A stretch of DNA of 64,000 nt from Ophelia neglecta (lineage: Eukaryota), in the NCBI GenBank assembly GCA_965285935.1, contig OZ260663.1, positions 48,422,001 through 48,486,000 of the forward strand, in the 5' to 3' direction. The position numbers and the translations under genes are program-made. The first letter of the stretch is position 1. Each line of letters opens with the position of its first letter. Below, in pieces: positions 1 through 64,000 of this stretch. A model generated the notes under the pieces. That model was not told the origin of the DNA and did no database searches. It saw only the letters and a program-made list of their open reading frames with translations.

Positions 1-3000
1 CACTTTTTTGTTCTGCATTGTCTTCCTTTTTGTCAGTACCTTGAATGTCAAATGGTGATTATGTCATTCACATTGTTTACAGACCCCTAACACCAGCAGT
101 CTCCCTTCAGTACAGGAAAACACAAACATAGCAGCAACGAATTTTGGCACATTCTGCTTTTATCCAATAGTACAATGAATCATATTATATAATGTATGAG
201 AATTTTCCCCACATGTAAATTTAGTGCTGGCAGAATTCAATATCATATGGGACATATTATAGAAACAGAAAACCTTTGGTAGAATGCTTTGACCAATATA
301 TTCCTCCTGTCAAAACTTATCACATATTAAGGAGGGTTGAGTTTAGTTTAGACTTTGGGGATGATATACTGAGAGAGCTAGATGCAAGCCAGGCTATGAT
401 TTGTTCAATCACATGTCCAGTGCAACAAAAGAATTTGTCATTGAATCTCCATTTTTCTTTCCATTCTCATGAACCAAGGTTATCCTTCCATGGCTAAATT
501 CCAACAGGAAATCATGATCAGTATTCAACATGCCTGAAGCTTTGACCAATAGATGATTTTATGTCATATATTTCTTTAATCATTTATTTGATTTATTTTA
601 CTTTCATTCCAAGGCACACTTTTTCATTGAATAATATAACTAAACTTTGTATATTATCATCAGCTATACAGTTTATATATATATACAGTGAAACCTGGAA
701 ATTAGGGACAGGCAAGGGACTGTGTTAAAGTGCCCTGTTTTCTAAGGTGCCCCTAATTGCAAGGTAATTTTACATGTAAATCGATATGTTGGGTCCTAAT
801 GTAGCTGTCTCTAATTATCAGGTGCCCCTAATTTCCAGGTGCCCTTTAGACCAGGTTTCACTGTATATATATATATTCGAGCACATGGAGTGGAGATGTT
901 TGAGCCTTTGATTTATTTTCTAATGGTCCTTGAAATGGTCGTCAATTGTGTGCCTTTATCTACTAGTACAGTGAACATGAGTATGTTTTGCTGGCTTTGC
1001 TAAGTAACCAAAGACAAATGAACACCTATATACACTGGTACGTAGGAAGAAATTGATCTTTTCATATTCAGATTGATCAAGTTTGTGATTATGGAACACC
1101 TATAGATCAAATGAAGGAGACAATATACATGTATTATATCATTAATGGACCGTTAAACAATAATGTGCATCCATTAATGATACATATATTTACATGTATA
1201 TATCTATCTACCATCCCAGTGAGTATCCCCCCCCCTCCCCCCCCCCAACCACCACCAAGAACAAACAGCTCTTTGTTGTTACCATTTATGTGATTTTTAT
1301 GTCTTTATTCTGAGCAAAGTTCATCAATCCCTGGGATTAACTGTAGTAGATGGAAGTCAATTTCAAATATGCTTGAATTTTCAGGCCATTTTTTTGCAGA
1401 TACAATTCCATATCTTGTACTTACATTTATATTTTTCAAATATCATATTTGAAAATCTGTTCACATTTATGTTTTTATTTGGCATTGCAGAATGCATAAT
1501 TCTGATGCACAATATTCTTACTTATGGAAGAGCATTACCTGTAATAACCTATCCCAGTGAATTAACTGGTCAATAGGGATTTTATCATGCTTATTACCTA
1601 CATGTATGTGTGTGTAGAACAGACTCCTCTTCTTACAAATAATAAGTGTGTGATGTGAAAATAAAAATCAATTTCCCTCTCAGGTAATACATAGATAAAG
1701 ACATGCCATGTTAGGCAGACTCATAGGTAAAGAAATCAGTGTATACCTGTAGTTATATGTACATGTAGGTGTTAACCACAACACTGCACATTAGGAATGC
1801 CCCCATGCTTTGGTATTCTCTCAATTACCTTCTAGTTTTTATAAGAACCACAAAAATAAGAGTTTCTATGTCATTGCACCTTGAAACTTTGCCAACTGCA
1901 ATCCAAACAATTTCCTTTTCTAGCAACTACCTTTATCTTACAAGATAAATTATAGATCAATATTTTGACCGTTGCTAATAACAAACAAGGTTGGAAGGAG
2001 ACGAGCTTGGATCATATTGAGAAAAAAAATTAATGTTTTTCATTTGATGGCCACGGTTGCAAAGATATAAGTATACTTGTGAGCTTTATATGTGCTTAAA
2101 TACTTGAAATTTGTAGGAGCTGCCAGAATTGTTCCCCAAACTTAAGTTGTGAGGATGGGTGATACATCACAGCTCTGATAGTGAAGTATAGTTACCAAGT
2201 CGCTGGTAGGACATAGTCATGAAATGACCGATCAAATACCTAAGGAAAGCACATAGTACCAAGCGACTGATGATCATAAAATGTTGTTTATTCTTTGTTT
2301 GTAGAAACAATGATAGGCTAGGCTAATTTATTTGGGGTGGTAACTAGCATGTCATGAATATTTCACAAATGATAGGTAACAACATTATTCATAAGTTTAC
2401 TTAAGATTTTTAACTCGGAATATGTTAGCACTAACAATTCTGTGAGATAAAGTTAGCATTCAAGTATTTGCCTGTGCACAGTTATTGTTTTACTGTGAAC
2501 TCTGGATGTGATTATAAAGCTGTACTATGTGTTTAATAGGTTGATGCCTGCCTGACATGAATATCATATCTGAATGCTTTCATACATTAATAAAAATGGG
2601 AAAAGAGTAATGATTGTAATTATTAGATAAGGAGTTGCTTTACCTGAAATAATTTCCATCTGTTTTTTATTATTGTTTTGTTTTCAACCTTTATATTATT
2701 TCAACAACTGATATAGAAATTATTACTTATATATATAATCTTAGTTAATTTGAAGGGAAAGGGAGTATTAGTTTTGTACATGTATCTGATAATACCACCA
2801 CCTAATCCTATTATACAGAGGGAAGTAATAATTAGCACAAGTAATTATTATGATGTTATCAAATAACTTAAACAAAAGTGTTTGTCTTAACTCACCTGAC
2901 GGAATTAATGGACAAATATATTAGGAGGCATAAGAAGTGATACCCATGAAATACTCTCCAATGGATCAAAAACTTCTAGTGATAATTCAAATGAAGACCA

Positions 3001-6000
3001 TCATTTATTGTTCAAGTCCATATCAAAATTTCAAGTCCATATCATGAACAGTTTCAGTTTTCAAGGTTCATATCAACGTTTCAATGGATTCTCTGTGACT
3101 TTGGCAAGTTTTTTGGGATACCACTTAATGCCTCCATGTATTAGTATAAGTACCTTTGCTTACAAAAAATTCAGTAGTGAAAGAATGGCTGTCTAACTTA
3201 AAAGATATGTAGGGTTATGTAGATTGGCATGTGCTCTTAATACCATCGCTTATAAAATATGGTATAAAAAAGGTGTGGTGATTAATGATGGGGCGATTAA
3301 TGTTCTGTGTGAGAGAAGTGAGTAGCTGGAGCCCTGTACCCCTATTTACCTGTATTTTGTTTCTCACCCTCTTCCACTGTCTGCTGTTTTTCACCCCCCT
3401 CTGGTACACTTTCAGATGCTACTTCATCTGGGGAGTGATTTTTAATGACTCAAATTTATAAGATATATCTGCCTTGACTGAGTTTTGTGTTAAGTACTTT
3501 TTAGTACTTACAAATTTCTTGGCTGTTTTATACCAAATTGAATAAAACACAGGCCACAAGCCAAAATTATGTAGATGCAAGTATTCAAAATGAAAAAAGG
3601 AAACAAAAGAATAGTTTGCCATGCAAACAGTGATGCATTATACATAGCAATATTAGACATTCCATATGTAACGTTAGTTCAGTCAAAAGCCATATTTAAT
3701 TAATAAAACAAACACTATAAACAGTTCAATATTAAGCTTAGTATGTATGACGCTGAAACACATTTTTACATATGAACAAATAATCAGTGTATTAATATTA
3801 ATATTAGCCGATATGAAACTAACATTTTAAATTTTTTGCACTATTTCTACTACTACATATAACTGTAAGTAAGCATGTAAATCCCAGGTGGTTTAAAATA
3901 TATGTACAGTTATAACTACATGAACTTACCAGTCTGGTACAGGTAAATAATATTTGACATTATCATATCTCTAATTTTAGTTCATATTATGGTAATATCA
4001 ACTTACCTTCCCCGCCTGCATCACCAGCAGCCTCACCACCACCATTCTCCGTTGCAGGCTGGGCATCTGGAAAGGGGATTTATGGTTTGAATATATTTCA
4101 GATTAAAATGAACAGTATTGCTTCACATAAAAGACTAAATGTACATAACTACAGTAAGTCAAGGGTTAAGAAGCATCATGTGAAAATGATAGCACCAGAT
4201 GCTCTTCTAGTGACGATGCAAAAGTATGTATTAATATCATGTCCTAACTGCAAATGAATTTTGGGGCATTTGGGGCATTTTTTTAAAAAGAAAAAGAAAA
4301 AAGGGAACAACAACATTGTGAGTTGAAGTTAACTTTTGGATTATTGATGATGAATGATATTCAAACAGAGTTATTGAATGGTTATTGCAAGTCCTGTGGT
4401 TCCCATGCAACAAGTATGACACCTGACAATATCAGTGTGGTTTTATGATAGGATCAATGTCTGTAGGTAGGGAAACAAACAAATTGATCACCTCCAGCCT
4501 TCAGCCAAACGCCGACAATTCAAGGTGAAATTATATCAATGACAACATTGCAAATAATTTAGACACATCCTTTAATTTATGAAGGGTTAGTAACACATTC
4601 TATAGTGTCAGATCTGAATTTCATTACGCTGTTCTATACAATGGACTTGTTTATGCGTAGCAACATATATTGATGAAACGTCTGCTTAATATACATGTAT
4701 GTATACAATTTTACTCTCCAGTTGTGAGTTTCATAGAAAATAAAGTTAAGTATATGTAAACCCATGCCTGTTCTGAGAAATTAAATTCACTTTCATAACA
4801 TTGCATGTTTTGCATGAATGACAAAAGTCACAACTAGATACTGAATAAGCAAATTAATTTGTGCCTGTTGCCAATATTTCAGACTTCACATACTATACAT
4901 CTGCAGTACCTGTATGGCATACAAGACTGTGTAATATGGATTACCTTAGAAGGTTTCTGTATTTTCTTGGGATAAAACAGAGATTATACCTATTAATTCA
5001 AGACAATAACTTAATGTTAATCATAAGATAAATCTTACATTAATATATTCAGTATTGTTCCTCCATTATTTAATGAATCAAGTACAAATACTGGTACACA
5101 ATAGTTTATCATACATGAGCTCTAAAATCCTGGATAAGCCTTAGCTTCATTAAAATCTACATATAGAATAATCAATAGATTTTGGCAATGGGCAAGTTTT
5201 CTTACATATTTGGCTATACATGCATACATTGTATATATTTTTGTCACTTTCTGTGTGTTATTTCAATATTAACTATTACATGCTAAACTTCATGCAACAG
5301 TTAGCTGATCTACATAATCAGTCTTAATTAACCAATCATTTCCTCTGACTGGTGAAATAACCTTTTTGTTGGTTAACTCAAAAGAAACCACAAACAAATA
5401 TTAACATTGTGTACCATCGCAGGCAAACATTTACACATTAACTTGCTTTTGAAAATAATTTTAAAATAGCCCTGGATGTGTCCTGTAAAATAGTATGTCA
5501 TTCCCAGTACTAAACTTAGTTTGATAAGTTCAGAACCCAAAGTTCACAAGTGTGATTAATAAAAAAAGGCATATTTCTGGACACTAAATGGCTTAAGAGT
5601 ATTTGAGATAGTTGCTAACCTGTAGTTCAGTTATAAATCAGGTGCAATGATGATTTTAGTACAGTAATGCAATAAACAAAATATCACATGGTACATGTAA
5701 TTTCATATCAGCACTCATACAGCACCCAAATGACAACATCAGCACTTGTCTCTAAGACACATGCTGATATGACAATTTGGGTGCAGATACTCGTGCAGAT
5801 ATCAAATAACCATATGATTTATATACATATCAAACAAGGTTACAATAATATTAAGTTAAAAAAACATTTCATAGTCTATACCAGCAATTATTTGAATTAA
5901 ACCAAATATAACTGTCACACTGGGAACACTGTTAAGTGTTTAAGTTACAAAATCCACATTGATAACATCTTCTATGTTCCAAAATCTTTTAAGGTGTGTC

Positions 6001-7911
6001 TGGAAATAACTAAGTCCTTTAGTTATTCTGGTTTCTGTTTGCCACACATAATCATAGATGTATACAGGTAAAATATCTGGAGACATTGGTTACATATTGA
6101 TTTACCGCTTAAATAGTTTAAAGATAAAATAATTGTCTGCTGTAGCCAATACCATAGCATGTTTACAAATTGTGACCAAGCCAATATTTTGGTCCCTGAA
6201 TCTTTGGATTCATGTCTTGATCAAACAAGAGTATGCAGAGCTCAAATGTCTCAAGAGCACTATAGTGCCATCTTGCCTGGCAGCCTTAGATTTATCAAGA
6301 ATTTTATATGTGACAAGTTCCTTATAGAGCAAAATGGTAAATAAACTGTGCATATATATTTTGAGGGCTAGGCCGATACTCTTGATAATATATTCATGAC
6401 AATGAATGATTAGGTCCTAAGCTTTATATACATGTACATGATGACATTTGTCCATCACAAGGTCTGATTTGGCAAAACACAATTGACTTTCATGAGCAAT
6501 AATCAATGATCACTAACTTATAGGTAGATACATACAGTGTATACATATTTGCAGTACCTTGATATCCTTAACTTAAAGTGGATTTGTACTATTGTACAGA
6601 ATTTTCAGCTCCCTTACACTATTCATTTGGTCATAGCTATTACTTATGATATGGATTATTTATATGATGATATAACAGACAGTGCTGTCATAGAATCAAA
6701 GTCTGCATTGCACTCTCATTTCATTGTGCAAAACAAAATGTAAAAGTCAGTAAGCAACTTACTCCATAAGTCTGATTGTCATACTGAGCATGTCTGAGCC
6801 CACACCACTCATAATGACACTGATATGAACTTTGTAACACCCTTTAAGATAACACGTATAGTTACCAGTTTTACATGTCAGGCTCATATGGCAGATTGAC
6901 ACTCAGAATATATGAAAAATATTGAAAGTAGCAAGAAAACTTTACAATTTAAGTGACATCGTTTTAGCTATGAAATGGTGGCTATGAACTAAAATAACAG
7001 TGAGTGCTTTATTTGCTTTCAGTATATCTCTGGAAGAAAAAGCTGATGTTCTAGTATACTTCCATTGTTAAAAGGAAGCTCTACAATGTTGTTTGGGATT
7101 GTTGGCTAGCAGGTTCAGTTTGAGAGGTTCAGTGTGGAGTATTAGGTAATATTTGTTAATCACCTTCTGGGTTCTTAGGTGACAGTATTTTGTCTGTTGC
7201 CAGAGGTTACCTTCAAAACAATGCTTGGTAATGAGTGCCTGGTCTAGGTTTAAATGGTACCTAGAACAATCATTACAGTGGTCTTACTGTAATCCAATTG
7301 TAATAGTAAACCAAGTTTGTGTGATAAACGTAATTTAAGTTAATACTATATAACATAATAATCATTGTTGTCAATAACACTCTGCATGGTATTCTCCATC
7401 AAAAGGTACAAACAAATGTAAAAGTAAATATAGAATAGTCCTACTCATGATAATGAGTAAAATAATGATTATGATGATAATAATAATACTTATAATACAT
7501 ATATAACATGTATCAATAAATATACAGTGTCAGGATAACTAGTTAGTATAGACAGTCTCAGTTATTTATCGTGGCACCAGAAAGTAACTTGAACAAGTTT
7601 TTTTTCTTCTGTTCAATCTGCTTAAATTCATATATATTAACCACGTTGGCTATATTATTATACTAGCTAGAATATGTTCATGGAAATTCTTTTGATTGTG
7701 TCCATACCCTTCGTATGCAATAATGTCATCTAGAACTTGGCTAAGTCAAAAAAAAATTGAAAGATATCATTAAAACATGTGATAAAGTTAGTTTGTTAAC
7801 TTTAATGTTTAATATATCTAAATCAATACCTTGGGATTCGTCTGCTGGTTTATCCTCTGGCTTGTTGTTTGTGCTGGAAGGCTCTGCTGATTTGCTGCCG
7901 TTACACCCCAT
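1..7911 (-). CDS. 5' part of an uncharacterised N-myristoylated/palmitoylated acidic low-complexity protein; gene continues beyond the left edge
   Basis: ATG at 7911. Exons: 7911-7830 (MGCNGSKSAEPSSTNNKPEDKPADESQ, donor G|gtattg); 4066-4007 (ttccag|, DAQPATENGGGEAAGDAGGE, |gtaagt); 3427-3368 (ccccag|, DEVASESVPEGGEKQQTVEE, |gtgaga); 39-1 (tcaag|, GTDKKEDNAEQKS). All junctions are phase 1 and join in frame. There is a possible extra 30-nt exon at 7193-7164 (DKILSPKNPE). The MGxxxS motif plus Cys3 suggests dual acylation. Confidence 0.7.
686..863. mobile_element. Tc1/mariner-pogo (Tigger-like) MITE
   Basis: Perfect 13-bp terminal inverted repeat (TIR) CAGTGAAACCTGG...CCAGGTTTCACTG, inserted in a (TA)n run (TA target site). 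Internal subrepeats AGGTGCCC(C)T. Confidence 0.85.
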
Positions 7912-8002
7912 CTTCGTAGTATGAACTGGTAAAAGGACGGATAAAGTCACACTAAGTTCTATCTCGTGTTGCAGAGTGGCGAGAAATAGCTTTATTGGGC
8001 CC

Positions 8003-8050
8003 TTAATATAACGCGCCACGGCTGTTTGTAACCTAGGTTGCCCAAGTAAC
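8003..8050 (-). promoter_or_regulatory. Core promoter of the MGC-protein gene: TATA-like box plus RFX X-box
   Basis: Minus-strand TTATATTAA at 8011-8003, about 95 bp upstream of the ATG. GTTGCCCAAGTAAC at 8037-8050 fits the RFX consensus GTNRCC(N0-3)RGYAAC. The region is locally CpG-rich. Confidence 0.55.
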
Positions 8051-9535
8051 CCCCAATTAGGACTGGTGAAGCAAACACTCTCGGATTAATGCATTAATGC
8101 GCGCAGGCAAAATGTATGTGACCATCAGTGGTTGGCCAATCACGCTCCATGGGCGTACAACTCATTAAAGAATTTCCCGCCCTCCCCGGAGGACGAGACT
8201 TCCTCTTACTCCCTCTAGCGGACTAGGAGATCCATATGGCTTATACCACGAACACGTTAAAACTGGAAAAATTACCGAGGGCAGATGTGTGAGCAGACAA
8301 TAAACTATACTGAGTTGTGCATTTTACTATATAGCAACCGAAATGCATCATATTAATACATTCAGTGTTGCGCACCTAATCCATTAAAAGGGCCTGTAAC
8401 TTTATCACCTTAATTATAACATCTGACTTCCTAGTTGATTAAAAACTCAAAGATGTTTTGTTATAGGCCAGGAGTTAGTTATTACAAAGGCAATATTGAT
8501 ATAGGGCCTTATAAAGGACCAATATGTATAAATATATGTTATTTATCACAATTTTCGTATGAATTGACCAAAAGCCAACATGGTTTCTTCATGTGTGACT
8601 TGTTTCCTCTTGTGTTGACGACCAGAGCCACTCCGCTATACACTTGTCTACATGCCCTTTGTATTATCCCATAATAAATAGTTTGTTCTGACAAAACAGT
8701 GCTACTTAGCTTTCTTCCTTTCATAGCAACTATATACAAGCATGTGGGATCCCCTCTGATCACTTGAATGACTGAAGAACCCTCATATTGTTAAGTCCTA
8801 TACTTTTTACAATTAGAAAAAATGGCTATATCTGGTATCTTTATTTATGAATATATACAGACAGTCAGAGACCCATAAGATCAAAAGCCCAATAGGCAAA
8901 TTGTATTTAACATATAAAATGAAACTAAGGAGATACGCGTATTTAACTGGATAATAGTACGTACACACGGCGCATATTTCTATCGATCGTACATATAAAT
9001 AAGCTTTTATGCACCAGTGAAGTCATTGACATGTTCTTATAGGATTATGAACAATTGTTACTACCCTAAATAACTTTTCTTACGTTGACCAATTTGCACG
9101 TCTTTTCGTATTCATAGGCTTGTACGTATATATTATATAGACATATTCTCGAAGACCTATTATATCTACCCTGTTACCTTTCGATGAATGTACGGGTAAC
9201 GTATAGCATTCAAGAATTATTTTCATGCCATATACATGTAGGCCTAGGCGTGCCCCGACTAGCAGCCCTATACATCGTCCCGGGACTGTTCCTACACTTA
9301 AAGCTAATTTTTCATCTTAGAAAACACATTTATAAAAACAACAACAACAAACAGACTTTCAAAACAAATGCTTGTTAATTCCTTTTGACCTGATGATTCG
9401 ACCAAAAGAAAAATCATATAACACTATGAAAAAAAACCATGGATACCTTCTGACAACCGATTGGCTGTTGGTATCATGCTGAAAGTACTCTTTTTAAATT
9501 ATGCGAGGTCTGTTGGCAAAAGTCCTTTTTCAGAT

Positions 9536-9656
9536 TTCCGCGGTCATGTGAAATTGGGAACGATCACGCGTATCAATTGGCTCAGGAAGTGCAGGCCCCA
9601 GGTTCACAGCTTACTCAAATCCTGGACATAGAACCCTGCAGCATGTAACGGTAAAT
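9536..9656 (+). promoter_or_regulatory. Putative promoter/first exon of a plus-strand transcript
   Basis: Clustered GTCATGTG E-box, several ATTGG (CCAAT) boxes and ETS CAGGAAGTG, followed by a donor-like ACG|GTAAAT at 9650/9651. No downstream coding gene was established. Confidence 0.3.
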
Positions 9657-10780
9657 ATCCACGATTTTTTTTAAATGTAGATCTAGATCGACATTATGTA
9701 TATCGGCCATTAATGACGTGTTTTATCTCTTTTTTTTTGGATAACACTGTTTGTTTTTTCGCCACGTGATTTTGTCAGCCTCAAACATATGTTATAGTAA
9801 AGTTATAAGATTTCGCCTTTTCCCAATTGTCCATTTCACTTTCATCATGATGTAAATTGACGCTAATATGTCACTGTGTTCTATTCTGTTGGCTCTATGA
9901 GTATTAATTACATTCATTTTTGTCAACTTACATCATCGAACACTGTATAACAAAAATACTGACTCAGTTTGTGGAAGATATCGATAAACACTTCCTAAGA
10001 TATAAACACATGTGCTTGAAAAGATTAAAACATCTAACAAAAAACACGTATAAGGACAAAAAGTTGTTCACATATATCAAATAAGGGCCATTAATTACTG
10101 TCCTAGTTTTGGTATTATGATTGTTTCATATCCATGAAACAAAACACTGAATGTGTAGAGGTACATGCTTACTTTGGTGAAATTTTGGATAGACAGCTGA
10201 CTGATTCACTTTTCTATTATGAGCATGAATTGTTAGGTAATGTAATATTCATCTGCGGAACAAAACTAATAGGCAAATTCAAATAGTTCACTATCGTTTT
10301 AAATGAATATTTATCCGTTGCATGATTGTTAGTTTAATATATTACACGTAGCTGTTTGTGGGGATAATGTCTGGAAAATCCGTATAAAATGAATAGTCAA
10401 AAAACTGTTAATTAAAAGCGTTAGGATCCTTAGGATGTTCAGTATTTGATAATATTTACGGCTCAATTGTAGAAATAGGAATTAGTAGAAATACATTATT
10501 GTAAAGGAATAGGGGTTCCCTCTATAATTATTATGTATCTGGTTTATTTTCATTGCCAAACTTGTACTTATCTTGACGAACCTTACCGTCATAGTTACAA
10601 CACTAAACTTGTGAATATGACAAATGTTTGACAAGCTTTCCTGGGTAATGTGTGGGCTTCAGAGCTGGCATGACGATGGGCTGCTCGTCTGGGGGGCAAA
10701 ATGGCGCATCCTCTCAAAATTTAGGAGAACACTCAAAGGTACAGGCTACAAACACTTCATTAATATTTATGTCATATTGT

Positions 10781-12034
10781 TTGTTGGGAGACCCATATAT
10801 CTATAGCCGATGTTGGCTAGTTTCTCCTCGGTCTCTTTCTGGTAAACATCAAGGTCAACTCGGTTCGGCAAACTTAAATTTAAACTTAAATTTAATCATT
10901 CAAAATTGAGGTATATTTTCATTCTTGATGTTTGAATTTTGTTACCATGGAAACCCGACATATCAAGCATTCGTATCCTATCAGAAACATCCTTATACTC
11001 AGCTCAATGTGTTGAGCATATTTTTAGTCATTGTGATCACCAATCACAGTGAAACGCACAGTTTCTATTTAGCCAGATATAATTAAATACCCGTTACCAT
11101 GGTAACATCTTAACCAAACCCATCGTGTGATACATCAACCGAGAGCCCCTGAACTTGGTTACATTTCGTACAATCATTATGTTTTAAATTTTCCTTGTTT
11201 TTCATATATTCAGCGAAATGTTGACAAAATGCCCTAATTGGACCTTGTTTCAGGTACAATCAGGATGGTTGCCATAGTAACAAAGCCCTCAATTACGACA
11301 ACGTATAGCAGAAACCACACAGACATCATATGGACATAGTCTAGCATACTAAACATTATATCATCAAGTTGATTTTATCTGTAGTTTTATTTAAGCAAAC
11401 AAGTGTAATTTTTGTTGTTTGAATCCGGTTACCATGGAAACGTGACATATACTGCATTGGTATCTTATCAAAAGAAAAATATCCTCATTCGCCTGCCTCA
11501 TGTGACAATTTTTTGAATCACCTTCATTATAGCTCAATGTGTTGACAATATTTGAAAGTAATTGCAATCACCTAACACAGTGAAATGAACGTTTTCTTCT
11601 TGGCAAGACATAATGGATACCCATCGTCATGGTAACATCTTACCCAAACCCATCGTGTAATACACCAAACGAAAAGCCCATGACCTTGGCTACATTTCGT
11701 ACAATCATTATGTTTTAATATTGTTCCTGGTTTTTCATATATTCAGTGAAATGTTTTAAAAATGCACTATTTGGACCTTGTTTCGGGTACAATCGTGATG
11801 GTTGCCATAGTAACCAAGCCTTCGATCACCAATATGCCTTGCCGATGCCAAACAGACTTCATACAGATTCACCCCAGCCCCTTGATTCCCGTTTCCATGG
11901 CAACCACGGGTTTCCCTACGGGAGTTGAATCTAAACTAATTGATATATGTCAGAAGACACCTTTCCAAACACATTGGTGAAAAAATTTCTTGGTAAGGAA
12001 TTTGTTCCCAGATTTTCACTAGGCCCCCTGACTA
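10781..12034. mobile_element. Non-autonomous repeat (Helitron/Helentron-associated type) with internal ~0.5-kb tandem duplication and multiple X-box palindromes
   Basis: Two diverged copies (about 10941-11290 and 11428-11820). Terminal hairpin TAGCCGATGTTGGCTA near 10803; 3' end CTAGGCCCCCTGACTA. No coding capacity. The family assignment is inference. Confidence 0.6.
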
Positions 12035-12083
12035 TCATCCAGTTGACGGGCTTATCCACTTATCCACGACTCCTTTTTTACTG

Positions 12084-12215
12084 ATAGGAAGTCATATACA
12101 GGTAATCTTTTGATGGCTATTAACTTGCCCTTGACCTCTGATTGAAGATCAAATCCTTCAATAGGAAGTCATATGCATGGAATCTTTTGATGGCTAATAA
12201 CTTAACTTTGATCTC
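12084..12215. repeat. Two-copy ~77-bp tandem repeat (ATAGGAAGTCATAT...TTGACCTCT)
   Basis: Copies start at 12084 and 12161. They resemble the internal subrepeats of non-autonomous elements. Confidence 0.7.
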
Positions 12216-12277
12216 TTTCATTGTGCTTTTTGGTCACCTAGTGAGGGGCACCTCCCCCCAACAGTTGCTTACCTAGA

Positions 12278-12720
12278 CCCCCCCCCACTCTGCAATTTTA
12301 GGGGGTACCCATGCTTGTTCATTACTTTTGATAACTGACCCCTATCTCAGGAAAGGCATTGAATTTTTGCACTCCCTTATCTCAGGCTATCGCGGGGTTT
12401 TTCAGGTTTTTTACCCCCCTAACTCAGGCTTGATGAAATATCACACCCTATTCTCAGGCTCCAGGAAAAACCTAACCCCTTTTATAGTAACTTTCCAACC
12501 CATTTCTCGGCACATGCTTGTAAAAATACCCCTTTTTTCCATTTATCGGGAGGCTGATAAAAAATACCCCTTTTTTTCAATTTCTCGGGAGAAAGAAACG
12601 AGAATGTACCCCTTTTTCAGGAATTCTCGGGCCCGAGATCAAAGCCCAAAAAGTACCCCTTTTACCGAAGAATCGTGAACGCGCATGCAGCCCCCCAACC
12701 CAAGGAGAGGGGGGACCGGG
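12278..12720. mobile_element. MITE-like element with imperfect TIRs
   Basis: Left end CCCCCCCCCACTC...GGGGGTACCCATGCTTGTTCA pairs imperfectly with right end TGAACGCGCATGCAGCCCCCC...GAGAGGGGGGACCGGG. Internal subrepeats ACCCCT(A)TCTCAGG and TACCCCTTTT. The 116-aa ORF here is spurious. Confidence 0.55.
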
Positions 12721-12825
12721 ACCTAGCATACAAGTGGCCTCGTGCTGACTTTACACGAGGCGACTTATGATGAGACATCCGCTACTTGTGAGGAGACATC
12801 CACATCAACGCCAACTGTGTCTAAC

Positions 12826-14537
12826 TCAATCTAGATTTCTGGAGCTTTTCAGACTGAGTTTAAACTGGGATATTCCAGTTGATGATTTTATATTTACTGG
12901 CAAATTGTTCCATAATTTGGCGCCAACATAGAAAAAGCTAGACTGCCCAAAAAAGCCAACCCTAGGTAAAATAACATTATGCACACTGCCCCTAGTGCGG
13001 TGAGAATGATTAACCCTAGAATGATAACACAAGTATTCAGGGGCTTTACCAGAAAGGCACTTGAACATAAGACATAAAATATTGTAGTCCACTCTACTTT
13101 GTAGATTCAACCAGCCCAATTTACTAAAATGGCTATAGTCGATATGCTGCCTTGATCCAAGGTCACCAATAATATAAATCGAATTAACTTATTCTGGGCC
13201 GTTTGTAACATGACCTTGGACTTTTCATTAGCCCCATTAAACCAATAGGATGCTGCATAGTCAAAATGAGGTTGAATTAGAGCACTACGGAGAGTTTTTC
13301 TCAGATCATGAGTCAAAAATCCTTTTTTTCTATATAAGAATTTGAGTCTCATATTGACATGTTTGATCACAGCTTCAGCCAAACCTGTACCGCTCATTTG
13401 GTTATCCAACAAGGCACCAAGATATTTCACACTGGTTTTAGAATTCAAATAATTACCTTTGAACATAATATTTAATTGTGCACATTTTGACAGTTTACTT
13501 TTAGGGCCAAACAGGATGCTCTCTGTCTTACCAATGTGCAGAGACAATTTGTTTGACAGTAGCCATTGACTTTAGAGCCTCGAGTTCTACACCAAGTTGT
13601 TGTTCAATTACAGAAATATCTTTCCCTGAAACCATCAGCGCCGAATCGTCAGCATACAAGAACAGCTTACACTTAACAGACCCTGGCATGTCATTGACAT
13701 AGATTAAGAATAAAAGCGGGGCAAGAATGGACCCCTGTGGCACACCACAAGTTATTGACATGTCACTAGAAAATGTTCCATCTGAAAAAACTCTCTGACT
13801 TCTGTCTTTTAAATAAGAAGAAAACCATGCAATTGATACACCATCTAAAATTATAGCCTCCAATTTACCAAGCAGGATTTCATGGTTTACAGTATCAAAT
13901 GCTTTTTGTAAATCGATTAACAGCATTCCAGTTAAATCACCGTTGTTCATATTTTATTTTTTTATATCTGCCAAACTAATCAAAGCAGTTTCAGTAGAAA
14001 ATCTACATCTAAAACCTGATTGATATTGATACAAAATATTGGATTTGAGCAAATATTTATCCACTTGATTATAAATAACACATTCAAGTATCTTAGACAA
14101 GACAGGCAGTATGGAAACGGGTCTATAATTACTCGGGTCACAAGAATCTCCCTTCTTATAAAGGGGAACAACCTTTGCCTTTTTGAAGATTACAGGTACA
14201 CTAGAGGTCTCAATTGACAAATTCAAAATAAAAGTGATGGAATCTGTAACTACATCAGCAGCATCTTTCAAAAACCTAGAAGGAATGTCATCAAGAGCAG
14301 TTGCCTTCTTAACATTAAGACCCCGTAACAGATTATGAACTGTTTCACAATCAACCTTTTGCAAAGAGAACCTGTTCTTTTGTACACCTTTAGAATCATA
14401 ATATTCAACTACATCAAATACAAAACTGCTACAGCACGAAGGAAGTTTTTGCACCAGGCTGGAAGCTACATTACAAAAAAATGAATTGAAACGGCTGGCC
14501 ACTCCAGCATAATCAAATAGCAATTCATCAGTATCTG
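12826..14537 (-). mobile_element. 5'-truncated, disrupted non-LTR retrotransposon (CR1/L2-group LINE), reverse transcriptase ORF2
   Basis: Four consecutive ORFs carry RT motifs KATALDDIP, NYRPVSILPVLSKILE, QSGFR, IDLQKAFDTVNH, GVPQGSILAPLLF, YADD, KYLG and the C-terminal GKAPEYL...LWNNLP. There is an in-frame stop at 13956-13954 and frameshifts near 13560 and 13130. Confidence 0.95.
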
Positions 14538-15130
14538 AGCTGGCGTAGCGCAGCCAGCTTTTAAACGTTAACAAGTTTCCAAGCATTGAATGGTGATGCT
14601 GATTGTTGCATTGGTTTAATACTGCATCCTGATCACATGGAAAATTGTCAATTGCATAATTCACTGAGGTTAACCAGGGGTTAATCATGAAAAAGAGATA
14701 TCTAAGGTCACTGGTAATTCTCCCTTTCCATTCTTGGGGCGGGTCCATGATGCCCTGTCTGACCAAATTTTGCAATTTGAAAACAGGGAATGTCTTCTAA
14801 TTGGGAGAATATTCAGGTGAGAGATCAGCTCTGAAGGAACGATGCATTCTATAAATATATTTATATATACATATACATATAATATTATCGTGGGGCCAGG
14901 GAGCCTCAATAACCCAGCTGTGGTGACTGAGGCATGGGATGTATATCTGGTGGTTCCCGGAGGGAGGGGGAGGGGGAGGGGAGGCACACTTCCCTTTGAC
15001 ATTTGTGGGGAGGTTCTGGGAACTGTGGTGTGGTGTGCAAGGGAGCTGATGGCTGAGTAAACAAAAAATGGTATTCATTGAAGCTATTATACTTCCATGC
15101 AAAGAAAACCTAATATAGCTGGCTTGTTTT
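14538..15130. mobile_element. Putative non-autonomous element abutting the truncated 5' end of the LINE
   Basis: Begins with hairpin AGCTGGC-GTAGCGCA-GCCAGCT (14538-14559) exactly where LINE homology stops. AGCTGGCT at 15117-15124 is the inverted copy of 14552-14559 and is followed by a T-run, a Helentron-associated layout (inference). Confidence 0.4.
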
Positions 15131-15746
15131 TGTAGTGCTTAAGAAGTAGTTAAAGAAGTGTCACTACTACTTTTTATAAATCTATAATGTAATTTATAAA
15201 GTGAAATAAATTGAAATATATTGACATTATCAACATACCTCATGTAGCTTTATATTTCAAGAATTATTTTAGAATGAACAACAACTAAGTTCATCCTTAA
15301 CTGTAAGTACAATCAGATGGACACTGCTAGTCTGACTATAATGGTATATGTAGAGCCAATATATGTTAAATGGTTCTCATCAATCATGTATATCCATTAG
15401 AAAAATACATTAAAAAGCAATTTAATGTCAGAGATTCTCTGACTAGGACACTGCAGGCCTTTAATAGTACATTGAATTATCTTCATAAATATTGTTGTTT
15501 TCTCACATCACAATTACTATGCACTTCTCCCTGTTATTTGGAAACTGGTACAATTATTTTGACGGCAGCATGTTTTTTTTTGTCAGTGCATGTACAAAAA
15601 TGTCCACAAAGGCCATGTTTACAAGTGGCTAAACACAGGATATAAGGAGTCAGTTGTCTACAAAAAATGTCATACTACAAAACGGACCTATAAAACTGTC
15701 ACACTGCAATTTTGAACCACAGGTACAAATGTTGATGCCATATAAA

Positions 15747-16076
15747 GCCACCAAAGCGTGGCCGGGTGGTTAGGGTGTCCGGCTCGCAAGTGGTAGATCG
15801 GGGTTCGACTCCCGATCGCGTCAAACCCAAGACATAAAAATAGGTACTGATAGCTCCCCTGCCAGGCGCCCGGTATTTGGGGGGTAGTATCAGGACTGGT
15901 CAACCGGGTGTCAGTATAATGTGACTGGGTGGGGTTCCCTGTCTGGTGTCTACGGCAGGTTGAGGCAGCACTATAAAGAGGGCATTGGGCCCACTGTCAC
16001 AAGTAGGCACCATGGCGATATGACCATATGAATGTTGAACGCCACGTAAAACTCCAAACAACAACAACAACAACAA
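15747..16076 (+). mobile_element. Full-length tRNA-derived SINE (central region resembles the Meta-SINE type)
   Basis: Pol III box A TGGCCGGGTGG (15759) and box B GGTTCGACTCC (15802), a (CAA)n tail, and a perfect 9-bp TSD CCATATAAA at 15738-15746 and 16077-16085. Confidence 0.9.
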
Positions 16077-16497
16077 CCATATAAATAAATAGAGTAAAGC
16101 TCTATGTGTACATGTGTAGGAGGCATTTGATACTTATACCTGTGTGCTGAACTGAAAATGGAATGTTGACAAGCACTGTACCTCATATTCTATGTGTAAA
16201 ACCTTTTGTAAAGTTAAGCGAGTGATAAAGGATACATATTAGCCATGAAATGAAAATCATGGAAATGACATTTGGGCATTTGGACATTAAAAAAAACTAG
16301 TACATGTATAAATTGATAACTTTTATTAATAAAAGTATATTTACAGAATAAATGTTGTTGAAAGAAACAATACAAGGCTTATTTGAGATTTTTCATCATG
16401 CCTTCTAACATGTGTTCATGTATTCAAACACTAGCATTCTACCACATACGCACGAAATAAGATTTAAAATATTGACATGGCAGGCAGTCTTTCAATG

Positions 16498-19400
16498 TCA
16501 CTTTTCATGAAAATCAGCACCAATCACATCGGATACTTGTGTATATCCCTCTTTCCTGCAGAAAGTAACATGGAAAAAACGTTTATTATTCATTTAGATA
16601 GGAAATCCTTTCCTTTTTATAAATTTTGTATAGCAAAAATCTGTCTTGTTTTCAAAGTAATCAATATATTTCACATCATGATGTTTGAACATAAAAAGAT
16701 GCATCTGACAGCCATGCATGCAAGGTGCCGCTGGACAGACCTTAATTAATAATTGTGACTAATGTAAAATCAGAAGTGTTCACAGAAATCCGATTTTGCA
16801 AATGTACGAAAACTCACTTGAGAATTTCCTTGAGTTCACGTTTGACTTTTGAGACGAGTGGTGGGCCCTCATAGGCAAGTGATGTGTATAATTGCACCAA
16901 GGAAGCACCAGCTTTCAATTTCTCATATGCATCTTGTCCAGACATTATTCCTCCAACTCCTACTATTAGCACTTTACCTAAAGACACATAACAATAAATG
17001 ATTAGATCTAGTCACGGTAGGTTTCTGTTTCTTTATCACAATCTATCAAAGTTCACCAGACATACTAACCATCAGTCAACTTGTACATGTCTTTGATTGT
17101 TTTGGTGGCAAGGTCTTTCAAAGGTTGACCGCTGAGTCCACCCATCTCTTCTTTGGCAGAGCTTTTCAATTCAGAAGGTCTGGTTATGGTTGTATTGCTG
17201 ATAACTAGACCATCCACATGCACCTGAGACAAAATAGAACAATTTTACCCCTAACATAAATTTCTATGCATGGAGAAAAAGTATGCATATTAAGAGGCAA
17301 ATTTACCATTATCACTTTTCTTACAAGGGGATCAATATTAAATGTCAATTAAACTCATTTGGCCATCAAGTTTTCTTGCAGGCAACACAAATCTATCTGG
17401 GGTTTCCAGTTAATGTACTGAAACTGTTCAAGAAATTTAACATTAAAGAAATAAAAGCAATAATAATATCAAACAGTTTGTCCACTTTGGAAATTCAACT
17501 TTTCATCGACACACTGAATCTCTGGGCCTTTTTGGTTTGAGATGGGAAAAAATCAGGTTTTATTTTCCAATTTTTTTTATTTAACCCAATACTGTAACAT
17601 CAGTTATCAGAACAAATTTAAGTATGTTAGGCATAATAATACGTTGAAACTGACTTACATCACATTTTGTAATCACTTCCGCAATATCTATTTTGTCTTG
17701 TTCACTTAAGTCTGGGGATAATTTCACTAGCAAGTATGGCTTGTTTGAAATATCCAACTTATCTCTCTCTTCAACAACCTAGACAACATATTATGTACAT
17801 ATATATATGTACAAACAATGTGAAATTAAATAGCAAACAACAGACTGAGGGTAGGGCGCACATAGGAGAGCTAAACTGAGACTTGAGGCCTCTCACTGAA
17901 TCCTTCTTCAGAGTCTCAAGCAGCAAGTTAATAAAACTGGGTGTATTCTATAAATGATGCCATTAAATGAATACATTTGAAAAGTTCAATAGCATACCTT
18001 TGACAGTAGCTCCTGTAGCTGTTTTCTTCCCTGCAAAGCCCTCAGGCCTGGTGTATTTGGGCTAGATACATTTATTACAAGGTAATCAGCTATCAACCCA
18101 AATTTCTTCACACCCTTCACATAATCACCCACTGCATCATCAGAATTCTTATTCTTGCCAAGGTTCACCCCCAGAACACCTGGCTCTAAAAACAAGAACA
18201 TGCAGCTAGTTCTAATTTTCAATATTGCTGCTTGACAGGTTTTCTAAAATTGCTAATTTCCACAAACCTGAAAGTTCGTAGGAATGTATTAATATGTTTG
18301 TAATTCTTTCATTGTTTTCTTTCATTGATGATGATGACCCTATGTTATTTTGTGATACATTCAAACAAAGGATGACTTTTTCCAAACTCTCAGGTCACTT
18401 CAAATTAAATTGGGAATATCCTTTATTATTCAATAAAATAGATGAGATTTGTGCAGTGCCTCAGGTAATGTAGGTACCTGGCTTTTCCCTTCCCTGAAAT
18501 TGTGGTCTGTCAGGACTCCACAGGTTTTCATTTAGCATGTTCCTATCATCAGGGACCAATGGCCCTAGCAACAATTGCAGCTGCTTAATAATGTAAAATT
18601 AATGTATACTTATGTATGAATTTTACATGTTCAACTTTCCTAGAAACTTTGTAAAAGAACATTTATTTACTTCTTGTACTCCTTGATCTACATTTAATAA
18701 AATTTTGTTTAATAAAACATTATAATTTTAGTAGAGGAATGAATATTTTGTCACATTTATTAAGTATACCCGGTTTTCCTTCTAGTCTGCTGCAAAGTCT
18801 CTGATAAACAACTTCATGCCCATCACTGTTAAAGCCATATCTGAATTCATAAAAAGCAGCATTTAAATAAACAAAGTGATTTTTTTTTAAATATACCCCT
18901 GGTTATTGTGGAAAATCCACAAGAACATTTTTCCTTAAATACGTATTATTGCAAATACAAAAGATTTATTAACAAGTAATGCTGTCCATATGTGGTCAGT
19001 AATAGCCATTGATTATACTTTTTGGCTTACCAGCAATTAAATGCATTTTTTCCTTTTTTCTTCTTATTATAATCTAGTATTTTACCTAACTTGAATTTTA
19101 AAGTTAAGGACAGCCAGTACCTGTTAATAACTGCCTTGTCTTTTTTCAGCCTGAACACACGTGGCTTTGGGTTGCCTGGTTGAGGTTCTGGAGTCACACT
19201 ACCCACTTCTACAAAACCAAATCCCATTTTAAACAACCCATCCACAGCTTCACCATGTTTGTCAAAACCAGCCGCCAGTCCAATAGGATTGGAAAAATGC
19301 TTTCCCCATAAGTTGGTTTTCTGGAGACAAAAAAAAACTTCAAAATTAAATCATGAAATAAAAAAAGAAGCACTTAAATTAACTAGGATATTGACGCTTC

Positions 19401-21210
19401 CCACTTCTCCATGTAAAATAACTATCATGCATCCTTTACTACGGAGTCGTGCTGAAATAGATCATGGTGTCATGCTTTAGAAAGCTCGAGATATGCTTGA
19501 TAGTCATTTCTGTCTGCATGGTTAGATGCCAACTTAGTCTGTAGATAGACACATAGTTTATCCTACCACTTAGTCAGGGTCGACTGTTGATGCTGACAAT
19601 GTGGGACAACACACTGGAGTACAACTGAAAGTATGCCACTACTACCTCTCATAACCAATGTATAACAGTCTAAACATTTCTCATATAATAAAATAAAATT
19701 TAAAACTTGATCTCATTTACCAAAGATTCCGGATTTTCCCTACAAGTGGGAACTAGTTTGTATTTTGCAGCTTTGACGGCCAACCAGTGGGCATTTTCTG
19801 CTCCAAATAACTGCATAACAGGCATCAATACTCTCTTGTACCAAGTCTCATCTCCCCAATAGGTGGCCATTCCAGCAGCTACAAGGTGGCCTCCAATGAC
19901 AATCTCCAGTGCAGATTTCATCTTACTCTGAAATGAAACTGGCCAATTTTAGTAATGCCACTGCATCTTTATATTTACCAGCCACACAAGTTTTTCCAGG
20001 TGGACTAGAACAGGTGGAGAGGTCTGATTTAGAGCATTTAATTATAATGCCTTTGCCATTCTTTGTTTCAAAATTGATTAAAATGTAATGTTTGAACCCT
20101 GAATGCTGGCATCATGAAGACAAGTTTCAGCTTGTGTTACAAACCAATTATATGGGCATGTTACAAAATTATATCATAAAAAATTCTTTCATTTATAATA
20201 CAATGAAACAAGTCCTCCACCCCCCCCCCCCCAAGGGTAAAAATTGAACCCAGATATAAGAATTTTGCTCTTTAGTAGCTTAGATTAATTTGGCCAAGGC
20301 ATCTAAGCATGGGGCATCCCCTGGTGGTTGGGCACCCCATCCCGGGCACCAAGAAAGACAATGACGTCTTTTCTATTGCGGTGCACACCAGAGAAAATGA
20401 TTTTAGGCGATATATAGATTGAAATCACACAAAGCAGTTCTATTAACATACATAGCATCCAACTCGTACTAGTTAGTGATATCACACTATAATAAACTAT
20501 GATTCCACTCATACTTAATTAGTAAAAAATAAATAAAAAAGATTAAATAGAAAAAAAGACACAAATTTAATGATTTTTTCTTTTAATAATGCATGGCATT
20601 CAAATAATGAATAGGTAAAATAATCCCTCCTTGTCAACATCAAAGACCTGTGGGATGGAAAACACGAAAATTTCATAGCCATTACAATATTGATAGTTCA
20701 AATATTATTTTGGCAAAGTTCAATTGATGACATGAGCCCCGATGGGGACAAGTTATTAGCTTAATATAATATCATGTGAAATAATTGAACCAAATGAAAT
20801 AATTAAACATTTTGGTACCCCGTCAGGCCAACACCGGGGGGGGGGGGGGTACAGTTATGTCATGGCGGTGGTGGAGAGGGGGTGGGCAGGTAATCTTTTC
20901 TTACCTCCACCCGAATCAGCCCCCTTTGCCCCCAGCCCCCCTTAAGCCCAAAGCAAGTGACACTCTGTACCCTATTGCTACTGTTCTAGGGTAGGTAGGC
21001 AATCGGCAGATCCCACATATTAAACAGGTCAGAAGACTCGAACTTCTAGGTTCATCCCCCCCCCCCCCCCTCCTTCGGATATCGGATATTGAACACCCCT
21101 AATATAGGCCTATCCCTAATGCAACAGCTACAATAGCGATAGGGGGTAGATAAGCCTATTTACTTAGAATGTCTCCCATATAGACTTACAACTTTTTGTG
21201 TCTGCGCCAT
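16498..21210 (-). CDS. DHODH: Dihydroorotate dehydrogenase (quinone), mitochondrial, class 2
   Basis: Nine GT-AG exons: 21210-21190, 19927-19721, 19320-19121, 18840-18770, 18185-17998, 17778-17659, 17223-17070, 16977-16818, 16555-16498. Total 1179 nt (392 aa). Motifs [73 protein letters not shown]. Confidence 0.97.
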
Positions 21211-21317
21211 CCTCAAGCACAGCAACCCCTAGGAACTGTAGATATGTAATTATTTCAACTTCTTTAAACACGGGCTCTGCCTATATCCAGGAAAAAATAA
21301 CCAGGTAAAATCTAATA

Positions 21318-21540
21318 CGCAACTTGTACCAGCTTCAACGAGCCGGCATAACAGAAGAGAAGGTCTCAGACAATATCATATCAACCCATGAACCCCTGAA
21401 TGGACCAACCGGCTTGTGTTTTACCAAAGGGTTCGCAGCTTGTACCAGTTCAACGAGCCGGCATAACCTGATACGAGAAGAGAAGGTCAGACATATCAAC
21501 TCCTAAATGGATCAACCGGCTTGTGTTTTACCAAGGGGTT
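21318..21540. repeat. Diverged two-copy ~116-bp tandem duplication in the DHODH promoter region
   Basis: CTTGTACCAG(C)TTCAACGAGCCGGCATAAC...CAACCGGCTTGTGTTTTACCAA occurs twice, with units starting at 21318 and 21434. Confidence 0.85.
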
Positions 21541-24500
21541 GGTTCTGTGTATAGGGCGCCTTCGCGGCCAAAAGACTTACTAGTTGCAACGTACATGGTA
21601 GCAAACGGAGCAACTTCAAGTATTTCCTATTTCCCATTTCAATATAAGGATTTAAAAAAAATGAACAACCTTCAATTTCAGTTTAATTTCTGAATCGTGA
21701 ATTATAGGCATTTTAGATCATATTAAGTTAGTTCACAGTTCACGTTTCACTAGGCCATTCGGATTAAAAAGCATTTGTTTTTTTATTGGCTTTACAAATA
21801 GATCTAGACTAACTAATACCAGCCGACCACAAGAAGAATTTTCATGTGAACCTGATTGGTTCCATGTTATATAGGACTATTTTCATAACTTATTTATCAA
21901 TGAACTTGAGTTCAATATGAATTATAATAAAATAGGCCTAGCTGTCAAGTTAATTGGTCTAATTTTCACGTTTCAGACTGTCAATGGCTTTATAGGGTCC
22001 CTACTGTCTATACCAGTCAACCTCTAATGACACCAATTATTTTATGAAGTCTTTTCATGTCCATTGACAACATTATTATTCCCGAGTTCAAATTGGACTT
22101 TTTTTTCAAAATTCTTTTGGGGCCGTCGCCAGCCATTTTTTCTTGTCAATCCTCGGAATGATCCTTAAAGTAGCTTTCAAGTATTTGGGAAGAACGCCAT
22201 TTTAAAAAAATTATCATTTCAAAAGTAGCAGTTTTTTAATTATCTCGTGCTAGAATACGATAATTAATAAGTGCAAATATAGGAGCACAGGCACTTGAGT
22301 AGTGGTCTTCGCTTTCGCTACTTGTATTCTCTATATTCTGAGTATATTAGTAGCGTTAATATGGACAAAAAAACACACAGTGGTATCGCAGCATCGCCTC
22401 TCTCAATTATACTTCTCTCATAAGTAATATAGGAGCTCCGAGACACTCACGCCTAGGCCTGCATAATGCGCTGTACAAAGCAATTAGTGTTTTTATTAAG
22501 GATCGCAGTAACATAATCGGCGAAGCGCACTGACCATTACCAAGGTATCTGGGATGAGGACAGATAAGTGCGTTTAGAACGATTGGGGGGGGGGGGGGGG
22601 GTTAGCATGGGTGAAAAGCATAAATAATGAAATTTCTTCTTGCCAATCCAATTTTATTTGTTCAGAATAAGATTGTGCACTTTTCAGTTTTTTATTTTGA
22701 AATAACCGTTGTAATCCATTCAATTTTGTAATTCTTGTGCTTCTGTTTATATTCATTCATCTTTTATTGAGGTCAATTATTTGATATATGCAGTTGAGAA
22801 CTATTAGGTAATCCAATGATGTATATAAAAACGGAAGTGGATGCCCGTCAGAGAAAGCAAAATCGTTAATCAGGAATAGTTCACGAACAAGGTTATTAAC
22901 AGATAAATGGTTTATCTTTGTCTGCAAGATATGCCCTGTTTTATTGTACGTTAAGCAATTAGGACCGGTATATTCAATATGCCATGTTGACTAACTAAAA
23001 ACTAATTCACTTCTTTAACTCCATTTTACTGCCATGTGGGAAAGTATCGTTGTACTCGTTTAGGATGAAATGAATTCAGGCAAATGAAAGGCCACCACTT
23101 TGAGATTTCAAACTACTCCTAGTGTAACAGAAGTTAATCAGTCTGATTGATTTTCGATTCCCTAAAATATAATCAAGCAATTTTGGAAAACACCCTGCAG
23201 CATAATGATGTCAAAGAACTAACTAAATGAAATATCCATTCACTATAAATGATTATACCAATACAAAAGTTGTGTTAATGCACCTGATGATCAGCTCCCA
23301 TTACCTATTAAATCGTTGTGTCTGATGATATATTGGTGCTTGTTTATTCTTGGTTCGCATCTTTTGCCGAAGGCAGACTTTTTTCTATATTGTACACTCT
23401 ATTTGTGACATATAATATAAATCTTTATCATTCAATGAATGAAAAACACCACACAGGCTTATTGGAAAGCTCACAGCTTAAAGGTCATTAAGGAACATGG
23501 AACGGGGAACTTAACAACTTAATATGATATCATGGTCGATAGCGGCATTTCAGTCAAATAAGTATTGTAGATCTATGTATTAGTCTCTTCCCATATTCTA
23601 GATTGTATCTCTCATTACATTTCATGAAAAATAACATATACTTACTTATTAGAATAAATGTTTGGCATATTTACTGTAACCAAATGGACAGTTTACAGTA
23701 CTATAAGGTTATATTTTACATTACATCTGGAACGATACTGGTTCTATCCAATGATTTATGCCCTTTTATCTGATTTTACATTAGCATTGCCATCAACCAA
23801 CCGTTTCATAAATGCCAGTTGGTTCGATATAACATGTATGCCTGAAGTAAATATTAGACCTGATTAATTTATTAACAAGGCCTTTACTAGAATTCTTTCT
23901 CTGAATTCTGAGTACATTGATTTCATGATTTGTGCTAAATAGACTGGCAGAAAGAAATATGGTCACAAAATAGTTTAAATGGAGAGTCGTTGAAGCTGGC
24001 TTGAAAATGCATACTTTTAGATGCACACTTGTTTGTTTCTTTGTGACAAAGTTGTAAAGAAATAGGCAATTTAAGTATGTCGCTTCGAAATCGTAGCAAA
24101 GCATAATTCATTACAAAGCATCAACTAATCCACTCAGCTCACGCCACCAATTTAGTAACAGCTCCTTTCTCATGGACCATGGAATCTTCTCTGGAAAAGG
24201 GTCGTTGGATGCAAGGTAGCAACAACGCATAGATAATAGAGACTAGTAACATGTTAACAAAAACAACAACAAACATTCGCTCTTTAATATGTATTATCAC
24301 AGAATTTCAAACCCGATAATCCGCCACTCTTCGGCATCAGATAACAACTAAATCAACAAAACTTCATCTATTTTATGAGTCCTCCAAACGTAGAACTTCC
24401 ACTTATATAAGTTCACAGGGCCTAAATATTTACTGCAGAACATTTTCCTGGAGAATAATGATTCAACACAACAGCGTGTCCCAAAATAATTACTTGACCT

Positions 24501-24614
24501 CGTTCATCTAAAGGCCAAGCTTTGCTTTAAAGGGTCACTACAATGAAATTTGAACGTTTTTCCACCTTCTCTCGTCTTGGATTAAAAAATGGCACCTTGA
24601 TTTAATCAAGTGGC

Positions 24615-26585
24615 CTATTTCTGAGTTGAAGTGACTTGTCGACTTGGTCTTCCGTTTGATTTCTTGGACAAGTACTGTTTAACATTAGTTCTGATTGGTC
24701 TTAGACCAACACTCTCAATGGTGGCACTTTTAATCCTAGGCATATTCCTTGAATATATCAAATTTGATGACGATTTTCTGCTCAATGGGAAGGGAAGATT
24801 CTGAGTCGAAGGTTTCATAAGAGATGTCTTTGGCCTCGGAATCGGTTCACTCGTGACAATAGAAACTTTTCCCATATTATTGCCTGGAATGTTGGTTTTT
24901 GGACTATTGTTGGGAACGGATTTTAAGTCTTCATCTTTGGTACTTTTTGCAAATGTAGTGAATTGAAACATTGCGCTACTGGAGGCGTGTTCGTAATCAT
25001 CTCTCATATCTTCGATAAGCGAACGGGAGTCAATCGTCCTGTCATCCTCGGATAAACTAAAACTAGGCACGACTTGAGATATGGAGGCTTTACTGTCCAG
25101 GCGACTTAGCATACTAACGTCACTTTGTAAGTTGTCTGCCTGACAGACCTGTGGCTGATTGAGGCCGAATTGCTTGTCATTCTCGGCTTTAAGCGGCTCA
25201 CGGTGGACTGCGACTTGGACAACGATATTGGAGTTTGGTTCGCTGGTCTCCGATGCCTCGGGGGAATTGGCCCTGGGCACCCCCCTCTCAGACGACTCTT
25301 CATACAAACCGTTTTGACCCAACGCTAGGTATGTATCACTGGCAGCGCAAGTAGCACCAAAAGCATCCGTACCAGTTTGGTCTGTGTCACCTCCAATGAT
25401 ATTCTCTGGTGTGATGGCTAAATCTGCATTGGTGTTTTTGCTGTCATTCCCCAGTCCACTTGTTTCTACTTGGTCGTCCGAGTGTGTATTTAAGCTGTTG
25501 CTGCTTCCCCTACGAGGACAGGCAGAGTTCTCCGGATCTGTCGCACTCTCTGTAGTGAGACGTGCCCGAGCGGCTTTAGGACGATCAGCCTCATCGCCGG
25601 AGAAAACAGCAGTCCTTTTTTCCAGCTCACTAGTTTGTTCGTTTACGGTCAGACTGTACACAGAGTCCGTTTCATGGTCGTAAAGTGTTGGTCGCTTCTC
25701 AGGTAAATGATGCGTTGATGTTTGCCCCGTTATTGGTTTATTTTCTTGAGGTCTATTAGACAGCCAAGCAGGTGAATCAGTAAATATTTCATTTAGCTCA
25801 TCCTCCGTCATTACCATTAATTCATGTAAACATGAGGCGGATGGATACTTAGTGCTCATTTTATTTTCTCCTGCCGGCAGAGTGTGTGGTTTGGCCGAGT
25901 GAATAGGAACTAGAGAGGTTGGTTCTTTGCCACCAATGTCAATGGTAAATATATCTAAAGGAATTCTTTTTAGAGCGCTTCCTATATGGGTATACTGAGA
26001 TTTCACTGACTTAGCTGAACCCGGCCTCATTAGATGCTTTTTTAGCATTTCTTTTTTTGTCAATCCATCGTCGGTGGAAGGAGTAGCCCGGTCTCTCCTC
26101 ACTTGTCCAATGATCAGATCGTAAAAATTAGGCTTGATTTTTCTGGCCTCCTTCGTCTTTCTCTCTTTTTCCTGTTCTTCCATTATTTTGATCATTTTGT
26201 CTCGGGTTTCGCAGATCACCACACATGCGACAACGATGGTAAAGCAGCCACATCCCATGAGGACAGGACCGGTATATGCAAGGACCCGAAAATGTTTGGG
26301 CGCCGTTGTGTCTCCGGGGACCGACCACGTGTTAGTACCATTGTTAACCTCCTCCGAGGAAAAATGTTCGGCGTAATACCCAACGGTGCACATCGCAGTG
26401 CCGCCCATCAGAATTAACAAGCCCACAAAAACCGCGACACATGTTGACCACATGAAGGGAACGTAACATCGAAACTTCCGCTTTGGTTTCCTAGGTTTGG
26501 GCTGCTTGAAGAGCACAGAGTTCTGAGTACCTCGCCTGTTGGCGTTGAGTAAAATCCGCCCTGATATACCTGCTCTGGCAAACAT
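24615..26585 (-). CDS. TMEM200: TMEM200-family (DUF2371) transmembrane protein, 656 aa
   Basis: Single long ORF. A basic N-terminus is followed by TM1 (VAVFVGLLILMGGTAMCTVGYY), TM2 (YTGPVLMGCGCFTIVVACVVICE), the ETRDK motif and a long disordered S/T-rich tail. This is the TMEM200 architecture. Probable 5'UTR intron 28975-27162 (CAG|gtgagt...tttttcag). Confidence 0.88.
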   Translation of the reverse strand: MFARAGISGRILLNANRRGTQNSVLFKQPKPRKPKRKFRCYVPFMWSTCVAVFVGLLILMGGTAMCTVGYYAEHFSSEEVNNGTNTWSVPGDTTAPKHFRVLAYTGPVLMGCGCFTIVVACVVICETRDKMIKIMEEQEKERKTKEARKIKPNFYDLIIGQVRRDRATPSTDDGLTKKEMLKKHLMRPGSAKSVKSQYTHIGSALKRIPLDIFTIDIGGKEPTSLVPIHSAKPHTLPAGENKMSTKYPSASCLHELMVMTEDELNEIFTDSPAWLSNRPQENKPITGQTSTHHLPEKRPTLYDHETDSVYSLTVNEQTSELEKRTAVFSGDEADRPKAARARLTTESATDPENSACPRRGSSNSLNTHSDDQVETSGLGNDSKNTNADLAITPENIIGGDTDQTGTDAFGATCAASDTYLALGQNGLYEESSERGVPRANSPEASETSEPNSNIVVQVAVHREPLKAENDKQFGLNQPQVCQADNLQSDVSMLSRLDSKASISQVVPSFSLSEDDRTIDSRSLIEDMRDDYEHASSSAMFQFTTFAKSTKDEDLKSVPNNSPKTNIPGNNMGKVSIVTSEPIPRPKTSLMKPSTQNLPFPLSRKSSSNLIYSRNMPRIKSATIESVGLRPIRTNVKQYLSKKSNGRPSRQVTSTQK

Positions 26586-29379
26586 AGTTACAATTGGTCG
26601 ATATCACACAAACAATGGTTCCCAACTCATATTGTAATTAATCATTATCCGCACATGACAAACACGGCGCTGCGGGGAATTGAATCAACTTGTCTTGTTT
26701 TTTCCCATTGATTTTCTGAACTTTGCCCCTGGCATTCTCTTTCCTGGACTCCCGTACGTATGTGTTCAGCCGGTAATGTATGAACAAGCTACGTAATGTT
26801 CATCTTTGTTTCTAAAGCTCGGGAGGCAAAACCGCCTCGGTTCCTATTTGTTGCCTCAATCGATGTATTGATTGCCATCGCTTTGTCATCAGTCAGCTCA
26901 CTATGTCAGCAACAGGGTAGCAATCAATAATATCGACTAACAAACTTTAAGATTTCACGTCTTCCGGGATTTCACATGTTTGTTTTGTATCGTCTAGATA
27001 TACGCGTCTTTCCGCGAGTTAGGTCTAGATAAATCATGTGAAACAGGTTCTATAATCGAATGGAATAAATCTTAGTTTAAGCAATTTCCTTTGCAATGCC
27101 GCTCATAGTACCTCAACGTCTTGCAATGGAATTGTTTCGGGCGCAACTTTTCATTTTCAGCCTGAAAAAAAATTGTGATAAAACGAATAAGGCCATATAA
27201 TTATTTGACTAGAAGTTGATCCTTGAGGAATAAGCATATAGCCTATTACTAAAAATTTTGATCCGTCATATCTAATATCTACCAACAATTCTGTCTGTAC
27301 TTCATATAATGTATATTTAGGACTTGGGGTTCAATATAGTGTTATTACGCACAGGCCCAAGTCAATCGTTATCTCTCCCATGAAGCTGAATTATTGACTT
27401 CTCTCCTCCAGCCATGCTCATGAATGACATCGTTCTGATCAATCCGATTTTCACTGTTTACAACCTCGTGTTGAGCATTAAGGCATGCTAGTCAGGGGTA
27501 CTTTGAATACACACAATCCCTTGTCGTGTTGAGCGTCTGAAATAAAAGTTTGGTGTTATGAATTGCCATGTTTGTTATTTATCGAGTTGTTTCTTTTTGG
27601 ACTTGGGTGTCATTGGGCTGTCTACAAATAGGAACGTTAATTCGGTGATACAGAACGGAATTTTGTATTTAAAGTAGAGAGCTAGTGCATGCACATGGAT
27701 GTTCCTCTCTTTCTTGTAGGTCATATCATATGAAAAAAAAACCTTTAGAGCTTGAGCGATCCAATCTTGCTATGTCAACAAGGAAGGCCCGAGTCGACAG
27801 TTGATGCAAAATACAAGGCAACATATTACCCCATATATAATACACAAAGGCACTGCAGAAGTGAACAGGTGGCAATTTAATCTTATTCGAGCTTAAAAAA
27901 CCGTAAAAAGGGTCTAAACTGTAAACCCTTTACCCGGTAAAAAAAGAGACAAAGACATTTTCAATGTCCGTTCAACAATATACTATGCAAGAAAAGGTTT
28001 AAAGTCTCCTGCTCATGCATAAGAAAAGAGAGCAAAGGATAAAAGAATCCGTTTGGATTGAATATCTTTGCTATATAGCATGGCTATAGCAAAGCTAATA
28101 ATGAAACATTGTCCACTATGAAGTCTGTATCGTGTTCCAATCCTATATTATATAGGTCTAGGAAACAGAACTTTTAACAACGCAACTTACATAAAGTTTT
28201 GTGAATTCTTTTGTAGCCCTTTAACCGGAATGAAAACTGAAATTCTTCAGACTGGATAAAAAACTGAATTATCAAATCACCTATTCAATTAGGAAAAGCA
28301 TACAAGTAACAGCAGATGGCATTATAATACAAATTGGAAGTAAAAAATGAAAAAATGATAAAGAAGAATGGGCTTATGCTCCCCAGTATGGCTTTTGGTT
28401 GGCACAAATTTCGCTAGCTATTCTATGATGTTGTGGAATTATTATTATACATGTGAGAGAGTATGCGTGCTTCAGTGGTATTCAGCGTGAGGTTCGGTAA
28501 CTTCAGGTTTCTCTAGCACGGGGAAAAGTTTAATGTCTTCTACTCATGAAACTAGGAAACCAAGGCGACTTTCAAAATTGCGAAAATTTTAGACATTTTT
28601 CCATGGCTATGGAAAGTCGCATTATGTTCCCGGCCTGCTTTTCGTTGCGGGGGTTTTAAGCCATCCTGGTTAATTTGTTCACTGCTTCTTGCACACTGAC
28701 ACGAGAAGAAATGAGCGACTTCATTACTACTTCAATAGACGCCTATGAGATGAATTCAGAAAAAAAACTACATGTATATACACTCAACTATTCCTCAGTT
28801 ATCTCAAACAAATCTACCTTTTCCCAGACATATACGGCATTGTGTTTATTGCTGTAATACTAGGGTGTCGTTCCATTATGTCATTAAAAAATAATCAAAC
28901 CGCGTACTGAGAATCTAACTTGACTTTGAATAAAAAATATTAGACAGGAGTTGTTTATTCAAATTTTTGACTCACCTGGTTTCCCTTATATTAAGAACGC
29001 CCTCAGGAACTCTCCTTTTTAGTGTGCTTTGATCGAAAAGAAAACTACAGATAATGAGGGCATTCAGGTTGAACGTCAAATTATATCACAGTTTATCCTA
29101 CTGGCGGACCGACATATAGAACATCATCTGCATGCGCTTGTGTTATTATGCCACAACAAAAGTATCTTCAAAATTTGAAATCAAACACAGCTGCTACGGT
29201 TTCGACTCGTGTACTGTCTTTCTGACAGCATTGGACAGACTGCTAGTCAGCCAGTCTGTACAGTATTCTGAACATCGAGCGCGTGTTCAATCCGAATACT
29301 GGAAAACAAATGCCTACATTAAAAGTCACTAAAGGGCATTTACAGACTCTAGCTAGATACTTTGTATTTTAGTTCCTTT

Positions 29380-29613
29380 GTTGCCATAGACAACCTTATG
29401 GTTCAATGGGAGCAGCAAAACATAAAACATACATATAATTGGAAATGGCAGCATGAAACCTAAAGTATTGAAAGCTACAATTGTATGATATAGGATTATG
29501 GTAAATAATTTACAACAAAGTGAATTGATTGATGGAACCTTTTGGCCAGCCGAGTTGTGTATCCCTCGACTATTCTATTGACTATCGACAACGGGTGTTA
29601 GTTGTATGGCAAC
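29380..29613. promoter_or_regulatory. Two RFX X-box-like sites upstream of TMEM200 exon 1
   Basis: GTTGCCATAGACAAC (29380-29394) and GTTGTATGGCAAC (29601-29613), 0.4-0.6 kb upstream of the exon-1 donor at 28976. Confidence 0.4.
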
Positions 29614-29799
29614 AAATGGAAAACTCAGCGAGGACCCCTCGAAGCAATCATAGGTGAGTTGACATTATCTGCAATATTCATTGTTCATATATACATTTTA
29701 TAGATATTTATTGAAATTGAGGCAGGATATATTTTCTCATTATAGGCTGGGCCATATAGGCAATTTAAAACCTACAGATCCAAAATTTTAATTTTTTTT

Positions 29800-29884
29800 A
29801 TATAGAAATTTCAAATGTGGTTTTGACTTGGCTTGGACTCGAACCCACAACCCTTGCGGTACCACCCACCTATAGCCCAGCTAT
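29800..29884 (-). mobile_element. Degenerate tRNA-derived SINE head
   Basis: Minus-strand box B GGTTCGAGTCC (29845-29835) with a degenerate upstream box A region. No full cloverleaf. Confidence 0.4.
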
Positions 29885-32394
29885 TAATCTAGCCTTTTTT
29901 GTTATAAAAATGAAAAAAGAGTTCTTGGATTACTTTATGTTAAGTTATTCAGACTAGACAGGGGTTTCCCTGAACAAGACAACTCCGATTCACGCAGATC
30001 ACTTCCCAGTTGCCGTAGGACAGGCAGCTGTCGAGGAAACTCGCAGAATATTTGTAGGTTTGAAGTGGATAATTTAAGTTTTATCAAATTGAATGCATAG
30101 CTTTTGGAGATGATGTTTCGGTTTTTTTGCCAAGGAGGAAGGTAGGTTGGAGTGAAAGGAAAACCATATGATTTATACTACGATTTTCTATGTTCATTTA
30201 TTGTGGCGACTTTGGTTTTTTTTTTATCTTTTCGTGTTTTTTTTTCAAAGTTCATTGCAGTGTATAAAACAAACATGATAATGACTCTTGTAGTTTTCTT
30301 GGGTTAAGTAACTGAAATAGGCAGTTTGGGTGATTACCAATCCTTTTAACGCATGTCAAACATCCCGTAAAATTAAAAAAACGCCTAGGCCCAAGGTCTC
30401 ATGCCTACCAGAGAACCGACCACAAGTTTGAGATGTTACTGAAGTTTTCATGGTACTCCATCAAATCCCGGGTCAACTCTCCCCAAGAATGATTCTATTT
30501 CTCCCACTCTACTTTCTGCATTTGAAAGCTTTGGAAATGATTAATTAAAAATATAGCTATTTTTAAATTTTAATAACAAAATATGAAATTGATCAAAAGG
30601 GTATTCATATTTTGTTCAAATCGAATCGAATAAAGTGTGATTGAAATTTACCAATTTATGCAATTTTCTAGTAAAATTAAGTGACCTACTCGCTATTCAT
30701 ATGTTTGCGTATGTCTTTTTTAGGATAGTAGTCCGCTGCAATGGTATAATAAAACTACCGTAGTGTAACCAACCAATCCGTGCTATAACCAAAATTTTGG
30801 TTGGTTTTACCACGGCTGGAAACAAAATGGAAGTGATTAAATGAAAGTGTGGACTAGGTCTGGCAGATAAGCCTACTTACAATGTTCCTTAGACACAAGC
30901 TCAGAATCCGTCAAGCTGTCGAGATCCGGCTGCTTGTTGATGATCATGCATTTTGTACCGCGAACAGGACTACTATTGACAACTGCTTATTTTAAGAATT
31001 CATTCTTTAGAAAATGCATTTTTACATTCCTCAAATCATTCTTTCTTTTATTTGTCTCCTTGATTGCGTATTTTTTCCATGCTCATGTATACATTTTCGT
31101 TGTGAGTTATATACATACCAGTCAAATGAGTCCCATAGGTCAGCCGATCAATTAGCCCATTCAATGTTATAATATATGTATCCGAGAACATCAGCGCTCT
31201 TGTAAATAAATACCCTTGTGGTATGTCCTGGGTATTGTCCTATAGAATAATCATCCACCTGAAGAGTTTACGGCGAGTGCATCCACTTGTGAAAGTAACT
31301 TTAGGGCTCAGTTAGAGTGGCTAACGTGGCACATCCCACGGCAGCAGTTCGTGACGTTGTGTCATGACAACAGAGTGGTCAAATAAAGCCGTTTGCTTCA
31401 ACACCACTTTGTCAATAGACATTCATGAAAGGTGATCTGTTTAGCCTCTGCATACACATTTCGGCTGATCTGGTTTTCTTCAAAGCTGGGTGCAAAATGT
31501 ATAAGGCCGTCATGTCAGAATGGCAGTAGGTAACTGATACTACGGCGAGATTGACCATATCGCCTCTAGCACGCGCTGGTTGCTGTAGCGGGCCGCAAAT
31601 TATTAACTCCATTAATGGACCAAAGTAGTTGACTGTTCTCTTAAAACATCTCTGTGAACGGGATTAAAATTGATATGCCCCGGTGTCTGTTTCTGCCCGG
31701 CTTAGTCCCGTGGCGCCCTGTAAGGAATGGTAATGATGAGAAAAATAGCACGTTTCGAAGTGGCATGCTATGTCCGGCAAAGGTCAAGGGTTTTCACTTC
31801 AAACACAGAGGATAAATTTCCATTATCAATGATCATGGGGGCTATTATAGGAAGCATCGGTAAGGCTAAGCTACAGCTCATATATACCGGGCCGCACTTC
31901 AAATATGAAGTAAGACCAGCCTCTACATATGTATAGCTAGCTTGATGAAGTGGTAGATTCCCCAGCTTACACGTTGGAACACTGCCCGCTCTATTGTTAC
32001 ATTACCCTTCCCGTGTTCTGCCTCGCAGGAGACCGATAGCTGTTTTCCGATGAAAGCTGAAAGACCATACATTCTTCCTTTGTGCCGTTGAACCTAATTT
32101 TTAGCAGTCAAAACTCTTACTAGATCATATTGAATTCAAGAAATGCCAGTCCACATTAGTATGTTACAAAAAATAGGAAGTGAATACCCGGAAGACAAAG
32201 CAAAAACCATGTATCAAGAAAGTTGCAACTGAAACACTGTTGTTTTTGCGATTTGAACAAAAAACCTGCGCCATTTTCTCTATAACAAGTACGTGCTCAA
32301 ATGTTTAGAGGTCCCGTTGTCATTCCAACTGCCCGCTGAATACATATAATGCTCAGTGTGACCTTCAAAACTGCAACTTTCACATGATAAACGT

Positions 32395-32780
32395 TATGAT
32401 TAGTTAATGGGGACTTCCAGATACTATATGAGACTTTGCTGCACATGCTGCTTAAGTTTGGTATCTTTATAGGTCAGTCTTTACGAGTGGGTCTTGAGCT
32501 GCTTTTTGAACGAAGAAACAGACTCAGCACATCTTACATGAGCCGGTAAGGAATTCAAAAGTGTGGGACCGTGTGCTTCAATGATCGATCACCAGCTCTA
32601 GGCAGTCGTGTTTTCTGTGCAACGAGTAGTGTCTTTGACTGAGACCGCAGATCACGAGTAGCTTCGTAACCATACAGCAGCTTGGAGATGTAAATTGGAG
32701 CATCGCCATTCTGGGCCTCATACACCATTAACCAAAGCTTGACATTAATTCGGAGTTTTACTGGAAGTCAGTGCAGGCTA
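32395..32780 (-). mobile_element. Old L2/CR1-type LINE 3' fragment
   Basis: The minus strand translates to LH*LPVKLRINVKLWLMVYEAQNGDAPIYISKLL...RDLRS...KTRLPRAGDRS...VRCAESVSSFKKQLKTH, the typical L2 ORF2 C-terminus, with a stop and a frameshift. Confidence 0.8.
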
Positions 32781-34750
32781 TACAGGACAAGTCTAATGTG
32801 GTCACTTATTTTGATATGTGTAACCAATCTAGCCACAAAGTTTTGCATTCTCTGCTACAGATTAAGCACTGCTGCAGAGACACTATACAGCAAAAAATTG
32901 CAATAGTTAGTGCGGGATGTCACAAGTGCATTTACGCACTTCTTCGTGGCACTAGTTGTAAGACTATTTCTGGTGCGTCAAATGTTTCGATAGATTTTAA
33001 GAGGTCGTCCTGAGCAAATACATGTTCAATGCCTTGAGGTGCATGGTGTTTTAACAGTTCAAATTAGGTGTGAAAGTCATGTTGACCACTATTAGAATAT
33101 CACATTCAATATATCCAAGGTGACCTTGTTTTTTTACCCTTGGTCTATTTCAATTTTAACGAGAACAAATCAAATGGCTTCCATGTCTAAATCTATTGCA
33201 TTTACACATAAACAACGTTCATTTTTCCATATACTGCAGGTCATTTTTTATTGAAATAGGATAAAAAATGTGGCTTGAAGTTTTGCTTTCGAAACTGACA
33301 TTCATAACGAACATTCGTACCTAACAGCAGAGGCCTCATGGTTGCCAGAAATATTCTATTTTTCTATTCATCGGTGTTAAATTTTAAATATATATGTATA
33401 TTTAATTTCAATACAGTCTACCTACTAAAAAGTCAGAACGGCTTGATTGAGTTAATATTGCAGGTCTGCTTAGGTTTTGACATTGTCATCCCTTTCTTGC
33501 TTACGGAAACCAAATTCTCTGGGCCACTCAAAGGCAGCGGCAGGAGAAAATCGGATACGATTAGTCTTAGTAATCTTGCTAAACAGACGAACGCACACGT
33601 AACGGTTACCTCTCAGGCTTAACCTCGGATTGGAGTTTTACCTACATTTTGACCTGGCTATGTATACTCATATAATCTATACGATACTTGTAACTGCTTT
33701 GCACTTGGTCAAGAAGGCAGAAAGTGAAAAGGCCAACGAGTAGATAAGCTTATAAACTAGCCTTTGCAATATTTCGATAAAAACAATGGGCAGCGAGCCT
33801 GGCAACATTCAACTCACAAGTTCATAGTCACTAATCTGAGGGCTGCCGAGGAATTCCACTGAATATTGTGTAAATGGTAGAAGTTGATATCTAACACTTG
33901 ACTAAGGATAGCTTAGCGCACCAGAGCCACTTCTTGACTATTCTTTCAAGGGTATCTTATCAACAAATGTCAAGTCATAATTGCCATCGAGATTTTTATG
34001 TTGGTGTACATAGTTTGTGTTTTTTTCATTCGAGTACCAGTTGATGATAAGCAATATTTCGGAGGTAAATACAAACATATAGCTAGCCCCTAAATCTCTT
34101 AGACTGAAGCATTGCTAGGACTACAAAAGTGGTATTTGTGTCAAACGGATGGGGGACGACGTTGAGACTTGTATGTAGTTTTGAATGTGGAATCAACCTT
34201 TTGTCATCAAAACTGTAGTTCAGATTCGCAAAATGATTAAGTCGAACCTTCATAAGATCAAAAACATGGTTGGGTTTCCCGCGCCATCCGTAAAACGTGG
34301 GCATTGATTAATTTGCAGTACTAAACGATACTTCCAGTTTCCGATGAGTTTGGAAATCAAGCTCAGATATAGGCGTAGCTGCATTAAGACATACACGATG
34401 TAAAACGACAATCATTAGGTTTAAAGTATGTGAAAAATATACCAACACGCATGTGATCTGCTTTTCAGAGCAGCTGAGAGACATAAGTAAATATAATGAT
34501 ATGAAAATATCTATGACTCTCATTATGAAAAGGTAGAACAAATAATGTTAAACTCGCTAGATTCTATCCGTATTTTGAGCACAACAAGCATTATACAATG
34601 ATACAAAGAGATAAATGCACTTTCTTGTACTTTGATAACCTCCCTGTAAATAGGAGTAAGGTGCAGATTGAGGAATATCGCAACGTGGGACTTGAGGCTG
34701 ATAAAATGACATGTCTGAGCTTTCTAGTAATCTTAAGTTTAGGATAGTTT

Positions 34751-37700
34751 TCAGGTATCCTTTTCTTTAAAAACACTTTCGTCGATGTCTACTGGACCCG
34801 ATACGTGTCTGTACATATGCTTCTGTGGGCTCTCAAATCCATTTTGTGACGTTGGGTCTGATTTGGTAGGCGCCTTTTTGATCCTCCTTAGAATGACAAT
34901 TCCTGTCGTGATACCCAGTACCTAGGGAGAACGGCAAGTGGATGAGTATAGTAACGAATTGACGTTTACATCTGTGCAACTAGGTCTGTGCTGGTAAACA
35001 GAGTGTATGGTTAATCAGATTTTTACTTGTAGATCTAATATCTAATCATATAAATGGGTCCCGGCATATTTAGAAGACAATGTTTACGAAGTGTATTCAG
35101 TACAAGATTTCAAATATAGACAACTAATTATTGAAGCAACTACGTAATTTTCCTAAACTTGATTGTAATTATTGTTTTTTGGCTAATATGCAAAAAGCAT
35201 GTGCATATTAATTTGAAATTTTGGGGTACCCGCTAAAACATAAAATCAGCTTCTAACAGAGACGAATCAAAACCGAAGACTCTTTCAAGAATAGTATTTC
35301 AGCGATAATAATAATCATCTTTATACCTCCTTGAGACAGAAGAGAACAAGAAAAAACTGTCTGTGTGAGAATATATGATAATAAAATAAGTAAAGGTTCA
35401 TACAAGAAAATAAATGGTTATAGACTCATATGATTATGATAGAAATGTTTTCAATGTGATACTCAAACTGAATGTGCTGTACTGATATTGGGTTAGTGTA
35501 ACAAGACAGAAGCGCAGGCATGATCCCGACTCAATACACAACCATAAAACCTCTTTATGCTATCAATGTGCAATGTTCGTACCCATCGCGACTGAACTAC
35601 AATCCAATCTTGCAACTGGCGGAGAAAGTTTCTGACCAATACCAATTGGTTATTTCATTCGGTTTATTCAAATAAAAAAAGGCCTTGACTTTGGAATCGT
35701 TTCCAGAATCAAAGATTGGACATTATTTTCATTAGTTTAGGAATAGTCATTTTTACTTTTTTTTCTAGTAGTGCCTTGACTGAGACACCAGTGCACGAGT
35801 AGGTTCGTATCACTCCAGCAGCTCGGGTATTACATAGAGGCATCGCTGTTCTGGAGCTTGTACTTTAACGAAAGCAAAGCCAATTGTGTATTTCGCAGAC
35901 AGCCGGTTAAATTCATATCAAAAGAGTGTTCAGTTCCTAACCTTATAGAGGCAATACCTCATAGAGACCCGACAAAGATCCTAATCCGGAAATATATGTG
36001 TCACAGTCATCATTGTAAACGTGAAGACAAGTACCAATCTTTCTGATGAGCAGCCCGAGAGAAAAGTTAATGAGAAATAAAAGTGGACCAACGACCGATC
36101 CTTGTGGAACACCCCATAGAGGCCAAACCTGTGCCAGGGACAGTATGTCTTATCATAATCGACTGAGATTAATTTGAAGGATGACTTGAACCAGCTACAG
36201 GCTATTGGAGCATTGTATGTAGTAACACTAATAGAAGCCTCGGCAGCGAAATAATGAAAGTTTAAGGTCCAAAGAACTACTGCCAGTGTGTTGGAAACAT
36301 GCAAGACTATGACATAAAGATTAACACATAAAGGAAAAACCAGCATACTGCATGTAATTTACATGAACGGAATAGGCTATTCAGTGCATCCGTAATATAT
36401 TCTTTTCTTGTTCATTTCATCGGACTACGATGACCTAAGAACATATTATAGCTATAGCCATCTGAACTAAAACCACACCCAATATACATATAAACCTACA
36501 AAACTATCAATGACTATAATGCTTACCTTCTGTTAAACATAAAATGACATGCTTAGAATATTAGAGATATAGAAAAACAAAGTTTCCTAGGAAAAGCACT
36601 TTCTCACCTCGGAAGCTAGAATACATCCCACGAGAGACAATATAACAATGGTATTGGCTCCCAGAGACTCAGACAGGTAATCCTTACAGCCTACGGTGTA
36701 GGGCTCATATAGAAGGGAGCCTCCTCCTGTGTCGGTCACGTTGTAACAACTTATGTCCAAAGTCAAACTGGGGCTGGAAGATTCTGATATGGGGTCCTCA
36801 TACCCGCAGCAGCTGAACTGAAATAATATCTTCACCTACTGAAGTTACAACACCGTTAATTAAACCAGTGCCAACGATGGCAACCACCAAATAAATTAAA
36901 AATCACTATTTCTTACAACCCGAAATAATATTTAATTATGTGTAGGGGCATGTCGATTCCTATTTATTCTTTTGGCTCTTGCGAAGAAGGGGACACGCAT
37001 CTTTTGGTTTCCTACAGTGGTATACTACAATCAGGGGTCCCCAACGACCAAAATGTCAAAAAAGGCCAAAAAGTATAAGAAAAGTAAATATCTATTCATT
37101 TGTTATTCCCAAGCTGAAAAAAGCTTTGTCAAACATTCATATCTGTTCTTATTTGCCAGTCAGCAGGCAGAACTAAGAGCAGCCAGCACATACATCATAT
37201 GTACAGATACATTGGGTCACTACAATGGAGGCTACAGAACACAGGACCACAGGATAATCAAAAGGCAACCAGCCAAGATTTTGATAAGTTGATCTGTTCT
37301 TAATACTTTATTTTGCCAGCCAGCTGGAACTGCATCAGAACAGATCTCTGGGACTCCCATATACTATGACAGTTGTTGATTATCAAGGTGAGTAAGATAG
37401 ATTGGATGTACAATACCGTTTTTTGAACCGCAGCCCGTTCTTTATTTCCTAATTTCAGCCAGGCATTAAGGCTAAGTTGCTGTCAAAATAATAAGATTAG
37501 AACTAAGTTAAAACCATAGACCTTCGGCCACTTTATTGATCCAATCCCACGTAAGATTCAGTAGGCCTATCGCCGTTTTATGTCACATATGTAATCAAGA
37601 GCTCCGACAGTGAATTTAGCCCAGAATATATATTTTAAGCAGTCAGGTGTACCTATACTTACTGTGGACCACACAGCGGCAAGAATGATTACAAGCAGTC

Positions 37701-40171
37701 CAACCACCGTGAAAATTACGGAAAGCACCAAATACTGAAGTTAAAAAGAAAATTGTGTCATTCACAAAGAGTCAGAAATCCTGGATCCGATAACGCCATG
37801 TATGACTAATTAAGTTAATTAATCTATATGTCACTCAAAAATTCGTGCATGTTCTTTCGTAAGAGGCTGTATCTAGTCTGGAATTCAACATAATCATAAT
37901 TGTCATCACCCTTTCAAGTAAAGTGTTCACTATTTTTGATCAACTAAAATACAAACATACGTAACGGAAAATATTTCTCGGCAACTCCAATTTTTTATTT
38001 GCTGATTCTTCACCACTGTTTTATGTCACTATAGTAAACGCGTAAATTCACGCAAGTTGTGTTCACTTTTTAAACGCCAACGTTCGTTTTAAAGTATGTT
38101 ATACGTTCATTAGGCTTACGTAACTAAGGTTAATAAAGGTTTTATTTCTAAACACATACCTTTCCACCATAGTCGTACAAAAAAAGACATGGATCCAAGA
38201 CGTGGTCTCATGATTTAAACCTTTTGCCCTCTTACCATCAATTACCTATACTGAAGAACCCCCCCCCCCCCCCCCCCCATCACCTTCGCCACCTAGTTAT
38301 TGCCACCAATTGGTATTAAAAAGCCAGCTAGAGCAAATATTACTTTAAACGCAGACGCGCTAATCAAGGTCGCGTTTTTATACTCACCCCAGTAATGCAT
38401 TTCTTGTTCAATCTGACCCCTGTGCAGCATCCGATAAGACCTAGAATGGAAGCCAATGGGTAGGTCTATAGCTTGTTATTTTTAATAAAATAACACACAC
38501 TATATACATGAACAAGAGAGTACCCAAAATTGAATAGCATCAACTTAATTATCAATTGGCCCATAGCATGAACAAGAATGGGTCTTAAATGTATATCTGA
38601 CACGATTAACCTACAGATAGCTAGATGGTTTTCGTTTCATAGGTTGTCATAATTGTTTCGAAATGTCGAATGAGCAATATACACCATACCTGTGACAAAT
38701 ACCCCGACACCGCAAACGTAGGAGAGATACACAATAGCCTGGGGAACAAAAACATCGACGGTATCATTGATAAGGAATATCTCTATGATGGGTGTACCTT
38801 CAATAGCCAACTGTTTATGTCGAATTTAAAGCAAATTAAAATTAATATTACACCTTTATAATAAAGCACAGTGTTATGAATGTTAAAATCTGTCATAATC
38901 TTAATATAATAGATAAAAGCCGTCTGCACGAAAACAAGTCGCATGTCCGCAATTCTAATTTACCGCCACATCCTTATATCGAGTGTTCATATTGGCTGAT
39001 GTAAATTGAAAAAAATGAACGTGGTTTCATACGTTTATAGTTTACCTGACCGTATTATGTTATACAATTAACGTATTTAAGAGCATTTAACTTTAAAAGA
39101 AAGATTCATGCCACGATGTGTTAAATAATAATCAGTTGTAGAGCCCTAGATTATAACACGAACTGCACTTTGCTTCATATTTTACTTTCTGCATTAAAAT
39201 TCTGTATAAAATTCAAGCGGCCATAAGTTGTTTTTATTTTACATGCAGATATCTCAATATTTATATCACCGTAGCGACACATGTGACAGGTTTTGTGCAG
39301 ATGGGTAACAGATATATTGCACAATCCAAACTTGAAGCAGTATGTGTCAGATTTAATTAATGATACATACTCGAGTAATATTGAAAGAATCAAATGCCTC
39401 CTTATCTGTGATGTAAACCGACGTTGTATAGCATATCAAACCAACCGACAGCGCCTAGCAAGAAAAAACCCAGGATTAGGAATAATATGTCATGTGTAAC
39501 ACTCTACTTAAAAGAGACAGATTGCACCGTTATTGAAATTACAGACATCAATACATATTTTTATGAGGGTATTGTATACAAATTTTGTTAAATTCCATGG
39601 ATACTATGTTAACCATATTTACGCGTATTTTTCGTTAATTCAAATATATATAGCTACTTACAAATCAAAGCCTAAAACAAATTAAACATTGCCGGGACTA
39701 GTCGACCCAAAGCTAACGTTACTTATTAATATATCAAGACTCACGGATTTATCAATACATAAACACGTGTTATAACTACAGGACAAAACTCGTTCATATG
39801 AAATCGCATTGCCCTGCGACCACCATAGTTTAGTATTGTGTATACAACATTTCACGTGCCTATACAGGCTCTATATCTATAGAGATAATAGATAAAAGGG
39901 GCCCACATCTAAAATATACATGTACTTGAAAACACTATATTAAATATGAATGCCAACAAACTTAACATGCAATACGTTAATATAATGAGCCCCTTAAATT
40001 ATGCTTTGGTATACTCATAAACACCAGCAACATATATAATGCAGCAGTATGGCGACGACTATAGGTTATACTCTGATACTTGTAACGTTGATCAATACTT
40101 ACCCAAAACAGACCGTTGGCAACAAGAAATGCATATCGTACGCAGTATTTACACGTTGTGGAAGAGGTCAT
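34751..40171 (-). CDS. Divergent tetraspanin (one EC2 exon unresolved; may be damaged)
   Basis: Exons: 40171-40103 (MTSSTTCKYCVRYAFLVANGLFW), 39454-39371, 38738-38690, 38440-38388 (GLIGCCTG), 37734-37663 (TM3), [unresolved ~37620-37520], 36817-36608 (FSCCGY...SC...GC, TM4 start), 34921-34751 (stop). Shows the NxxFW TM1, GCC TM2 and CCG hallmarks. Confidence 0.8.
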
Positions 40172-40465
40172 TTTCGAAGTATTTCCCTAAATCGGTGTTG
40201 ATAACTGATCACGTCATACTTTCTTTAGTTATTTGGCTAAGTAGACAACTTCAGCTGGGCCAGGTCTAACCCCGGTATCGAACTGTTTATGGTATAAACT
40301 TAAGTCACGCTTCATTGAGTAAATGGCGAAGTTACAATGTTGACCTTAAGCAGTTCGTTGATTTGTTCTGCACTAGAGTCTAATGGGTTGGAACTTTTAA
40401 AATATATCAATTATATATGAACAAGGGGCACAATGACAGAATTATTTTCCATGAAAACAAAATAC

Positions 40466-40501
40466 AGAGAGACTGAGAGAGAGAGAAAGAGAGAGAGAGA
40501 A
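40466..40501. repeat. (GA)n microsatellite upstream of the tetraspanin gene
   Basis: Interrupted AGAGAG run about 300 bp upstream of the ATG. Confidence 0.8.
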
Positions 40502-41455
40502 TGGGCATATATACTCCCAAATCCTCTGAAACATAACACATTTATGTGGATAATTATGTAGCCCTTTTGACTATAATGTATTGAGTTGTCATAGCATTGC
40601 CAAAGAAAACAGCTAAATGATTAATTAGAATGTTGCTTCTTTATTTGTACAGTACAAAAAAATTAGGACTTATGGTGTTTTCAGTATTTTTGTCAGATGC
40701 AAGTAAATTAAATTGAGCATCTGAATATTAAAATAACACATTGGAACTGAATCATTCAGAATCCAAGGCGGACGCGGTTGTCTTGCAGACTTGTCTTTGG
40801 CCTCCAGCCACAAAAAAAAAGAGTTCATTTCCTGGCAATGACATGATATTTTCATCTGACAATGATACTGTTGATGCAAACAAACAACTGACTTTGGAAA
40901 TTGTTGATTTCTACCTAACTGCAGCTAGGATAAGACTAAGAGTTATCATTTATGTAAAACCTACTCAACGGTGAAACCCATCCTGTCAGCCAGGCATTAA
41001 TTTCCAGTATTAAAAGCCGGACTGTGAAGTTTACCGCCCCATTGGCGACGGCATACTACTAAAGGAGGTGGACACTGGTGTAAAGGGCTCATAGAAATTC
41101 CGTAGTCTCATGGTATAAAATTTGGTTTACCAAATTTACTGGAATTCGCTCAAACTATACTAAGGGCAAAGAAACTGCAGGGCTTTACATAACAAGACAA
41201 TAGAAAATAACCAGGTTTTGATGTATGCAAATGAAAATTTATTGTTCTAAAAACATTTTTCTTACATACGCCTGACGCGATCATTTTTTACAGATAGGAA
41301 CACATATATCTAATGTCTTTACTGCACAATGTTTATTACTCTATGTTTGCTTTACATATTATAAGTCATTGGCTTGGAAACAGAATACAATTTAAATACA
41401 GCACAATATTAAAAACTTATTTAAACAGAGCTACGGTGGATTGACAATGGCCATG

Positions 41456-44400
41456 TTAATGTCGGGCTTTCCTCTTACGGCTCTCACGCTGAGACTGACT
41501 GGCGGCTACCTGGGCAGTTTGAGTCAAAGCATGGCCATCTACAAAATCAACAATGCACAATTTTAATTAGATCTATATGACTCACAGACTCAAACAGACT
41601 CAATATGTGATACATCATGATAGGCGATAACACTTTGATAAACTGTTAAGACTGCCAGAAGATGAGCTAAAGTTTATATCATTTTAAAGAGGCCACATAA
41701 AATGTAATATTTATATGTTCTTTTTGAATAAACATTACTTCTAATCCTATAAATCAGCTTCATTACCTCTGTGTTTTTTGGTATTAGGGATGGGGTGGGG
41801 CCAGTTGGCTCTACATTGCTGAGATGGACATTTGGGTTGTACATTGTCCCCTCTCCCTTCAAAGTACTTGGCGGCACATCCTATATGTAACTTGACATCA
41901 CAGTTTGCACACGACTGGCCCTGCAATCAGTTAATAACATGTATAGAAAAGAAGTCCCTTTTCCGTAATGGCTGAAGCAGTTGAACAAAAAAATAATATA
42001 CCTAGCATTATAACAAGCAACTATTTGTTTGCTCATTTGGTTATATAAAGCTTTTATTTTTATGCTTGTAATCCAGATTAAATAATTATGGTTGGAGTCA
42101 GACCATAAAAAATATTAAAAACTAGCATTGACTTTGGTGATTCAAATTGAAAATCATTACACAATGAATAGGCTTCAGTTTATAAAAGTTTTTGGTCCGA
42201 TTAATGTAGACCCTCTGTAGTTATGTCAATGTCAATGGAACAAGCTAATATCAAGTACCATAATCCTATTTATTTGAGGGTGTATATGGTGTATATGGCG
42301 GCAGACAGGGCACACTAGACAACCATGTGACCACACATGGCAGCTAAAGTGGCTTTAAGCACCACCTGACCAGACTCAGAAAATGACTTGACATGTTGAA
42401 AGTCCTGAGTCTGCCCCCCCCCCCCCCCCTGCTGTTTTAAGCTCTTTAAATCTAAAGCATAATTTCAACAGTCAATACATAGATACAATTCCTGAAAACA
42501 CAAAAGAATTCTTAACTAATACATTAAGTATTAAGTAAATTTAATTTGATATTCCATGTCGTAGGAGACACTGTTAAGAAGAAATATGGTGCACCTGTAG
42601 GACAAGTTAGTTGCACATGTTATAAGTGTTTCAAACTCATTTAATTCTAAAGCATAATTTCAAAAGTCAATACATAGATTCAATTCCTGAAAACACAAAA
42701 GAATTCTTAATTAGTACATTAAGCATTTAGTAAATGTAATTTGATATCCCATGTCGTAGGAGACACTGTTAAGAAGATAAATGGTGCACCTGTAGGACTA
42801 GTTTGTTACACATGTTACACATGGTACATAGGTTAGGATACTGGTCACGAATATACTGTTCCAACTCCAATATAGATCTGGCCGTGAGAAAGTACTGACC
42901 ATCTTCATTCTGAAAGTAGTAGAAGAATTACAATGTTACAATGTTATACAATCTGCTTAACTAATGTAGGTCTGAATTTTTTATCATGACTTAAAATCTT
43001 GAGATTTATCAATTTGGACTTTTTGCACTGGATTAAAGATGGCATTTTGCCTAAATTTATTTTGGTTGTACAAGTAGGTATTTGCAATTTTATTATTCAT
43101 AACGGAATTTGCAATTTTGCAATCTTCACACTAGTCTGCTATAGGAGTGTCCTGGACCCTGCCCCTCCCCCCCTTCTTTAGCGAGCCAGTAAACAAAATT
43201 AGCACTGCTTAATTAGGATGGTGAGGGGTGGACAGAATACATGTGAACTCAATACTAATTTATTTGCTTTAGCCGTAGAGATGAACCAGGCGCCTGCTTG
43301 ACCTCAGCACTGCAGCACCACCCCATAGTGCAGCACCCGTTCATGCTCAGCACTGCAGCTCTCACCTATTGTGAAGCTCCCACCTATTCTCAGTTCTGCA
43401 GCAACCGCCCTTTGTCAGCAGTGCTGCACCTGCCCATTCTCAGCACTGCCATTCAAAGCACCTGCTGTTTCTCAGTTCTGCAGCAACTGCACATTCTCAG
43501 CCATGCAAAAACTTCCCATAATCAGTGCTGAAGGACCTGTCAATTCTCAGCACTGCAGGATCCTCCCATACTCAGCAGAACATTACCAGCCCATTCTCAG
43601 CACTGCCGACCTTCATGCTTATTCTCAGCACTGAAGCTGTCATCCATTCTCAACCCGATAAAACCTGTCCATTCTCCTGGTCATGAATATGTTTAAAAGT
43701 GAAAGTAAAAGTGGGGGTTTCTCATAATAGGGCTAAACAGTGTGAAAACAGGCACCTCTGCACTATGAGAGAACATGGGGAAATAGCCACAGTTTTAACA
43801 AAAGAAAATTTCACCTGTCCAATCCACTGTTCACGTTGCATTCTGTCATAGCAGGCTTCAGCATCCTTTTTCAAGATTTTGATCACAGGCTCTATATCAG
43901 GAAGATTCAGGGCTTCTGTCGATGAAACTGTACCATTTTCAGCCTCAACAACTTTCTCAACCTACAGATGAACAAAAAGGAAAGAACAATTTAATCAAAT
44001 GCACAAATTACAAAAGGTACATAGGGGATGTCCAAAAAAAAAAAAAAAACATTACCAAACAATGTTGTTCATAAAAATAAATGACAAAGGTGAAAATTCT
44101 TACTACTGCAAGGAGAAAGGTGGTTCATTTGGGATGTAACAAAGTCATACTACTAACAAAATGCTAGGCTAGACATCAAGTAACCATGGTAATGATGGGA
44201 TAGGGTACACAACCACATTATTGCATGGCCAGAGGACCCTGACCAAGTTTCTTCTTGACTGTGGTTGGTGATTTTTTAACATCATAACATGCCTTGATTT
44301 TAGCAATTTAAAACGTGGCTATGACAAGCATAATTATGTCACCAATTAATCACAACGAGCAATTTTGACAAGGTCCCCTGTCCATGGCCTTAGTCAAGGA

Positions 44401-45879
44401 CGTATGCCCAATCCAAGACTCATTTTCTTTGTACTGACTTCAGATTCCAGAAAATAAGCCCCAACCCAGATGCATTATGGCCAACAGATTGACATAGATT
44501 ACAACTAAGGTGAACTTACCAATCTCTTAAACAATTCCAGCTGGGTTTGTGAATAGTCAGAGGCAGCTAATCTGGTAAATTCAGTGTCAGCAGTGTTAAC
44601 CTGCAAAATATAACATTTTATTCAAATTCCAATGAATAGTAAAATGCAATGTAATAGTTTGTTCCTTTGCATAAATGAAGTAATGAGTGAATAAGTGTAG
44701 AAGCAAATATTGAATCCTTTTAATACATGTTCAGTCAGATAAGGTATTATATTTTTTCAATGGCATTCAATATTTGATTTTTTGGATATGGAACCTGTCT
44801 TTTGGCAGAAAGCAACTCCGGCAAATAAATCAGAACAATGCTTAATTTATGGGTTTTTTTTCCTTTTAATAGTCAAATCTATTTTGCAAGGTCATTTAAA
44901 ATAATGAAATACCTTGCACACACAGAGTAACTGTTGCAGAATTCCTAGCTAAAACTTGAGTCAAATCTCTAATTTCTGTGTAATACATGTAAACATTTAT
45001 TCTCAAGAAACACAAAGACAAGTGAAATGTTTTTCAACCAATTTTTTTCTTTAATATACTAGTAAGTCACGATTTCTGTCCAGTTCAGCCATAAAAGGGA
45101 TATTTTGTGTTGTTTTATCAGCTGGTACACCACATTTTTTCCAGGTAATTTTTTTTTTTTTTTAACCTCTAATCAGTATTAGATAGACTTAATTCATAAA
45201 GTATAGAAAACATGCATATTCAAAGTTGAATTCTTCTTTGTAATTGTCAGGGAAACAGAGACAGTTCTATGAATTGAAGTGCCATTATATATCTTGCAAG
45301 TTAAATTAAATGTAAACAAACTTACCAAGCAATACGACTGCTTGGCACTTTCCTCAGATATGGCTTTCTTGATTTCCAAGTGAATAGGCTTTATATGCTC
45401 ATTAATAATGCTGACAAATTCAACCAAATCTGCATCATCCTCTGAAAACCAAACAATTCCTTAAATGTTAGTACCCAAAAGTCTTGACAAACAACTTTGT
45501 TACCAAGAAATAAGAGTACAGTTATTTGCTGTAAAAGTTGGGCTACATACCAGCCAAATTAATATTCAAGTGTCAGTGGAGCAGCATGTCCAATAAAATA
45601 TTTTGCTACAGTTAAAGGATATTTGTAGCTTCTAAAGAACAGTTAAATTAACAATTTTGAGCTATCTTGTATAAATCTGTGATTTTTGTGATTTGTAATG
45701 AATTTGGTCTAATATCAAAAATACATCAATATATTGCTGTAAATATCCCATATTTCACACTAACCTTGGAATCTTCTGCATGCCAACTTATGAAGTTCTC
45801 TCACTTGCTTGCCATCTATTATTCCTTTGCTCATGAATGACTGTAGAAACAATCTATGGCTGTCTCTCATGTTTGCCAT
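41456..45879 (-). CDS. NSMCE1: Non-structural maintenance of chromosomes element 1 (SMC5/6 complex RING subunit)
   Basis: Coding exons 45879-45765, 45441-45326, 44600-44520, 43961-43815, 42909-42790, 41920-41767, 41538-41456. Total 816 nt (271 aa). N-terminal HRLFLQSFMSKG, INEHIKPIHLEIKK, LTARSILELEQYI and the RING-like CNMC...CANC...HIGC...CPSQQC. Minus-strand AATAAA at 41243-41238. Confidence 0.92.
42451..42817. repeat. Recent tandem duplication (195-bp offset) including the NSMCE1 exon 5 donor
   Basis: Near-identical copies at 42451-42622 and 42646-42817. Confidence 0.9.
43300..43680. repeat. Diverged minisatellite (~22-24 bp, CCCATTCTCAGCACTGCAGCACC-like) in an NSMCE1 intron
   Basis: Roughly 15 degenerate copies with core TTCTCAGCACTG. 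Explains the spurious ORFs 43298-43531 and 43371-43634. Confidence 0.85.
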
Positions 45880-46194
45880 CCTAAGGAAAAAAGTGATTTT
45901 TGGTACTCTTCAGCCAAAAATATCAACAATTTATATGTTTTTTATCTAAAAATATCTGTGAAACCCTCCTATGGAGATGGGGTCAATAAAAAACAAATCA
46001 TCCATCAAAATCAATATATTTTAGTATGCATAAACGAAGTAAACATTTTTAATTGTTCTATAGTCTTTTAGAAAAAGTTGTGCTGCTATTGTAATGCTTT
46101 TCGATGCCATTTCTGTGTCCCCGCCCCCTAATAATATATGTATCAATCCTCCCAGGCTACAAACCAAATGGCACTCCTATGGTTTTGAATTTCA

Positions 46195-47514
46195 TAGTAG
46201 TCCCTGCGATGAAGGGCCACCTGTCCATCCAAGCAAAAGTGGCCCTACATTGCAGGTGGCCCTTAATCGGAGGGACAGGACACCCGACAAAATGGCTATG
46301 CAGAATTTATTGTGATTAATCTATTAAATTATCTATAATGATAAGCTTATCAGTTGTATGTATTTAGTGTTTTCATACATAGAATTTTGCTTTGTTATTT
46401 TTTTTCAAAAATTATTAAAAAATATATTATGAATTGTTTTTGGAAAAACATTTCCATGAATAAGTTCACTGTGTTAATTTGCAGCAGAATGATGTGGAAT
46501 TCTGAATGTAACTTTTCACAAAGTCCTCTTGAAGACATTGTGAAAAGTTACATGCATTCTACTTGATCAGCATGTGGTCACTTGTGGATTACGGTCGAGC
46601 GGTCGTACATATTCTTAAGTTCAGTCCTTCAGAGAAGCGTAACCCTAGCCAAGATACGTAGCTCTAGGTCCATTTATAATGTCATATTAGAGCTATGCAG
46701 ACACTGTGGGACCGTAGAGGTCCCAAATAATACGCGAGGAAGGGGCCCAGAGCTACGGATCTTGGCTAGCGTAACCAAGCTGTTACAGACAATTCGACTG
46801 TCAGTCAGTCATCGATCGGGCCGATACACATAATTACACGCATGATGCCCGTGTAATCGCTGCACAATAAACAAACACATTTATTCACCGAGTCTTTGTT
46901 CTTTGTGTGTGATCAAATGTTAACACATCTTTCAAACAACTTGAAGAACCTGCGCTCAACAAGTCGAAGATCGTTAACAATTTAAACATGGCGGCCGGCC
47001 ACTTGGAAATGGGATGCGCAGAGTGCCGAGTCACACGGACTACATCCGAGTTCCTTCAAAATAGAATATTTTACGCATGTCTTTATATATTAGTTTCTAT
47101 TTTCCTTTGCTGTTCAACATAAGTTGCCTTTCTGGGTAAAATCATTCACTTTTTGAAGGCATTTTACATCGCTCTGCCATCTCACAAGTGTCTACAACCA
47201 CTATAACTTTCCCGACTCGGACCGTGTTGCTGCTATGGAGAACGGTCGAAAATGTACGCGCGTCCTGCCGCGCGCAGATATTTTTTAATTCCGGTCGAAG
47301 GCAAGGAAATTCAGTACAAAAATATCAATAAATATGTTGTTTGTCCGCTCGTAGCAGGTGAAAAAGTTCACTATAGGACTGTCCGCGGCTGCGTATAGCA
47401 GGCGACCGCTCGTTGCAGGGACTTTTAATGGAGAAACAGTTCGTACATTGAAATATCGGCCGGCCATAGCAGGTGACCATTCACGCCGGGGACCGCACAT
47501 TGCTGGGAATACTG
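46195..47514. mobile_element. Putative old pogo/Tigger-like non-autonomous element (~1.3 kb)
   Basis: Left end TAGTAGTCCCTGCGATGAAGGGCC matches imperfectly the reverse complement of the right end (CAGTATTCCCAGCAATGTGCGGTC), which is followed by TA. Subrepeats AGGTGGCCCT and AGG(C/T)GACC lie near both ends. Confidence 0.45.
46645..46769. mobile_element. Short MITE with ~27-bp TIR and 7-8-bp TSD (hAT/P-like)
   Basis: CTAGCCAAGATACGTAGCTCTAGGTCC ... GGGCCCAGAGCTACGGATCTTGGCTAG, flanked by the direct repeat GCGTAACC (46637-46644 and 46769-46776). Confidence 0.85.
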
Positions 47515-47525
47515 TATATGAAAAT

Positions 47526-47572
47526 CAGGGTTACAAGGCAATGTGTACTCAGGGTTACAAGTCAATGTGTAC
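47526..47572. repeat. 24-bp two-copy tandem repeat
   Basis: CAGGGTTACAAG(G/T)CAATGTGTAC occurs twice. Confidence 0.8.
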
Positions 47573-47840
47573 AGGATTCAGTGTGCAATCTGACTGGGTG
47601 ACTGCGGGGGAGGGGGGGGGGGGTGGTTCAGGACTGACATTGTGCCAGACTGGGGTATAACAAAATTCTAATCGTAACCGAAGCAAAGATATGCCCCCCC
47701 CCCCCCCACAGTAGTAATGATGACCACCCCCTAAGAGTTGAGCCTGAGGTACAGGCTTTGTTTTCTTTTCTTGCGTAGTCTTTGCAGTTTTATTATAAAT
47801 AAATTGTATATGGCATGTCATATATCCCTCGTGGTATTAC

Positions 47841-48139
47841 CTTTCTATGTAGACAGGGTCGTGTCGCTGGTTATGTTATCAGGTTATATGCTCAGTTCTT
47901 CAGTTGTAACAACTCTCATCTGATGCTTTCCGCCATACATCACGGAAGCTGACTCATACTCTCAACGCAAAACTTTAACACATTATTTGGCTTATTATTT
48001 ATTATTAGGAGTAGGTAAAGGGTAAAAACAAAATGTGTATGATGTTATTTTAAGATAAGAAAAGTCACAGTTGATTAAGGTTGACTTTAAATTATTTTAT
48101 GATTTGAGACTATATAAAAACTTCCGAACTGATGAAAAC
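47841..48139. promoter_or_regulatory. Putative bidirectional promoter NSMCE1 / DDX24
   Basis: A minus-strand donor AAG|GTAATA at 47841/47840 is a candidate non-coding NSMCE1 exon 1, splicing to the acceptor at 45881 just before the ATG. ETS-like CGGAAG at 47943 and CTTCCG at 48121; YY1-like CCGCCAT at 47931 and AACATGGCG at the DDX24 start. Confidence 0.55.
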
Positions 48140-51100
48140 ATGGCGCACGTGAAAGCTCCGAAAGCAGGCGGAGGCAAGTGGAAACCAATAACTATTGCTC
48201 CAGAGCTGATGATAAAACATGACATGGACGACCTAATCTCCATGGAAGAACTCCATGATTACAGTATAGGAAAAGATGGCACACTTACATTTCTAGATGG
48301 CCCAAAGAAGAAGGTAAGGTGTCAAATAACCTTATTATCGCTCAGTGATTCCAATTACAAGGGGGGGGGGACGTTCACAGTCTTTATTTGAATGGATGCA
48401 CATAATTCATAATTACAGATATGAGGGTGACATACAGTTTAGCTCTGGGGCAGATCGAGAATATATGGTATACCGAAGGGCGAATGAAAGAGGCATAAAG
48501 AATACCTCCCTCTCATCCAGCAAAAATAAATGCCCATCTTGATCAGCTTTGCAATAAAAAGTGTACAGGGCAATTGTGTGCTTGGGTGGGTTGCTTATCT
48601 GGTTGCTTTCTACACAAACATGCAGTTTAGACAACCTAGCTGGTGAAATATTCTATTTTGTAATGTGGATGTCATGCGCTATTATAATAGTGGTGCCATC
48701 AGTGTACGAAACGACCAATATACCAGGGTATGAAAGGACTGCTAACAAGGTTTGTGACATCCAGGACCGGGTACAAACTGTCCTGGTGCGAACGCGACTG
48801 GGTACTTAACATACCGCAACCGTCTGGTTTATAATGTTCCTCAGACATATCCATTTACTATCAATGGAATGAATGGATGGTGCCATTTATCAGAAAAAAA
48901 ATGCCTCATTCTTGTAAAAGAAAAATTTAACATAAATTTGGGTAGCATATGATACTATATAAAATGAGGAGTGTGTATCTATAAAGAATTAGTATCATTA
49001 CCAATAATAACATTGTATCCAGTAGGAAAATTTTGGTTTAATGTGTCACCTTTCGAGCTCTGTTTACTGGTTTATTATGTTGTATTGTAGAATAAAAAAA
49101 AACGCAATAAGAAGAAAGAGAAAAAGGATGAATTGAAAACAAGTGCACTCAAAGAGGATAAGGCGAAGCCAAAGAAAAAAGTAAAAAAAGAAAGAAGTAA
49201 AAAGAAGAAGGCAGTAGTAGATATCCCTAGTGGTTCTGAAGATGAAACCAACATTTCAGAATCCATAGTCTCATGTGAAAAGAAGAGTAAGAATACCACG
49301 ATGGTAAATAAAATACTAAGTAGTCCAGACGATGAAGAAATCAGCATGGTCATCTCAGAGCCAGACTCAACTGTGAAAAAAAAACGTAAAGCTGGTAAGT
49401 CTCATGCGTCTTATAATAGACTTATAGGTCATTCCAGATTTGAACTGCTAGGAAATGTGGTACAATTACTTGTATATGAGGGTATTATTTCTGGGCTTTA
49501 GTATAGCAAAATATGGGGTTTTGTTTGAATTTTATACAAACCTATTGTCATAATAAAATGGCTATGTTGATTATTGAATTTTCAGATGATAGTGGTCAAT
49601 GTGGAAAAAAGAGAAAAAAGTCCCACACTGTACAAGATATATTTGTTGAGACAAAAGGAACAACTGCAAAAGTTGAAAAATGTGGTGAGCATGATTAATC
49701 AGTGTCCACGAATAAAATGCACCAAACATGACTGACATTCAATTCAAATAGGTGCTTTGATACAATGTAATATGACAAATTTTTAATTAGCAGGCACTGT
49801 CCTGACGATATAATGGTTTCAGCCACTGACAACAGCTTTCGGCGATGGCTGCTAATGATTTGATACTACTTCACAGTAATACATTTCATAAAATTTAAGG
49901 TGACATAAATATCATTTCAGACATGTCAGGATGGAATGATTTGTTTGTGCCTGAACCTGTGCTCAGGGCACTTTCTGAGGAAGGATTTAGTGCTCCCACA
50001 AAAATTCAAAGTCTTGTGCTGCCTCATGCCATTAGAGATAAATTGGACATTATTGGAGCTGCAGAAACTGTGAGTAGCAAACTACAAATTTTATTGTTGG
50101 TCTTGTAGACATAAGGTAAAGACAGTTATGTAATGAAATATTTTCTTTGTTCTACATGTAGCAGACCTGTATTTCTCCATATTATACATAACATTTTTCA
50201 TAAACAGATACATGTGTGTGACATATTTTATAATTTATTGTGCAGGGCAGTGGCAAAACCCTGGCCTACGCAATTCCAGTCATCCATAGGATTTTACAGA
50301 CGAGAGGCTCAAAGGATTCGGATCTGGATGACATTTCTAGCAGTGATGAGGACAGTGTTAGTGATGCCAGCAGTTGTGACGAGAGTTTTGATGAAGTCCT
50401 TCCTGAAAATAAGGATCCATCTGCATCAGATTCTTCAGGGGAAGATGACCATTCTGAACTTGGTTCAGAAGACTGTGATCTACCTTCTGATGATGATGAA
50501 GTAATTTCAGATATAGGGGTAAGACACTTATTTATAGTGATAAAGACATACATTTATAATGATATATATATTTATATAATAGTGTTATTCATTCTGTAGG
50601 ACAGTTTTTGTATGTCTGCTCTTTGAACTGTCAGGTGTCCTACCTGGTAGTTCCTATTGTCAGATTAACATTCTTGATACATCTATGACAGGAAGATGAA
50701 ATAGGATGTGTGGCTGTTAGGAATAATGTGTGCTTTCCTTGGCTTGAGGAAAAGTCAGCTAACAGAGAAAATGGGCCACTTAACGCTCTGATTGTGTGTC
50801 CGACAAGAGAACTTGCCATTCAAGTGAAAAATCACATTCAAAAGGCTGTTAAATTCCTTGATATACAGGTAGTGTAATCCTACTGAGTTTAATTTTTTGC
50901 TCAGTGTAAGTTTTGATGCCATGTTATATAATCCAAACAAAGAATTTTTGATGAATAATAGAGTCAATAACCCACTAAAACTGGAATTTTCTCTTATCAT
51001 TAATCATTTTTAAGACTGATGCATAAATGTTGAAATCATATCAGACCTGTTTGCACACTGCAGGTGGTAGCAGTAGTCGGTGGGATGGCTCAACAGAAGC

Positions 51101-54100
51101 AGGCTAGACTTCTAAAGAGATGTCCTGAAATAGTTGTAGCCACTCCTGGCAGATTATGGGAACTTATACAAGAGGTTTGCATCAGCCTTCCTGGTACTAA
51201 TAAATAGAAGCATTTAAGTATACACACAATGTGAAACTGTGGTATTTCAATATTCACAACAATTTATCCAAAACACACAAGCTTTGTGTAGAACTTCAAC
51301 ATTAATCTTTAATATGGTTCAAGGTCAATCTTCCTATTGTTCTTCTAGGGAGATCCCCACCTATCTAAAGTACAAGACATTAGGACTTTAGTTGTGGATG
51401 AAGCTGACCGGATGGTTGAAAAGGGACACTTTCAAGAACTCTCACAGTTGTTCTCCATGCTGAACAGGTACATGTACATGTATAAGATTATTAACATAGG
51501 AAAATTGTTAAAGGATTAATTCTGACAATGAGAATGATAAGCTTTTAACCAATGGTATTCTCACAACTAACCTGCTTGCGCATTGTCAATACTGGTACTT
51601 CAGCAAATTGGCAAGAGTAATAACTTGATCACAATTGCTTTTGTTTATCCACTCAGTGATGAAGGTAAAACAAAGAGAAGGCAGACGTTTGTGTTTTCTG
51701 CCACCCTGACTATGATTCACTCTGGTCCTGAAAGAATGGTTAAGCACAAGAAAAAGAAAAACATGTTAAAAACCCCTGATGCAAAAATAAGTGAGTATAT
51801 AACATCAGTCTGTTTCAAACGTCATATCCCAAACTGAGGTTCAGCTTTCCCTTTACTTATGTTTACTTAGTTTAAATATTCAAACAAATGTTGTCTTATT
51901 GTAAAGCATCTCATTTTATTTCATTTGTTCAGAGGCACTGATGGCAGAAATTGGAATGAAGGAGAGACCCAAAGTAATTGACCTAACAACCAAGGTGGGA
52001 ACCGCCGAGACACTGACTGAAGCACGCATCACTTGCACACTGGAGGAAAAAGATCTGTACCTCTTCTACTTCATTCAAAAGTACCCAGGCAGAACTCTGG
52101 TATTTGCCAACAGTAAAGACTGTATCCGTAGGCTGGTCTCGATCTGTGCACTTCTCGAGTGCTCCCCCCTGCCTCTCCATGCTGATATGCATCAGAAACA
52201 GCGGTTGAAAAATCTGGATAGATTTACAGGTAATATTATAGACACCTGAATATGAATACTTTAATATTGAAGCTTGGCTAAGTCTATTTTTTTTGGTAAG
52301 GGGTTTTAAAATTTTAAACTAAAATGAGCTAACTGAAGGCATCAGGCTTTATTGACAAAAAAATCGTTTTAAAAGAACAAGAAAAGGTAAATTTCTGTTC
52401 ATGTTTACTTTTCTGAACTTATGGTAAAAAGTCATGTTAATTCTCTTAAAAGTGCATGTATTTTACAGACAATCCCCGGGGGCTACTTTTAGCTACTGAT
52501 GTGGCTGCCAGAGGGTTAGATATTCCCAATGTTCAGCATGTAATACATTATCAAGTGCCAAGAACTACTGAGGTAAAATAGCTAATCTTTGTGTAGCAAT
52601 AACTCATTTAAATTCTTTTAAAGCTGCACTTCAATAAAGCAGCAACATAAGTGCTTTTCTGTTGGCATTTGTCTGTACACTTATTGATTAAATTTACCTA
52701 TTTAAACATATTTATGGTGTTATTTAGAACTATGTACACAGAAGTGGTAGGACTGCTCGTGCCAGTAAGGAAGGACTCAGTGTCATGCTTGTGGGACCGG
52801 AGGATCTAAAAAACTACAGGAAAATCATTAAAACACTGAACAAAGGTGTGTAACAACCAACCCAACATACCAGTAGTAGTTTAAGTTTGTGATACAAGAA
52901 AGTTACAGATGTTTGGAAGTTGGGATGAAGCAAACTTTATTAATTTTAAGTAGTAAGGACTCTGAAACATGCCTGCATTTTACACCACATGTTTACAATT
53001 ACATTAACACTGATTTGTTGATATTGTAATACTAAGAGTGTATGCTCCTTACAGATGAGGACCTGCCTGTTTTCCCAACTGAAATGGATATATTATCTAC
53101 CATGAAACCCAAAGTACAGCTAGCAAGGCAAATTGACAAAGAAGAGCACCAGTAAGTCAATTTCTATAAACAGAGCTTGTAGAATTGTTGTTCTTGCTAA
53201 ACATATTGAACAAAAGTTAACACATTTCAATGATTAAATAATGAATTTACTTTGCTTGCATCTTCTAGGACGGATAAAGTGAAAGTGCAGAACAATTGGT
53301 TTTTACAAGCAGCCAAAGATATTGACATGATACTGGATGAAGATGAATTGTATCCTTTTGATAAGAATATTGAACAAAACTGTTAATATGTTCAGGTCAT
53401 ATAAAAGGATCACTGGTACTCTATGGTAGCTGTATATCAGTTATTTTATAGTGATGGGGGTACACAATAAGAGGTATGATTGAGTCTTGTGCGTTGCTGG
53501 CACCCGTTTATAAAGGTGTAGCTCAGAAATTTTCTCAGACAAGACCCTGCTGTTTATACTAATTCAGTTGTAGAAATGGGAACATCAAACTTCATTAACA
53601 TTTTTCAATAACATGAACTGGACTGAATAACTTGCTTGCAAATATTGGCTTTGGAGAATGGGATTTTTAATGCCTTGCAATATTTGTTAAGTTAAACACA
53701 ATGCCCTTACATTATTTAATGATTTGGTATTATACATTATCCTTAAATTCCATAACCTAAACCAAGCTTAGAGGAAGCTGGCGACCAGTACAAACAAAGT
53801 CAACAAAAGCACAAGATCAGAAAACTTAAAATGCAGCTCCATCAGTTGTTGTCAGAACCAAACAGAAATAGATCATTTTCTGGGAAATATCCCACCAAGT
53901 CAGGAAAGCTGATTATCCCAGAAAGCAAAGGTAAGCAGTGATGACCAGGCTGGTCAGTGATGACAGGGCTGGTCAGTGATGACCGGGCTGGTCAGTGATG
54001 ACCAGGGTGGTCAGTGGTGACCGGGTTGGTCTAAAAGGCACACTGGTTACTAGTACACTTGTAGGGTCTTTTAGTTCCGACTTTGTGATATTTTAACAAA

Positions 54101-54485
54101 CATTGTTTTTCTGTCCTATTTCTTGCTGAACTGCCAGTCAGTAGTGTGGCCTATAAAGAACCTCACTATAATTCATCATACTGTTTGTTCATAGAAATAA
54201 GACTGTTCTGAATACATTTTGGGATGGTTTTAGTTGTCCAGTATTTAATTTCCAAGCACAATCCAAGTAACATTGTATGGTACAAGATAATTAATGCATT
54301 TGTTGGTCACGTTTTGTCTACAGTTAAGTTTCATTTTTTATTTCCTCCTAGATGAAGCCTCAGCAGTCAAACATGCTAAACAGGATCACAAGAAAACTGA
54401 AAAACTCAAACAATCATTGGCTCCAAAGCTAGGAAACAAGAAAAAGAAATACAAAAAGAACAAGGCAAATAAAGGAGCTAAATAA
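48140..54485 (+). CDS. DDX24: ATP-dependent DEAD-box RNA helicase DDX24 (MAK5 orthologue)
   Basis: Sixteen exons: 48140-48313, 49091-49394, 49586-49684, 49921-50069, 50246-50518, 50692-50868, 51064-51174, 51349-51467, 51657-51790, 51933-52229, 52469-52572, 52728-52845, 53055-53151, 53269-53349, 53767-53930, 54352-54485. Total 2535 nt (844 aa). Motifs AETGSGKT, acidic insert, [51 protein letters not shown] and C-terminal FSGKYPT. Confidence 0.95.
53350..53766 (+). other. U12-type (minor spliceosome) GT-AG intron in DDX24
   Basis: 5' site GTATCCTTTT; branch-site-like TCCTTAAAT at 53740-53748, about 20 nt before an AAG acceptor that has no polypyrimidine tract. Only this acceptor keeps the frame. 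Confidence 0.85.
53936..54030. repeat. 19-bp x5 minisatellite directly after a DDX24 donor site
   Basis: CAGTGATGACC(A/G)GGCTGGT repeated five times with few mismatches. Confidence 0.95.
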
Positions 54486-54831
54486 TTAATATTGAAGTAC
54501 TCTAGAGCAAGGAGACTAGACCCTTATCACTGTTTTATTGTTTGTCTAACAGTTCGTGTTTAAGATCCTTCTCTAGATAGATATACAGCACATGTATTAT
54601 TATATTTTAATATATAATGTTTAATTGATGTAAAAGCATTAATCATCATCATCCAACAGCCTATTGTGTATATGAACAGAACATAAATGCATACATAGTT
54701 TCCACATCATCTCCAGTGCTATTTGCTTCAAGGATTAACAATTATCTGGGGGGGGGGGGGGGGGGGCAGTGTCCTTGAAAGTTCTATGTGCATGGTCTTC
54801 TGTACATTGATTTCACACCTTGTAAAATAGG

Positions 54832-54881
54832 AATAAAACAAAATGTGATTTATATCATTTATTTGCCTTAATATATTTATT
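54832..54881. terminator. Convergent polyadenylation signals of DDX24 (+) and dystrobrevin (-)
   Basis: AATAAA on plus at 54832-54837; AATAAA on minus at 54863-54858 and 54881-54876. Confidence 0.5.
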
Positions 54882-56189
54882 TACATAAATAATCATCCCA
54901 GTTAAAGGTGATGTTATAATATCAGATTCTATTGTGGTGTTATTTTGTACTTCAGCAAGGAATTACTTCAGCAAGGTACTAATACAAGTCAATAAGACAA
55001 CTGAAATACAAGGTCCATTCCTTAACTTATACAAAGTAACACTGCCATCACTAAATCAATACATGTTCACCTGTATGTATAGGCTGGGTACTATACTACT
55101 TAAACAGTACTTCTGACAAGTTCTTAGGAGTGTCACACTTGCTAAGAACATTTCTCAAACTGCTGTATGATACAATAACCTCTATCTATTGTCTATTGAG
55201 TTGTTTAAGCATCTTATTTGGATCAACTTTTCACAAAGTTTTTCCAAACAAGTTCTCTTTACACTTCCATAGTGCTAAACAATACAACCTGATAAATAAA
55301 TTACTATGCTAATAATAATTGGACATTTAAATACTGATGTTTACGTGCAATATCAACACAATCAAAGTCAGAAACTGCTGAAAGTCTTCGCAAATGATGA
55401 CATGGTACCAATGAGTTAGCAATAATAGCACCGTACAAAAAGTACCTGGTGAAAGGTCAACAAGAACGTACATGGATGCCGTCTGCTTCTGCTGATAGGG
55501 GCTGGTCAATTGAATCAATACACTATGCCGATCATGAACAAGAATATCACTAGTCAGATGTCACCAATTATCATTTAAATAGCTCTAGTCCCACGTGTTC
55601 TCAGACAGAAAGCCAATGGCCTATCTTTCACTCTAAAACATGATTCCCCAGTCATACAGCCATCTATCTCATTTACTACATTATTATACTGCATAGATTT
55701 AAATATTACTCTTGATGTCACAATGCTTAAAAGAAAGTCCAAAAGTATGTTACAACTACATAGTATTCATTAATGAGGATGTTTTCTTCACAATACTGAT
55801 CAGTATAATAACCAAACACATTCAAGACTATTATCCAAAGATTCTCCATGAAAGCAGCTAGTAGATATCTATGTGGCAGTGTCTTATGTGCATGTAACCC
55901 TGTAACATACTAAGCATTATAATGCTCAGTTTAGTAATTTAAATTTAGATTTACATTCATTGTGGCAATTTTATTATATACATGTATATTGTATATTCTT
56001 GGAATGCCATTGATATACAGTTAGCAAACATAAGGGTTACAACAGAGGCTGATATCCATGTCACATGGAAACAATTAAAACAGACTAGAGAGTTCAAATG
56101 GTGGTTAATAACCCCAGAATGTAGATCTACACCATTTAACTCTCGATGGTGGAGGCTCTACTGAATTTGTATGTGGGCTCATCTTCAAG

Positions 56190-59100
56190 TTATCTGTTAA
56201 CCCAGCGTTTCATTGCCTCTTCCCATTCTGATTGGCCCCCTTCCTCGTCGTCTGTCCTTATATACGACTCCTGGTCAGTCTCCAGCCCTGTTTCGTCATC
56301 TGTGGTGTAGCGTTGGGGAATCAACTCCTGCAAGTAAATTGATACGGGATTGGAACAGTGCTTGTTGGTCAGATAAATAGATTATCTAGGATGGGCTTCT
56401 TGACTTAGGATTTTGTACCAGGATGTGAATACTGTAAAACCAAAACATCTATCTATCTAACATCACATGTAGCAGTCCATCTATAATTAAGTCATTAAAA
56501 CTAAAACACTGGAGAATGTGCAAATATAACTGACTTGTTTTTTAACAGCACAAAAAATGTGCAAAATTTAATGGCAGCAAATGATAAGCAATTCAGGAGC
56601 ACAAAGTGCAGCAAATGTCAATTGTTTTACATTGCCTTTTACCACTGTCTTTTCTTTATTGAGGCAGACATCCACTCTTAGCTGTTTAACAGCAAATTTG
56701 CTGACAGGCTAATGTCAGTTGTCAGTTTGGAAGTACCAGAGTGCTTAATGGCCATATACAGTGTGGCTCTGAATACTTTACAGGAAAGGAAGTGCAAGCA
56801 TTGGACAGGGAGGTTCATATGCTGTGCATGACAGCTTAACAAATGGGAAAGTTTAGTTTTAAACACACATCAACCATCATATATTCAACAACACTGCTGC
56901 CAAAAGAAGGGGAAATGCGCTCTGTATGCAATGAGTGCTCCTACTTTGCCCAAATCCCTCTTCATTAAACCAAGACTCTGCATTGGGTACAATATGTCTG
57001 GGAAGTGTATATAACAAGCAACTCTAAATATCCTAGATTTATTTTTATTGCCTTTGTTCAGGACTTTTCTTTAAAACCTTCACAAATGGTTGCCTGGAAA
57101 ATAGTCCTGCCCTCCACAAACCAAAGTGCACATAAGGCCTTGAAATGTGAACAGAGTAGTAAGAAAGATAAGAGGATCAATGAAATAACAACAGCTCCAT
57201 GTTCCTAAATCAGCACACAGGATATTCATTAATTGTGATCTATTTAACTTTGATAGTGTAACATATACATGTATATGGATATGTACATACTAAAAACCAT
57301 GTGGAATATATCCATGCATGAATATTTGATTTCTCAGCAATGGAATGCAATCAGACAATCATTGCCAATGCAGCTGATCCGTTTGAGGATGTGGGAGCCC
57401 AGGTCACCAGAGGTCACCCTAATCGTAGTTTGACAGATGCCTTTGGGTATTAAACATGCAAGCAGTAGTCTCTCCTAACACATGCATGGCAAAAGAATTA
57501 GTCAACAGTCCTTTACAACTGACTTGCTGTGCAGGATTCTAACTAACTGTTCGTAATCGAGCTAGGATACATATCTTTCCTTCTGATCACTGTCCAGAAG
57601 GCAATACCAACTGAGCTAGTGTGAATGCACAAAAACACATGAAATGACTTGCATGAAGAAAAGCAACGAATATATATTTATTATGAAAACAATAAGTGCT
57701 GTAGCCTATATCGACAACTGCACATGGAGATTTTAATCTGGTTTACATGGATGCCTATAATGGACATTTTAAACCTAAGGCTTGGGTGATGCTAAACAGT
57801 AGGTTATTCCAAGTTCTGTGTTGTTTAAACTGTTAAGCTTGAATGATTTCACCATTATGATAAATATATATTTGAGTTTTCAATATGAAAATAAAAGTTT
57901 TTACTACAAACTCTACATTAAATATTATTACTTTTGGATCCTGGTCATATAACTCTGCATATATTTCATCATCAGTTTTCATCACATAACTCTCATCATC
58001 AGTTTTCACGTAAGACTCGGCATCGTCTGCACCAAAACCATCATCCCCTTCATCAGTCGGAATGTAACTAAAACAGAACCAAATAAAAATAAAATATAAT
58101 TTACACCATATTACTGTATCAAAGAACATGACACAAAGTGTTTTTCAACCTTGACAGATTGTTGTCAGTTTAGTCACATAGGAGGGGAGAGAACTGCAGA
58201 AAACAATTAAAATCATTTTTCATTCAATTAAGGCTATCATTAGTCAGTCATCCAAAGATTGCGGAGAGCCCGTATATACAGGTACAGGCAGGTAAGGATG
58301 AAACAATAAATCATAACCTCTAATCCTGAACAGGAAACAAGTTTGGTACATACTGTTCAGAATCTGACGCCGAGCGCACATGCTTTCCCTTGCGTGCTCT
58401 CAGCTGTCGTAAGAAGTCTGTCTCCTGTTGTAGTTTCTGCTGCATCTCAGCTTGCCAGGCTTGTAGCTCGTCAACTTCATGATCTGTAACATGTATCATG
58501 TGATAAATGTGGCACTTTCTACTAGCTGTTATTCACATTGGCTCACAATACTAGCTGCAATCTATAATTTTGCCAGACCAGAGAATAATGTATATAAAGA
58601 ATTCCCGCTTACTTCTCCTATGGTGCCTGTTATTTATCAAGTCATCTTCATCTTCGCTCCCACTGGATGCCTCTGAAATGTTTATTAACGTGTTGGATTT
58701 TGGTAAAATACCTGATAGGAATTCAAGTTTTGAGTGCTTTACATAAAGAGTGATATCATATTTCCCATTTTTCTGATACTATGGATAATTCACAGGAAAT
58801 TGTACTGGATTCAACAGGACATTGTTCAATAAATGTTGGGACTCTCAGCAGCCATCTACCTGAGTTGAGCTCTTTAACCAGTGATGACATGGCGTTAGTT
58901 ACAGAGTCTGCTGCCACTAAGAGATCATTTCTCAGACTACGAACACTCCCAGTTGTAGATGCACCACTGCAAAAGAAATATAAAACCATGATTGTTCTTT
59001 TATGCATTGCCTAGCTGTCTACAAGCTTGTGACAAAGACAATTTGAGGGGTACAGGAAGTGGAGAGCTGACCTATTGTGTTGACTGAAGGCCTGTCGGAC

Positions 59101-62100
59101 ATCGCCCCCCAGACCTGCCAGAGAGTCCCCAGGGGTAGTAGGAGCACTGTGTCCCCGGGTTCCAGGATACGTTCCCGGTGGTGACCCACCTGCCATACGA
59201 GATCGTGGACTGCTGTTGGGTGTAGAACGTGGAGATCCACCATGGCTCTGAAATAAAAATTCAAGAATGACTATCCATACATTATTGACCACCAAGCCAG
59301 GCTAGCTGATAACACACTTAGGACTCACATATGGTGAACAGTCATTTTACCAAGTAAAGACTGACATTTGATTGCTGCATTTTCTCTTGTGCATGATGTT
59401 TGTGAAGATTTCATGCAACTTTTTTCAGTCCCATTATATCCCCAGCTGTTTTCCTGCTAGAAGGCTGCTAATGGTGGTGATGTGGAGCATGGCATGGTGA
59501 GACAAGGGGAGGGCCTTGCCTAGAGAAATGACGTCTGGAGCAAACAGAATCAATAGCCTATGATAGATTAATGTTTAAGGGAATGGATCAATACCTTATG
59601 CAGGCCATTTCTTTGTTGCCCTCCACATTTATTATTACCTCTGGCAATCACTGTCTCAACCAAAAACATTTTTACAAACACTTTCTATAGCAGCCGGTCC
59701 AACTAATTTGCAGTGATCAGACAGTTGCCTAGTAATACAATTTTTGCATTTTAAATACATTCATGTTTATCATGTTTGGTTGCCGCAAGGAGATGTTACC
59801 AAGTATGCCGATGCTGTTACAATATCCCATATGGTATTTGGCAGTGAAGGAGACAAGTAATTAGACATGCCTAGTTAGGCCTAGCAGACCAACACAGACC
59901 TCATCCTGGGGTCAATACATCAAAAATTCCTTTTTGTAATTACAGCCATACTTCACTCCTCTTAATCTACTTTCTTGTCAAAGGTACTGAAAACAGCAAA
60001 ATGGGAAAGAGCTCCAAGCTGGTCAAAAACAGACACGTCTGCCTCATGTATGAGGGCTGGCAGTAAAGAGCATGGCAATATTTAGAGTGCTATTAACAAC
60101 AGACATGTTTGCAGACACAATAAATGGCTACATGCATTTTGATGAATACCAAGACCAAGGCAATCAAAGAAGGATTAGGCTTCTGATCAAAACCACTGGC
60201 ACATTTAAATAAATCACAACATAGCTGTATGATCTTATAACTAAAACCAATATTAGCATTAAAGGTTAATATGATACAACATGTTTTAGTATTATCCAGC
60301 GACTTTACTGGCACAGCGATTTCCAAATTTTTAAAGACACTGCATTGAAATGGATCTGCTAATCATATAAACATGTTTTATATTTAAATTAATAAATTCT
60401 ATTCCCATTATATATATTTTTCTTCTTCAAATTGAAGTATTAGAAATGTAAACATGACATTTAGAAACACATGCCTGTCTAAGGTCTCAGTTATGCAATT
60501 ATTTTTGTCGCAAAATAAGACTATTTTATCACCATAAAAAAAGACAAATAGTCATCCCATCTTACCCATAAACTAGTACCCATGCCACAAACTATACCTT
60601 GTAGAATATTTACAAGTAGAACCACTTTAAAGCAACAAACAGCAATACATGAAGGAAGTAACTCCCTCAAAATCTGCTGGTCATCACAACCTATGAGGGC
60701 AAGTCTGTAATAGCCCTCCAGACACTATAAACCACCTTTGAAATCACACATTACTTATATAAAAAATGTCCATGCCCTTGCCAATACCTGCCAAAAAAAA
60801 ATTTGTATTCAATTTAAGGCAAGGATTTTTGCAACGGGAAATTGAAAATAGAAAAAAGCAAGTATCAAATCTGATGACACTGTCATGTCCTTTCATATAC
60901 ATTTGCAATACACTTTAAAAATTCTCTAGCTGGTCAAATAAACTTCATTGCCTACAAGAAGTCTCATATATTTTTCATATGGTTGTTAAGAAATACAGGT
61001 ACATGTATAAGCTCTAAATCCTTCAATGATCTCAAACTTGACATCAACTGCAATTTCACAGTCAATTAAGTTGAAGTAACTATACTGTAGGTTTCTGGTT
61101 TATTTCTGCAGGAGGAAAGGAACTTTGAAACAGTGTCAAGCCAGCGGACGAAATCACAAGGCATACCTGAGTGTTAGTCATTCTAGAGGAACATATGGCC
61201 AAAGAGGATGATGGAGGAAGGCAATCCGTTTCTAGATAGATTAAATTCAGATTAAGCTGGGGAATTATGAGAAAACAGGAAACCATTGTATCTACATCCC
61301 ACATCTAATTTAAAATTTGACTTTGTTCAATTTGAACTTGATATTTGAAATAGGTAGCTACAAGATGCCTAAAAAAGTGACAGATTCTTAGCGCTATCGT
61401 CACAGTAGAGATACCAAAGTGGGCACATGCTTCTCTACATGGTGTATATAGTACCTTTTAAAGGCATAACTATTAAGTCTCTGTCCTGATGACAATTTAG
61501 CTTAGTAAAAAAATTTTTTTTATTATGTTGCTTGGTTCTAAATGTCAGTAATAACCCTTGGATTAAGAGACCTTAAAAAGCAGAGCAAGCCAAAGTAAAT
61601 AACATTTGTATGGCACCATTCTACCTCCAAGGTATCATCTGTCACAAAAATGTTCAGTCAGACAGAATTATGTATAACAAGCCATAAAACTGGCTATATT
61701 ATCTTAGAAATGTGCTGACTCCAAAACCTTGATATATGTTTGTCCAAGGTTATGTTAATAATCTGAGGTTTCAGACTATGCAAAGTGAAGTCCAATGTCA
61801 ACAGTTGCCTTTTCAGATCAACAAATATATTAGAATTTGTATGCCATAATTAGTATATGGTCAGTTACCAAACTGTGGACAGGTACAATTTAAGTCTAAA
61901 CCCCAAGTCTCAGGTACCAAGAACCTTACGTGCACAAACCTAAATGCAGGATTTTTGGAGTAACTGCTCTTGAAAAATAGTCCAGGGAAATCGAAAGAAA
62001 TATGGCACCTTGCACCCACCCCCAAGGCATCACCAGACACTTCAGACATATAAACCCATGAAAGGCTACTGAGAAACACATCCAGACAAGCACAGGTAAG

Positions 62101-63365
62101 ACAATGTCTCAGGGAAGACTTATATTCATGTACATGTACATGTTTAATTCTTACTGTGGTCATGCAGCCGGTGCTTACCAAAGAGTTATTGCATTTTTGT
62201 TTATTGCAAGGTCATATAATAAAATGATTCTTAACATTGACTACTTCAGTGCCATGAGGGGCTATTTTTTTAATGATTGTATTTTGAAATTAAACTAATA
62301 CCATTTAAATGACAATATAAGGTTGATTATCTGATTACACCAGCTCACCAGCACAAACCTTTTATTGATAATCACTTTCCCAAAATGAAATCAAAGGTAA
62401 TACTAAGGCTTGCTATATAACATCTATATTAAATGATGGCTGATCATAAGTAGCTCCTCCTTTTATGCTTTTAAGCCTCAAATACCTTGCCCACAATCAC
62501 AGGCCTGGTGACACAGAGACCAAGCAGAAAAGTGGACTGTCTTGTCTGATCATTGATTCAGGAGAAGAATTAACTCAACTTTCATTGATAGCTATATTAC
62601 ATTATATGCTCCCCAAACAATGAATAAGTGCACATTTTCTAAGCAAGTAAACACCATAATCAAACTTACTAGTCCTGATTGAGATTGAAATGATCTAATA
62701 ACAGTTGCGGTAAAACCTTTCCAATAAGGTCCCACATTTATCATGGACACAGTTCATAATGTCATTACAATAGTCCCCGTCCCTTGTATCCAGCAATCAG
62801 CTTGCTAATCTATTGATCCAGTTTCATCTGACTTTCCCTGTCTACAGCCACTATATACGTATGGCCACCACGGTGGGTGTCATTATATAATATTGTGATG
62901 AACTGCAATATCAATATATGCTAGTTACCTTTAATAGTTTCATAAGTCCTTCTAGCTGAACCATGAGTTCTCTACGGCTTTCCTGCAGGGCAGCCATACG
63001 AGCCTCAAGCTCGTCTCTCCGCTGCCGTAGAAGTCTAAGCTCAGTTAGAAGTGTCGGGTTTCGTGGCTGAACATCGGGAGTTACTTTGGCATGAGCTTCC
63101 TGTTCAATTCGCAACCGCTGAATCTCTCGCATAATTTCTCTAGAAAAGAAACACGGTTATAATTTAATAAAGAATCAAATAAACTGGGAATATTGTATTA
63201 AAATTAAGAATTTTATTACAACAGGCACTCTTGTCCTACTAAGAAGAATATTAAAACATTATTTCAATGTTTCACTCACCTATTTTTGGCTTCGAGTTGA
63301 GCAATAAGTTCACGTTGGGCCTTGTTGGAGTCCAGGCTATAGTTAAGCTCTGTTGGACTGCGTGC
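56190..63365 (-). CDS. DTNB: Dystrobrevin, 3' portion (coiled coils and C-terminal tail); gene starts beyond the right edge
   Basis: Exons: 63365-63280 ([13 protein letters not shown]), 63139-62929 ([10 protein letters not shown]...[44 protein letters not shown]), 59247-59072 ([21 protein letters not shown]), 58966-58860 ([27 protein letters not shown]), 58672-58613, 58483-58354, 58067-57932, 56327-56190 (…[11 protein letters not shown]). All phases are compatible. This is presumably the single invertebrate DTNA/DTNB pro-orthologue. Confidence 0.93.
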
Positions 63366-64000
63366 CTGAAAAAAGTTAATCAAATGACATTTTAGATGTT
63401 GGTATTATTTTGGAAGGAATTCAAACAGTAATTAATTATATTTAAAATGATGGATGTTTTCAGACCATTCTGGCTAGAGCTGCACCACGGTCAGCGGAAA
63501 CACTGCGTGTGCGGCTAGGGGACATCAAGCCTTCATCCAGAGAACACAGACTCCAACTGCTGACACTCTGGTTATATGTCCACCCGAATGCCATGATAAA
63601 TGTGAAAACTAACACTCTAATATCACCTAGTTCTGTAGTATTTCACAAAAATGTTGTTACTTAGAAACCAAGTCTGTTATAGTACTGAGGGTTACAGCAC
63701 AAAAAATAAAAAGATCCATTGTCATCACACACCACAGTTCTGGTTTCTAATCACCAGTCGACAGTATCTTCTGCGCACTGATCACAGACATAAACGTTGA
63801 CACTCTGCCTGATTCATCAACACAGCCAACAGCCAAAATGGAATCTACAAGGGCAATGAAGAATCCTTATATATGTTCTTTACTTGTTATTAATATCTAT
63901 ATATGTTTACATGTATATACATGTAGGTGTTCTTTCCACTAAATCCATATCAACTCAGGTATACACAATGGTGACCAATAACAGCCTGCATCTGCCCTTC

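Follow-up and report, generated by a model that had tools for sequence, protein, structure and literature searches.

Described acylated and acidic proteins

ERICH5 (C8orf47) is a Glu-rich vertebrate protein without a folded domain, about twice as long as the 107–182-residue product described below and encoded by a gene with one large middle exon. Acylation of acidic, disordered chains is also known from BASP1, MARCKS and GAP43, which carry in addition a basic calmodulin/PIP2-binding segment. Human ERICH5 is a proven N-myristoylation substrate, with mutation G2A abolishing acylation. Several reports give its N-terminus as MGCSSSALNK (PMC8689648, supplement), locate it at the membrane of pancreatic duct cells (PMC4278897), describe a switch between two isoforms in the cornea of monkeys (PMC13589402), and place C8orf47 in an inflammatory-response module (PMC5244706). 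In the literature to the extent accessible to us, an established function for this myristoylated membrane protein was not found.

The chromosomal setting of ERICH5 can be assembled from gene lists in sheep (NIPAL2, POP1, HRSP12, ERICH5, RPL30; PMC10376747) and human (C8orf47, a garbled HRSP12, POP1; PMC11476383), and from rat positions (Matn2 at 69.87, C8orf47 at 69.915 and Pop1 at 69.975 Mb; PMC5510834), and two further sources assign mouse Erich5 to the plus strand (PMC8083103) and list the genes without order (PMC5386118). The sheep and human lists are assumed to follow positional order, with which the rat coordinates agree. For mammalian RIDA and POP1 we presume strands that set ERICH5 and RIDA tail-to-tail, and RIDA and POP1 head-to-head.

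Gene model

The window analysed here is a stretch of 64,000 nucleotides from contig OZ260663.1 of Ophelia neglecta; negative coordinates (genome position minus 48,422,000) denote its left flank on the same contig. Seven exons are predicted for a minus-strand gene encoding an acidic protein, which spans 11.5 kb and reaches roughly 3.6 kb beyond the left edge of the window:

7830..7911, minus strand: exon 1, coding and first, 82 nt, with an MGCNGSK start and phase 1 at its end
4007..4066, minus strand: exon 2, 60 nt, phase 1-1
3368..3427, minus strand: exon 3, 60 nt, phase 1-1
1..39, minus strand: in-window start of exon 4, continuing to the left, with two donors, at -20 (60 nt) and at -245 (285 nt)
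-2116 to -2148, minus strand: predicted exon 5, 33 nt, phase 1
-2674 to -2691, minus strand: predicted exon 6, 18 nt, phase 1
from -3623, minus strand: probable last exon, with a stop at -3633, three codons in
-3935, -4524 and -4880, left flank, 3' of the stop at -3633: AATAAA words

The first-pass annotation had proposed four in-frame exons of 82, 60 and 60 nt plus one starting at 39, and we recover the same peptide: the ends of 7911–7830, 4066–4007, 3427–3368 and the exon running leftwards from 39 are AG/GT, and these exons join in frame. Its phase 1-1 assignment holds for exons 2 and 3, exon 1 being a first exon with phase 1 at its end, and its "at least 39 nt" for exon 4 becomes a full length of 60 or 285 nt from that same start. 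As it had also noted, exon 1 is the only one of the gene's exons in the minus-strand ORF list. Splicing is inferred from the DNA, and exons 5–7 in particular are predicted from sequence features alone. None of the modelled exons contains a stop, and exon 3 has a possible alternative in-frame donor at 3350 that would lengthen it to 78 nt. Use of alternative donors, or skipping of cassette exons as had been suggested, could alter the length of the protein. The gene is single-copy in the genome (7700–8200 matches one place), and the three read runs examined behave as genomic DNA from one sample and contain no splice joints, which speaks neither for nor against expression. Two further candidate exons, at -5038 (9 nt) and -8326, were discarded as too short for judgement and as lying beyond the probable stop.

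Gene neighbourhood

Beyond the gene's end lie two recognisable genes:

-15276 to -7446, plus strand: RIDA, stop at -7446, PF01042 over cut-off
from -17823, minus strand: coding exons of POP1, PF06978 over cut-off

The resulting order, acidic-protein gene (-), RIDA (+), POP1 (-), matches the mammalian order ERICH5–RIDA/HRSP12–POP1; here the first pair stands tail-to-tail and the second head-to-head. The upstream neighbour differs, being DHODH here as against RPL30 and MATN2 in mammals. Since human ERICH5 lies beside the same two genes, the acidic-protein gene is likely its counterpart, and the earlier description of the gene as unrecognised is weakened by these neighbours together with the N-terminus.

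Predicted protein and membrane attachment

Depending on whether exon 4 is short or long, the predicted product comprises 107 or 182 residues, with a pI of about 4.1 and a net charge of -25 to -27. Glu is its commonest residue (16–21%, with Asp and Glu together at 25–33%), and Phe, Trp and Tyr are absent. Its mean hydropathy of 0.30 lies below the folding boundary of 0.47 and classifies it as disordered by the charge-hydropathy relation, in agreement with the acidic disordered chain described earlier. The product shares with ERICH5 a Glu-rich composition and an MGC-x-x-S start, in which four of the first six residues equal those of the human protein; ERICH5 is itself N-myristoylated, membranous and alternatively spliced. 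It departs from ERICH5 in being assembled from several small exons. With exons 1 and 4 searched singly (two of the seven), similarity beyond the first residues was not detected, and neither exon returned a vertebrate match or a Pfam family over cut-off, those of the BASP1/MARCKS/GAP43 type included; a DUF2514 hit on exon 4 (E=0.41) was judged noise. The homologue search with exon 1 gave four candidates, none confirmed, a pattern-based search confirmed 0 of 319 matches, and a word search with exon 4 gave zero. A search of 1.84 billion proteins with exon 4 returned one protein at E<=0.001.

The resemblance to GAP43, BASP1 and MARCKS drawn in the first-pass annotation extends to composition (Glu, Ala, Gly, Lys, Pro), a pI near 4, an unfolded chain and a predicted N-terminal acyl anchor. 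It stops at the basic effector/IQ segment: the likeness is purely compositional because no 15-residue window exceeds a net charge of +1 in either model.

N-myristoyltransferase favours Gly2 acylation where Ser6 and Lys7 are present. The MGCNGSK start carries the earlier-noted acylation motif, and myristoylation of Gly2 with palmitoylation of Cys3 is likely. After removal of Met1, N-myristoyltransferase would acylate Gly2, with which Ser6 and Lys7 are compatible, and a DHHC enzyme could attach a reversible palmitate at Cys3. As a basic cluster and a hydrophobic segment are both absent, the two acyl chains would form the sole membrane anchor. Repelled from the anionic inner leaflet, the polyanionic chain may stand off as a brush. 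At a membrane domain that is probably epithelial apical or ciliary, this brush would act as a spacer or let basic partners and cations dock. If the distal donor of exon 4 is chosen, the chain would gain 75 nearly neutral residues rich in Ser, Thr, Asn, Gln and Pro, which would alter reach and charge density and leave net charge almost unchanged. The brush is an inferred function.

Exon 6 invites a further comparison, with neural microexons dependent on SRRM3/4 (eMIC), in which UGC stands just 5' of the acceptor (PMC10551640). The 18-nt exon 6 is likewise frame-keeping with UGC just 5' of its acceptor; UGC is present at 173 of 741 comparable sites in this DNA, and neural inclusion is a candidate property.

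Promoter

Upstream of the gene, and in its first intron, the following elements were found, including the TATA-like box and X-box that had been placed just 5' of it:

8037..8050, no strand assigned: RFX-type X-box with full consensus, 126–139 nt 5' of the ATG, in single-copy DNA
8003..8010, minus strand: TATA-like box TATATTAA, beginning at 8010
7196..7210, minus strand: second X-box-like site with a 3-nt spacer, in intron 1

The observed/expected CpG ratio is 0.84 at 8000–8399 against a background of 0.42, and the same region holds what we take to be a CCAAT word (8140) and GC-box-like (8186), ETS-like (8203) and NRF1-like (8105) words. A cluster of X-box matches at 11.1–11.8 kb was ruled out as an enhancer, being a dispersed repeat.

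Competing explanations

That the gene is a real coding gene is supported by exon enrichment, a related protein and allele differences. A scan for exons that are symmetric, acidic and rich in disorder, run on both strands of 163.9 kb (327.8 kb in all) with thresholds chosen after the exons had been seen, found 13 phase-1 candidates, eight of them on the gene's strand within its 11.5-kb span (five distinct exons and, in addition, alternative donors); for phases 0 and 2 there were two and three candidates, none in that span. A relative's protein, P0121, matches 58 of 95 residues (61% identity) across both exon 4 donors and keeps the long exon 4 frame open, and both allele differences in exon 2 (4041, 4044) are synonymous, a weak indication with a chance value of 0.068. 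Together with the promoter-like features and stop-free exons, these observations make it very unlikely that the model collects splice-like words by chance, or describes a dead gene whose protein is not made, in spite of its derivation from DNA and of the weak pyrimidine tracts at the acceptors of exons 2–5. Still more improbable is the earlier proposal that these exons supply the N-terminal tether for a larger enzyme encoded to the left, for which nothing speaks except the open frame at the window edge. The predicted extension into adjacent DNA adds three exons and no enzyme: the frame stops at about -3633, RIDA, on the opposite strand, and POP1 come next, and the tether is thus not supported. 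All six acceptor candidates past exon 6 reach a stop within 44 codons, no domain-like ORF lies between them and RIDA, and POP1, the next same-strand gene, is served by a separate CpG-rich promoter lying 12 kb further along. The predicted product holds no enzyme domain at either length, and the gene is neither a new kind of system nor an enzyme.

We favour with reasonable confidence a positional orthologue of ERICH5, encoding a doubly acylated acidic protein that would form a brush at the inner face of the membrane; this likely lophotrochozoan orthologue is recognised by position and features only. A distinctly less probable account is that the protein, though acidic and acylated twice, is specific to its lineage and has no relationship to ERICH5, its gene lying beside a conserved RIDA–POP1 pair by chance. 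This account is consistent with the missing similarity of exons 1 and 4 to vertebrate proteins, with synteny drawn on the invertebrate side from one genome, and with MGC-x-x-S starts being fairly common (68 genome matches to one coding pattern against 27 in the control, some from a single repeat), but it requires position, start motif, Glu-rich composition and absence of a domain to coincide. A random neighbour would have an MGC-x-x-S start in under 1% of cases, by a rough, uncomputed estimate that excludes composition. An RFX-driven ciliary membrane protein, the main idea of the first-pass annotation and one compatible with ERICH5 orthology, seems rather doubtful. It draws on the full-consensus X-box in unique DNA, less than about 200 nt from the start as in RFX-regulated ciliary genes, and on the X-box-like site inside intron 1. 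When the 400-bp promoter was shuffled 20,000 times, 100 of the shuffled sequences held an X-box of this kind. However, the genome holds 13,524 matches to the X-box pattern, roughly one in every 56 kb, where the control has 3,033, so the X-box does not settle a ciliary role; three of the four fixed-spacing sites in the window belong to a dispersed repeat, and general promoter words (CCAAT, GC, ETS-like and NRF1-like) are present too. The six publications found to contain both ERICH5 and cilia carry neither term in title or abstract, and the accessible ERICH5 literature points to duct and corneal epithelia.

If the gene is indeed the protostome orthologue, the ERICH5 family dates to the bilaterian ancestor, the ERICH5–RIDA–POP1 block has been retained since then, and the double acyl anchor, acidity and splice-variable length have outlasted sequence drift, an example of orthology invisible to sequence search. 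A bolder version, which we consider improbable, sees ERICH5 as a bilaterian gene whose sequence has changed beyond recognition, with the acylation exon, acidity and RIDA–POP1 place kept, and which here forms an RFX-driven ciliary-membrane brush with its reach tuned by the alternative donor and a neural microexon; it would suggest that the ancestral role of the human orphan ERICH5 was ciliary or apical. As a separate observation, a comparison of DDX24 places the host among lophotrochozoans, nearest to molluscs: the best-scoring relatives of DDX24 are mostly molluscs (74–78% identity), with a sea-urchin record on top by summed score (66%).

Exon structure and coding evidence

Four in-frame minus-strand exons proposed in the first-pass annotation are borne out by AG/GT ends and an open phase-1 frame, with splicing predicted. 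Extension of the frame into the left flank (100 kb covered), which the same annotation had proposed, added two in-frame exon 4 donors, exons of 33 and 18 nt, and a predicted stop. All six candidate last-exon acceptors lead to a stop codon within 44 codons.

Features of the gene and its left neighbours (window at G000:C5:48,422,001-48,486,000; negative coordinates, left flank, equal the genome position less 48,422,000)
8037-8050, upstream of exon 1: X-box, full consensus match, unique DNA
7911-7830, minus: exon 1, AG/GT splice words, frame joins in phase 1
4066-4007, minus: exon 2, AG/GT ends, phase-1 joins
3427-3368, minus: exon 3, AG/GT ends, phase-1 joins
39 to -20 (60 nt) or -245 (285 nt), minus: exon 4, two in-frame donors
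-2116 to -2148, minus: predicted exon 5, 33 nt, symmetric, phase 1, Glu-rich
-2674 to -2691, minus: predicted exon 6, 18 nt, symmetric, phase 1, Glu-rich
-3623, minus: start of best candidate last exon (acceptor and frame), stop after three codons (-3633)
-3935, -4524 and -4880, minus: AATAAA words past the predicted stop
-15276 (ATG) to -7446 (stop), plus, opposite to the gene: RIDA, Pfam PF01042
beyond RIDA, minus, head-to-head with it: POP1, Pfam PF06978

The gene is single-copy in the genome. When 327.8 kb were scanned for symmetric exons that are acidic and rich in disorder, with thresholds set post hoc, the yield was 13 phase-1 candidates, eight of them on the gene's strand within its 11.5-kb span, and five candidates in other phases, none within that span. 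Allele differences in 1-9000 number 53; among the 40 listed, two fall in exon 2, both synonymous (chance 0.068). Searched against 1.84 billion proteins, exon 4 had a single match, P0121, a protein from a 1,256-base Logan contig, with 61% identity over 95 positions and one gap of a whole codon. Because its frame, as in the exon 4 used for the search, stays open beyond the -245 donor, P0121 is probably unspliced DNA from a relative; the match shows that another lineage has also kept exon 4 open in its long form.

Proposed relationship to ERICH5

The layout seen beside the gene is one that the mammalian RIDA and POP1 strands presumably fit. A sheep QTL table lists NIPAL2, POP1, HRSP12 (RIDA), ERICH5, RPL30 and MATN2 in this order (PMC10376747), a human deletion list gives C8orf47 (ERICH5), HRSP12 (name garbled) and POP1 (PMC11476383), rat variants place Matn2, C8orf47 and Pop1 at 69.87, 69.915 and 69.975 Mb (PMC5510834), and mouse Erich5 is entered on the plus strand (PMC8083103). 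The human protein begins MGCSSSALNK (PMC8689648), and its fatty-acid labelling is reported as hydroxylamine-resistant, lowered by an NMT inhibitor and abolished in G2A. ERICH5 is further described as membranous in pancreatic duct cells (PMC4278897), as switching isoform in wounded monkey cornea (PMC13589402), and, in oesophageal cancer, as without in-depth mechanistic study (PMC13036854).

Against the link, single-exon searches matched no vertebrate protein, the start-motif pattern is fairly common (68 matches genome-wide vs 27 for a control), the upstream neighbour differs from that of mammalian ERICH5, and invertebrate synteny comes from one genome. On balance, orthology to ERICH5, judged by position and shared features, is quite likely, and the full reading, an orthologue working as a dually acylated acidic brush, is fairly likely; the gene probably belongs to the family as a new member, from an invertebrate. 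In literature searches on ERICH5 (30 of 53 papers), C8orf47 (20 papers) and the full names (13 papers), none of the titles or openings of abstracts concerned an orthologue in invertebrates. It had also been suggested that these exons form the N-terminal tether of a larger enzyme further left; no domain-like ORF lies between the predicted stop at -3633 and RIDA, and this possibility is therefore rejected.

Predicted protein and mechanism

The two gene models, of 107 or 182 residues (pI 4.05-4.16, net charge -25 or -27), begin MGCNGSK, contain no aromatic residue and no hydrophobic 19-mer, fall well into the disordered side by charge-hydropathy, and have no 15-residue window with a net charge above +1. 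By established rules, Gly2 would be myristoylated and Cys3 palmitoylated, and the two acyl chains would be the sole attachment to the inner membrane face, from which the acidic chain may be held off as a brush, or may bind basic partners. Choice of the -245 over the -20 donor would insert 75 almost neutral residues. The likeness to GAP43, BASP1 and MARCKS drawn in the first-pass annotation holds for the acylated, acidic, disordered type, a likeness in way of working, but these proteins carry a basic segment that the predicted protein lacks, and it is not grouped with them. In the predicted 18-nt exon, UGC stands 14 nt ahead of the acceptor, a position in which it is described as a mark of SRRM3/4-type neural microexons (PMC10551640), but 173 of 741 comparable sites share this feature.

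Promoter and X-box

Both promoter elements noted at first pass are present upstream of exon 1, the TATA-like box TATATTAA starting at 8010 on the minus strand. CpG observed/expected is 0.84 in 8000-8399 vs 0.42 overall, and with words that we take to be CCAAT, GC-box-like, ETS-like and NRF1-like the region looks as a promoter would. An X-box-type site arose in 100 of 20,000 promoter shuffles, and the pattern has 13,524 matches genome-wide vs 3,033 for a control pattern. RFX binding at 8037-8050 is plausible, yet such a site alone is insufficient to call the gene ciliary, because general promoters also contain RFX sites; a literature search found no paper on RFX sites in general promoters. Three of the four fixed-spacing X-box sites in the window lie inside a dispersed repeat (at least 74 matches). 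This family, at about 10918-12040, has internal tandem units of about 530 bp, each with X-box-like palindromes. It disperses RFX-like sites, and the number of X-box matches across the genome is probably too high on its account.

Other features

Further features of the window
12826-14796, minus: frameshifted remnant ORF, presumably a LINE-like reverse transcriptase
17986-19948, minus: DHODH exons
24615-26603, minus: long single-exon DUF2371/TMEM200-like ORF
45194-45460, minus: NSE1-like exon, score below cut-off
48059-52249, plus: DDX24, an exon of which has mostly mollusc proteins as closest relatives (74-78% identity), which would make the host a lophotrochozoan and probably a mollusc
58756-63156, minus: exons we take to be dystrobrevin/dystrophin-like

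Intron 3 contains a very high-copy, MITE-like 180-bp element (684-863) that is probably polymorphic, since one contig in each of three runs skips it. Between about -28 and -79 kb, the left flank contains further ORFs that presumably resemble LYPLA1, an F-box and ubiquitin-conjugating gene, INTS8, a BTB zinc-finger gene, SNX20/21 and a Toll-like receptor. INTS8 likewise appears on human 8q (list in PMC11476383), which hints at broader common linkage. A second, distinct RidA-like gene lies at G000:C2:70628173-70628829, where a single open frame of 685 aa matches the RidA family twice. One 21-base word reading as an MGC-type start probably belongs to a repeat, because it recurs many times among the 68 start-motif matches (e.g., L012, L013 and L015).
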